This document shows positions 1 through 64,000 of a stretch of 64,000 bases of DNA, piece after piece (the first letter of the stretch is position 1; the number at the start of each line of letters is the position of its first letter). Under the pieces are notes generated by a model. That model did not search any database, was not told the origin of the DNA, and saw nothing but the letters and a program-made list of their open reading frames with translations. Made by a program: the position numbers and the translations under genes. This DNA comes from Macrostomum lignano (taxonomy: Eukaryota). Location of the stretch: the NCBI GenBank assembly GCA_002269645.1, contig NIVC01002138.1, positions 62,001 to 126,000 of the forward strand. The letters are read 5' to 3'.

Positions 1-3000
1 TAGTACAACTTTTTGAAGAAAAAAACAAAAATCAATATTTTTCCATTCAAAAAATACTGGTAAAACTTGTATTTGAATCTATTTCATATAAAATGCAATG
101 ATAATATAAATTGATTTAAAAAGCCATCAATACATTGGCAATTTGCCATAAACAAAAAGTGCTTATAAAAGAAATTATATATTAATTTTCTGTTTTCTGA
201 CAATTTTCTGACAATTAACATTGTCTTGTTGGAAACTTTTGTTTTGCACCAAATTGTGCTAATTTTTTCTTTGGCGCCACACTGTGTCAGATTTTTTTGC
301 CTAGGCCCTATTATTGCTGTGTTGCATTGGAATATGCTAGTGTGGCGCATATCTATTCTCCTTTTGCACTAGAATTTTCCATGAAAAGGCCATCTTCTTG
401 ACTATGGCTAGGCATAGGCCTACATGTGTTTTAGGTTACATTGCGTTTTTGAGCTATAATAAATTTTAGACTCTATATTGCATATCAATAGGTTTTTTAT
501 ACTTGAGCCTATTTTAATAGGGAATCAAATTAGCATGATCAAAGTTGACAATGTTCTATTGGCATTATAAAAATTAATGAAATTAAAAACATTGAAGAAA
601 AATACATACTGGTAAAACATTGAAGCCTAGGCCTAACATTAATTTGGAAGAGTTGAAAATACAGCCTAGCTTGCTTAGACCTATTATAGCATATTATTAG
701 TATTATAGCATAGAGGCTTATATTTACTATCATAGAACAGGCAGTGAAACATAGGCCAAGTTATTAAATTTTTAGACTTTTAGGCCTATGGGCATGGCCT
801 TGAGGTAGACTGTTATGCTATGCTATGCTCTGTTTAGGCCTATAGCAAAGGGATTTAGTAGGCCTATTGTTTGGCTCAGACAACATAGTAGTCCCTAGGC
901 CTAGTGAATTAAAAATAGTATTCAAGCCTTAGTGCATACTAAACTTAGGAGAATCTTGTCTATTAGTCTAACAACTCTGACTTACAACCTTGCTGTATCA
1001 CCTGTGTGTTAATGAGCGTTGATGCAAAAATTGGAGCAAAGACAGTTGTCTCGTTAGTCCCGCATCCGGAAATCCTAAAGATTCCCGCGTTTAATTATTT
1101 TACAGAAATATTTCACCCTCTATTGGGGGTGGGGGTTATAATTAAATGCAGGAATCTTCAGGATAGCCCCATATCCAACTTCAGCCGAAGTTCAACAAAA
1201 TGGAAACTTAAAAAATCATGAATTAGGCCTACCGCCTAGCCCTAGCTAGGCCTGAACGGCTGAACCGACTTCAGATATACTAAAAATGAAAACTTAATTA
1301 ACTAAATCTGAATTAAGACTTACAAAGTAAAACGCGGCTGATTGCTTTGTAGTAGTCGTCTATCGTCTAAAATCTAAAATTTTGTAACTTCAAAGCTAGT
1401 AATACTATATGCTATTATCTGAGTAGGCCTAGGCCTGGTAAGTCAAACGTTATCTAATCTAATAACTTTATCTAATTATCGAATTATCTAACGACTAACT
1501 AAACTAAACCTATTTGTATTAAGTTGCAGAATTTAATATATTGCTGCTCGGCATGCACTTAAATATGTGCTGAAAATAGCACATTAAAACAAACTAAAAA
1601 ACCTTTAATTAAATTTATTTCCAAAGTATGATTATTAAGTTTAAAATTACTAAATTTGCTTTGATATAATACGTTATTAGGCTTAAAAACTAAATTTCAG
1701 CCATCGTGTTGTTAATAGCCGCTGATGTTGCGCTCGATTAGGAGCGCTGCTTTTTGTCTTAAACTTATTCTGAAACCGGGATAACTGCGGTTTTGAGAAT
1801 TATAAATTATAAAATTTACACTACAATTTAGTTTTGCCACAACTTTTGTGCGTACAAATGTCCGTGCACGGATACAAATGGTCCTCTTATATTATTGGTT
1901 AATTAGAAACAGAATACACCAATAATGCTCAATCGACCCTTCTGCATAAAAAACCCCGTAGCAAAAATTAATTCATGACATGCTACTCGTGGGACCAATT
2001 TCATGAAACACTAGCTGCTAACTGCTATTAGCAGAATTGCTAGCCGGCGTTTGGTTTCTTTAGTAGTCGATCGCACTCTAAAAAATATTTTTACCATGCA
2101 GTCTGCTAGCTTTTGGCTACACGAGCTTAGCAGTCGGATGAGAGGGTTTCCTGAGCGATGTCTATATAGTCAAAAGGCTTGGTTTTTAGTGGAATATAAC
2201 TGCTAGTTCGCGATTTCATGAGCGTAGAGTTCTGCTATGTAAAGGGACACAACTTTAACTGCATGGTAAAGTTTAGCATCCTCGAGAGGCGGCTAAAATA
2301 TAATAATGGAGATTCCATTATTCGACGCGCTTCAATTAGCTGATAACCCGGTCGATAATCGTCGGTCGAGAAAGTCCAAAGATCACGTGAATTACGACGC
2401 CGGTGATGATGACTTCAAGTAGCACTTCCGAATGAATGCAGAAAAGTTTAATTAATTTTCTAGTGGATCGTATATTGTCCCGCGCAGTTGGAATACGCGA
2501 CGAGAAGTGGAAGCCGAATGTTTTTCCACAGCGTGTCAGCTCGCAAGTAACTCAACAGACTTGCTCAGTTCATTGGACAACTTCAAAACAGTACTGACTC
2601 GCGAGCTCCATTATGTAGGGACAGAAAAAGTTTCTTCTGTTCAATGGACGTCATTTAAATTCAAAGTCACGAAAAGCCGCTTGATCATATATACCACATT
2701 AAAGCCTTCTCGCCTTGAGAGAGGCCATTTTCCTGCCGCATATAGACGTTTTTCTATGGCAAACCCCTATATAGTTAGCAGGTCAGACATGAAACCAAAG
2801 CTTCCCAACTGTAAGTTGGCTGCTAAACCGACAGCGTGAAAGTGCTTCATGTACGTAATTGGTCCCTGGGGTGAAGCGATCCGTGAGTAGTGCTCAAGTG
2901 CATTTCCATAGACGTCCAAATATTTTAGTTCAAAATTTTTAGTATATGGAAACCACAGATACTAACACCCTAAATATGGTTCACTCTACTACATATATTT

Positions 3001-3329
3001 TGAAAACTACTAAGCTGTTCGGTAGTATGATCGTAAAAAGCAAACATTTATTTATTCAGTTCGCTGTGTCTATACATGCATAGGACTACATGGGCTAAAG
3101 CACAAGTAGTTGACGTTGTCTGCATAATCGTAAGTCAAACTTTTCATGCTACTGGTATGCTTAGTGACGATTATTTTGATAATTTGATTCATTTAGCCAG
3201 CATTCAAATATATGGCTTTTTATTTCGACTTTAGATAAGCAAGCTGATTCATGATTACGGTAGGTGTACGAGAGTATATTCTGTGGCTAAAAATGTAGTT
3301 ACTGTACTCGAACAGCAATTAAAAAATAC

Positions 3330-4011
3330 CAGTGGCGTAGCCAGGGGGGGGTGGGGTTGGGCGCGGCGGGTAGTTACTAAAAACCATGAGGCAATTGAGT
3401 GCCTGCGGCGCCAAAATGAGTGCCTTCGGCGCCAAAATGAGTGCCTGCGGCGCCAAAATGAGTGCCTTCGGCGCCAAAATGAGTGCCTGCGGCGCCAAAA
3501 TGAGTGCCTGCGGCGCCAAAATGAGTGCCTGCGGCGCCAAAATGAGTGCCTGCGGCGCCAAAATGAGTGCCTGCGGCGCCAAAATGAGTGCCTGCGGCGC
3601 CAAAATAAGTGCCTGCGGCGCCAAAATGAGTGCCTGCGGCGCCAAAATGAGTGCCTGCGGCGCCAAAATGAGTGCCTGCGGCGCCAAAATGAATGCCTGC
3701 GGCGCCAAAGAGTGCCTGCGGCGCCAAAATGAGTGCCTGCGGCGCCAAAATGAGTGCCTGCGGCGCCAAAATGAGTGCCTGCGGCGCCAAAATGAGTGCC
3801 TGCGGCGCCAAAATGAATGCCTGCGGCGCCAAAGAGTGCCTGCGGCGCCAAAATGAGTGCCTGCGGCGCCAAAATGAGTGCCTGCGGCGCCAAAATGAGT
3901 GCCTGCGGCGCCAAAATGAGTGCCTGCGGCGCCAAAAGTGGCAATGGCATAAGGCATGGCCAGCCAGGCCAACCTGCCCCCTCCCAATTAAAATTCCTGG
4001 CTACGCCACTG
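3330..4011. mobile_element. Non-autonomous hAT-like MITE carrying an internal 21-bp tandem array
   Basis: Perfect 16-bp TIRs CAGTGGCGTAGCCAGG (3330-3345) and CCTGGCTACGCCACTG (3996-4011). Perfect 8-bp TSD AAAAATAC (3322-3329, 4012-4019). An 8-bp TSD is characteristic of hAT elements. No transposase ORF. Confidence 0.92.
3398..3936 (+). repeat. 21-bp minisatellite (GAGTGCCTGCGGCGCCAAAAT)n, about 26 copies
   Basis: Direct reading; lies inside the MITE and explains the repetitive ORFs at 3255-4049. Confidence 0.97.
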
Positions 4012-4667
4012 AAAAATACGCGCATATAACACAACATAACATGCACTAAAATTCTAAAGTCTTTCGAATGTAACCAATACTTATACGTGCACTTTGTAGG
4101 TTCATGTATGCATGGACGTTCGTTGTTTGTGAAGAATGGGTTTACCTTGCAGTTTTTTTTACGTCAGCTGAAAAATCTGGAATCAGCAGGAAATTTCTAT
4201 AGAGATAATTATGTGAAAGGTAATTAGTTTTAAATTAGACCTACTCTCTTTGAAGTAATTTTCTTTGAGTTCCGTAACATCTAATACAAGTATATGTGCA
4301 TGAATTCCCGGAGACCGGGTAAGAGCAAAATTGCTGTAATATCCGCACAAAGGCGCAAGGGCGATAACTACATGCTGCTACAGATGAGCAATTAGTGAGA
4401 TTGCATAACTACTATCGAGCATCAATTATAGCTAAATGATATTTTATAATGCTCAAGATTTAAAAAAAGTTTACCAGTGTGCTATAATAAAGTAGTTCTT
4501 ATATAAAGTAGCTTTCCAAAGGAATTTTGAAATCCTACAGCCAATGCATTTCAATGTAAATCAATGTGTAAATAATAGAGTGATCTAATTTACTCTTTTA
4601 TTGGTTTCCCTGCTAGTGCTAGTATACCGATCCCAGCTGCCTGCAGACGCACAGACCCCCTTCCTGA

Positions 4668-5000
4668 TTACACATTGCCTGCTGACCCATTGCCTGCTGA
4701 CCCATTGCCTGCTGACCCATTGCCTTACTGACATTCCTTAGCTGCTGACACATTGCCAGCTGACACATTGCCTGCTGACACATTGCCTTGCTGACATGCC
4801 CTGCACATGCCCAAGAGACACAGATCCTCTACTGACACATTGCCTTGCTGACATTCCCTAGCTGCTGACACATTGCCTGCTGACACATTGCCCCGCTGAC
4901 ACATTGCCTTGCTGACACATTGCCTTGCTGACACATTGCCCCGCTGACACATTGCCTTGCTGACACATTGCCTTTCTGACATGCCCTGCACATGCCTAAG
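4668..5000 (+). repeat. Degenerate tandem repeat with core GCTGACACATTGCC
   Basis: Many imperfect 17-20 bp copies, plus a longer duplicated segment (ACATGCCCTGCACATGCC...AGATCCTCTACTG). Confidence 0.85.
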
Positions 5001-5019
5001 AGACGCAGATCCTCTACTG

Positions 5020-5114
5020 GGGTGGGTTTCACAAACGCGAAACTTCACAACCGCTAAAACTTTTGCACTTACTTTCATATACGGAAGTCTTTTTAGCGGT
5101 TGTGAAAGCCACCC
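5020..5114. mobile_element. 95-bp MITE with 8-bp TSD
   Basis: TIRs GGGTGGGTTTCACAA and TTGTGAAAGCCACCC (14/15 match). TSD CTCTACTG at 5012-5019 and 5115-5122. A paralogous empty site CCTCTACTGACAC lies at about 4826-4838. Confidence 0.85.
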
Positions 5115-5930
5115 CTCTACTGACACACAGATGCCCCTGCAGCTGACAGAAATGCATTGAGTGAGGTGAGCTTGTAAAATGAAAATTTTAATTTGCTCTA
5201 GAGCAGACTGCCAAAAATATACTTTTCACAGATTTTTCATTTCCTCTTCTTGTTTTAATATTTAGCAAAAACAATCATTGTCAGAGCCCCGACCAAATAT
5301 TAAAATAAAAAAAAAAGATTGCATTCAGCTTTTTTTATCGAGGTTAAGACACGAGCTGGCGTGCTCATTGCAGTCAGCTCCCTCCGGTGAGGAGAAAAAC
5401 AACAATTAGCTAATTGAACTTACAGACACAGTGCTGCAGTGATGACAGGCATAGCCATTACTCTTAATGCATTGGGGATATTTTTTCAGCAATTATTTGT
5501 GGGTAATCATTAAGTTACAGCTGTTTGCTGACTCGCCTCTCAGGCGGCCCTTTTACACTTTAAACAATGATGGGTTTCCGGATGATCACTAATGGGTTGC
5601 ATACAAAGCGTATGCAGAATGCAGGTGGAATCAATGAAGCAGACTAACTTGCAAGGTGAAGCTGATAACAGCGCGCTCAGGGGACCTGGGGGAGGGGGGG
5701 GTAATTATAAAGATGATGCTCAGAAATTCGTCAACAAGATATTTTAGTGAAATCATTTCAACACAGAACGACGTCTCCGATTATAAATACGAAACATGTA
5801 AATAGTGCAGAAGTTTATCGATGTGCCTATTTAAAGTTCTACAATTTAAATATAATTTTTGCTCATTTTTAAGTCATAAAATTTATGCTAGTCTAGCGTA
5901 ACTATCCTACAGCATGCAATTTGTGGGGGC

Positions 5931-7005
5931 CCTCACCATTGTAGATACACCTGTCCTCACCTGTGTAGATACACCTGTCCTCACCTGTGTAGATACACCT
6001 GTCCTCACCTGTGTAGATACACCTGTCCTCACCTGTGTAGATACACCTGTCCTCACCTGTGTAGATACACCTGTCCTCACCTGTGTAGATACACCTGTCC
6101 TCACCTGTGTAGATACACCTGTCCTCACCTGTGTAGATACACCTGTCCTCACCTGTGTAGATACACCTGTCCTCACCTGTGTAGATACACCTGTCCTCAC
6201 CTGTGTAGATACACCTGTCCTCACCTGTGTAGATACACCTGTCCTCAACTGTCTAGATACCCTTGTCCTCACCTGTCTAGATACCCTTGTCCTCACCTGT
6301 CTAGATACCCTTGTCCTCACCTGTGTAGATACACCTGTCCTCACCTGTGTAGATACACCTGTCCTCAACTGTCTAGATACCCTTGTCCTCACCTGTCTAG
6401 ATACCCTTGTCCTCACCTGTCTAGATACCCTTGTCCTCACCTGTGTAGATACCCTTGTCCTCACCTGTGTAGATACACCTGTCCTCACCTGTGTAGATAC
6501 CCTTGTCCTCACCTGTGTAGATACACCTGTCCTCCCCTGTGTAGATACCCTTGTCCTCACCTGTGTAGATACCCTTGTCCTCATCTGTGTAGATACCCTT
6601 GTCCTCACCTGTGTAGATACCCTTGTCCTCACCTGTGTAGATACCCTTGTCCTCACCTGTGTCGATACCCTTGTTCTCCTCACCTGTCTACCCTTGTTCT
6701 CCTCACCTGTCTACCCTTGTTCTCCTCACCTGTCTACCCTTGTTCTCCTCACCTGTCTATCCTTGTTCTCCTCACCTGTCTACCCTTGTTCTCCTCACCT
6801 GTCTACCCTTGTTCTCCTCACCTGTCTACCCTTGTTCTCCTCACCTGTCTACCCTTGTTCTCCTCACCTGTCTACCCTTGTTCTCCTCACCTGTCTACCC
6901 TTGTTCTCCTCACCTGTCTACCCTTGTTCTCCTCACCTGTCTACCCTTGTTCTCTTCATTTGTCTACTCTTGTTCTCCTCACCTGTCTACCCTTGTTCTC
7001 CTCAC
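5931..7005 (+). repeat. Compound minisatellite: 24-bp (GTAGATACACCTGTCCTCACCTGT)n grading into 23-bp (CTACCCTTGTTCTCCTCACCTGT)n
   Basis: Direct reading; the unit switch is at about 6665. Confidence 0.96.
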
Positions 7006-7160
7006 GTGTCACCTGAGCTCATAAATTTCACCGACTCAAACTCAACCCACTGAACTTTAGATTGCACCTTCAAGCCTAATTAAAAGTTTAAGGAGCCATA
7101 TAATCAGAAGATTTATAGTCAGTCAAGAAAACTTCTCAGAAATTACATCTCTTCAACTGC

Positions 7161-8366
7161 TCAGCTGGATCTCAGAGGCAGCAGTCGCACAGTTTCAATG
7201 GCGACCTGCCCACCGACAGCCTGACTGGCGAAGGAAGCCGCCGCGGCAGCCGCATCCGAATCCGTATCGGCGCCTTCTCGGCCGTTGTCGTCATTGGCCG
7301 CCTCGGCGGACCGGGCGGGCCCGACAGTGACGGCTGTAGCCGCGGCCGACGACGGGCCCGACCAGAGGGCGGTGCGGAAGCTGCGGCTGTAGCGAATGAG
7401 GACGAAGAAGTTCAGGCAGGAATCCAACGGCACCACCACCAGGCCCCAGCTCGCCACCTGCTCCAGCAGGCTGACCACGTGCAGCACCGTTCGCCGGCTG
7501 CCGTTGCTGGCCAGCACATAGGCAGCGGTGACGACGTGCAGCGCGGCGAAGGGGAACTCGCAGACAATGAAGCCGAGCGACAGCAGCAGGATGAGCCGGC
7601 AGGAGCGGTGCCGGGCAGCCCGGTTCAAGGCGCGCATCCGGAGCGCCGCCACCATACGGAGGCTCATCAAGACGATGGCCAGGCCGGGAACGATGGTGCC
7701 GATCAGCTCCAGGACCGCGTAGCGAATCAGCACGGGCCTCATGGCCGCCTTCACGTGCAGGCCGACTGGCAGCGACATGGCGTCGTCGGTCGATTCGTTA
7801 GCGTCGACGAGTTTCAACAGCAGGCGCTGCTCGGCGTCCAGAGTGCTCAGCTCGTCATCGCTGCCGCTGAGCAGCCGCACCGAGGTCTCGTTGATCAGGC
7901 GCACCTGGGTCTGATCCACCGTGGCGGCCGAGCTGATGTACACCGCCGCGAATGATATCGCCACGATGACTATCAAGGCCAGGGCCTGGCGCCGAGCGCT
8001 CAAGAAGCCGCCAGCCGAAGATCTCGAGTTGGCAGCGGCGGCCCCGGCTGCGGCAGCAGCGGCGGCTCGAAACGGCCGGAGGATAGCCGCCATTCGGCAG
8101 GTGGACACAAACAGCAGCCAGTGGTTGCGCACGGTGTGCAGAAAATGGAAGCCGGACTCGAGCTCCAGCCTGCCGGCCAGGTGGTGGGCCAGCAGGTAGC
8201 CAGCCAGGAAGAGGCACAGGGCGATCTCCGTGCCAGTCAGCACCAGGAGGCTGCTGGTTCGGCTGCGGGCTCGCTTGCGCACGAGAGCGCACAGCAACCA
8301 GGAGTTCAGGGCTACCGCGAACAGGGCGAAAGCCAGCGTCACTGACCAAGTGAGCAGGTCGTGCAT
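7161..8366 (-). CDS. Intronless class A (rhodopsin-like) orphan GPCR, peptide-receptor-like
   Basis: GC-rich ORF of about 400 aa with seven hydrophobic segments: TM1 ...ALFAVALN, TM3 end CRMAAILRP, TM5 LIGTIVP, TM6 GFIVCEFP, TM7 DSCLNFFVL followed by SRSFR. First ATG is 8366 (the track start at 8420 is GTG); an upstream exon cannot be excluded. Confidence 0.85.
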   Translation of the reverse strand: MHDLLTWSVTLAFALFAVALNSWLLCALVRKRARSRTSSLLVLTGTEIALCLFLAGYLLAHHLAGRLELESGFHFLHTVRNHWLLFVSTCRMAAILRPFRAAAAAAAGAAAANSRSSAGGFLSARRQALALIVIVAISFAAVYISSAATVDQTQVRLINETSVRLLSGSDDELSTLDAEQRLLLKLVDANESTDDAMSLPVGLHVKAAMRPVLIRYAVLELIGTIVPGLAIVLMSLRMVAALRMRALNRAARHRSCRLILLLSLGFIVCEFPFAALHVVTAAYVLASNGSRRTVLHVVSLLEQVASWGLVVVPLDSCLNFFVLIRYSRSFRTALWSGPSSAAATAVTVGPARSAEAANDDNGREGADTDSDAAAAAASFASQAVGGQVAIETVRLLPLRSS

Positions 8367-9333
8367 AACTGCGGCGTGTTCAGTGTATAATCCGGTTTGT
8401 AGGGCTGTCAGACTCGCCACTTGATAGGTCTCTTATCGCAGACTGCAACTTCATGCAGAATTTTATGAATATGAGCTTCTTTTGGAGTTCGAATGGCGTT
8501 GAGAAGTGAATAGTTATAGGCGCTGGCTGTGATTTGCTGCAGCTCCTCTGCCCCATCCCTTGCACCTTTTCTGCTTTTTCCATAAGCATTTCCCTTACCT
8601 TTCCCTTATCGGTATTACTCACTTAATCTCCTCGCATTAATCAATTCCGTCTGCTTTAATCCTCTTTGTCGGCCCTCGATTATCCATAATCCCCCATCTC
8701 CGGTGTCACCCCTCTCATTCCGGTCACCCTGTCTTCTTATACTCTTCTTCTTATCACCCTCCATCCTTGTCACACTCATATATTGCTTGTCATTCTCCAT
8801 CCGCTCAAAAGACAAAAATCCTTAGCAACTAAAATTGAAACAAATTCTACCATTTATAAAAGCAACATCTGGGGGACACTGTGCATGCAGTCTTGTAACA
8901 GGGAAGAACGCCAATAGGAATCCCACAATTCAATTTAATCCAAAAAACTTGAATTTGACAATTCTGCAGTCGGTTCTTTCTACTTGTTCAGTTTATTTAC
9001 GAGTATGAGCTAGCTACTTCTTTCAATGTTGAATGCTGAGGAAGTGGGAAAGTGTTTCTGTGTTTCAGCCCTTTCTTTTTGGAAATTTCTCACGTCAAAT
9101 GTACGTTCCTCATCAACATCCAGTAAATAATCTTTGCCCCACCCTTCGCCTCATAATATCTGTAGATTAAATATGACACCTGCGTCTGTTCCTTCGGTGT
9201 CTCTGGTACAAAGTCCTCGGACTGTCTTTTCCATAGCCCCACGGGAACAGACAGAGCCCTTTCTGCCATAGACACAGAATTTGAACAGGCAAAAGCTGGT
9301 AAAATGCAACGGCCCGATAGAGTTCTGTGGCCA

Positions 9334-10544
9334 AGCGTTTGAATTAACTCGAGAAGGCAAGCCATAGACAAGTCGATTTGTCATGCTATATGGAACGAAA
9401 AGCCAGAATAGAAGGAACGATTTTGAGTTTTTCACAGAGACAGCCAAACGCTTTCATTTTCTTTCGTTTGATGGAGTTCAGCTGGAATGGCGCCGCAAAT
9501 TTCACCTTGCACCGTGGACTGTCGAGGAGGGTCGAATGTGCCAGAGCAAGCCATAGACAAGTCGCAAATTTCACCTTGCACCGTGGACTGTCGAGGAAGG
9601 TCGAATGTGCCAGAGCAAGCCATAGACAAGTCGCAAATTTCACCTTGCACCGTGGACTGTAGAGGAAGGTCGAATGTGCCAGAGCAAGCCATAGACAAGT
9701 CGCAAATTTCACCTTGCACCGTGGACTGTAGAGGAAGGTCGAATGTGCCAGAGCAAGCCATAGACAAGTCGCAAATTTCACCTTGCACCGTGGACTGTCG
9801 AGGAGGGTCGAGTGTGCCAGAGCAAGCCATAGACAAGTCGCAAATTTCACCTTGCACCGTGGACTGTCGAGGAAGGTCGAATGTGTCAGTTTTGTAAGGA
9901 CTCGTGGCTCTTAAACACCCACTAAAGCGCACGGTGACAACCCAGAGGGGTCCGTCACGGTTTGCATGGAAATTTCTTCAGAGTTCGGGTTGGTGCATTC
10001 CGTCATCCAGAGAGGTGGCTAAAATGCAGCGAAGAATTCAGGGCTTCTTACACCCCCATCAGACCGCTAGTTGTCATCAACTAGACCCTAACGAAAACTG
10101 CATGTTAAATTTTTATGGATGGCCCAAATTTTCACCGTAGCGTGGTGCTTCCAGAGAACCATCCAATCGGGACAGAATTTCAACACGAAAAATTGCGGAG
10201 TGACACTTAGCTGTGGAGATTCATGCTATACTCGAGCGAGAGGCGATTGAGGCCGTTGGCCAAGGAGTGGCTGGGAGCTGCACTGCAACCCATTGTTTCG
10301 ATTGTGTTAGCAGCGGCATCTGTTTTAGGTGTTTTAGGTCTTTCTCTTTTAGGTGTTTTAAGATGTTTTTAAGTTGATCTTTTGTCAATTTTGTTGCTTT
10401 CAAATTGTGACTTCATCATTAACTTCAGTTTGTAGTCTTTCCTAATAAATAAAACTCAAATCGTTCTATTCTGGTTCATCGTTTCATATAGCATGACCAA
10501 ATCCACTTGTCTATGGCTTACTTTCTCGAATTAACTCAAACGCT
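9334..10544. mobile_element. Non-autonomous DNA transposon-like element with about 90-bp imperfect TIRs
   Basis: 9334-9425 (AGCGTTTGAATTAACTCGAGAAGGCAAGCCATAGACAAGTCGATTTGTCATGCTATATGGAACGA...) is the imperfect reverse complement of about 10455-10544 (...CATATAGCATGACCAAATCCACTTGTCTATGGCTTACTTTCTCGAATTAACTCAAACGCT). No convincing TSD. Confidence 0.75.
9497..9885 (+). repeat. 69-bp tandem repeat, about 5.6 copies
   Basis: Unit CCATAGACAAGTCGCAAATTTCACCTTGCACCGTGGACTGTCGAGGAAGGTCGAATGTGCCAGAGCAAG; no spacers. Confidence 0.96.
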
Positions 10545-10590
10545 ATACTATTTTATATGAGCAAAAAGAAGGGCAGAGGTTACAGAGAGA

Positions 10591-11454
10591 TGTAGAGTGT
10601 TCTACCTGCTACAAAAAGAAGTAAAATAAGTCTATCGTAGGATGCTACTATAAGTAAGTGCACGCATGCGCGCCTAAGGTATTTATAGCAACGGAATGAA
10701 TCACTTTCTAATAATAGCCGCAATGAGTCATGTTACCAATTATAGCGCTACCCATGAGTCAGGTTACTATTTTTGGCCTGCGAAATCGTCTATAAATACA
10801 AGCGGTCCAAAGCGGTACCGGAGTCATTCTCCCCACGGAAGGGGAGCGCCCCGAAGAGGAAGCCTTAGGAGGACTTCCTTATCACCAAGTCAATCGAGAC
10901 TCGGTCGAGTTGTTGCGGTAAGCCTTGCTCATTTGCGCCCGTTGTTTGAGTCGACTCACTATTGTGACATAGTGTTAGAGTCTGTTGAGACTCTTGAGTC
11001 CATTTGAGACTCCATTGGTTGTAGTCACCCGAAGGACTACCCTAATAGATCTTAGAGGATCTATTGGAGATTACCGGAGCAATAACTAGAGTGCGTTGAG
11101 GCACTGCTAGAAGGAGAAGGCTTAAGTGAAACCGCAGATCGGCGCAGGGATCCCATTATTGATACGAGGCCTCTGATTGGTCCTGACTGCAGATACCGGC
11201 CGGAAACGACTTCATCGGAATACAAGAAGAAGCAGGACCAGAACAACAGATTCAAGTCAATTCTTCCGGAAGACAACGGACGAGATCTACTGTGAGATCT
11301 AAAACGAGAACTACTGCGAGACCAACAGAAGAGATATCTCACACGAAGTCGAGGTAAGCAGTACCTTTATTTGATAACTGGGTTGCCTAGCAAAGAAGCT
11401 AGAAGTGATTGTTTCTTGATTACTAAGTAGGTCTTTGTAGTAAGGAACACATCA
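10591..11454 (+). mobile_element. Solo LTR of an LTR retrotransposon (BEL/Pao- or Gypsy-like; family not resolved)
   Basis: Begins TGTAGAGTGTTC and ends GGAACACATCA (imperfect terminal inverted repeat). TGAGTCA sites at 10724 and 10755, TATAAATA at 10791, GGTAAG donors at 10917 and 11353. Flanks GAGA/GCGA (3/4). Same architecture as 57658-58668. Confidence 0.65.
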
Positions 11455-11710
11455 GCGAGTGGAATGCTTCAGTAATTTTCAACATGAAAAAAGTGGATAT
11501 CTACTTTGACTGGCTGGCCAACCTGCAACAAGAAAAAGCAGGAGTGAGAGAACGTGAGCCCTCAAGATTTGGCATTTTCATTACATGAAAAAATCGATTC
11601 AGCCGCGCCGGAGTCAACGCGCAAGAAGCTGGAAGGATGGGCAGTCAAGGTGTTTGACACTACACTACCCTAAATTATACTACACTTCTTGCACGTGGCA
11701 GTCAGCGGAA

Positions 11711-11800
11711 CGGGCAGAATTGCCGCGTCAGCGCTGGTTGCGAGACGATGTCGTCGAAGGCGTTGCGCCAGAGGTTACCCACACAGCCAGCCCTCTTGCA
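11711..11800 (-). repeat. Dispersed repeat of about 90 bp, copy 1
   Basis: Its reverse complement aligns by eye with 55805-55883 and 62899-62994; shared core (A/G)CAACCAGCGCTGACG..CAA(T/A)TCTGCC. Confidence 0.7.
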
Positions 11801-12199
11801 AATATTATTTATTAGTATTACTGACACAGTCGGAGACCGGAAAGCAAATGAAGATACTGTTCACGGTTTCTAAACGGATTGCTGGATATTTAAGGCAAGC
11901 ATTTCATCAGATTAGGATTTACGAGTACATAACGGATAATCTTCGGGCTAGAATTATGCAGATAAATTCTGTTAAAAAAACTCCGATTAGAAAAAATAGA
12001 CAGGAGAGAAAGAATGAAGCTCTTGTATTGCTTTCAAATGGCTTCAAATGATCTTCGAAACTACAGAAGGTGAGGTCCGGGATAGCCCTCAGTTTAGCTG
12101 TGGCGTACGGAGACGGGCTCAGGTAGGCCGCAGCCACGACCCCTCACCCCACAAAAACTGCGCTTCTCCAAAAACTAAATGAGAGTTAACCAAGCTCGA

Positions 12200-13712
12200 C
12201 AGAGACAGGAGCGCCAACTATGACAGGAGCGCCAAATAAGAGACAGGAGCGCCAAATAAGAGACAGGAGCGCCAAATAAGAGACAGGAGCGCCAACTAAG
12301 AGACAGGAGCGCCAAATAAGAGACAGGAGCGCCAAATAAGAGACAGGAGCGCCAAATAAGAGACAGGAGCGCCAACTAAGAGACAGGAGCGCCAAATAAG
12401 AGACAGGAGCGCCAACTAAGAGACAGGAGCGCCAACCAAGAGACAGGGGCGCCAACCAAGAGACAGGGGCGCCAACCAAGAGACTGGGGCGCCAACTAAA
12501 AGACAGGGGCCCCAACCAAGAGACAGGGGCGCAAACAAAGAGACGGGCGCCAACAAAGAGACAGGGGCGCCAACCAAGAGACGGGCACCAACCAAGAGAT
12601 AGGGGCGCCAATCAAGAGACAGGGGCGCCAACCAAGAGACAGGGGCGCCAACAAAGAGATAGGGGCGCCATCCAAGAGACGGGCGCCAACTAAGAGACAG
12701 GAGCGCCAAATAAGAGACAGGAGCGCCAACTAAGAGACAGGAGCGCCAACCAAGAGACAGGGGCGCCAACCAAGAGACTGGGGCGCCAACTAAAAGACAG
12801 GGGCCCCAACCAAGAGACAGGGGCGCCAACAAAGAGATAGGGGCGCCATCCAAGAGACGGGCGCCAACCAAGAGACAGGGGCGCCAACCAAGAGACAGGG
12901 GCGCCAACAAAGAGACAGGGGCGCCAACAAAGAGACAGGGGCGCCAACCAAGAGACAGGGGCGCCAACCAAGAGACAGGAGCGCCAACTAAGAGACAGGA
13001 GCGCCAAATAAGAGACAGGAGCGCCAACTAAGAGACAGGAGCGCCAACCAAGAGACAGGGGCGCCAACCAAGAGACTGGGGCGCCAACTAAAAGACAGGG
13101 GCCCCAACCAAGAGACAGGGGCGCAAACAAAGAGACGGGCGCCAACTAAGAGACAGGGGCGCCAACCAAGAGACGGGCACCAACCAAGAGATAGGGGCGC
13201 CAATCAAGAGACAGGGGCGCCAACCGAGAGACAGGGACGCCAACAAAGAGACAGGGGCGCCAACCAAGAGACAGGGGCGCCAACCAAGAGATAGGGGCGC
13301 CAACCAAGAGACAGGGGCGCCAACCAAGAGATAGGGGCGCCAACTAAGAGACGGGCGCCAACAAAGAGACAGGGGCGCCAACAAAGAGACAGGGGCGCCA
13401 ACCAAGAGACAGGGGCGCCAACCAAGAGACAGGGGCGCCAACAAAGAGACAGGGGCGCCAACAAAGAGACAGGGGCGCCAACCAAGAGACAGGGGCGCCA
13501 ACAAAGAGACAGGGGCGCCAACCAAGAGACAGGGGCGCCAACCAAGAGACAGGGGCGCCAACCAAGAGACAGGGGCGCCAACAAAGAGACAGGGGCGCCA
13601 ACAAAGAGACAGGGGCGCCAACCAAGAGACAGGGGCGCCAACCAAGAGACAGGGGCGCCAACCAAGAGACAGGGGCGCCAACCAAAAGACAGGGGCGCCA
13701 ACCAAGAGACTG
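12200..13712 (+). repeat. 20-bp minisatellite (AAGAGACAGGGGCGCCAACC)n with 17-bp deletion variants
   Basis: Direct reading. Confidence 0.97.
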
Positions 13713-14375
13713 GGGCGCCAACCCCTGTCTATTGGCCTCATGCACGTACACGTATTGAATGCATCATAAAATACATCGCATTGTTTGAAGCCCTAGCAAT
13801 TAATACAGCCAATTCGAGGACAGAACGGAATTGTGGCAGTTTCCCGTGCGGAAACTACAAGCTTATCGAGGACTTACTCGCCTACATGCATTTTGCGCTG
13901 TTAATGAGTGTGCCTGAAAATGCAACTATGTCTTCATCAAAATTCAATTTGCGTCACTGACTGCGTCGTTAGGATAAAGGAAATTCCTGATAAATTATTC
14001 CATTCTAGGAGGACAGATGGATATGCAGGTGCTAGGAAAACGACTAGCAGCTGGCGAGTCCTTCATCCCATCAACTCACCAGGCATGCACGCGCAAAAGC
14101 TTGTTTAGAAAAACAGTTTAATCTTCTTCAAGACTCCAGCTCATATTTTTGAAGATTCTAGTTATCAGAAAAAAACTGTTGACTCGCTTTCTACTAATTT
14201 TGCTAATTAATTTAATTTAATCTAATATTAACCTATTGAATTGGCTTAATTTAGAATTCATGCAGCTGGTTCAGTCTTAGTGTGAGCAATTTAGCTTTTG
14301 TTAAACAGGCTTTCAGGTAAAATCAGCTTACGTCGATATTATCATTTATCTTAGGGTAAATGCCGAAAAGGATGG

Positions 14376-16214
14376 GAGATCAGTGGAATGACGAGAACAA
14401 GGATAGATCAGTGGAATGACGGGAACAAGGATAGATCAGTGGAATGACGGGAACAAGGATAGATCAGTGGAATGACGGGAACAAGGATAGGAGATCAGTG
14501 GAATGACGGGAACAAGGATAGGAGATCAGTGGAATGACGAGAACAAGGATAGATCAGTGGAATGACGGGAACAAGGATAGATCAGTGGAATGACGGGAAC
14601 AAGGATAGATCAGTGGAATGACGGGAACAAGGATAGATCAGTGGAATGACGGGAACAAGGATAGGAGATCAGTGGAATGACGGGAACAAAAATAGGATCA
14701 GTGGAATGACGGGAACAAGGATAGGAGATCAGTGGAATGACGGGAACAAGGATAGATCAGTGGAATGACGGGAACAAGGATAGATCAGTGGAATGACGGG
14801 AACAAGGATAGATCAGTGGAATGACGGGAACAAGGATAGATCAGTGGAATGACGGGAACAAGGATAGATCAGTGGAATGACGGGAACAAGGATAGATCAG
14901 TGGAATGACGGGAACAAGGATAGGAGATCAGTGGAATGACGGGAACAAGGATAGGAGATCAGTGGAATGACGGGAACAAGGATAGATCAGTGGAATGACG
15001 GGAACAAGGATAGATCAGTGGAATGACGGGAACAAGGATAGATCAGTGGAATGACGGGAACAAGGATAGATCAGTGGAATGACGGGAACAAGGATAGATC
15101 AGTGGAATGACGGGAACAAGGATAGATCAGTGGAATGACGGGAACAAGGATAGATCAGTGGAATGACGGGAACAAGGATAGGAGATCAGTGGAATGACGG
15201 GAACAAGGATAGGAGATCAGTGGAATGACGGGAACAAGGATAGGAGAACAGTGGAATGACGGGAACAAGGATAGATCAGTGGAATGACGGGAACAAGGAT
15301 AGATCAGTGGAATGACGGGAACAAGGATAGGAGATCAGTGGAATGACGGGAACAAGGATAGATCAGTGGAATGACGGGAACAAGGATAGGAGATCAGTGG
15401 AATGACGGGAACAAGGATAGATCAGTGGAATGACGGGAACAAGGATAGATCAGTGGAATGACGGGAACAAGGATAGGAGATCAGTGGAATGACGGGAACA
15501 AGGATAGATCAGTGGAATGACGGGAACAAGGATAGGAGATCAGTGGAATGACGGGAACAAGGATAGGAGAACAGTGGAATGACGGGAACAAGGATAGATC
15601 AGTGGAATGACGGGAACAAGGATAGATCAGTGGAATGACGGGAACAAGGATAGGAGATCAGTGGAATGACGGGAACAAAAATAGGATCAGTGGAATGACG
15701 GGAACAAGGATAGGAGATCAGTGGAATGACGGGAACAAGGATAGATCAGTGGAATGACGGGAACAAGGATAGGAGATCAGTGGAATGACGGGAACAAGGA
15801 TAGGAGATCAGTGGAATGACGGGAACAAGGATAGGAAAACAGTGGAATGACGGGAACAAGGATAGATCAGTGGAATGACGGGAACAAGGATAGATCAGTG
15901 GAATGACGGGAACAAGGATAGGAGATCAGTGGAATGACGGGAACAAGGATAGGAGATCAGTGGAATGACGGGAACAAGGATAGGAGAACAGTGGAATGAC
16001 GGGAACAAGGATAGATCAGTGGAATGACGGGAACAAGGATAGATCAGTGGAATGACGGGAACAAGGATAGGAGATCAGTGGAATGACGGGAACAAGGATA
16101 GGAGATCAGTGGAATGACGGGAACAAAAATAGGATCAGTGGAATGACGGGAACAAATAGGAGATCAGTGGAATGACGGGAACAAAAATAGGATCAGTGGA
16201 ATGACGGGAACAAG
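14376..16214 (+). repeat. 28/31-bp minisatellite GATCAGTGGAATGACGGGAACAAGGATA(GGA)
   Basis: Direct reading; two length variants are interspersed. Confidence 0.97.
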
Positions 16215-17314
16215 AAGACAGCTGAATCGAGGTGATCGAAGATAATTCGATTTTTTAATTAGGGATGAAATTCATTTTATCTATTGAGTCTATAGAATAT
16301 GACATACATATAACTATTATATTAATGTACTACACCAGTAGTACATAATATCCAACGTGTTTTTAGTCTACACAATCGGAAATTAGATTTTTATGCCTAT
16401 GTTTTTAAAGACTACAGGCAGTGGGACAATATACCTAAGGCAACTCAATAACTTTCAATTCGTTTTTTCATCATTGAATTTCGAGTTAACAAACAAGAAA
16501 ATTAATAACAAACAGAACAATAGCAGCAGCAGAGAGGCGAGGCAGAGCGGGAGAGGGAGAAGGAGAGGGGTTAGAGGGGAGGCATTCGGGAGGTAGAGGG
16601 GTAGATGGGTCTGGAGGCTCGTAATTTGCAGTGAGCAGAGCAGTTGAAGAAGCCGCAGTCGCAGCCGAAGTAGGTAATCTTAATAAAACCACCTGTCGCT
16701 TGAGCTAGCCGCAGAGCAAAGAGCTCAAACATTTCCTTTGCTCATATCATAGATCAGACTTAGACTCGGCTAGGTAAAAGATAAAATTAGAATTTTCAGC
16801 TACTAATTTAACAACAACCAGCTTGAACAAGTCCGCTTGCGGGGCCAATATATTAATAATAGATATTAATAGAAAACACGAAGTAAACAAGAACGACAAA
16901 AGCAGGGCGAGCAAAGCGCGGGCGCGGTAGTTGTAAAAGAAAAACCTGAAAAGTACAGGCCGCCCGTGCAAAATTAAGACTTAAAAATCGCAGAATAGGG
17001 ATAAGTGCAATAGTAATCTAGTTATAACACGGGGGTAGGCTGGGAGACAATTCAATCAGCTATAAATTTAAACACGCACAGAATGCAGCAAAACATGCAT
17101 TGAAAACATTTGCATGGCTTCTCTCAGCTATGCCAACGTGCTGCTGCTACTGGGAGAAATTACAGTTTGCACTGAGCCCTACTGTAAGTAGAGAGTTGCG
17201 GGCAAGTTGGCGCGTTGTGCTGAAGAAACTAATTTGGAAATAAAAAAATACGACGGGAATTCAGTTGCGACGGCGGGCTTCACGGGTCACAGCTTCACAA
17301 TTCTGCGCTGGATT

Positions 17315-19408
17315 GGAGGCTGGAGGGACATTATCGATGGGATTTGAAGGCTGGAGGGACATTATCGATGGGATTTGAAGGCTGGAGGGACATTATCGAT
17401 GGGATTTGAAGGCTGGGGGAACATTACCGATGGGATTTGAAGGCTGGGTAGGGACATTATCGATGGGATTTGGAGGCTGGGGGACATTATCGATGGGATT
17501 TGTAGGTTGGAGGGACATTATCGATGGGATTTGAAGGCTGGGGGGACACTATTGATGGGATTTGAAGGCTGAGGGACATTATCGATGGGATTTGAAGGCT
17601 GGGGGGACATTATCGATGGGATTTGAAGGCTGGGGGGACATTATCGATGGGATTTGAAGGCTGGGGGGACATTATTGATGGGATTTGAAGGCTGGGGGAC
17701 ATTATCGATGGGATTTGGACGCTGGGGGGACATTATCGATGGGATTTGAAGGCTGGGGGGACATTATCGATGGGATTTGGACGCTGGAGGGATATTATTG
17801 ATGGGATTTGGACGCTGGGGGGACATTATCGATGGGATTTGAAGGCTGAGGAGGGACATTATCGATGGGATTTGGAGGCTGGGGGACATTATCGATGGGA
17901 TTTGAAGGTTGGAGGGACATTATCGATGGGATTTGAAGGCTGGAGGGACATTATCGATGGGATTTGAAGGCTGGAGGGACATTACCGATGGGATTTGAAG
18001 GCTGGGGAGGGACATTATCGATGGGATTTGGAGGCTGGGGGACATTATCGATGGGATTTGAAGGTTGGAGGGACATTATCGATGGAATTTGAAGGCTGGG
18101 GGGGACATTATCGATGGGATTTGAAGGCTGGAGGGACATTATCGATGGGATTTGAAGGCTGGAGGGACATTATCGATGGGATTTGGAGGCTGAGGGGACA
18201 TTATCGATGGGATTTGAAGGCAGGAGGGACATTATCGATGGGATTTGAAGGCTGGGGGAACATTACCGATGGGATTTGAAGGCTGGGGAGGGACATTATC
18301 GATGGGATTTGAAGGTTGGAGGGACATTATCGATGGGATTTGAAGGCTGGAGGGACATTATCGATGGGATTTGAAGGCTGGAGGGACATTATCGATGGTA
18401 TTTGAAGGCTGGAGGGACATTATCGATGGGATTTGGAGACTGAGGGGACATTATCGATGGGATTTGAAGGCAGGAGGGACATTATCGATGGGATTTGAAG
18501 GCTGGAGGGACATTATCGATGGGATTTTCAAGGCTGGAGGGACATTATCGATGGGATTTGAAGGCTGGAGGGACATTATCGATGGGATTTGAAGGCTGGA
18601 GGGACATTATCGATGGGATTTGAAGGCTGGTGGGACATTATCGATGGGATTTGAAGGCTGGAGGCACATTATCGATGGGATTTGAAGGCTGGTGGGACAT
18701 TATCGATGGGATTTGAAGGCTGGGGGACATTATCGATGGGATTTGGAGGCTGGGGGACATTATCGATGGGATTTGAAGGCTGGGGGAACATTACCGATGG
18801 GATTTGAAGGCTGGGTAGGGACATTATCGATGGGATTTGGAGGCTGGGGGTCCTGGGGGACATTATCGATGGGATTTGAAGGTTGGAGGGACATTATCGA
18901 TGGGATTTGAAGGCTGGAGGGACATTATCGATGGGATTTGAAGGCTGGAGGGACATTATCGATGGGATTTGAAGGCTGGGGGAACATTACCGATGGGATT
19001 TGAAGGCTGGGGAGGGACATTATCGATGGGATTTGGAGGCTGGGGGACATTATCGATGGGATTTGAAGGTTGGAGGGACATTATCGATGGGATTTGAAGG
19101 CTGGGGGACATTATCGATGGGATTTGAAGGCTGGGGGAACATTACCGATGGGATTTGAAGGCTGGGGGAACATTACCGATGGGATTTGAAGGCTGGGGGA
19201 ACATTACCGATGGGATTTGAAGGCTGGGTAGGGACATTATCGATGGGATTTGGAGGCTGGGGGACATTATCGATGGGATTTGAAGGTTGGGGGGACATTA
19301 TCGATGGGATATGAAGGCTGGAGGGACATTATCGATGGGATTTGAAGGCTGGAGGGACATTATCGATGGGATTTGAAGGCTGGAGGGACATTATCGATGG
19401 GATTTGGA
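17315..19408 (+). repeat. About 31-bp minisatellite (GGAGGGACATTATCGATGGGATTTGAAGGCT)n
   Basis: Direct reading; length variation is concentrated in the G-run. Confidence 0.97.
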
Positions 19409-19537
19409 TGGCGCTTATGTTTAGGAATTTGGGATGAAAAGGTGATTCACAAGCTCAGTCCAACCGCAGTCACTATAGCCAGCGAGTGAATGTGAGAAAG
19501 TTTGCTGTGATTGCAGCCCCAGCTCTCTTAACTAAGC

Positions 19538-19858
19538 TCAGCTCATGTCCATGGACTCCACGGGAGCGAATGCCGAATCCATTGTGTCGCCGTCGCCGGC
19601 TTCGCAGCAGCCGAACTTGTCGCAGTCAACAATAAGAGCTTTGAGCACGTCGGACAGGGACAACAGGCCGGCGACACGGTTATCCGAGTCCGTGACAACC
19701 AGACGGTGCACCTCCGCTGTCACCAGCTTCTCGATGACGCTCTTCAGCGAGTCCTCGCCGCGGCAGCTGCTGACGCCTTCGAATCGGTCGCGTCGATACT
19801 GCAGGGCCTCCTTGACGGAGATGTCCAGATTGTTGTAAGTCTTTGTGGCGGCCAGGTT
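19538..19858 (-). CDS. PRKAG: AMP-activated protein kinase gamma subunit, last coding exon (CBS3 end and CBS4)
   Basis: Acceptor TTGCAG|AAC. Encodes NLAATKTYNNLDISVKEAL...VHRLVV...LSLSDVL then TGA. Joins the previous exon in phase 0 to give the canonical SKFDVINLAA. Confidence 0.95.
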   Translation of the reverse strand, partial: NLAATKTYNNLDISVKEALQYRRDRFEGVSSCRGEDSLKSVIEKLVTAEVHRLVVTDSDNRVAGLLSLSDVLKALIVDCDKFGCCEAGDGDTMDSAFAPVESMDMS

Positions 19859-20156
19859 CTGCAATGCCGCAACGCAGGGTTTATTGCTTTTAATATTGGC
19901 AGTAGAGACTGACAGACTGGCACAGAAAGAAAACGGGTAAGACTATTTGTTTAAGATTATCACCTCAAAATTTTACTAGACACAAATTTATATATTGATT
20001 GATTTTTCCCATTAGGGCGTTACTAACGAAGGGCGAGCGAGCCTACAATTATGAATTTCTTAAAATTAAGTTTTTTACGTCAATTTTGCTATTCTGTTCT
20101 GAATGCATCTTAATATTGGAATTTTACCTCGAATATTCGATCATTCTGCTTGCGGG

Positions 20157-20873
20157 TTGGACTGAAGGAGGCAGAGACAAGTTGGACTGAAGGAGGGACA
20201 GACAAGTTGGACTGAAGGAGGGACAGACAAGTTGGAATGAAGGAGGCAGAGACAAGTTGGACTGAAGGAGGGACAGACAAGTTGGACTGAAAGAGGGACA
20301 GACAAGTTGGAATGAAGGAGAGACAGACAAGTTGGACTGAAGGAGGGACAGACAAGTTGGACTGAAGGACAGACAGACAAGTTGGACTGAAAGAGAGACA
20401 GACAAGTTGGAATGAAGGACAGACAAGTTGGACTGAAGGACAGACAAGTTGGACTGAAAGAGGGACAGACAAGTTGGACTAAAGGACAGACAAGTTGGAA
20501 TGAAGGACAGACAAGTTGGACTGAAGGACGGACAAGTTGGACTGAAGGAGGGACAGACAAGATGGACTGAAGGAGGGACAGACAAGATGGAAAGAAGGAG
20601 GGACAGACAAGTTGGACTGAAGGACAGACAAGTTGGACTGAAGGACGGACAAGTTGGACTGAAGGAGGGACAGACAAGATGGACTGAAGGAGGGACAGAC
20701 AAGATGGACTGAAGGAGGGACAGACAAGATGGAAAGAAGGAGGGACAGACAAGTTGGACTGAAGGACAGACAAGTTGGACTGAAGGACAGACAAGTTGGA
20801 CTGAAGGACAGACAAGATGGACTGAAGTAGGGACAGACAAGATGGACTGAAGGAGGGACAGACAAGTTGGACT
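20157..20873 (+). repeat. Intronic minisatellite, 21-25 bp (GACAGACAAGTTGGACTGAAGGAGG)n
   Basis: Direct reading; fills most of the last AMPK gamma intron. Confidence 0.95.
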
Positions 20874-20885
20874 GGGGCCACTCAC

Positions 20886-21513
20886 AATGACATCAAACTT
20901 GGAATAGATGTCCACCAGGCGGCCGTCTCCGTTAACAACTGGCAGAGCGCTGACCCGATTCTGCACAAACAGGCTGAGCACCCTAACCAGAGGCGTGGTC
21001 TCGCCAATAGTGACAATATCCGAGTAGGTGCCAATGCCCAGCTGTTTAACAGGCCTAGCCAGCCAGGCGGGCATCGGGAGCTGGTGTATGTACAGGAATA
21101 TGTACTTCAGAATGCGCTTGTGAGTCACAATGAACAGGGCATTGCCAGTGGCCGGGTCAATGACCGGCAGGCGGTGCACTCGAGCCTGCAGCAGCAGCCG
21201 GACAGCGTCGTGCAGAGACGCCTCTGGCGAGATCCAGATTAGCGGCTTGAGCCGGTTGCTCAGCTCGGCTCGCCAGGTGCTAATCCGATGGGTCTCCAGC
21301 TCTTCCATTGGCACCAGGGCGGATCGGTAATAGTTTTGCAGAATGTGAATGAAGTCGCTGATGGTCAGCATGCCGACAAATCTCTGCTGCTGGGCGTCCC
21401 AGAGCGGCGCGGCGCGCAGACCGTTATAGACTAGGGCGAAGAAGGCCTTACGCACGTTCAGGCTGTTGTCGAATACAAGCAGCTTGTTGCTAGTTGGAAT
21501 CAGGTCGTAGCAC
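20886..21513 (-). CDS. PRKAG: AMPK gamma subunit, main CBS-domain exon
   Basis: Acceptor CCCCGCAG|G, donor ATT|GTGAGT. Encodes CYDLIPTSNKLLVFD...KAFFALVYNGLRAAPLWD...GMLTISDFI...VHRLPVID...THKRILKY...RVSALPVV...DIYSKFDVI. Confidence 0.96.
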
Positions 21514-21537
21514 CTGCGGGGAGACGTTTCAGGATTC

Positions 21538-22345
21538 TGCTTGGCATTGGGGCTCCAGCGAATTCCCAACAACCAGGATGCCGCTTGGCATTGGGGCTCC
21601 AGCGAATTCCCAACAACCAGGATGCCGCTTGGCATTGGGGCTCCAGCGAATTCCCAACAACCAGGATGCCGCTTGGCATTGGGGCTCCAGCGAATTCCCA
21701 ACAACCAGGATGCCGCTTGGCATTGGGGCTCCAGCGAATTCCCAACAACCAGGATGCCGCTTGGCATTGGGGCTCCAGCGAATTCCCAACAACCAGGATG
21801 CCGCTTGGCATTGGGGCTCCAGCGAATTCCCAACAACCAGGATGCCGCTTGGCATTGGGGCTCCAGCGAATTCCAAACAACCAGGATGCCGCTTGGCATT
21901 GGGGCTCCAGCGAATTCCCAACAACCAGGATGCCGCTTGGCATTGGGGCTCCAGCGAATTCCAAACAACCAGGATGCCGCTTGGCATTGGGGCTCCAGCG
22001 AATTCCCAACAACCAGGATGCCGCTTGGCATTGGGGCTCCAGCGAATTCCAAACAACCAGGATGCCGCTTGGAATTGGGGCTCCAGCGAATTCCCAACAA
22101 CCAGGATGCCGCTTGGCATTGGGGCTCCAGCGAATTCCAAACAACCAGGATGCCGCTTGGCATTGGGGCTCCAGCGAATTCCAAACAACCAGGATGCCGC
22201 TTGGCATTGGGGCTCCAGCGAATTCCCAACAACCAGGATGCCGCTTGGCATTGGGGCTCCAGCGAATTCCAAACAACCAGGATGCCGCTTGGCATTGGGG
22301 CTCCAGCGAATTCCCAACAACCAGGATGCCGCTTGGCATTGGGGC
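21538..22345 (+). repeat. Intronic 44-bp minisatellite (GGCATTGGGGCTCCAGCGAATTCCCAACAACCAGGATGCCGCTT)n, about 18 copies
   Basis: Direct reading; copies are nearly identical. Confidence 0.97.
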
Positions 22346-22563
22346 TTCAAGCCAAATTTAAGCCCGAATCTAATTTTCAGACTTAAAAAATAAAAAAATT
22401 CGGAGTACAAATGGCGTAAATTCTGCTGCCGGGGATAGGGATCAGTAATGAATTACATGTAAGAATAACAGAACCGTAGACCTAATTCTACCGAAAGCAA
22501 GCACCCCAGGTTATCTTATGGTACAGAATCTATTCCAGATTCCAGAATGTGGATTAAACGTAC

Positions 22564-22655
22564 CGGTGCTTCTGCACAAAGATGGCAAATACGCGGCTCG
22601 GATCGCCTAACGACTCGGTGCGCACCTCCTCCATGTCAACGGAGCTGCAGTCGTT
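22564..22655 (-). CDS. PRKAG: AMPK gamma subunit exon immediately before CBS1
   Basis: Encodes NDCSSVDMEEVRTESLGDPSRVFAIFVQKHR. Donor CG|GTACGT in phase 2 matches the phase of the 21513 acceptor and restores HRCYDLIP. Acceptor TGTCAG|AAC; the 5' boundary may extend to 22882. Confidence 0.85.
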
Positions 22656-22700
22656 CTGACAGCGCGACCGAAATATAATGTACTTTTCATTCTCCGTCAC

Positions 22701-22882
22701 CTGAACCTCGGCGCCAGACTGCGAGCGCTGGCGGGCGGGCAAGCCGGAGGAGGCCGAAGGCGACACTAGAGGCGGCTGGCCCTGAGACATTCGGCTGTTG
22801 GCACCGCTGCTGATGCTGTGCTGTTGTGACCAGTGGCTCCGAGACTCTGCCAATGCGGCTGGCGACTGAATGCTGCACTGGC
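22701..22882 (-). CDS. PRKAG: Probable AMPK gamma N-terminal extension exon (Ser/Gln-rich)
   Basis: GC-rich and in frame with the downstream exon. Acceptor CACGCAG|GC, with alternative CAG acceptors nearby. Contains RQRSQS. Separated from the next exon by a 45-nt GT-AG segment that may or may not be spliced. Confidence 0.55.
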
Positions 22883-23066
22883 CTGCGTGTGCGAGCGTAA
22901 TTATCAGAATCATTTTAACTGACCGGAACCGGAAGGAGAGGAGCAGGACTAGTGATGGACCGAATGTGGATTTTTGCAAGTTTCCGAAATCGAATCCGAA
23001 TGTACAAAAAAATTCCGAATCCGAATATTCGGATCCATCACTAAGCAGGACCGAATAAATAATGAA

Positions 23067-23170
23067 TGCAGCGGCCAAATGAAGAACCGGAAGGAGGGGT
23101 GCAGCGGCCAAATGAAGAACCGGAAGGAGGGGTGCAGCGGCCAAATGAAGAACCGGAAGGAGGGGTGCAG
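23067..23170 (+). repeat. 33-bp tandem repeat, 3 copies (GCAGCGGCCAAATGAAGAACCGGAAGGAGGGGT)
   Basis: Direct reading. Confidence 0.9.
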
Positions 23171-24597
23171 CGCCTCCGTGACCGTGATTATGCTACGCGT
23201 GAGTGAATACAGGAAAAGACTAGTTTTACCTCTTGAAACTCTGATCCAATCCAAAGCAAACGAACTTAAACTTGAAAGTTCTAATCTTCTATCACAACAC
23301 AAGCAACTTCGTTCGAAGGGTAAATATTTTAAATAATATGAATGAAGTTTTCAGTATCTGAAACCGACTTTTACCAGATTAGATAACACAGATAAAACAG
23401 GCTCGAAAACACTAGGCAAGGCAGAAGGCACTAGCTTGGCGTTGGCTGCAGTTGGGTCGATTTTTATCGGATTTGGATCAGCTCAGCTCTGTTCTGATTC
23501 TGCAGTGACCTTCCTCTCCAGAAGAAACCGCGACAGAATTTTTCTAGCGCTTGGTACGTGGAGAGAGAATTTGAAATAGCTGGCTGGAAGTGGGTGAGGG
23601 TTGAGTGTACACTCGGCACTGGGGTAAGAGTGTTTATGGCCGGCGCGATAGAATGTACATTGGATCACATGATCATCATAGCGTACGTTCTGTTGGGCTT
23701 GGGCTTAATTGGGGGTGCGTGTGAGCCTCCGCACTAGTGTGGAAAGAGCTATTCCTGGAGGTTTGGAATTGGGCAAGCTTGGCCCCACTGTGCTACAATC
23801 CCCTACAAATTTTGTGCTTGCGTTTTCGTTTACTCCGTTGTCCGGTAAAAAGTACAAAAACAACCATTTTAAAGCAGCCGTACAAAAATAACTTAAGAGG
23901 TCGGTCGGAGCTTAATGAAACAAGTAACAAGAGTAAGATAATAACAGAACATCTTAGATAGTAGACTAAGAGATCTAATTAGTATATAGGGAAAGGCGGC
24001 GAAATGACTCTCTTAGAGCTTGTTATCATGAGTAATTGAGTATGATACTCTACTCGTACGTTGAGTGATGGAGTCAAATCTAAATATACAAGATTTGTCT
24101 CGTAAAAAGAAATAATATAATGGTTTTATTTAAATATTCGACTATTGACTTCATTTCGTCAAAAAAAATTATATTTATAATAATTAATAAATAAAATTTA
24201 AAACTAATGTTTCTTAATTGCCCAACCAATTGCTAGGGAGGTTTTTTAAGTTCTAGATTTTTAAACCTGATTCCCGATTTAAAAAGTCCGCTACTGTCTA
24301 AAGTTGCCTACTGATATCCAGTAGTCAGCATTGTGCTTTAGGTTCACATCTGCTTAAGCAAGCAGAATCGCCACTTTTTCCTCTATTTATTAAGTGTATA
24401 ATTTTTAAGTAGAAATCATCAGAATTCTACCTTCCAAATCAGGCGAATGGCTGAGATTTTGAAACAAATCTTTGTGCCGCTCTTGTATGAAGCCAGGCAA
24501 GGGTGAGTACGTTTCCTGGAATAGAGAGCAATAGTAAGACGGTTTTCCTATTCTTGCTTTTAGGATTGACACAAGCGGAAAGCAAAATGCCGCTTAC

Positions 24598-24639
24598 CTG
24601 GTCCCGCTCATAAGTACCATTACCGTCCATGGAAATCGT
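24598..24639 (-). CDS. Candidate 42-nt cassette or alternative first exon of AMPK gamma (TISMDGNGTYERDQ)
   Basis: Flanked by GTCTCAG| and a strong CAG|GTAAGC donor; phase 0-0. Splice signals only, no homology support. Confidence 0.35.
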
Positions 24640-27029
24640 CTGAGACTAAAAGCGGAAGAATGGATAAATTATTATTATAATTGGCCCTTTTAAAGATAGG
24701 TCTTAAGCTTTCAATTTGGGACAGACAATCAAAATAACAGGCATTCACTTGCCAACTATGAATAGATAATTCATAGATAATTCAGCCTCCGAAAGCAAGC
24801 GTGAATGAAATCTATCGATGAATGAAGAACTATTAGGCACAGAGCACAGTGCATGCGCATACTAATATACTTTAGGAAGTACATACATAAAGCTACACCC
24901 ACGCGGTTTCTCTCCCGCTGAGCTAGCCTACTCTACTCTGTGAGCTAGGTAAAGCAGGCAAGCATTTCTTCAGATTATAATATACTTGTCAATTTCACAG
25001 TGACTAACAGTATAAAGGCTCTGCAGATAATGAGCAAAGTAAAAACTGTTTTTTACAAGGATGCGCTCAAATAACATAATCATTGATCGATCATTGATTG
25101 ACAAGGGCGGTGAGACGCGGGAGATGGAGACTATATTTTAAGATAGGCATCTTCTTCACTCGTCTAAAAAGAAGAATAAGATGAGAAAGTGCTCGATAAT
25201 TCACTGGGAGTGGCAAGGGGCATAACTGCGGGCACAGTAATTACGAGATGAAGGCTAAAATGGCACGAAGCTGGACGCTGCACATCAACTGGAGTGTTTG
25301 CCAGTAAAACATCGAATCTCACAGGTTAGCAGGGGGGGGGGGGGGCTGAGAAGCTGGGAGGGAGCCTGAGTAGCGGGCCAGAGATTTGCAATACGCAAGT
25401 AGCAACTCAGCTCAACGCCGGCCAGTAAAGTAGTGTTTTATTATAAAAATGGAGGATAAACAGGGCGTGAAGATTGAGAGTGGGAGGGTGTGAGAGGTGA
25501 AGTAGAGATTGGAGAGAGGGAGACAGAGAGAGGAGAGAGAGCGAGGTAGCGGTGATAGGGAGAGATGGTCAGATGTTAAGAGGATGAGGGGTGAGACGGT
25601 GGCGAGAGAGTGAGGTTACCGGGAGATAGGGAGAGGGGTGATAGGTAGAGATGGTCAGATGTTAAGAGGATGAGGGGTGAGACGGTGGCGAGAGAGTGAG
25701 AAAGTGACAGGGAGATAGGGAGAGAGTGTGAGAGAGTGAACACTGAATAGATGACAAGGCAAACAGTGTGAACCCGGCGGAAGGCATCGCAGCGAAACCA
25801 GAGAGAGAGAGAGACAATGGCCGGCTTGGAAGACGGCGCATTGTCACACAGCTTCTGTACAGAAAAGGAAGGCAGAGTTGTGAGCTAACTAGGAAGAAGG
25901 TATTTCTTCCAGCATAGTCAGAGACATGACCGGCCGAGAGAAAATGAATGCTAAGGTAGAAGAAAGAAGAGAAAATCGACGGGAAGGAGACGGGATTGAG
26001 AAATTTCCACAGAACTCAGTAGGAAGACAGACAGACGGCCAAACAACCATGCGTTGAGCAAAAAGCCCCAAGAAGAGAGAGAGAGAGAGAGCTTAGCTGA
26101 GTGCAAATAGGGTTATAAAAGATGCATAGCCTCATCAGGCCTCAGGCTTGCTCAAGTACAGCAGCTTTTGCATAGGTCCACGCGACAGACTAAACACTAA
26201 ACAATGAAGGAGACGGAATCGATTTCACAAGTGGCACAGACTATAGACAGGTAGATAAACAGAAACTTCACGGCGCTTTGGCCTGGCAATGGAGCTTCAA
26301 TACAGCATTTTCTTTAACTAAATATGGCATTATCTGAATTATTAATTCAAACAAACACATTGATTCTTGACAAACAAGGGCTGTGTTAAAAACTAATGAA
26401 ATTGTTTGTTTAATTACAGGGCAGCATAAAGTTTGACAAAATAATAAAAAATCGTGAAGGCGAAACAAATTTCTATCAAACAAACTCGATAGCGAAATAG
26501 AAGGTGAAAACCAATAAAAAATAAGAATTCTTTAATTTCATTGAAATCTGACCAACTGTAAAGAAAGCTGAGCCCCATAGCCAAGCATAGAGTTGACAGC
26601 CGAAACTGTCAGCAGCGCAGGCACGATTCGCAACTGCTCGACCAGAAACGAGAGCCCCACAGCCAGCAGTGGGGCATGAGCAAACAAAGGAGTCGCAATT
26701 GTTTGAACAGTTTGAGGCAGGAATGGAGAGCTAGTATAGCCCTACAGACATGCCACTGCGGGAAAAATTTAGTTTAATAGTTCCTACTCGAATATGCTAG
26801 ACTGAATTCTCGCCAGACTGAGTCTCTAAAAGTACAGGTGTAATATTAGAAGTACAAGTACAATGAGTATTCTATGAATATTTTTAGTGCTTGAAGTATA
26901 GGAATCTAAGGCAATTATTTAGTATTTAAAATCAAACTGTGAGCAGTCATGTATTATGTACCACGGCAAATGATATGCGAGCAGCTAGGGATATTTTCTA
27001 GCAAGGTGTCCCAGACTGTTGAATTAGAT

Positions 27030-28580
27030 CAGGGGTCGGCAGACTCCGGCCCGCGGGCTACATGCGGCCCGCAGAGCATCTCCATCCGGCCCTCGGGTCC
27101 GTTGAAACTTCACAATCGCAATCCGGCCCGCTCAATGTTTATATCTCTTCTCAGAGCTCTTCTCTCTAATTTCCTCTTTACTCTCTTCCTCTATTTTCCT
27201 CTCTCTTCTCTCTTCTCTTCTCTCCTCTCTCCTCTCGTCTCTTCTCCTCTCTCTCTCCTCATCTCCTCTCTCCTATCTCCTCATCTCCTATCCTCCTCTC
27301 CTCTCTCCTCATCTCTCTCCTATCTTCTCTTCACTCCTCTTCTCTCTTCTCTTCTCTCCTCTCGTCTCCTCTCCTCTCTCCCCTCTCATCTCCTCTCCTC
27401 TCTCCTTATCTTCTCTCTTCTCTCTTCTCCTCTTTCTCTCTTCTCTTCTCTTGCCTCTTCTCTCTCCTCTCTCCTTATATTCTCTCTTCTCTCTTCTCCT
27501 CTTTCTCTCTTCTCTTCTCTTGCCTCTTCTCTCTCCTCTCCTCTCTTCTCTCTCCTCTCCTCTCTTCTCTCTCCTCTCCTCTCCTCTTTTCTCTCTCCTC
27601 TCCTCTCTTCTCTCGTCTCTTCTCCTCTCTCCTATCTCCTCATCTCCTATCCTCCTCTCCTCTCTCCTCATCTCTCTCCTATCTTCTCTTCACTCCTCTT
27701 CTCTCTTCTCTTCTCTCCTCTCGTCTCCTCTCCTCTCTCCCCTCTCATCTCCTCTCCTCTCTCCTTATATTCTCTCTTCTCTCTTCTCCTCTTTCTCTCT
27801 TCTCTTCTCTTGCCTCTTCTCTCTCCTCTCTCCTTATATTCTCTCTTCTCTCTTCTCCTCTTTCTCTCTTCTCTTCTCTTGCCTCTTCTCTCTCCTCTCC
27901 TCTCTTCTCTCTCCTCTCCTCTCTTCTCTCTCCTCTCCTCTCCTCTTTTCTCTCTCCTCTCCTCTCTTCTCTCGTCTCTTCTCCTCTCTCCTATCTCCTC
28001 ATCTCCTATCCTCCTCTCCTCTCTCCTCATCTCTCTCCTATCTTCTCTTCACTCCTCTTCTCTCTTCTCTTCTCTCCTCTCGTTTCCTCTCCTCTCTCCC
28101 CTCTCATCTCCTCCTCTCCTCTCTCCTTATCTTCTCTCTTCTCTCTTCTCCTCTTTCTCTCTTCTCTTCTCTTGCCTCTTCTCTCTCCTCTCCTCTCCTC
28201 TCTTCTCTCTCCTCTCCTCTCCTCTTTTCTCTCTCCTCTCCTCTCTTCTCTCCTCTCTTCTCTCTCCTCTCCTCTCTTCTCTCCTCTCTTCTCTCTCCTC
28301 TTCTCTCTCCTCTCCTCTCCTCTCTTCTTTATAATCTCCTCTCTCCTCTTCTCTCGTCTCGCCTCATCTCCTCTCTCCTCTCTTCTCCTTTTCTCTCCCC
28401 CTCTCCTATCCTCTCTCCTCTTCTATCCACTCCTTTCTTCTACTTTATTCTCTCGCCTCTCCTTTCTCTTACCCCTCTTCTCTCTTCTTTATTCCCTCTC
28501 CTCTCTCCCCTCCTCCGGCCCGCAGTCATTCTCTAGGTTCTCTATTTGGCCCTTGAGGTAAAAAAGTTTTCGGAACCCTG
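27030..28580. mobile_element. hAT-Charlie-like MITE containing a 1.4-kb CT-rich low-complexity tract
   Basis: TIRs CAGGGGTCGGCAGACT and AGTTTTCGGAACCCTG (12/16). TSD AATTAGAT/AATTAGAC (7/8). Subterminal CGGCCCGCGGGCTACATGCGGCCCG motifs are typical of Charlie-type MITEs. Confidence 0.82.
27140..28515 (+). repeat. CT-rich low-complexity tract with internal duplication (period about 359 bp)
   Basis: Direct reading; identical repeat-derived ORF starts at 27671 and 28030. Confidence 0.92.
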
Positions 28581-28805
28581 AATTAGACGGTCACTTTAGC
28601 TAAAAACGCATTAGCAGGATGGAATTATTTTGTTTTTGCGACTTGTAGCATCAAATAAATATAGTCGGTCCTGTTTTACGTGTTTTAGTATACAAATATT
28701 GATATATTTGTGGCCCTCTGTAGCAGTTAGCATAGCATTAAGTGAGGATTTACCCCACAGAGAGTCTCGGCCTGACTACAACAAAACCTGAGAATGTCTA
28801 TGGCC

Positions 28806-28995
28806 AAAAGATCTGAGGTCTGTGGCCAAAACATCAGAGGTTTATGGCCTAAAGATCTGAGGTCTGTGGCCAAAACATCAGAGGTTTATGGCCTAAAGAT
28901 CTGAGGTCTGTGGCCAAAACATCAGAGGTTTATGGCCTAAAGATCTGAGGTCTGTGGCCAAAACATCTGAGGTTTATGGCCTAAAGATCTGAAAA
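28806..28995 (+). repeat. 44-bp tandem repeat (dimer of 22-bp subunits), about 4 copies
   Basis: Unit TCTGAGGTCTGTGGCCAAAACATCAGAGGTTTATGGCCTAAAGA. Confidence 0.9.
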
Positions 28996-30384
28996 GGTCT
29001 ATGGCCAACAGACCGTTGATTCAGTGCAAAGCCAGCAGGCAGACACAAAATGCGTTTCACGCCTGTGGAGACTGTCTGTGGTAAACCCTTACTTGACAGC
29101 TTAGATAGCCCAATAATGGCCCTCGTTTTGTGAAAAATTAGCCAGAACGTTTTTTCGATATCCGAATCAAGCATACAGCAAAACTTCGCCGACAGAAGCT
29201 GCGTCTGCGTGCGATGTGTGTAAGATAGATACTACATAACGCAATACTGCTTTTAAATAAGAGTTATTTTAGTTTATTTTTAGCTTATTTTTGCCAGCTG
29301 TTTTATATCTGTGGCGGCCATGGAGTAGTCGACCACAAATGAGCTTCACTTCTTTTGCTGGCGTTGACGCGAGATTGGCATTCTAGTTATACTGAATATA
29401 TTCCGAGTCACGCTTACCCACTCCCAGCAGTTAATTGATTCACATTTCTTTCTACTTTCTTAGGTATTCCCTCAGGAACGAAGTTAAACGAAGGCTATTT
29501 GTATTTGTGTGAATTCGGCTGAGCAGCTGTCTTCCATTTATTTCTTAAATCCAAGGTTTGAGCCCTATGCAGCATATGTTATAATAGCAACTGTTATAGC
29601 AGTTTGGTAAAAATCAGCCTTCAATCTAGTAGTCCTTGATTTCTAGCAGTCATGCCCAATACATGCATGCGAATCGAAATCGATGAATGCTTAAGCCTTC
29701 ATGGGACTTTCTCTTCTTTAATTCGCAAGCGTGCACGCATACAGCAATTCAGCAGCAAAGGCCACACCACAATTTCCTGCGCTGGAATCGCTAATCAAAT
29801 CAATAACTCCGGGGGTCCATGGCCCCGCAGGATTTGAGGGATTTGATTTGATTCACATTTAAAAACACACAGAGAGAGAGCATGGATCGCAGGGACCCAG
29901 CTGGAAGGCGTGTCGCTTCTCTACTCTGTCTGGGCAAAATCAATGTCAAAATAAATACGCCCCAGATGCCAGAGCCCGTCAGGGGATCAGGATGAAAAGT
30001 TTTTTTTACGACCCCGGAGCTTCGCTGTCGTCCGAGCGGAAGAGACGGGCAAGCGGAGATGGGGAACATCGAAGTATCCGCTCCTTCCCTCTCTTACGGT
30101 GTTTCCGCCTTCCTCTCTCATCTTCTTCATCCCGAAGTTTTCAGTTTGCTTGTTTTTTTGCGCAGAACCAGCCGCACCAGCGCCTTTTTCCCAGGAGACA
30201 TAACTGGCACTGCACAGCCTGCACTGCACTCAGCGCTCACTTCGCTCGATCCATTTTCATTTTTGGTGATAAAGCTCTCATGCTTAGCATCGCTTCACCC
30301 CATGCACGCAACACAGCTCCTTAGTCTGTGCAACTCTGTGAAACTGAGGGGTAATCGTGATTTGACGTTTAAACTGCTGACGTC

Positions 30385-30715
30385 AACTCGTGACCTAGGA
30401 AACTGAGGTGAAGATGCTTTGTGACCTTGAAACTGAGGCCAAGTTGAAACCTTGAAAACGAGGTCAAGATGTAGCGTTGACTACGGTCAGCTCACGAGGT
30501 GACCTTGGAAACGAGGTCAGCTCACGAGGTGACCTTGAAACTGAGGTCAAGTCACGGGTTGATCTTGGAAGTGAGGCCAAGTCACGAGGTGACCTTGAAA
30601 GTGAGGTCAGCTCACGAGGTGACCTTGATCTTGGAAGTGAGGCCAAGTCACGAGGTGCCTTAGAAAGTGAGGCCAAGTTACAAAAGGTCTTTGAAGTTGA
30701 GGCCAAGTCCTGACC
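30385..30715 (+). repeat. Degenerate tandem repeat of about 30 bp (GAGGTCAGCTCACGAGGTGACCTTGAAA-like)
   Basis: Direct reading. Confidence 0.8.
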
Positions 30716-30795
30716 TCGAAAGTGTCATCAATTTGTGATTCATGTCGACCTATTGAATATGAAAGGTACTAAAAACCAGTAAACTAGTATTTTAC

Positions 30796-31170
30796 CTTCC
30801 GCACGCGATTCTCGCAGACCTCGGCATGGTGTGCGCAGTCTAACGGCATCAGGCTGGGATGAGGCAGCCGCTGCTGGCCTGAGGAGCCGGTCCTGCGGCG
30901 CAGATGCCGGTCAGAGTCGGACGTTGCCAGGTGGCGCAGCCGGCTGACCAGGCCGCCAACCGGACTGCGAGTTGCCGGGCCGGTCGGCGAGACCGTCGCG
31001 GCCGTCGGAGTTCCGGGACTGTCGCCCGCGGCACGAGTTTTGGGCCGGCTGATTGTGTGAGCATTCTCAGACTTGGCGCGGGGCCGGATGGTGTCGAGGA
31101 AGAACTGCTTGACGGTGGATCTCTGCTGCAGGTGCTGATGCTGATGCTCGCTCTGCTGTTCGCCTGGCGG
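30796..31170 (-). CDS. PRKAG: Probable AMPK gamma long-isoform N-terminal exon
   Basis: GC-rich open frame of 125 codons, phase 0-0 (ATTAG|CCG ... AAG|GTAAAA). Encodes ...QQRSTVKQFFLDTIRPRAKSENA..., which from memory resembles the FxxxRPRSKS motif of long invertebrate SNF4A-gamma isoforms. This frame is not in the ORF track. Confidence 0.6.
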
Positions 31171-31228
31171 CTAATTGAGCAGATTTTCTAGAGTAAGTCA
31201 GCCTTCAAAACCAGATGGGCATAATAAA

Positions 31229-31463
31229 CATACATGCGCAACACCCGGCCGGCTGGCGAGGGGCCCAGCCAAGGTAAGTCTCAAAAATGTCAATCCGGAA
31301 AAAATCGACGTAGTACTTATTAGATGACGAGGGGTTTAACCTTAATAATAAAGTTATAGTTACTTCTATTGTTTACGCAAAATTACGTTTTTTGCTTGGT
31401 TTTTTTCATAGGTAAGTTGCAGTTTTGGTCAAAAAGTGTAAATCAGGGGGTTGCGCATGTATG
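31229..31463. mobile_element. 235-bp MITE with 8-bp TSD (hAT-like)
   Basis: Perfect 14-bp TIRs CATACATGCGCAAC and GTTGCGCATGTATG. Perfect TSD ATAATAAA (31221-31228, 31464-31471). Confidence 0.88.
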
Positions 31464-32642
31464 ATAATAAAGCTTTCATTCTTTTTCTTTAACACCTTCA
31501 GCCAATGAAAATTTGAAGGCCAATTTCACTCCAAAGTTGTGCTCTATCTTTCGAATTTCTTTGCTTAAGCTTTAAAAGATGCATAAGACATAAGACTCAG
31601 TAAATACTAAAAGAGACTGGCGTCCATTCACAATTTTCATAGGTAATGATTAGATCATGCTGTACATGACTTTTCGGTCTGAGTATAAAATAAAAAATCA
31701 TTACTGAAGGACAAATTAATGCTAGAAAAAATACACTCTTCTCGGAGAAGAGCGTCAGAAATGAGAAACTGAAGATCTTCCGCACGAATTTCGCCTCCAG
31801 ATTTTGCTCTCAGCATGTGGTAGGTACAAAAATGACAGAAAGACACTTTACGACAGCTTAAATATCTTGGCAGAGTTAAAGCCGGTGAAAAAATCAAGTA
31901 TCAGCGCTATAGCTTCCTTATAGGATAAACCTTCCATGCAATCGAGAACGCGGTTTTGTTAGCTAAACACGTTTATATACCGTTTTAACCAACAGAGGCA
32001 GACGCAGCTCTATGCACAAAAAAGCTCTTCCATCATAAGCGCGTCTGGTTTCAACCATTATATCACAATTAATGTATCAATCAGCTAGCTTACATTGCAG
32101 CTAGGAATTTTATCAAGGCAAGAAGCTGATACTTTGATGAACCGCAAGCGGGATCTTCCTCTTCCATTTCTGCTTGTTCGTTATCTTATTTCCTTGTTCA
32201 GCCCCGGGTTTCTTTGTCGCAGGAATCCCCGACTCGCTACCTAGCCCCGAGATATTTGCGAATTTCTCCCTTGCTAGCTTTTCTATTGAGCACTAAAAGC
32301 TATCAATCTACTTTCCATATCTCTACTCGGATGGTCGCTCCTGCTTTATCACTCAAGTTTTTTCGCTTCTCCACTGCCCACTAACTTAACTCGTACTCTT
32401 CGTGTTCTCAACTTACTCTCTTTAATACTGCATAACATTATCTAGTGCCTTCTTTCCAACCGCTGATTTCTACTTGCCCAATTGTACCCCTTATTCCCCT
32501 TTTTCACTGAAGAGACTTAGTTGATAACTCAGAACTTTAAGTAGCTGGATTTAAGCAATTGTTAAACTCGATTATTGTTTTGTATAAAAACTCATTTAAA
32601 TATTTGCATCTATTGATTTAATATCTCGGTGTATAAATTCCA

Positions 32643-33005
32643 AATCCCCATGTACTCATTCAGTATCCCCATCTACTCATTCGGTATCCCCATCTACTCA
32701 TTCAGTATCCCCATCTACTCATTCAGTATCCCCATCTACTCATTCCGTATCCCCATCTACTCATTCGGTATCCCCATCTACTCATTCAGTATCCCCATCT
32801 ACTCATTCAGTATCCCCATCTACTCATTCAGTATCCCCATCTACTCATTCAGTATCCCCATCTACTCATTCAGTATCCCCATCTACTCATTCCGTACCCC
32901 CATCTACTCATTCAGTATCCCCATCTACTCATTCAGTATCCCCATCTACTCATTCAGTATCCCCATCTACTCACCTACTCTACTCATTCCGTATCCCCAT
33001 CACTC
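32643..33005 (+). repeat. 21-bp minisatellite (CCCCATCTACTCATTCAGTAT)n
   Basis: Direct reading. Confidence 0.95.
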
Positions 33006-34180
33006 ATTCCACATCATTTATTTGCAAAAGTCATTTGATTCTGCCATTGACAATCATGCAGTTCAAAGTCCCAGCCCCTTTCACTCACCTGCATCGGTCA
33101 AATAGCTCGTGCGTCTCAAATAGCGCGATTAAAAATGCGAATAATAATTTAACACAGTTTGCGAGCCAGACCCGGATACTAACAGATGCCCTAGCAATGC
33201 TTTTATATTAGCCAATGAGGAGGACAGCAGAGAAGGGGATTTGTGGGAAGAGAGTAGAGCAACACCTGACTGCCAACTTGATAATTGAGGCTAGTCAGGG
33301 GGATTAGGCTCTGCGATAAGGTTAGAAAAAGGAAAAATAGACTGAGAGGGCAGAGCAACCTGAATGCTAAAGCTGCCGGGTATAAAAGAGAGCGCAGGGG
33401 AAATGGGAAAAACACTGCCGGTTGGGGTGGGAGATACTCTCTTGAAAAAAACTTTCTTCCCTTCAAGGCGGAAGTTTTTCTGCTCCTACTGTCCCGAATC
33501 GCAGGAACTCTAATATAATGTTGATTATATATATTGAGCCTGTACATATTCTGCGAAGTATTTATATATGGAGTGAGCATATACACTGTGTAGGCTGTAG
33601 GGCCTCAGGGTGATGGAAGAAAGAGAATGGACGCAGGTTGGGGTTGATTGCGGGCCCGGAATTTTGGAAGGAGACGCTGGTTGGTCGGCATGAGAGCGGA
33701 GGGGCTGAGAAGGATGGAGCTACGCATGCAGGCTTAGCAGTAGCGGTTTAGAATTGCGTAGATTAACCTGCATGCAAGATCCAAATAAAGAAGTTCACGA
33801 CAGTAAAGATGGGATTGGGTAGATGAGGGTTTTACAAACTTAAAATATCTTTGGCGATCCGCGTCTTTCACCTCACTGCTCATTCACTCTATTCTCTTAA
33901 TGCACTTAGAAGCCAACTACCCAAGAGAAATAGTAGTAGGAAAATAGAATGCCTATGAGTATATGCATATCAGGCTGAAGAGGCCTTAATGTGGATTAAT
34001 GCGATTTTGGCGAAAGCTTCAAAAACAGAAAAAAATCCAAACTATTATAGACCAAACACAGAATCTCAAGGCTGGATAATTATAGCGTTATTAAGAATGA
34101 ATTTCAGAGAACAAGATCGATTAGAGATCTGTGAAATCTTTATTCTTGATTGGATTGAATTTGCGATATCTCGCTTAGGA

Positions 34181-34932
34181 ATCTGATCAGTGAGATCTGG
34201 AGATCTGATCAGTGAGATCTGGGGATCTGATCTATGAGATCTGGGGATCTGATCTATGAGATCTGGAGATCTGATCTGTGAGATCTGGGGATCTGATCTA
34301 TGAGATCTGGGGATCTGATCTATGAGATCTGGAGATCTGATCTGTGAGATCTGGGGATCTGATCTATGAGATCTGGGGATCTGATCAGTGAGATCTGGAG
34401 ATCTGATCTGTGAGATCTGGGGATCTGATCTATGAGATCTGGGGATCTGATCAGTGAGATCTGGAGATCTGATCTGTGAGATCTGGAGATCTGATCTGTG
34501 AGATCTGGGGATCTGATCTATGAGATCTGGGGATCTGATCTGTGAGATCTGGAGATCTGATCTGTGAGATCTGGAGATCTGATCTGTGAGATCTGGGATT
34601 CTGATCAGTGAGATCTGGGGATCTGATCTGTGAGATCTGGGGATCTGATCTGTGAGATCTGGAGATCTGATCTGTGAGATCTGGAGATCTGATCTGTGAG
34701 ATCTGGGATTCTGATCAGTGAGATCTGGGGATCTGATCTGTGAGATCTGGGGATCTGAGCTATGAGATCTAGGGATCTGAGCTGTGAGATCTGATCTGTG
34801 AGATCTGGAGATCTGATCTTCGAGATCTGGGATTCTGATCAGTGAGATCTGGGGATCTGATCAGTGAGATCTGGGGATCTGATCAGTGAGATCTGGGATT
34901 CTGATCAGTGAGATCTGGGGATCTGATCTATG
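34181..34932 (+). repeat. 22-bp minisatellite (GATCTGATCTGTGAGATCTGGG)n
   Basis: Direct reading; three GATC per unit. Confidence 0.95.
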
Positions 34933-35724
34933 ACAATTTTTGAGAAAAATGCTTGGTTGATATCAAAGAGCCTCAGAAATCAATGAATCCCAGTGAGAAA
35001 TCATGGGTTTGATTTATCAACTTTGAGAAAATCAATCAAAACAAAATTCAGAAAGACATCTTGGCCAACTGACTGTTAAAGCTTGTTGCTTCCAAAGCTC
35101 TCAGAACATAAAAGTACAGAAACACTAATCTCAGTGCTGGCAGATGGCAGAAAGAAATTCGCGCGTTTGAACTCGACTTACAGACAGAAGCCAACCCCCG
35201 AGCCGAGGCGTTACATGCAAAGGATTACACGATTAGGGTTGGAAAGTGTGCTGGCCCGGCGGCCGATGGGATTAAGTTATAGGAAAGCTCCTATTTGAGT
35301 TCTGGTCGAACAGGCATCAAATGACCAAATAACGCTACCCTAGTTCCACCCTCCGGCAAAGCAAAACGGATTACACAGAAAGTACATTTCTTTCGTGTTT
35401 GCGTATGCCGTAATGTAAACCAAGTCTCATAAGCTACTGATTCCCGATTTACTGCTATAGCCAGTACAGCCCATAACGGAGAACTATCGAGCCGTTATTG
35501 ATTTTGTTTCCAAACCTGCAAGCTTTACCCGGTTCTTTTGACTCCTGTCCTGAGTTGAAAGAGGGAAAATTTTGCAAAGATGAGTAGAAATGAAGCTCAT
35601 ACACGAAAATAAGACATAAGCAGAAATTTATAAAATCTGCCTCTAAAGTCTAAGATTTTTTAATGAATCACTAGTTTCCCGGCCCTAGAATTTAGTGGTC
35701 CCTGCACTTGCTCTTTCTTCGGGT

Positions 35725-36285
35725 TGTCTCTGCCATTACCCCCCCCCCTTCTCAGGTCTGTCTGCCATTATCCTCCCCCTTCTCAGGACTGTCTGCCATT
35801 ATCCTCCCCCCTTCTCAGGACTGTCTGCCATTACCCCCCCCCTTCTCAGGACTGTCTGCCATTATCCTCCCCCCTTCTCAGGACTGTCTGCCATTATCCT
35901 CCCCCTTCTCAGGACTGTCTGCCATTACCCCCCCCTTCTCAGGACTGTCTGCCATTATCCTCCCCCCTTCTCAGGACTGTCTGCCATTAACCTCCCCCCC
36001 TTCTCAGGACTGTCTGCCATTAACCTCCCCCCCTTCTCAGGACTGTCTGCCATTACCCCCCCTTCTCAGGACTGTCTGCCATTATCCTCCCCCCTTCTCA
36101 GGACTGGCCATTACCCCCCATTCTTAGGAATGTCTGCCATTACCCCCCATTCTCAGGACTGTCTGCCATTAACCCCAATTTTCAGGACTGTCTGCTATTA
36201 ACCTCCCATTCTTAGGAATGTCTGCCATTACCCCCCATTCTCAGGACTGTCTGCCGTTAACCCCCCTTTCTCAGGACTGTCTCTG
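35725..36285 (+). repeat. About 32-bp minisatellite (TCTCAGGACTGTCTGCCATTA(T)CCTCCCCCCT)n
   Basis: Direct reading; variable C-runs. Confidence 0.95.
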
Positions 36286-38281
36286 CCATAATCCTTTGAT
36301 TCTTTGGGTTTTTGTCTGCAATTAATCTAACGACATGTAATCCAGAGAGTCTGCAAACTCTGTCCTGCCTTGAATTAGGTTAGCAAGACGTCAAGACGTC
36401 AAGACGTTAAAGCTCCAAAACATCGGGTTCAAGTAATTAAATATACGTAGAAAAGTTATGCGTAAACAGGTTCCCCTGAGCCTACTTATTAGTGCTGCTG
36501 TAAGTAGCATGTGGCAAATGTTTTGCCAAACTACCAAAACAGCAATAAGTGCATTCATTCAGTCATATTATTGTTGTTGTATTGCGATTGTAATAAGAAT
36601 TCAAATGATTTATCATTTGTGCTCTGAATCTGAAAGGCTCTGAGGCATGCACCAGCTTTCCTTTCGACAGGGCAAATTAACTCAAACCCAGCTAGAAATT
36701 GAGATTGCAGATTGATTATGTGACGGTTGAGGCCTTTTAAAAGCTTAATAATGACATGAGAATGATAACGAGGCCATCCCTCTCCATCAGTTTATATTGC
36801 TCTGCTTCGTTTTAATTCTCAATTCTCATGGATCAAACGGAAGGCCTTTTTGACGAAGCTTCGAGATCCAGGCCAGTTTTCAATTCTAGTAAAAAGCCCT
36901 GAAAGCAGATGCTAAAAAACAAAATACATAGCTAGTTCGAGGAAAGCAAAATTTGAAAGCATTAACTTCATCATCTGATCCTTTAGCAACAAAATCTTAT
37001 CCTAATATATATAGGGATAATTTCTGATCAGGTATTTCAATAGAAACAGCACAAGCAATATCTATAGCTGTAAGTAAGTCTAATAAGACCTGTAGGCTGT
37101 AATCCGAAACTCGAGCAAGAGAGTGCAGTGCACTTATGCAGACATGCACCACGTGATCGCAGGCTCCAGCCAAAGCAAAGCGTCATGAAGCGCACTGAAA
37201 ATGCTCGATAGATAGCATTTTTTTAGATTGTTTCCATTTCAGTTTGCAACAGAGGCAGACAGGAGAGGCCGGAGGGGCTTTGTTTATTTTATTGTTGCCA
37301 GTTTAGTGGCGGCATCCATGAGATCCAGGGGCCAAGTGGAATTCTTTGTTATTAAAAAACATTTTTGTTCTTATAAATCAAGGAGATCTAGAAGCAGAAT
37401 CTGGACTCCAGAGTTACTTAACCAGCTTTCATAAATTCTGATTTTCCCAGTTTTCTGGGAAAACACAACAGAGGCAAGTTTTTAGCTTACGTAACGTGTC
37501 GTTAAATCACGTTTACGTCTTAACGTCTTAACGTCTTGAAACAATGTTGCAAAACTACACTCGAACGTCTCGAAGTAAGGAACATTAGTTTGAGTAAAAA
37601 CTTGAAAAAATATATTTTTCAAATAATTTCTTGAAATCCTGAAATTGGGATTCCAATCCAATCCAACCCTGAGAATGAGGGTTTAGGGTCATTAGGGAAG
37701 AGTTAAAGTACTCCAGGTTCTAGTTCAAGGTCTTCGTGGTTTACTACCCATTCATATAGATAGATATAGCGTTAGTATCAATACAAGCAAATGCATGGGC
37801 TAAGACTAAAGACTATTTAAACGAGATAAATCGCTGGCCCCAGACCCAGACAAGGTCCAAGTTTAAGTGCGCCTGCACCAATTGGTAATAAAAAAATTGG
37901 TCTGTGCGTGCGTGCGACCCCACCCACCCACTAATGTACACAGTGACAAAGCTGGTACGAGATTCCCCTAAGTCTCAACTTCAACTTTGCTTGATATAGC
38001 AATAAGATGGTTATTTTGCAGCTTCGAACCACTAGAGGCAGCAAGGCTGAGCTAAAATAACTGAACATTGTTTATGGCTCGTCGGCTCGTAAATAAATGT
38101 TAAGGGTAGCTGGAGAACAGGACAAAGGGTATTGGGAACTGGGAAGGAGGTCAAATCGAAGCTTAAAAAGTTGGCTTTAATTTCAACCCTGCAACTGCCT
38201 TGCATTGGTCTGCATTCACCATGTGAGCTCAATAGTATAGCTCAGTAGATAAATGCAAGATTTGCATCAAGTGTGACTCAC

Positions 38282-38950
38282 CACCACCAGCGCTTGCTGC
38301 TCATCCTCGTCTTCGCCTTCCTCTTCAGCGATAGACTGGCTTCGCTGTCGTCTAGAAGCCGACCGAGCTTGCTGCAGCCGCTGTCTCTGGTGGCCCATAA
38401 AATTGCGCAAATCTTCGCGCAGTGTAGCCAGCCTGTTACCGGGGCCCACTGTTGTCGAGGAAGGTGATGAAGGCGGCGACGGCACTGGCACCTCCTCGCT
38501 TTTAGTTCGCCGCCTGCGTCGGCGTATAAGCAGGCCGGATGTGGCTGCCTGCAGAGGCTCCAGCAGTCGACGCGGCTGGGCAGGTGGCGGAGACGAGGCG
38601 GCCGCTGAGATGCCACTATCAGCGGAGGGATGTGAGCAGTGAGCGGAGCTGGGGCCAGTCTGAGTCTGCGACAGCGGCGTCAAAGGCAGATCAGAAAACA
38701 CGCTGTCGTCACATTCGCCGCATTGATTGTTGCTGTTGCAGCTGTGAGGCGATTCCGGCTGATGCTGGCCGCCCCTGTCTAGCGATGATGAAGCTGTCTC
38801 TTGATCTTCGAACGGTGGCGATTGTAGCGGTGCCATTGGTGGCAATTTGGCCAGTTCACTGTCAATCTCTTCTTGTCTTTCAAGTCCGAGGCCCACTCTG
38901 TACTGGGACTGGTAGTTATCGTCTTGATCTGCCGAATGATGACGCTGCAT
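38282..38950 (-). CDS. Probable first coding exon of long AMPK gamma isoform (low-complexity, disordered)
   Basis: 223 codons from ATG to a phase-0 GTG|GTGAGT donor; Ser/Pro/Gln-rich with RRRTKS and RQRSQS. Phase is compatible with the 31170 exon. Assignment to AMPK gamma is inferred from position, strand and phase only. Confidence 0.5.
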
Positions 38951-40383
38951 TTTTCTAATTTGTTTTAGCGCATACTTTAGTGATAGACAGAACCTTGGAA
39001 TTTTGGAAAGTGGGAAATAGATAATAGACTGCTATAAATAGGACTCGGGGAACTGCTGGTTGACGAAGGAAAGGGGGCCTGGGAAGGAATTCCGTGCACT
39101 AAGGTCGTAAATAGTTAAATTGAACGAAACAAATTGGGCCTTAAATGTACATATTGGTTCTTAGATGGACCTCTTAGCATTTGTACATTAGCCAATTTGG
39201 GGTGGTTAAGGTTTGGGGGGACTGGGACAGACAGACGGGGGGTTGAGTTTTAACTGTGGAGTTTAATTTTGAAAGAGAGAAGGTGGGTTTGGAATCAGCC
39301 AATGGCAGGCGGTCCTTTTCGCTTTAAGCCCCAACCCCCAATCCTGATAAGGAAAATGACAAACGAGACGAGGACTTATTACATTACATGTACAGTTAAG
39401 TAAGCTTTAAAATCTTAAGTACGACTAGAATATAATTATATAATAAACAACATTGAATGCCATTTTAACTGAACCAATAACTGATCTGATATAATACTTT
39501 TTTCTTTTATCAAATACAGCAAAAAAGACTCGATTAGAGAAGACTTTGTTTAGTCCCTCTCTCACAGTCTCGGCTAACCTGGGGACAAAGGTGGTTTATT
39601 CGTTCTTTTCGTGTTTCTACTGCCACTAGCATTGTCGCTTTTCTCTGGTGGGTTTGTGCATGCTTCAACTGCAAGGTTCGCTGGGTTTTTTCCTTCTTGA
39701 CCTCCAGCAGTCCATATTATCCATGTATGCAGTTTTAGCCATGTACATTCCTATAACAGGAAAAGAAATAAAAAAATCAGGACGTTAGTTATTGCTTTAC
39801 TCTTTTACAGTACACAGTGAACTTTTCGGTGGTCGTGTTTTCCATCTTGCATGTATCAATTATCAACTAAGCCAACTGGCTCTGGTCGTTTGGCTTGGTT
39901 TGCGAAATGTCCCATTGCAAAACAATGAATTATTCATAATGTTATGTGTTTATTATGTTATGTGCCGCAGCTGCGCATCACTTTATTGCTAACAAGTTTA
40001 ATCCTTAATTGCTTTTTCCTACAGTCCCTGAAAGCCTGATAAAATCAACCTTCACGTGTCACTCACTGAAAGTACAAATAAACATGAGCAACTAGTTACG
40101 AAATAAAGCATAGAAATATTTGAAAAAGCAAGTTAACTTTTTCTTGTCAAAAAAGATACATAAATTTTTGCTGTATTTAAAAGAACTAAAACTTATAACA
40201 GGGTATTTGCGATTGTATAAGCTCTAATTTATTTAGTTCTCGGAATCAGGGCTTCCACAATGGAGGAAAAGCATAGTTAGTTTCGATTTGAAATGCGTTT
40301 TGCTACATGCATTTTAACACCCTGTAAAACCGCGTTATACGTTAGCACTCTTAATATAGCTTGTAAACACCTATACTTCTGCA

Positions 40384-43300
40384 TCCTAAAACATCAATTT
40401 AAAAACCCTAAAACACCGATTTAAGAACCCTAAAACATTTTTGAAAACCCTAAAACACCAATTTAAGAACCCTAAAACACCAATTTAAGAACCCTAAAAC
40501 ACCAATTTAAGAACCCTAAAACACCAATTTAAGAACCCTAAAACACCAATTTAAGAACCCTAAAACACCGATTTAAGAACCCTAAAACATTTTTGAAAAC
40601 CCTAAAACACCAATTTAAGAACCCTAAAACACCAATTTAAGAACCCTAAAACACCAATTTAAGAACCCTAAAACACCTATTTAAGAACCCTAAAACACCT
40701 ATTTAAGAACCCTAAAACACCAATTTAAGAACCCTAACACACCAATTTAAGAACCCTAACACACCAATTTAAGAACCCCAACACACCAATTTAAGAACCC
40801 TAAAACACCAATTTAAGAACCCTAACACACCAATTTAAGAACCCTAACACACCAATTTAAGAACCCCAACACACCAATTTAAGAACCCTAAAACACCTAT
40901 TTAAGAACCCTAAAACACCTATTTAAGAACCCTAAAACACCAATTTAAGAACCCTAAAACACCAATTTAAGAACCCTAACACACCAATTTAAGAACCCCA
41001 ACACACCAATTTAAGAACCCTAACACACCAATTTAAGAACCCTAACACACCAACTTAAGAACCCTAAAACACCAATTTAAGAACCCTAACACACCAATTT
41101 AAGAACCTAACACACCTATTTAAGAACCCTAACACACCAATTTAAGAACCCTAAAACACCTATTTAAGAACCCTAACACACCAATTTAAGAACCCTAACA
41201 CACCTATTTAAGAATCCTAAAACATCAATTTAAAAACCCTAAAACACTGATTTAGGAAACCCTAAAACATTTTTGAAAACCCTAAAACACCAACTTAAGA
41301 ACCCTAACACACCAACTTAAGAACCCTAAAACACCTATTTAAGAACCCTAAAACATTTTTGAAAACCCTAAAACACCAATTTAAGAACCCTAAAACATTT
41401 TTGAAAACCCTAAAACATCAACTTAAGAACCCTAACACACCAACTTAAGAACCCTAAAACACCAATTTAAGAACCCTAAAACACCAATTTAAGAACCCTA
41501 AAACACCTATTTAAGAACCCTAAAACACCTATTTAAGAACCCTAAAACACCTATTTAAGAACCCTAACACACCAATTAAGGAGCCCTAAAACACCAATTT
41601 AAGAACCCTAACACACCAATTTAAGAACCCTAAAACACCAATTTAAGAACCCTAACACACCAATTTAAGAACCCTAAAACACCAATTTAAGAACCCTAAC
41701 ACACCAATTTAAGAACCCTAAAACACCTATTTAAGAACCCTAAAACACCAATTTAAGAACCCTAACACACCAATTTAAGAACCCTAACACACCAATTTAA
41801 GAACCCTAACACACCAATTTAAGAACCCTAAAACACCTATTTAAGAACCCTAAAACACCAATTTAAGAACCCTAACACACCAATTTAAGAACCCTAACAC
41901 ACCAATTTAAGAACCCTAAAACACCTATTTAAGAACCCTAAAACACCAATTCAAGAACCCTAAAACACCAATTTAAGAAACCTAACACACCAATTTAAGA
42001 ACCCTAAAACACCAATTTAAGAACCCCAAAACACCTATTTAAGAACCCTAAAACACCAATTTAAGAACCCTAAAACACCTATTTAAGAACCCTAACACAC
42101 CAATTTAAGAACCCTAACACACCAATTTAAGAACCCTAAAACACCTATTTAAGAACCCTAAAACACCTATTTAAGAACCCTAAAACACCTATTTAAGAAC
42201 CCTAACACACCAATTTAAGAACCCTAACACACCAATTTAAGAACCCTAAAACACCTATTTAAGAACCCTAAAACACCTATTTAAGAACCCTAAAACACCT
42301 ATTTAAGAACCCTAACACACCAATTTAAGAACCCTAACACACCAATTTAAGAACCCTAAAACACCAATTTAAGAACCCTAACACACCAATTTAAGAACCC
42401 TAAAACACCTATTTAAGAACCCTAAAACACCTATTTAAGAACCCTAAAACACCTATTTAAGAACCCTAAAACACCTATTTAAGAACCCTAACACACCAAT
42501 TTAAGAACCCTAAAACACCTATTTAAGAACCCTAACACACCAACTTAAGAACCCTAAAACACCAATTTAAGAACCCTAACACACCAATTTAAGAACCCTA
42601 AAACACCTATTTAAGAACCCTAACACACCAATTTAAGAACCCTAAAACACCAATTTAAGAACCCTAACACACCAATTTAAGAACCCTAACACACCAATTT
42701 AAGAACCCTAAAACACCAATTTAAGAACCCCAAAACACCTATTTAAGAACCCTAAAACACCAATTTAAGAACCCTAAAACACCAATTTAAGAACCCTAAA
42801 ACACCTATTTAAGAACCCTAAAACACCGATTTAAGAACCCTAAAACATTTTTGAAAACCCTAAAACACCAATTTAAGAACCCTAAAACACCAATTTAAGA
42901 ACCCTAAAACACCAATTTAAGAACCCTAAAACACCTATTTAAGAACCCTAAAACACCTATTTAAGAACCCTAAAACACCAATTTAAGAACCCTAACACAC
43001 CAATTTAAGAACCCTAACACACCAATTTAAGAACCCCAACACACCAATTTAAGAACCCTAACACACCAATTTAAGAACCCCAACACACCAATTTAAGAAC
43101 CCTAAAACACCTATTTAAGAACCCTAAAACACCTATTTAAGAACCCTAAAACACCAATTTAAGAACCCTAAAACACCAATTTAAGAACCCTAACACACCA
43201 ATTTAAGAACCCAACACACCAATTTAAGAACCCTAACACACCAATTTAAGAACCCTAACACACCAACTTAAGAACCCTAAAACACCAATTTAAGAACCCT

Positions 43301-46300
43301 AACACACCAATTTAAGAACCCTAACACACCTATTTAAGAACCCTAACACACCAATTTAAGAACCCTAAAACACCTATTTAAGAACCCTAACACACCAATT
43401 TAAGAACCCTAACACACCTATTTAAGAACCTAAAACATCAATTTAAAAACCCTAAAACACTGATTTAGGAAACCCTAAAACATTTTTGAAAACCCTAAAA
43501 CACCAACTTAAGAACCCTAACACACCAACTTAAGAACCCTAAAACACCTATTTAAGAACCCTAAAACATTTTTGAAAACCCTAAAACACCAATTTAAGAA
43601 CCCTAAAACATTTTTGAAAACCCTAAAACATCAACTTAAGAACCCTAACACACCAACTTAAGAACCCTAAAACACCAATTTAAGAACCCTAAAACACCAA
43701 TTTAAGAACCCTAAAACACCTATTTAAGAACCCTAAAACACCTATTTAAGAACCCTAAAACACCTATTTAAGAACCCTAACACACCAATTTAAGAACCCT
43801 AAAACACCAATTTAAGAACCCTAACACACCAATTTAAGAACCCTAACACACCAATTTAAGAACCCTAAAACACCAATTTAAGAACCCTAACACACCAATT
43901 TAAGAACCCTAACACACCAATTTAAGAACCCTAACACACCAATTTAAGAACCCTAACACACCAATTTAAGAACCCTAACACACCAATTTAAGAACCCTAA
44001 CACACCAATTTAAGAACCCTAACACACCAATTTAAGAACCCTAACACACCAATTTAAGAACCCTAACACACCAATTTAAGAACCCTAACACACCAATTTA
44101 AGAACCCTAACACACCAATTTAAGAACCCTAACACACCAATTTAAGAACCTAACACACCAATTTAAGAACCCTAACACACCAATTTAAGAACCCTAACAC
44201 ACCAATTTAAGAACCCTAAAACACCAATTTAAGAACCCTAACACACCAATTTAAGAACCCTAAAACACCTATTTAAGAACCCTAACACACCAATTTAGAA
44301 CCCTAACACACCAATTTAAGAACCCTAACACACCAATTTAAGAACCCTAAAACACCTATTTAAGAACCCTAAAACACCAATTTAAGAACCCTAACACACC
44401 AATTTAAGAACCCTAACACACCAATTTAAGAACCCTAAAACACCAATTTAAGAACCCTAACACACCAATTTAAGAACCCTAAAACACCTATTTAAGAACC
44501 CTAAAACACCAATTCAAGAACCCTAAAACACCAATTTAAGAACCCTAAAACACCTATTTAAGAACCCTAAAACACCGATTTAAGAACCCTAAAACATTTT
44601 TGAAAACCCTAAAACACCTATTTAAGAACCCTAAAACATTTTTGAAAACCCTAAAACACCAATTTAAGAACCCTAAAACATTTTTGAAAACCCTAAAACA
44701 TCAACTTAAGAACCCTAACACACCAACTTAAGAACCCTAAAACACCAATTTAAGAACCCTAAAACACCAATTTAAGAACCCTAAAACACCTATTTAAGAA
44801 CCCTAAAACACCTATTTAAGAACCCTAAAACACCTATTTAAGAACCCTAACACACCAATTTAAGAGCCCTAAAACACCAATTTAAGAACCCTAACACACC
44901 AATTTAAGAACCCTAAAACACCAATTTAAGAACCCTAACACACCAATTTAAGAACCCTAAAACACCAATTTAAGAACCCTAACACACCAATTTAAGAACC
45001 CTAAAACACCTATTTAAGAACCCTAAAACACCAATTTAAGAACCCTAACACACCAATTTAAGAACCCTAACACACCAATTTAAGAACCCTAACACACCAA
45101 TTTAAGAACCCTAAAACACCTATTTAAGAACCCTAAAACACCAATTTAAGAACCCTAACACACCAATTTAAGAACCCTAACACACCAATTTAAGAACCCT
45201 AAAACACCTATTTAAGAACCCTAAAACACCAATTCAAGAACCCTAAAACACCAATTTAAGAACCTAACACACCAATTTAAGAACCCTAAAACACCAATTT
45301 AAGAACCCAAAACACCTATTTAAGAACCCTAAAACACCAATTTAAGAACCCTAAAACACCTATTTAAGAACCCTAACACACCAATTTAAGAACCCTAACA
45401 CACCAATTTAAGAACCCTAAAACACCTATTTAAGAACCCTAAAACACCTATTTAAGAACCCTAAAACACCTATTTAAGAACCCTAACACACCAATTTAAG
45501 AACCCTAACACACCAATTTAAGAACCCTAAAACACCTATTTAAGAACCCTAAAACACCTATTTAAGAACCCTAAAACACCTATTTAAGAACCCTAACACA
45601 CCAATTTAAGAACCCTAACACACCAATTTAAGAACCCTAAAACACCAATTTAAGAACCCTAACACACCAATTTAAGAACCCTAAAACACCTATTTAAGAA
45701 CCCTAAAACACCTATTTAAGAACCCTAAAACACCTATTTAAGAACCCTAAAACACCTATTTAAGAACCCTAACACACCAATTTAAGAACCCTAAAACACC
45801 TATTTAAGAACCCTAACACACCAACTTAAGAACCCTAAAACACCAATTTAAGAACCCTAACACACCAATTTAAGAACCCTAAAACACCTATTTAAGAACC
45901 CTAACACACCAATTTAAGAACCCTAAAACACCAATTTAAGAACCCTAACACACCAATTTAAGAACCCTAACACACCAATTTAAGAACCCTAAAACACCAA
46001 TTTAAGAACCCCAAAACACCTATTTAAGAACCCTAAAACACCAATTCAAGAACCCTAAAACACCAATTTAAGAACCCTAAAACACCTATTTAAGAACCCT
46101 AAAACACCGATTTAAGAACCCTAAAACATTTTTGAAAACCCTAAAACACCAATTTAAGAACCCTAAAACACCAATTTAAGAACCCTAAAACACCAATTTA
46201 AGAACCCTAAAACACCTATTTAAGAACCCTAAAACACCTATTTAAGAACCCTAAAACACCAATTTAAGAACCCTAACACACCAATTTAAGAACCCTAACA

Positions 46301-49300
46301 CACCAATTTAAGAACCCCAACACACCAATTTAAGAACCCTAACACACCAATTTAAGAACCCTAACACACCAACTTAAGAACCCTAAAACACCAATTTAAG
46401 AACCCTAACACACCAATTTAAGAACCCTAACACACCTATTTAAGAACCCTAACACACCAATTTAAGAACCCTAAAACACCTATTTAAGAACCCTAACACA
46501 CCAATTTAAGAACCCTAACACACCTATTTAAGAATCCTAAAACATCAATTTAAAAACCCTAAAACACTGATTTAGGAAACCCTAAAACATTTTTGAAAAC
46601 CCTAAAACACCAACTTAAGAACCCTAACACACCAACTTAAGAACCCTAAAACACCTATTTAAGAACCCTAAAACATTTTTGAAAACCCTAAAACACCAAT
46701 TTAAGAACCCTAAAACATTTTTGAAAACCCTAAAACATCAACTTAAGAACCCTAACACACCAACTTAAGAACCCTAAAACACCAATTTAAGAACCCTAAA
46801 ACACCAATTTAAGAACCCTAAAACACCTATTTAAGAACCCTAAAACACCTATTTAAGAACCCTAAAACACCTATTTAAGAACCCTAACACACCAATTTAA
46901 GAACCCTAAAACACCAATTTAAGAGCCCTAACACACCAATTTAAGAACCCTAACACACCAATTTAAGAACCCTAAAACACCAATTTAAGAACCCTAACAC
47001 ACCAATTTAAGAACCCTAACACACCAATTTAAGAACCCTAACACACCAATTTAAGAACCCTAACACACCAATTTAAGAACCCTAACACACCAATTTAAGA
47101 ACCCTAACACACCAATTTAAGAACCCTAACACACCAATTTAAGAACCCTAACACACCAATTTAAGAACCCTAACACACCAATTTAAGAACCCTAACACAC
47201 CAATTTAAGAACCCTAACACACCAATTTAAGAACCCTAACACACCAATTTAAGAACTCTAACACACCAATTTAAGAACCCTAACACACCAATTTAAGAAC
47301 CCTAACACACCAACTTAAGAACCCTAAAACACCAATTTAAGAACCCTAACACACCAATTTAAGAACCCTAAAACACCTATTTAAGAACCCTAACACACCA
47401 ATTTAAGAACCCTAACACACCAATTTAAGAACCCTAACACACCAATTTAAGAACCCTAAAACACCTATTTAAGAACCCTAAAACACCAATTTAAGAACCC
47501 TAACACACCAATTTAAGAACCCTAACACACCAATTTAAGAACCCTAAAACACCAATTTAAGAACCCTAACACACCAATTTAAGAACCCTAAAACACCTAT
47601 TTAAGAACCCTAAAACACCAATTCAAGAACCCTAAAACACCAATTTAAGAACCCTAAAACACCTATTTAAGAACCCTAAAACACCGATTTAAGAACCCTA
47701 AAACATTTTTGAAAACCCTAAAACACCAATTTAAGAACCCTAAAACACCAATTTAAGAACCCTAAAACACCAATTTAAGAACCCTAAAACACCTATTTAA
47801 GAACCCTAAAACACCTATTTAAGAACCCTAAAACACCAATTTAAGAACCCTAACACACCAATTTAAGAACCCTAACACACCAATTTAAGAACCCCAACAC
47901 ACCAATTTAAGAACCCTAAAACACCAATTTAAGAACCCTAACACACCAATTTAAGAACCCTAACACACCAATTTAAGAACCCCAACACACCAATTTAAGA
48001 ACCCTAAAACACCTATTTAAGAACCCTAAAACACCTATTTAAGAACCCTAAAACACCAATTTAAGAACCCTAAAACACCAATTTAAGAACCCTAACACAC
48101 CAATTTAAGAACCCCAACACACCAATTTAAGAACCCTAACACACCAATTTAAGAACCCTAACACACCAACTTAAGAACCCTAAAACACCAATTTAAGAAC
48201 CCTAACACACCAATTTAAGAACCCTAACACACCTATTTAAGAACCCTAACACACCAATTTAAGAACCCTAAAACACCTATTTAAGAACCCTAACACACCA
48301 ATTTAAGAACCCTAACACACCTATTTAAGAATCCTAAAACATCAATTTAAAAACCCTAAAACACTGATTTAGGAAACCCTAAAACATTTTTGAAAACCCT
48401 AAAACACCAACTTAAGAACCCTAACACACCAACTTAAGAACCCTAAAACACCTATTTAAGAACCCTAAAACATTTTTGAAAACCCTAAAACACCAATTTA
48501 AGAACCCTAAAACATTTTTGAAAACCCTAAAACATCAACTTAAGAACCCTAACACACCAACTTAGGAACCCTAAAACACCAATTTAAGAACCCTAAAACA
48601 CCAATTTAAGAACCCTAAAACACCTATTTAAGAACCCTAAAACACCTATTTAAGAACCCTAAAACACCTATTTAAGAACCCTAACACACCAATTTAAGAA
48701 CCCTAAAACACCAATTTAAGAGCCCTAACACACCAATTTAAGAACCCTAACACACCAATTTAAGAACCCTAAAACACCAATTTAAGAACCCTAACACACC
48801 AATTTAAGAACCCTAACACACCAATTTAAGAACCCTAACACACCAATTTAAGAACCCTAACACACCAATTTAAGAACCCTAACACACCAATTTAAGAACC
48901 CTAACACACCAATTTAAGAACCCTAACACACCAATTTAAGAACCCTAACACACCAATTTAAGAACCCTAACACACCAATTTAAGAACCCTAACACACCAA
49001 TTTAAGAACCCTAACACACCAATTTAAGAACCCTAACACACCAATTTAAGAACCCTAACACACCAATTTAAGAACCCTAACACACCAATTTAAGAACCCT
49101 AACACACCAACTTAAGAACCCTAAAACACCAATTTAAGAACCCTAACACACCAATTTAAGAACCCTAAAACACCTATTTAAGAACCCTAACACACCAATT
49201 TAAGAACCCTAACACACCAATTTAAGAACCCTAACACACCAATTTAAGAACCCTAAAACACCTATTTAAGAACCCTAAAACACCAATTTAAGAACCCTAA

Positions 49301-50980
49301 CACACCAATTTAAGAACCCTAACACACCAATTTAAGAACCCTAAAACACCTATTTAAGAACCCTAAAACACCAATTCAAGAACCCTAAAACACCAATTTA
49401 AGAAACCTAACACACCAATTTAAGAACCCTAAAACACCAATTTAAGAACCCCAAAACAACTATTTAAGAACCCTAAAACACCAATTTAAGAACCCTAAAA
49501 CACCTATTTAAGAACCCTAACACACCAATTTAAGAACCCTAACACACCAATTTAAGAACCCTAAAACACCTATTTAAGAACCCTAAAACACCTATTTAAG
49601 AACCCTAAAACACCTATTTAAGAACCCTAACACACCAACTTAAGAACCCTAACACACCAATTTAAGAACCCTAAAACACCTATTTAAGAACCCTAAAACA
49701 CCTATTTAAGAACCCTAAAACACCTATTTAAGAACCCTAACACACCAATTTAAGAACCCTAACACACCAATTTAAGAACCCTAAAACACCAATTTAAGAA
49801 CCCTAACACACCAATTTAAGAACCCTAAAACACCTATTTAAGAACCCTAAAACACCTATTTAAGAACCCTAAAACACCTATTTAAGAACCCTAAAACACC
49901 TATTTAAGAACCCTAACACACCAATTTAAGAACCCTAACACACCAATTTAAGAACCCTAACACACCAATTTAAGAACCCTAACACACCAATTTAAGAACC
50001 CTAAAACACCAATTTAAGAACCCTAACACACCAATTTAAGAACCCTAACACACCAATTTAAGAACCCTAAAACACCAATTTAAGAACCCCAAAACACCTA
50101 TTTAAGAACCCTAAAACACCAATTCAAGAACCCTAAAACACCAATTTAAGAACCCTAAAACACCTATTTAAGAACCCTAAAACACCAATTTAAGAACCCT
50201 AAAACACCAATTTAAGAACCCCAAAACACCTATTTAAGAACCCTAAAACACCAATTCAAGAACCCTAAAACACCAATTTAAGAACCCTAACACACCAATT
50301 TAAGAACCCTAAAACACCTATTTAAGAACCCTAAAACACCTATTTAAGAACCCTAAAACACCAATTCAAGAACCCTAACACACCTATTTAAGAACCCTAA
50401 AACACCTATTTAAGAACCCTAAAACACCAATTTAAGAACCCTAACACACCAATTTAAGAACCCTAAAACACCAATTTAAGAACCCCAAAACACCTATTTA
50501 AGAACCCTAAAACACCAATTCAAGAACCCTAAAACACCAATTTAAGAACCCTAAAACACCTATTTAAGAACCCTAAAACACCAATTTAAGAACCCTAAAA
50601 CACCAATTTAAGAACCCCAAAACACCTATTTAAGAACCCTAAAACACCAATTCAAGAACCCTAAAACACCAATTTAAGAACCCTAACACACCAATTTAAG
50701 AACCCTAAAACACCTATTTAAGAACCCTAAAACACCAATTTAAGAACCCTAAAACACCAATTCAAGAACCCTAACACACCTATTTAAGAACCCTAAAACA
50801 CCTATTTAAGAACCCTAAAACACCAATTTAAGAAACCTAACACACCAATTTAAGAACCCTAAAACACCAATTTAAGAACCCCAAAACACCTATTTAAGAA
50901 CCCTAAAACACCAATTCAAGAACCCTAAAACACCAATTTAAGAACACTAAAACATTTTTGAAAACCCTAAAACACCTATT
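40384..50980 (+). repeat. 10.6-kb macrosatellite of a 22-bp unit (AAGAACCCTAAAACACCAATTT)n containing CCCTAA
   Basis: Direct reading; about 480 units by length, with recurrent point variants and kb-scale duplications. Confidence 0.98.
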
Positions 50981-51138
50981 CGACACCTCGAACACCAGAT
51001 GCTCTGAAGACCCATTTTGGCACCCCTGACATCATTGACCAACTCAGCAATCCAAGCATAAAATGAATCCAAAGTACTCGTACATGTATATAGAAAAGAC
51101 AATGGGCAATGGCCATGGATGCGAAACATTGCCTTCAG

Positions 51139-51202
51139 TCAGTGCCGGGTCTCCCAGCTCGCGCCAGCCGCTTCATCTGTTGGTTCTATGTCAAGCAGAG
51201 AA
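51139..51202 (-). CDS. LRRC74: LRRC74-like protein, exon 9 (terminal)
   Basis: Acceptor TTTTTCAG|T in phase 2 matches the AG|GTAAAA donor at 51464. Encodes SLLDIEPTDEAAGASWETRH then TGA. Confidence 0.6.
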
Positions 51203-51463
51203 CTGAAAAATGAATAATAAGTAATTATCTGTTGAAGACTGTCGAACTGGAATAAAGTGGCACGCCAAAACTACGAAGCAGTTATTGGAGGAAGGCCCAA
51301 TTTGGTCTGAGAATGTTTAGAATAATCGATGAGGAGCGTATTGAAGGAATGACTGTGAGTCCCATCTCAAATTAGTGCAGGGAATACGAGTGCACGAGAG
51401 TAATAATTGAATGTTACTGACCTGACCGTCAATATAAATTTGAGTCCCAAACTGACTTTTTAC

Positions 51464-51894
51464 CTGATTGACGAGCTGTCCAAGCCAGTAGCGGCACTAG
51501 CAACGTCTTCTGTATCGTCGCCAGCTCGCGTCCGACCAATGAGGCAGCCAGCAGCGGCCTCCCGGGACAACAGACGCACCGGCAGTAGCAGCAGTCGCGC
51601 CCGATCGCCGCTGAGGCCACCAGCTGAACGCAGCAGTCGGAGCATTCGAAAGCTCTGCGACCGGGCGATCACCTGCAGCACCTGGGTTGCGTCGGCTTGA
51701 AGCCGCTGTTGCAGCTGCAGGCTTGAACAGCCGCCAGTCGCCGCTGCCGCCGCTTTGCCGACGGGGACTCGCGAATTCGTCTGGCCAGCCGGGAGGGCAC
51801 CCGGGCTCAGGCTGAGGGATTCGAACTTCAGACGTAGATCGGGCCGTACAGAAGGTAGAGCGGCTGCCACAGTTCGGTAGGTGATGCTCACATT
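51464..51894 (-). CDS. LRRC74: LRRC74-like protein, exon 8
   Basis: Acceptor CTCCGCAG|AAT, phase 0. Encodes NVSITYRTVAAALPSVRPDLRLKF..., at the position of LRRC74 NVLVSEQF...HPQLDVVF. May alternatively end at TAA 51460. Confidence 0.75.
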
Positions 51895-52742
51895 CTGCGG
51901 AGCAGTTAGGCTTAAGACTCAGCCTATATGGCAATACTGCAGATCGATCGATCGATTGATTGATTGAATTGAATTTTTAAGCACCTATAGACTCCCGAAG
52001 AAGCGAATCCATGAGCCTCATCTGAGGTTGATGCCAAATGTTACTCGTAATCGCTTTTGATTTCGAAAAAGTTCTACGAGGTACTACTGAGGGACAGTTC
52101 GTCCTATCCCTCCAGCTCTAATGTACTTTTGCACAGATTTTTTTCGGCCAATTGTTCTTAGTCCCAAAATTGTGTCTGCGAAAAAACCTTAATTGATTCA
52201 ACGCATATTGCATAAAAATCGATATATAAATTTTACTAAATTTTCTTGTTTGCGATCTTTGCTACAATATTGTTTCAAAGATATATCAAAAATATAAAAA
52301 ATCATTCCGATTTCATACGTATGTGTTAGAAATGCAGTTAAAACAAGTGCCATATACTCGTATATCAGGGGCGTAAGACTGTCGAGCAGGGGCCAATTGA
52401 AAAAAGTAAGCTCTTTTGGGACGTCCGGTATATCAGAGCTGAGGCTTGATATTAATATCTGATCATCTGAAAGCGTTGATTTCATTAGACATTCGTACCC
52501 GCGATGGGAACTAGCTCGCATTTTAATTTGTGCTCCGTACTTTGCAGGACATCAATCTTCAGGAAGTTGCTTAAATTTTAACGCTTACATGCTTACTTAA
52601 CTACTAATAGACGGTAAGTAGGCATGTAAGATTTGTCGCATGAAATTGTCGCAAATAACCACGAGTAAACTAACTGATAAATCTGATAGCATTGTTATAA
52701 AACGCAGAAGTTTAACGGGTAATGTCTGGTTAAAATCCAGAC

Positions 52743-52838
52743 CTTCATGTCCAGCAGCTTCAGCGCTGAACTGTCGTTGTTCATTAGCATCGCTAAGATC
52801 TCCTCGGCCCCCTGAGACGTGAACGAGTTCTGGTCCAA
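52743..52838 (-). CDS. LRRC74: LRRC74-like protein, exon 7
   Basis: CTTTCAG|TTG ... AAG|GTCTGG; encodes LDQNSFTSQGAEEILAMLMNNDSSALKLLDMK. Confidence 0.82.
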
Positions 52839-52917
52839 CTGAAAGAAGTAAGTGTTTTATGCCAGTGTTTAAGAAATGCTTAGCGACGAACGAATCGTCA
52901 AATCGGCTAAAACCCAC

Positions 52918-53112
52918 AAATAGTTCCTGGAGGCAGCAATTGACTGACAGCATTTCGCCCAGCGCCTTGGCGCCCTCCAAGAAGATTCTATTCGACGACA
53001 GGTTCAGCGACTTCAACGAGCGATTGGCGCGAAGTCCGCTGGCCAACGCCGCGGTGCCGTCGTCAGCGAATCCGTTGCAACTGAGGTCGAGCCACTGGAG
53101 ACTGGCGTTTGT
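52918..53112 (-). CDS. LRRC74: LRRC74-like protein, exon 6 (RI-type LRRs)
   Basis: ATTCAG|ACA ... TTT|GTGGGT; encodes TNASLQWLDLSCNGFADDGTAALASGLRANRSLKSLNLSSNRIFLEGAKALGEMLSVNCCLQELF. Confidence 0.9.
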
Positions 53113-53459
53113 CTGAATTGTCATGGAGATACGGTTGGAGACTTCTCTATAGATAGAAATAGTGTTACAGCCCTGGTTCTACAACCCTGGATTGTAAAAT
53201 CGGCACCCATGGGCAGTGGAACCGGAACCTCTAGTCTCTAGTGATGAACCAGAACCTCCGTCCCTGGACTCCCTGGACTGGACTGGACTCCCTGGAGTCC
53301 CTGGACTTTGTATCCTCTGGTCCCTGGACATTGGATCCTCTGGTCCCTGGACTTTGGATCCTCTGATCCCTAGACTGTGGAACCGGCACCAATGGGCTGT
53401 AGATCCGGCCCATTATCCGGATACGAGACATATAAACAGAGGCTAATGTCAGATCGAAC

Positions 53460-53648
53460 CCCGAGCGCAGCGCCAATCTCAACAGCTCCGTGAAGTCGAA
53501 TCTCGCAAGCTGACAAGTTCAGTCTAACCAGCTGGCAGCTGATGGAGGCCGCGAGACTGTTGCTTCCAGCGAGAGCCGCTCCGATCAGCTGAGCGCCAGC
53601 GCTGCCCAGACGGTTGGCGCTATAGTCCAGGTCCTTGAGGGTGGACAG
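53460..53648 (-). CDS. LRRC74: LRRC74-like protein, exon 5
   Basis: CCCGCAG|CTG ... GGG|GTTCGA; encodes LSTLKDLDYSANRLGSAGAQLIG...LVRLNLSACEIRLHGAVEIGAALG. Confidence 0.87.
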
Positions 53649-53993
53649 CTGCGGGACAGAGTGGGTTACTTTGAGGGGCTTTGTCACTGCCGAAAACGAA
53701 GGCGACTATCAACCCGTGAGCACGTTCCCTGAGCACGAATACGCGCATGGACAGATTCGTGCTCACAGGCGCAGACTCACATAGGGTGCACAGAATTTCT
53801 TATCATTAGGCAGTGTGCACACTCTGTGCCTTGGTGGTTTGACCTTCGTGGTCGTGAATTGCATAACCAATTATCATGCACGAGCCCTAAATTATTGTGT
53901 TTAAATTATTAAATCGAATCCCCGGGGACTTAAGCACGAAAGACAGACGCGTTACCACTAAGCTACTCTGCTTCTCTGGTCGATTTGCCAACA

Positions 53994-54203
53994 AATTTGC
54001 CTACCACTACAGCTTTGTCTACCATTACAGCTTTGTCTACCATTACAGCTTTGCCTACCACTACAGCTTTGCCTACCACTACAGCTTTGCCTACCACTAC
54101 AGCTTTGCCTACCACTACAGCATTGCCTACCATTACAGCTTTGCCTACCACTACAGCTTTGCCTACCATTACAGATTTGCCTACCACTACAGATTTGTCT
54201 ACC
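53994..54203 (+). repeat. Intronic 18-bp minisatellite (CTACCACTACAGCTTTGC)n
   Basis: Direct reading. Confidence 0.93.
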
Positions 54204-54258
54204 ACAAGACTATCCCAGAAATGCACTTTGGTAACAGAACTCTACAAGCTCAACGAAC

Positions 54259-54402
54259 CTGCATCAAGCTGACCAGATGCTGGGCATCCCTCTCAACAAA
54301 ATCGTTGCCAGCCAGATTGAGTTTACACAGAGCGACAAATGAGCTGCACCCTTCAGCCAGCTGTGCCAGCGCCTTGCCATCGAGTCGGTTACAGCTGAGG
54401 TT
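54259..54402 (-). CDS. LRRC74: LRRC74-like protein, exon 4
   Basis: TTCGCAG|AAC ... CAG|GTTCGT; encodes NLSCNRLDGKALAQLAEGCSSFVALCKLNLAGNDFVERDAQHLVSLMQ. Confidence 0.87.
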
Positions 54403-55599
54403 CTGCGAAGTGATTGCATGGATGTGTGCGGTTGTGTAAGATTTTTGTACACACAGTATTACATTCTTTCGAGCTATTCTGGAATTATTCCTGATAGGTT
54501 GAAAGGGAAAATACCATTTTTTGATATAATGAAAGCATGTAGAATGTCAGTTAGGTATGTAAGGCATGTAATCTGACCGGTAGGCGGGTATGTGAATTTG
54601 TACGTAATGCATGTACGCAGTATAAGGATTCAATTTCATATGCATGTAGGCCTTAGGGACTATTTAGGGACTATCGTAGGAACTATTAGGAATAGGACTT
54701 AGGATTTAGGAAATTAGGGAATTGCATTGTTATCAGAGCGTGGTGGAGTGTAGCAGTTGTGGACAGCTGCACTCTTACAAAAAGCCACAAGTGCTTGATG
54801 ACGGCATTGCAAAGGGCGAGTGCAGGCCGCCCTAAAAGTCTGCTTCCACTTTAGAGGGGTTGTATGCCTTTATGTGGGGCGGGGTTCAATTACATTTTTA
54901 ACAGAGGCATTTCAGGAATCGCACGAGAAAGGGGAACCGTGAGAATCGGCCGGAATTGCGCGGTGGCTGGAAGACGTGGGAAATGATAACGCAGACAGTT
55001 TCACAGGGACTTCATCGGGGAAATTTACTATAAATAAGCGAGGGGTTAAATGCTAAAAACTTTACCTTTTCTCACTCTCTTTTCACTCTCTTTTAAACGC
55101 CTTGTATTAACTTTTGGATTGCTTAATAGTTTGCAAATCACGACGACCGCTTCTGCAGACACCTGTGACCGGAGGGTAAGACTGAGCACTGACATGACTA
55201 TAGATTTATGAATATTAGCGTATCGGTCTCAGACCAGGTAGATAGGCGTAATTTATATATATATATAATAGATTAATAGGAGTATTTGAGTAGCTTAGTT
55301 ATACCGTAGTGTCTCAGACTTATTCTCCCTGCTTGTAGCTCGCTTATTTGCTTATTAATACAAACGTTGAAAATGCAGTAGTAAATATAATTATATGGTT
55401 GATCGGTAAATAACATCCAAGCATATTCTACCTCGTTTGAGTCACTATTAATCATATGTAAGGTTCTTAGTTTGCGGCCAACTAGGAAGCTTATACGCAG
55501 GTACTCAGGTACGAGTATGTATCTATAGGCATGTAGCTAAGTAGGCATGTAGGTAGGTGCTTTAAATTCACGCAACTGTGTGTCTCTGCCCAACCTCAC

Positions 55600-55707
55600 C
55601 AGTGTTGTCAGGTTGGCCAGTTCGCTAGCTGCCGTGACCAGGGAGTCGATGGCCAGGACTGTTAGCACGTGACCAGACAGGTTGACCTCGCGCACGTTCT
55701 CTTTGCG
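55600..55707 (-). CDS. LRRC74: LRRC74-like protein, exon 3
   Basis: ATCGCAG|CGC ... CTG|GTGAGG; encodes RKENVREVNLSGHVLTVLAIDSLVTAASELANLTTL. Confidence 0.82.
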
Positions 55708-55804
55708 CTGCGATTGAACAAATGCGGGAATGGGGAAAACAGATATTAGGATGGATTTCAGTGATTCGGCAGAAATAACTATAGAAAATAGAAATAAAAG
55801 TTAC

Positions 55805-55883
55805 TGCAGGAGGGCTGTGGACACTCTAACGAAACGCCCTTGGCGACGTCGTCCCACAACCAGCGCTGACGACAATTCTGCCC
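55805..55883 (+). repeat. Dispersed repeat of about 90 bp, copy 2
   Basis: TGCAGGAGGGCTGTGG...TTGGCGACGTCGTCCCACAACCAGCGCTGACGACAATTCTGCC; aligns with copies 1 and 3. Confidence 0.7.
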
Positions 55884-56133
55884 ATTCCGTTGACTCCTGA
55901 GCACATAAGCGAGCCAATGCTGTACACAGGCACGCACTCATGCCCACGCTCACACAGGGTGTACTGCGGCTCTAAGAGTCGGAGGCATTTACCAATGAGC
56001 TGCTCTGCCACCAAGCAAGCAATCGTTGGGTTGGCTTCATCTGCAGCATCGTCTAGTCAGTTACTACTCAGCCACTCAGCTCAGCCCACCAACCAACTCA
56101 GAATCACCCGCTTAGTCACTCCGTTCTACTCAC

Positions 56134-56701
56134 CGCCAGCGGTACGCAAGCGGCCACCACGTCGCTGTCCCGCAAGCCTAGACCGGTGACGCAGATCTTG
56201 TCGCCCGAGCCGGTCAGCTGGGCTAGCACCTGGCTCAGAGCCATGACTCGCAGCCGTCGGCACGCTCGTGTGTACATCCGACCCAGACTGTTCAGCAGCG
56301 AGTTCTCCCCGGCGCTGTCGCTGTCGCTGTCGTCGTCGTCATCGTCGTCTGGACTGTCCAAACAACGGCGACGCCGCCTACCCTGTCGAGGCATGGTCGA
56401 CGGTTTCGACATACGAGCAGTCCAGGCGTCCTCCAGATCCGTGTCCGATTCTTCAGACGATTCACCAGCCAACGCCACTTCCGAGGCTTCCTGACGAGCT
56501 TTGCTGGTGACCTCTCGGACAACGGCTTGGGGCTGCTGCTGCTCCACCTGCCGATTTCTCCGCTCTTGCCGCCGCCAATGCCGCCGCCATAGCCGCCGTC
56601 GCCGATTGCTCCCGGTGTTGTCCGATGCGCCCCCGCTGGCCTGCTGCCACTCGGCCAGTTCTCGGTGGAAGTGCTCCACGGCCTCCTCCGCTTGGCCCTT
56701 G
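56134..56701 (-). CDS. LRRC74: LRRC74-like protein, exon 2
   Basis: CTCAG|C (phase 2) ... GCG|GTGAGT. Ends LGRMYTRACRRLRVMALSQVLAQL...GLGLRDSDVVAACVPLA, similar to the LRRC74 pre-LRR motif YxxACxxxxVxPxS...L...GLG. Confidence 0.82.
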
Positions 56702-57184
56702 CTGAGCTCAGAGATTATTAAACCGTCTCAGATATAAAAAGAGGCAAATTCTGTTCTGAGCATTTTTAAGTTACAAAATTTACTTGATATTTTCGTAGAC
56801 TGCCTTAAAAATTTCTCTGCAGGGGACCAAGTGCAGCCGCAACCCTGCTCAGCTTAACTCGCTCACTGGGGCTGCACTAACCATTGCCATCTCTGCTTAA
56901 CTTTCTGCGCTAGAAGTCATTTAGCTTGTCCAAAAAATCAATAAAAAATTTCGCTCGAATCAGAATGAAATTTGCTTGGTTGCAAACCTATGCGGCCTAA
57001 ACATGTCAGCCTATACATGTCGGCCTATACATGTCCATTCCTGATGTTTTTCAAGTTTGTCTAGGGTCCATCTAAGAGTCCTTGGTGTCAATCCAATACG
57101 CTATTGATGTATGGATGACATGGATCAGGCACGCCGATCAGAGGGTCCCATACTTATCCAGTAAATTTTGTTAATGCATCTTAC

Positions 57185-57246
57185 CGCCTTTTAGTTTTAG
57201 CTGCTGCATCGTTACTGTTCACTGTTGATGCCTCCTTGTAGCTCAT
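57185..57246 (-). CDS. LRRC74: LRRC74-like protein, candidate first coding exon (MSYKEASTVNSNDAAAKTKR)
   Basis: ATG plus 20 codons, then CG|GTAAGA in phase 2, matching the exon 2 acceptor. The nine exons total 1857 nt = 618 aa plus stop. Confidence 0.6.
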
Positions 57247-57657
57247 GATAGCAGATAATTCATTAATGATAATAATCAGAAAGCCAAGCTCCTGCTTGCA
57301 TAAAATGCACCAAGGAACTTTACTTCACTTAAGTGTCAAAATATAGATTAAAGTCAGCTTGAATAGTTGCCATGGGCTCCTATTTGCCCTTCCCACTCCC
57401 TTCCCCAGAGGAGATCCGCTAGCAACTGCTCCTAGCTACCGGCTGCAGGATTAAGGAAGTTCATCATCATCCTATTGAATGCTTGAAGAATGAACTGCTC
57501 CTATATGGACTATTTACTGTCATGCTATTGTTGCGGCTGTCAGGCCATTTTTTGTGCAACGCGAGGAACAGCAGCGATTTTATTAATGCACGCTCGTACG
57601 AAGGGTGTCCAGAAAGTAGTGCTACTTTTGACTGCAGATCAGGGTGGATTGAGGGTG

Positions 57658-58668
57658 TGTAGAGATTCGTTAGTCATACCGTAATGCACTGCTTAAAGTA
57701 ATATTCTAATAAAATCAATTTAAAGTCGCAATTGATTTACAATTATTCTATTTTTAGAACGAGTCATGATGAGTCATATCTACTCGTATTTTTAGAAATT
57801 CTATTTTTAGAATGAGTCACGTGCAAACAGAAGTGACTCATCTCTTCAGTGCCCTACATAGGACCGACGTTTATTTGATCAAGGAACCGGTTCTCGCGAG
57901 TTTTATTTGCTTAATTCCATATATGGTAATGATCAAACATTCATGACCTTTTAATCAAACATATGTGACCTAAGTAAAGAACCGATTTTAAACCAGTTTT
58001 TCACCAACATTTTACTATAAATATAAGCGAAAATCCGAGTCAAAAATTCAGACTCGGAGCAGTCTCAAGGAATACCTTGGAATACGTTAACCAAGAAGAC
58101 TCATCTCTGAGAGAAGAAATCCGGACAGATTGGTAAGCGTTACCCGATTTAGTTTTTTGCTACAGCACTAATAAGTTGATTAATTGAGTTTACGAGAGCC
58201 ACTTATTGTCGACACATTTGAGAAAGGCCTCCTTGTTTCCTAGGATACATTCTTAGAGGATTTATTGAGTTGATTTGAGTTATCGGTTACGTTTCTGACG
58301 TAACGAAGAAGACGCCCTTCAGGAGGACCTGTTACAGATTTAAAGAATTCAATTGTTCATAAGGGCGCACGTTCTATTGTGAATTCCGAGCTCGAGGACC
58401 GTCAAGAATTCTGATTCGCTCTCGTTCTGGTCGACCCACAGATAAAGTTAAGGACTCCAAGAGACAACAGCTGTTCACCGGAACCGGCCGCCGCCACCGC
58501 TCATCAAGCTAGCTAGCCCTACAAGCAACAAGACCCCGCCGACTACCAACTTCAAGAGGATCCGCTGCAGTAAGAGTTATTTGATTTTGTTTATACCTAG
58601 GCACTTGTTCCCCAGTGTCTAGAAGTGGGAGTTATTGAGTGACTGATCACCACCCAATAAACTCTTCA
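57658..58668 (+). mobile_element. Solo LTR (1011 bp)
   Basis: TGTAGAGATT...AAACTCTTCA termini (8/10 inverted match). TSD GGTG/GGCG (3/4). TGAGTCA/TGACTCA sites at 57770, 57813 and 57834; TATAAATA at 58016; GGTAAG at 58132; GTAAG at 58570; AATAAA at 58656. Confidence 0.78.
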
Positions 58669-60257
58669 GGCGATTCGATAGGGCGGATTGAGGACGATTC
58701 TATAGGGTGGATTGGGGGCGATTCTATAGGGTGGATGTGGATTGGGGCGATTCTATAGGGTGGATTGGGGGCGATTCTATAGGGTGGATGTGGATTGGGG
58801 GCGATTCTTTAGGGTGGATTGGGGGCGATTCTATAGGGTGGATTGGGGGCGATTCTATAGGGTGGATGTGGATTGGGGGCGATTCTTTAGGGTGGATTGG
58901 GGGCGATTCTATAGGGTGGATTGGGGGCGATTCTATAGGGTGGATGTGGATTGGGGCGATTCTTTAGGGTGGATTGGGGGCGATTCTATCGGGTGGATTG
59001 GGGGCGATTCTATAGGGTGGATTGGGGGCGATTCTATAGGGTGGATTGAGAGCGATTCTTTCGGGTGGATTAAGGGCGATTCTATAGGGTTGCTTGAGGG
59101 TGATTCTATAGGGCGGATTGAGGGCGATTCTATAGGGTGGATTGAGGACGATTCTATAGGGCGGATTGAGGACGATTCTATAGGGTGGATTGATGGCGAT
59201 TCTATAGGGTGGATTGAGGACGATTCTATAGGGTGGATTGAGGGCGATTCTATAGGGTGGATTGGGGGCGATTCTATAGGGTGGATTGAGGGCGATTCTA
59301 TAGGGTGGATTGGGGGCGATTCTATAGGGCGGATTGAGGGCGATTCGATAGGGCGGATTGAGGACGATTCTATAGGGTGGATTGGGGGCGATTCTATAGG
59401 GTGGATGTGGATTGGGGCGATTCTATAGGGTGGATTGGGGGCGATTCTTTAGGGTGGATTGGGGGCGATTCTATAGGGTGGATTGGGGGCGATTCTATAG
59501 GGTGGATGTGGATTGGGGGCGATTCTTTAGGGTGGATTGGGGGCGATTCTATCGGGTGGATTGGGGGCGATTCTATAGGGTGGATTGGGGGCGATTCTAT
59601 AGGGTGGATTGAGAGCGATTCTTTCGGGTGGATTAAGGGCGATTCTATAGGGTTGCTTGAGGGTGATTCTATAGGGCGGATTGAGGGCGATTCTATAGGG
59701 TGGATTGAGGACGATTCTATAGGGCGGATTGAGGACGATTCTATAGGGTGGATTGATGGCGATTCTATAGGGTGGATTGAGGGCGATTCTATAGGGTGGA
59801 TTGAGGGCGATTCTATAGGGCGGATTGAGGGCGATTCTATAGGGTTGATTGAGGGCGATTCTATCGGGTTGATTGAGGGCGATTCTATCGGGTGGATTAA
59901 GGGCGATTCTATCGGGTGGATTAAGAGCGATTCTATAGGGTGGATTGAGGGCGATTCTATAGGGTGGATTGAGGGCGATTCTATAGGGTGGATTGAGGGC
60001 GATTCTATAGGGTGGATTGAGGGCGATTCTATCGGGTGGATTAAGGGCGATTCTATCGGGTGAATTGAGGGCGATTCTATAGGGTTGATTGAGGGCGATT
60101 CTATAGGGTTGATTGAGGGCGATTCTATCGGGTTGATTGAGGGCGATTCTATCGGGTTGATTGAGGGCGATTCTATCGGGTGGATTAAGGGCGATTCTAT
60201 CGGGTGGATTAAGGGCGATTCTATAGGGTGGATTGAGGGCGATTCTATAGGGTGGAA
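58669..60257 (+). repeat. 24-bp minisatellite (GGGCGATTCTATAGGGTGGATTGA)n with a higher-order duplication of about 670 bp
   Basis: Direct reading; identical variant runs begin at about 58707 and 59377. Confidence 0.96.
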
Positions 60258-60851
60258 TTTAGACAACAAAATTTAGACAATTTAGACAATTTTAGTATGT
60301 TCAAAAATATTTTTTTACTTATTTATTTTAGGGTTGATGCAGTTGCTCTTTCTGGTGTAGTTGCGGTTTACTAACGAGGAGATGCGATCAAAAGTAGCAA
60401 CAATACTTTCTGGACAGACCTCGTAGCTAATTTTATTTGGCTTATGCTTTTAAATTATAATATAACATTAGTTAAATGATCTGCATTATATAAAGGTTTA
60501 AAAGCTGCGTAACTAAAGCTGAAGACTCGTATTGTTTAAGTCTTTAGAAATCAACAGTAACTGAAAGTACTCCAGCACTATAAGAAAGTATTGAAGGCCT
60601 ATTTTTTAAAAATTGCCAAAATGTAACTCTTGATGCGAGCTTTACCAAAAGTACATCCAATTAAGTAATCTATCATTCAAGTTGAATTCTAAGCTTTTCT
60701 TTTAAGCTTCGACAATTTCATTCAGTTTGAGTTCGAATCGGCCTTCAAAACATTTATGAGATTCCCCTAGAGCAGTTATGATCAGTCTGTTTAGTAAATT
60801 AGTTAAATAATGCTTGCGATTTAAAAAAGTTCATCGCGTCCTTCATTTCCA

Positions 60852-61742
60852 TCAGCTGTCTGCGGCCGGCACAATTCGAACTCGCTGCGACACGCCGAAC
60901 CGCGTGTGAAATGTGCCGGCCGTCACGAAGGCGACCTTGCTGCTGCCCTCCGGGTGCCGGAAGCCGAGGTTTCGCTGGAACACCTGGCGCAGATTCGGGA
61001 TCACGATTGGCAGCAGGTAGCGATTGTCCTTGGTGTACAGGCGCACCTTGATGCGGCCGGATAGGTAGGTGACGGCCGTGAACCGGGCCTTGAACTCGTT
61101 CTCCTCAATCACCACCTCCGCTTCCACCCGGGAGGGCCGGCCGTCCCGGCTGCCGGGCACCCGGATCTCCGTGTTGATGGCCCACGTCACCTCGGACTCC
61201 ACCGACTTCTCCGACTCCTTCTCCAAGCTGAACTCGGCGCTGAAGCCGGCGTTGAGTTCCAGGATGTCCTGCGGCAGCGCGAGCTTCAGGCCGAACTCCT
61301 GGTTGAGCACGAGGCCGCGGGTGATGCGGTAGCAGCAGCTCGAGCGGGTGGTCCTGCTGGTGTTGATGTGGTTGACGATCTCGTGCGGGCACTCGTTGGT
61401 GTACACCGTGCGGAATGCACAGCAGCTGCTGGTGCTGGGCCTCAGCGCCCGGCCCTGAGCCACCACCGTGACGGCCTCGGAGGCAAGCAGCTTGTCATCG
61501 TCGCCCTCGCCGTCGCCGCCAGCGCGGTTGGCCGCCTCAGGCTCGTAGTTGGGCACGGCGGTGACCACCTGCAGCTCGCGGGTGTCGATCTCTCGGCGCA
61601 GTTCGCCCCAGGGCAGCCGGCAGCCGAGCGACTTCTCCAAGTCCTTGCGTTCGTTCCTGTCGTAGATGGCTTCGGCAAACCTGTCAACGATGTCGTCAAG
61701 GTTGACGATCTGCTCCTTGAGTGCCGCCGGCTCGTCCGCCAT
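60852..61742 (-). CDS. Aerolysin-superfamily beta-pore-forming protein (LIN-24-like / ETX-MTX2-like pore-forming module), 296 aa
   Basis: Uninterrupted GC-rich CDS. FRTVYTN...NTSRTTRSSCCYRITRGLVLNQEFGLKL..P..ILELNAGFSAEFSL...ESEVTWAINTEIRVP...AEVVIEENEFKARF fits the LIN-24-like pattern FxTxFTN...TxRTTxSxC...LKLxxP..E.NAGF...TW..dsqIxVP...AeLVI.E. A polypyrimidine tract and acceptor CCCCAG| at 61767 indicate the track start at 61820 is intronic. Confidence 0.8.
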   Translation of the reverse strand: MADEPAALKEQIVNLDDIVDRFAEAIYDRNERKDLEKSLGCRLPWGELRREIDTRELQVVTAVPNYEPEAANRAGGDGEGDDDKLLASEAVTVVAQGRALRPSTSSCCAFRTVYTNECPHEIVNHINTSRTTRSSCCYRITRGLVLNQEFGLKLALPQDILELNAGFSAEFSLEKESEKSVESEVTWAINTEIRVPGSRDGRPSRVEAEVVIEENEFKARFTAVTYLSGRIKVRLYTKDNRYLLPIVIPNLRQVFQRNLGFRHPEGSSKVAFVTAGTFHTRFGVSQRVRIVPAADS

Positions 61743-62061
61743 GACCGCCCGAGTTCCAGCCGTGTTGCTGGGGTGGAGGCAACGGGAAAGAAGAATGAAA
61801 TTAGGGGATCGGAGATCCACCCTGCCAGTCTGTATTTAATGCCGAACCGATCGATCGGACTCCTGCCCTCCCAGCCCCAGCAGGCATTTCATAGGGAAGC
61901 CCAGAATGACTCTTGTTTTCCTCTCTCTCATTTCCTTGCCGCCCCAAGGCTTGGCAACAACCGGGGGCGCATTTTTTCGGAGAAGCCTCTCCAGTCTGCT
62001 GCTCAGATTAATAATCCCGCCTTCACCCTGAGCAGTCAATCTGATTTTTTCGATCGGCCAC

Positions 62062-62092
<31 letters not shown>

Positions 62093-62898
62093 CGATAAGC
62101 ATGCAGTGTGTAGGAGAATTCCCCAATACAAGCTGCGAGCCTGACTGAGCTATATTTGCCGCACAATAATGCACCGTGTGGAACTCTGTGTGGAAGAGCT
62201 GACTGTATTAACAATTCGAAGCAGTTCTGTTCAATATACGAAGCAAAAGAATCCCAATAATTTGAATATACGTAATATTTACCAACTTTGCAAACAAAAT
62301 GCACAGAGCCTAAGGATTCTGTCAAATATAAAATAATAACAAAATTAATAATTATTCAAATCACCAAAATATGAAAGTTACCTTTTGATATTTACCTAAG
62401 AGTCACTGGATGGCAGACCTGCAGAGGATAGTTTAAGTTGGCAACAGAAAGATTCGCGGAAGAGAATAAAAACTTGTGCAGTTTGATTCCAGACTGGTCA
62501 GGCCAATCTAAACGCGAAAACTATGCAGATGAAAGCGATAAAACAAAGTCTTTGTTAAGTGTTTCTGGTTTAGTTTCTGCTGGCACACTGCAAATAAATG
62601 AGTAAACCTGCTTCTGCAGATTAAAGACAATTTCTTAAAAAAAGCTGCTTTTTCGACGTGTTGTCTTTCTTCTACGTGTATAGTTTCCTAGAAATGATGC
62701 GATGCTGTCCGAATAAAAATGTTAGGGCAAACTACTTGTAGTAGCTAGTGCGAACATATTTGCAAGCGAGTTTATGTAGCGGTTTCAATGCGCACTTATA
62801 TCTTTCAAGTTATGACTCCTTTGACAACCGCTGATAATAATAAAATAATAGTAATAATAATAATAATAATGATAATAGTCACAATATTACCAATCGCT

Positions 62899-62994
62899 TG
62901 CAGGAAGGCCGTAGGCACCCTGGAGCAACGATTTCTTTGGCGACATCATCCTACAACCAGCGCTGACGGCAAATCTGCCAATCCTGAGCACATA
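62899..62994 (+). repeat. Dispersed repeat of about 90 bp, copy 3
   Basis: TGCAGGAAGGCCGTAGG...TTGGCGACATCATCCTACAACCAGCGCTGACGGCAAATCTGCCAATCCTGAGCACATA. Confidence 0.7.
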
Positions 62995-63008
62995 CAAGCA
63001 CGCCAAAA

Positions 63009-63306
63009 TCATGAGTGTGCATCATGAGTGTGAATCAGGAGTGTGAATCATGAGTGTGAATCATGAGTGTGAATCATGAGTGTGAATCATGAGTGTGAAT
63101 CATGAGTGTGAATCATGAGTGTGAATCATGAGTGTGAATCATGAGTGTGAATCATGAGTGTGAATCATGAGTGTGAATCATGAATGTGAATCATGAGTGT
63201 GAATCATGAGTGTGAATCATGAGTGTGAATCATGAATGTGAATCATGAGTGTGAATCATGAGTGTGAATCATGAGTGTGAATCATGAGTGTGAGTCATGA
63301 GTGTGA
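63009..63306 (+). repeat. 13-bp minisatellite (CATGAGTGTGAAT)n
   Basis: Direct reading. Confidence 0.96.
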
Positions 63307-63739
63307 AACACGCTCACCGATGAGGCATCACTTTGCCTTTGACAAGCGCAAAGTCACCAGTGAAATCTTGATTTTGTTTTTGGTAAAAGTCGAATTAGTA
63401 GAAATTACAAGTCTGTTTTCTTCAAACTCCATACTAAGCTACTTAAAGTAGCTAGATCTGATCTCAATAGCACTGGGCGAGTCTGACTCAAAATCCGGCT
63501 TACAGGCAGATCTCAGCATTGGAGCAGCTCCATCCTGTCACGGACTAAAGATAGAGGAGATGTTCAATTCCAATAGCCGAGAGGGGGACGCGTGCGAACT
63601 CTGAGGCGTATGGAGAGAGAGAAAGTCTGTGCAAATACTGAGGAAGAGAGGTAGACACTGAGAAAGTTTGGAGAGGCAAGGGGTTGATTCTGAGATGACT
63701 TGGAGAATATGAGATATAGACACTCAGATTGCTAGGATA

Positions 63740-64000
63740 ATGAGAGGTAGACATTGAAACAACTGTGGAGTGAGAGGTAGACAATGAGACGGCTGGGAGA
63801 TTGAAAGGTAGACACTGAGATTGCTAGGAGATTGAGAGGTCTACACTGAGATTGCTAGGAGATTGAGAGGTAGACACTGAGATTGCTGGAAGAGTGAAAA
63901 GTAGATAGCGAGATGGCTGGGAGAATGAGAGGTAGACACTGAGATTGCTAGGAGAATGAGAGGTAGACACTGAGATTGCTAGGAGAATGAGAGGTAGACA
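63740..64000 (+). repeat. 31-bp minisatellite (GAGAGGTAGACACTGAGATTGCTAGGAGAAT)n, continuing past the window end
   Basis: Direct reading; degenerate copies at the left edge. Confidence 0.9.

Follow-up and report, generated by a model that had tools for sequence, protein, structure and literature searches.

LIN-24 of Caenorhabditis elegans has been described as an intracellularly regulated protein with roles in stress and immunity, rather than as a secreted toxin; it is cytotoxic when mutated, and both starvation and infection induce it (PMC12945463). The same review states that its [quoted passage not shown] and it reports no oligomerization, membrane binding, or pore formation for LIN-24 (PMC12945463). 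Other invertebrate members of the superfamily, the biomphalysins, glabralysins, and hydralysins, have been proposed to act in immunity or cytolysis (PMC3605176, PMC7016736). In the literature that we searched, aerolysin-type proteins are not linked to Macrostomum, and aerolysin and planarians are co-mentioned merely in passing. Here we describe an intron-less gene of the flatworm Macrostomum lignano that is probably functional and probably encodes a divergent protein of the LIN-24-like group, a metazoan branch of the ETX/MTX2 (aerolysin-fold) β-pore-forming family. What is new is a further member of a known family, and thus a gain in annotation; the kind of system is already known.

The window, by which we mean the whole 64,000-nucleotide stretch of DNA analyzed, matches M. 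lignano contig NIVC01002138.1 (GCA_002269645.1) at 100% identity, and the original prediction was correct in guessing a flatworm. The gene lies on the minus strand, with its ATG at 61742-61740 and its TGA at 60854-60852, and encodes 296 amino acids. This is the 296-residue, single-exon coding sequence that had been claimed, for which no strand had been given; the upper coordinate of that claim, 61767, is the final base of the 25-nt stretch between an upstream AG (61769-61768) and the ATG. We regard the open reading frame as a real gene because homologs exist (187 at E ≤ 1e-3), and its single-exon status is supported because it covers the family alignment end to end, N-terminal helix and C-terminal strand included. 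The two features of the locus are as follows.

60852..61742, minus strand: complete single-exon CDS, 296 codons plus TGA, for a probable LIN-24-like ETX/MTX2 (aerolysin-fold) protein, identified from the open reading frame, homologs, hhalign, AlphaFold2 (AF2), and Foldseek.
61768..61800, minus strand: acceptor-like site, a polypyrimidine tract ending in CAG, read from the sequence as a candidate cis- or SL-trans-splice acceptor.

The AG originally placed 25 nt before the ATG is present as a candidate acceptor, and 17 of the 20 nt preceding it are pyrimidines. With both strands counted, the window contains 28 comparable acceptor-like sites per 128 kb, so that chance would place one at ≤100 nt from the ATG in about 2% of cases. 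In M. lignano, trans-splice acceptors have the motif [T/C]TNCAG (PMC8629364); the candidate site has the CAG in common with it and carries C at the motif's T.

The window protein matches no Pfam family at E ≤ 10, including ETX_MTX2 (PF03318, curated cut-off 22 bits), and finds no direct match among PDB sequences; both results also hold for its M. lignano paralog P0002. Its family membership is therefore transitive and by predicted fold only. A word-indexed homolog search returned just the window protein and one paralog, or 3 proteins when the family profile was used, and an exhaustive search of representatives was needed. This HMMER search found 187 relatives at E ≤ 1e-3, 69 of them at E ≤ 1e-10. 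All those that carry a name are animal, from flatworms (including schistosomes), rotifers, acanthocephalans, nematodes, a mollusc, a hemichordate, and amphioxus; no biomphalysin, glabralysin, or hydralysin is among the named homologs looked up. ETX_MTX2 is matched at E ≤ 1 by 39 of the 50 aligned homologs, and its 22-bit cut-off is reached by 7 of the 10 homologs scanned one by one. Scores in bits were 32.9 for P0003, 22.0 for P0004, 51.5 for P0005, 36.0 for P0006, 34.8 for P0008, 45.6 for P0009, 32.1 for P0011, and 39.1 for LIN-24, and the ETX_MTX2-positive homologs match the window protein at E 8.5e-35 to 2.4e-23. Against the PDB, the family profile matches Dln1 (E 6.4e-9, the best), Cry23Aa1, Cry51Aa, parasporin-2, and LSL. 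With homologs that pass ETX_MTX2 and a profile that matches aerolysin-fold entries, the proposed assignment to the aerolysin/ETX-MTX2 family holds transitively.

The narrower assignment to a LIN-24-like group was likewise sound. BLASTP against C. elegans LIN-24 (B0001.1) gives 27% identity at E 7e-20. In hhalign, the flatworm/rotifer subgroup aligns with the nematode LIN-24 family (of which P0053 is a member; the Caenorhabditis LIN-24 cluster contains C. elegans B0001.1) at E 7.3e-41 and a probability of 100% over 252 columns, from query 9-296 to LIN-24 1-266, the N-terminal helix included. In a rough, midpoint-rooted neighbor-joining tree (256 trimmed columns, with long branches and without support values), the window protein groups with a second M. 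lignano paralog, Mlig017252, and the metagenomic P0003, next to proteins of rotifers and acanthocephalans, with the nematode clade elsewhere in the tree. Because the tree puts the window protein outside that clade, orthology to LIN-24 and the transfer of LIN-24 function are uncertain.

AF2 given the window protein as a single sequence produced no usable model (pLDDT 33.5); the model built from the 50-sequence alignment has a pLDDT of 85.7 and a pTM of 0.77. We ran the structural comparison that had been suggested for the aerolysin pore-forming module, and the predicted structure contains the module: all 36 Foldseek matches at E ≤ 1e-3 are aerolysin-fold proteins or carry that module. These include Cry23Aa1 (5.6e-12), 2D42 (6.3e-12), Cry51, parasporin-2, epsilon toxin, Mpp75, Dln1, and aerolysin, with the alignments to Cry23Aa1 and 2D42 running near full length (about 300 columns, TM 0.52-0.61). 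In the model, the predicted fold is an elongated ETX/MTX2 structure with a helix-containing head, Ser/Thr-rich strands bearing an amphipathic hairpin, and a C-terminal β sandwich. An aerolysin fold is no guarantee of lytic activity, because 2D42, among the top two structural matches, is a crystal protein described as lacking toxicity. Along the protein, the regions are arranged as follows.

61539..61742, minus strand: residues 1-68, the "head" region of the ETX/MTX2 architecture, with a long helix (15-39) and three short strands, and without a signal peptide.
61443..61538, minus strand: residues 69-100, an acidic/Gly-rich insert specific in the alignments to the window protein and M. lignano paralog P0002.
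61314..61442, minus strand: residues 101-143, Ser/Thr-rich long β strands running into the hairpin (strands E103-116 and E122-146 in the AF2 model).
61419-61430 and 61332-61343, minus strand: SSCC motifs at residues 105-108 and 134-137, read from the sequence.
61215..61313, minus strand: residues 144-176, putative membrane-insertion (pre-stem) hairpin LVLNQEFGLKLALP-QD-ILELNAGFSAEFSLEKE, from sequence, alignment, and model.
60855..61214, minus strand: residues 177-296, long strands of the middle and tail domains (E178-195, E204-229, and E270-292, pLDDT above 90).

The head is modeled at pLDDT 93-97 across residues 11-60. The N-terminal region carries the family consensus DLxxxVxxWA, and the family profile aligns with the Cry51Aa N terminus starting at Cry51Aa position 6-7. 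As originally proposed, there is no signal peptide: across the first 40 residues, Kyte-Doolittle means over 8 residues peak at 1.34. Over the entire protein, 19-residue means peak at 0.65, with no transmembrane helix, and 96 of 100 full-length homologs are likewise leaderless. Homology along the whole length thus joins the protein to leaderless proteins of roughly 250-300 aa that occur bilaterian-wide. The accompanying statement that no obvious receptor-binding domain exists is right in that an accessory lectin domain is absent, but the ETX/MTX2 head, made up of the N-terminal helix and strands, is present. The acidic insert that follows the head extends about 28 residues beyond most family members and has a pLDDT of 57-64.

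Within residues 101-143, 13 of 43 positions are Ser or Thr. The segment carries the family motif TN(E)C / TxRTTRSxC, in which N116 is invariant and R130 and T132 are nearly so. Both SSCC motifs that had been singled out are present, but they are not a family signal, the corresponding sequences in P0002 (59% identical) being SHSC and ASCS; C136 is the sole family-conserved Cys within them. We considered SSCC as a metal, disulfide, or lipidation signal and rejected each, as the motif is not kept in the closest paralog or in the family. Conserved residues in 177-296 are W187, E214, F221, G229, G276, and Q286. This region also contains a lineage-specific loop insert, GSRDGR, of 5-6 residues at 197-202, and beyond the last conserved strand the window protein has almost no C-terminal extension. 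Overall, the window protein keeps 11 of the family's 12 invariant or nearly invariant positions, with Cys instead of T118 as the exception; it also has Phe in place of the conserved Cys in the C-terminal GxC motif.

The peptide quoted in the original prediction as GLVLNQEFGLKLALP...LNAGFSAEFSL lies at residues 143-173. P157, at the turn of the putative hairpin, is invariant across 50 homologs, and in the second arm L161/L163/A165/F167/A169/F171/L173 alternate with E162/N164/G166/S168/E170/S172/E174 in a seven-step hydrophobic/polar pattern. In the AF2 model, residues 149-155 and 170-174 form short strands on either side of a helical turn, with the lower pLDDT usual for this loop. In the family profile, positions 70-184 align with the aerolysin module of Dln1, and the hairpin lies within this stretch. 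The β-hydrophobic moment of the hairpin ranks second in the protein; 358 of 2000 shuffles attain the protein's maximum, which is not significant. Of the description as an amphipathic hairpin flanked by Ser/Thr-rich strands, the alternating arms, P157, and the 13 Ser/Thr in 43 residues stand, but the alternation taken alone is not statistically unusual for such an all-β protein. We accordingly call residues 144-176 an insertion hairpin because of their position in the fold and in the alignment, and not because of the alternation pattern.

The paralog P0002 has the same architecture as the window protein. Its 343-aa model bears an N-terminal extension that is absent from the rest of the family, and the "Rad60-SLD domain" name given to it in UniRef is unsupported, with no Pfam match across the whole model. 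The more distant BOX15_Mlig017252 (P0004, 269 aa, three gene copies) belongs to the same genome and family and aligns end to end at 30% identity (E 8e-46). It differs in having one phase-0 intron after codon 61, a GC3 of 0.61, no insert, and 22.0 bits against ETX_MTX2, whereas the window gene is intron-less with a GC3 of 0.90. The acidic insert of the window protein starts at the position homologous to this single intron. We infer that the window gene and P0002 form a fast-evolving, flatworm-specific offshoot of the LIN-24-like family. In the databases, paralogs of the window gene are labeled "hypothetical protein," and one carries the label "Rad60-SLD domain-containing." No source that we searched gives a functional name for the window gene, which now gains both a name and a predicted fold.

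The absence of an intron from the window gene, set against the phase-0 intron of Mlig017252, would fit a transcriptionally silent retro-copy or a young pseudogene in minisatellite-rich intergenic DNA; tandem arrays lie on both sides of the gene, and no same-strand gene is close by. We nevertheless consider a silent copy very unlikely. A second genomic copy differs by 3 synonymous third-position changes and 0 non-synonymous ones, leaving the 296-codon frame intact in both, although this comparison is weak evidence for purifying selection because the flanks of the two copies, which match each other, themselves diverge by just 0.1-3.2%. The 59%-identical paralog keeps the same architecture, a GC3 of 0.90 against flanks of 33-51% GC is a coding-type signature, and the ATG has a good acceptor-like site 25 nt before it; a reading of 60600-62200 by eye brought up neither a poly(A) remnant nor a target-site duplication. 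The same compositional step (CDS GC 65%, flanks 33-51%) and the missing intron could also be explained by recent horizontal transfer from bacteria or by contamination of the assembly, and aerolysin-like genes have reportedly entered metazoans by horizontal transfer (PMC8047071). This we find highly implausible, as the nearest relatives are M. lignano paralogs and proteins of other animals, every named match is metazoan, and the two copies are embedded in M. lignano contigs of 209 and 161 kb with mutually matching flanks. In addition, the similarity to LIN-24 (E 7e-41) is far above that to any bacterial PDB protein (E about 1e-7 to 1e-9).

For a functional LIN-24-like protein, the structural relatives suggest how it might act: the soluble monomer would attach to a membrane by its head end and then oligomerize, and the hairpins would swing out to form a β-barrel pore. 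Pore formation and the biological role, including that of the "cytolytic or immune effector" in the original prediction, are putative. Because the protein is leaderless and LIN-24 reportedly acts inside the cells of the animal that makes it, the window protein is most likely produced in the cytosol, and would then either act under tight control on the animal's own membranes or leave the cell by unconventional release. A hydralysin-like effector, exported leaderless by unconventional or holocrine secretion and directed at foreign membranes in defense, predation, or digestion, is a less probable reading. The fold is common to bona fide toxins, hydralysins are leaderless yet released, and lineage-specific duplication with fast divergence resembles the behavior of arms-race effector genes. 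However, the family is leaderless across distant phyla and its N-terminal region is strongly conserved, which better fits a housekeeping or regulated role, and the window protein has no lectin or other targeting module. It is rather doubtful that the aerolysin fold has been kept while pore formation has been lost, leaving a binding, scaffolding, or signaling protein like some non-toxic ETX/MTX2-fold proteins. This would agree with the non-toxic description of 2D42, a top-two structural match, with the replacement of T118 by Cys and of the GxC Cys by Phe on this branch, with its gain of a disordered acidic insert, and with a hairpin amphipathicity that is not statistically exceptional. Against it, the invariant Pro157 and the clean seven-step alternation in the second arm are retained, as are 11 of the 12 conserved family positions.

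A broader suggestion we regard as speculative and, in its full form, quite unlikely: LIN-24-like proteins would be ancient, bilaterian-wide cytosolic executors of regulated membrane permeabilization, comparable to gasdermins, and the window gene a recent, fast-evolving duplicate that arose via a retro-copy or intron exonization and perhaps acquired a new regulation or target. A retro-copy or intron exonization is conceivable because the acidic insert begins exactly at the paralog's intron position.

The locus extends LIN-24-type leaderless aerolysin-fold proteins to free-living flatworms. RNAi, transgenesis, and in situ tools are available in M. lignano, which could therefore become a second genetic system beside C. 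elegans for cytosolic pore-former homologs. Among described systems, zebrafish Dln1, lamprey immune protein, and Bombina ALP have the aerolysin-type pore-forming module in common with the window protein, but they add a lectin (jacalin-type) or other targeting domain that is absent here, and with vertebrate natterin-like/aerolysin-like proteins only about 200 columns align. The closest structural counterparts are the Bacillus thuringiensis Mpp proteins (Cry23Aa1, the 26-kDa 2D42, Cry51Aa, and parasporin-2), which Foldseek aligns at near full length (E 5.6e-12 to 3e-8, TM up to 0.61) and whose alignment with the family profile starts at the N-terminal helix. Their identity to the window protein is only 11-16%, in contrast, and they are bacterial crystal or secreted proteins. 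Many B. thuringiensis ETX/MTX2-type proteins require proteolytic activation; at both ends, the window protein has hardly any extension that could be cleaved off. With C. elegans LIN-24 (B0001.1, 271 aa), the homology is full length, with N-terminal helix, hairpin, and C-terminal strand all included; each protein consists of a single module, about 270-300 residues long, and has neither a signal peptide nor an accessory domain. The two differ in that the window protein has the 28-residue acidic insert and the 5-6-residue loop insert, nematode LIN-24 alone has an insert of roughly 10 residues before the last strand, and LIN-24 passes Pfam ETX_MTX2 at 39 bits where the window protein gives no match.

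A single long open reading frame, on the minus strand, is found when both strands of 60500–62100 are read, and it encodes exactly the protein of the original prediction:

61742–61740 (ATG) to 60854–60852 (TGA), minus strand: coding sequence of the window gene, 296 residues by ORF translation

The peptide quoted in that prediction, GLVLNQEFGLKLALP...LNAGFSAEFSL, lies at residues 143–173, and an in-frame stop is located 32 codons 5′ of the ATG. The sequence AG at 61769–61768 ends 25 nt before the ATG (61767, the upper coordinate given in the prediction, is the end of that interval) and follows a polypyrimidine tract, with pyrimidines at 17 of the last 20 nt. Comparable acceptor-like sites number 28 per 128 kb (the window, both strands), and one so near the ATG would be expected by chance in about 2% of cases. 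About 30% of M. lignano genes undergo SL-trans-splicing, at the acceptor [T/C]TNCAG (PMC8629364); the candidate here, CCCCAG, shares the CAG and has C in place of the motif T. Candidate promoter-region elements are a TTAAATA element ∼95 nt 5′ of the ATG and a (GA)n/(TC)n microsatellite at 62060–62090, ∼320–350 bp 5′ of it. An operon is unlikely, because the gene is isolated among minisatellites and its sole called upstream neighbor lies ∼3.6 kb off, past the window end and on the opposite strand. The window holds no additional copy of the gene.

Among these repeats, a 24-bp minisatellite of about 65 copies at 58669–60256 begins ∼600 bp 3′ of the stop codon and, in several frames, gives rise to long ORFs that are spurious (GDSIGWIE..., HPIESPSI...). 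A 10.6-kb array at 40385–50980 comprises about 484 copies of the 22-bp satellite CCTAAAACACCAATTTAAGAAC (92% matches) and is markedly asymmetric between strands (GC skew about −0.72, AT skew about +0.41). The window contains more than 20 further minisatellite arrays, for example at 12201–13723, 14377–16214, and 17313–19406, together with other ORFs, among them:

7161–8420, minus strand: GC-rich ORF, 419 aa, with sub-threshold 7TM matches (Srw 17.8 bits, 7tm_1 16.5 bits); probably a single-exon GPCR-like gene
20124–22295, minus strand: long ORF with CBS domains in its central part (E 7e-22), as in AMPK-gamma-type proteins, lengthened artificially by 25-bp and 44-bp tandem repeats around that part; probably one of the exons of a gene for a CBS-domain protein
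52597–53124, minus strand: ORF, 175 aa, matching leucine-rich repeats of the RNI type (LRR_6 E 1.3e-10); probably belongs, as an exon, to a gene for an LRR protein

Searched alone, the window protein matches nothing in Pfam at E ≤ 10 and nothing among PDB sequences, and a word-indexed search returns the protein itself and a single M. lignano paralogue, P0002 (59% identity, UniRef A0A1I8GTC6). Exhaustive searching of 1.84 billion representatives with HMMER retrieves 187 proteins at E ≤ 1e-3 (69 at E ≤ 1e-10), mostly of 240–300 aa and matching residues of about 100–291. All named homologues are animals: flatworms (M. lignano BOX15_Mlig017252, with three gene copies, and Schistosoma spindale), rotifers and allies (Adineta ricciae, A. 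vaga, Seison nebaliae), an acanthocephalan (Neoechinorhynchus agilis), nematodes (Trichinella spp. and Ancylostoma), a mollusc (Haliotis), a hemichordate (Saccoglossus kowalevskii), and a cephalochordate (Branchiostoma). Several family database models look mis-built or mis-named. In P0002, a 73-residue N-terminal extension precedes the probable Met, the C-terminal portion of the family alignment is missing, and the name “Rad60-SLD” has no Pfam support; the Trichinella models (P0057) are fused to ERCC-6/RAD54-like models of ∼1160 aa, and the UniRef names given to further members from nematodes are unrelated (“Vitellogenin,” “ITIH3,” “CABIT domain”).

An alignment of 50 sequences reveals an architecture conserved across the family, comprising an N-terminal helix (DLxxxVxxWA), a strand pair (FxNxT...TERxTxSxC), a hairpin with an invariant Pro, the segments EELTWxVDS and AELxIxExxYxGxF, and a C-terminal strand (GxCxFRYGVxQ). 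Of the 12 positions that are invariant or nearly so, the window protein retains 11, T118 being Cys here. Pfam ETX_MTX2 is matched at E ≤ 1 by 39 of the 50, and the nearest homologues reach its curated cut-off of 22 bits: P0005 (51.5 bits), P0009 (45.6), P0006 (36.0), P0008 (34.8), the metagenomic sequence P0003 (32.9), P0011 (32.1), and P0004, the paralogue Mlig017252 (22.0). C. elegans LIN-24 itself scores 39.1 bits. Against the PDB, the family profile matches natterin-like Dln1 (E 6.4e-9), Cry23Aa1 (E 4.6e-8), Cry51Aa (E 1.4e-7, with the alignment starting at the very N terminus), parasporin-2 (E 4.8e-3), and the Laetiporus haemolytic lectin (E 6.2e-3).

A search with the Ancylostoma homologue (P0053) leads to a nematode family in which PF03318 is carried by most members and the name “CRE-LIN-24 protein” by some. 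Its Caenorhabditis cluster (CBR-, CRE-, and CBN-LIN-24 and C. elegans B0001.1, each 271 aa) agrees with published LIN-24, a 271-aa protein with an aerolysin-like domain at residues 68–193 (PMC12945463). The window protein is 27% identical to C. elegans LIN-24 over 190 residues (E 7e-20), and profile comparison matches the flatworm/rotifer subgroup to nematode LIN-24 from the N-terminal helix through the last strand (probability 100%, E 7.3e-41, 252 columns). The label “LIN-24-like” is therefore justified at full length.

AlphaFold2 reaches a pLDDT of 33.5 from the single sequence only and, with the 50-sequence alignment, gives a confident model (pLDDT 85.7, pTM 0.77):

residues 15–39: long helix
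residues 49–68: short strands
residues 70–100: low-confidence loop
residues 103–116, 122–146, 178–195, 204–229, and 270–292: very long strands
residues 149–174: short strand, helical turn, and strand, at lower confidence

Foldseek returns 36 PDB matches at E ≤ 1e-3, every one with the aerolysin fold or carrying an aerolysin module, so the pore-forming module whose absence would have counted against the original prediction is found in the model. The best are Cry23Aa1 (E 5.6e-12) and the Bt crystal protein of 26 kDa, 2D42 (E 6.3e-12), for which about 290–300 columns align and TM values rise to 0.61; the others include Cry51Aa, parasporin-2, epsilon toxin (E 8e-8), Mpp75Aa1, Dln1, aerolysin, lamprey immune protein, and LSL. 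Taken with the homology, this makes membership of the aerolysin-fold/LIN-24-like family very probable.

The hairpin spans residues 144–176, LVLNQEFGLKLALP QD ILELNAGFSAEFSLEKE, and turns at the invariant Pro157. In its first arm F150, L152, L154, and L156 alternate with G/K/A, and in the second seven hydrophobic residues alternate with E/N/G/S/E/S/E; at about 13 residues, each arm could span a bilayer as a tilted β strand. The amphipathic pattern and Ser/Thr-rich flank originally described are thus present (13 of 43 upstream residues are Ser/Thr), although the alternation is statistically unexceptional for an all-β protein, and the insertion-hairpin assignment consequently relies on position and conservation. 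The two predicted SSCC motifs exist (residues 105–108 and 134–137) but lack conservation: their counterparts in P0002 read SHSC and ASCS, and C136 alone matches the Cys of the family SxC. Peculiar to the branch of the window protein and P0002 are a loop insert of 5–6 residues (GSRDGR) and an acidic/Gly-rich insert of ∼28 residues (∼69–95), modeled at low confidence. The N terminus is acidic. Kyte-Doolittle maxima are low (1.34 for 8-residue means in the first 40 residues, 0.65 for 19-residue means anywhere), and the protein therefore has no signal peptide, as proposed, and no transmembrane helix.

Two rival readings, a silent retro-copy and horizontal transfer or contamination, concern the gene itself. 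It is intron-less, with a CDS of 65% GC (GC3 0.90) between flanks of 33% and 51%. The paralogue Mlig017252 (3001–4319 of its locus, on NIVC01000481.1; CDS GC 52%, GC3 0.61) is interrupted after codon 61 by its only intron, which is of phase 0, 509 nt long, and bounded by donor GTAAGT and acceptor CAG. The acidic insert starts at the position homologous to this intron, a correspondence compatible with intron exonisation, with retro-copying and later loop expansion, or with chance. Against silence can be set the second genomic copy: the exact protein is recorded on NIVC01002138.1 (to which the window is 100% identical) and NIVC01002092.1 of GCA_002269645.1, and the copies differ at three CDS sites, all synonymous third positions, with flanks diverging by 0.1–3.2%, a weak but consistent suggestion of constraint. 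As to foreign origin, the nearest named homologues come from M. lignano, a macrostomid, and the “probable flatworm” first proposed is right. In a rough NJ tree, a long branch unites the window protein and P0002 with Mlig017252 and the metagenomic sequence, near rotifer/acanthocephalan proteins and away from the nematode LIN-24 clade.

Family membership by homology, predicted fold, and leader absence are established, and by analogy with aerolysin and ETX/MTX2 proteins a soluble monomer would bind the membrane, bound monomers would assemble into a ring-shaped oligomer, and the hairpins would be extruded to form a β-barrel. We consider pore formation by this protein slightly better than an even bet; a non-lytic derivative is the rival. 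A defense or predation effector, released from the cell, is another. Mutated LIN-24 is reportedly cytotoxic, and starvation and infection are reported to induce LIN-24, to protective effect (PMC12945463). Given this biology and a family that is leaderless almost throughout and conserved across phyla, we favor cytosolic synthesis followed by tightly regulated action on the animal’s own membranes, or unconventional release.

The M. lignano paralogues have no functional name in the databases examined. Our literature search found no paper combining Macrostomum and aerolysin, and the pairing of aerolysin with planarian yielded three papers with passing mention only, each term once or twice. The annotation is sound and would not surprise a specialist: the window protein adds a divergent flatworm sequence to an already known family, and M. 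lignano may offer a second genetic model for LIN-24-type proteins.
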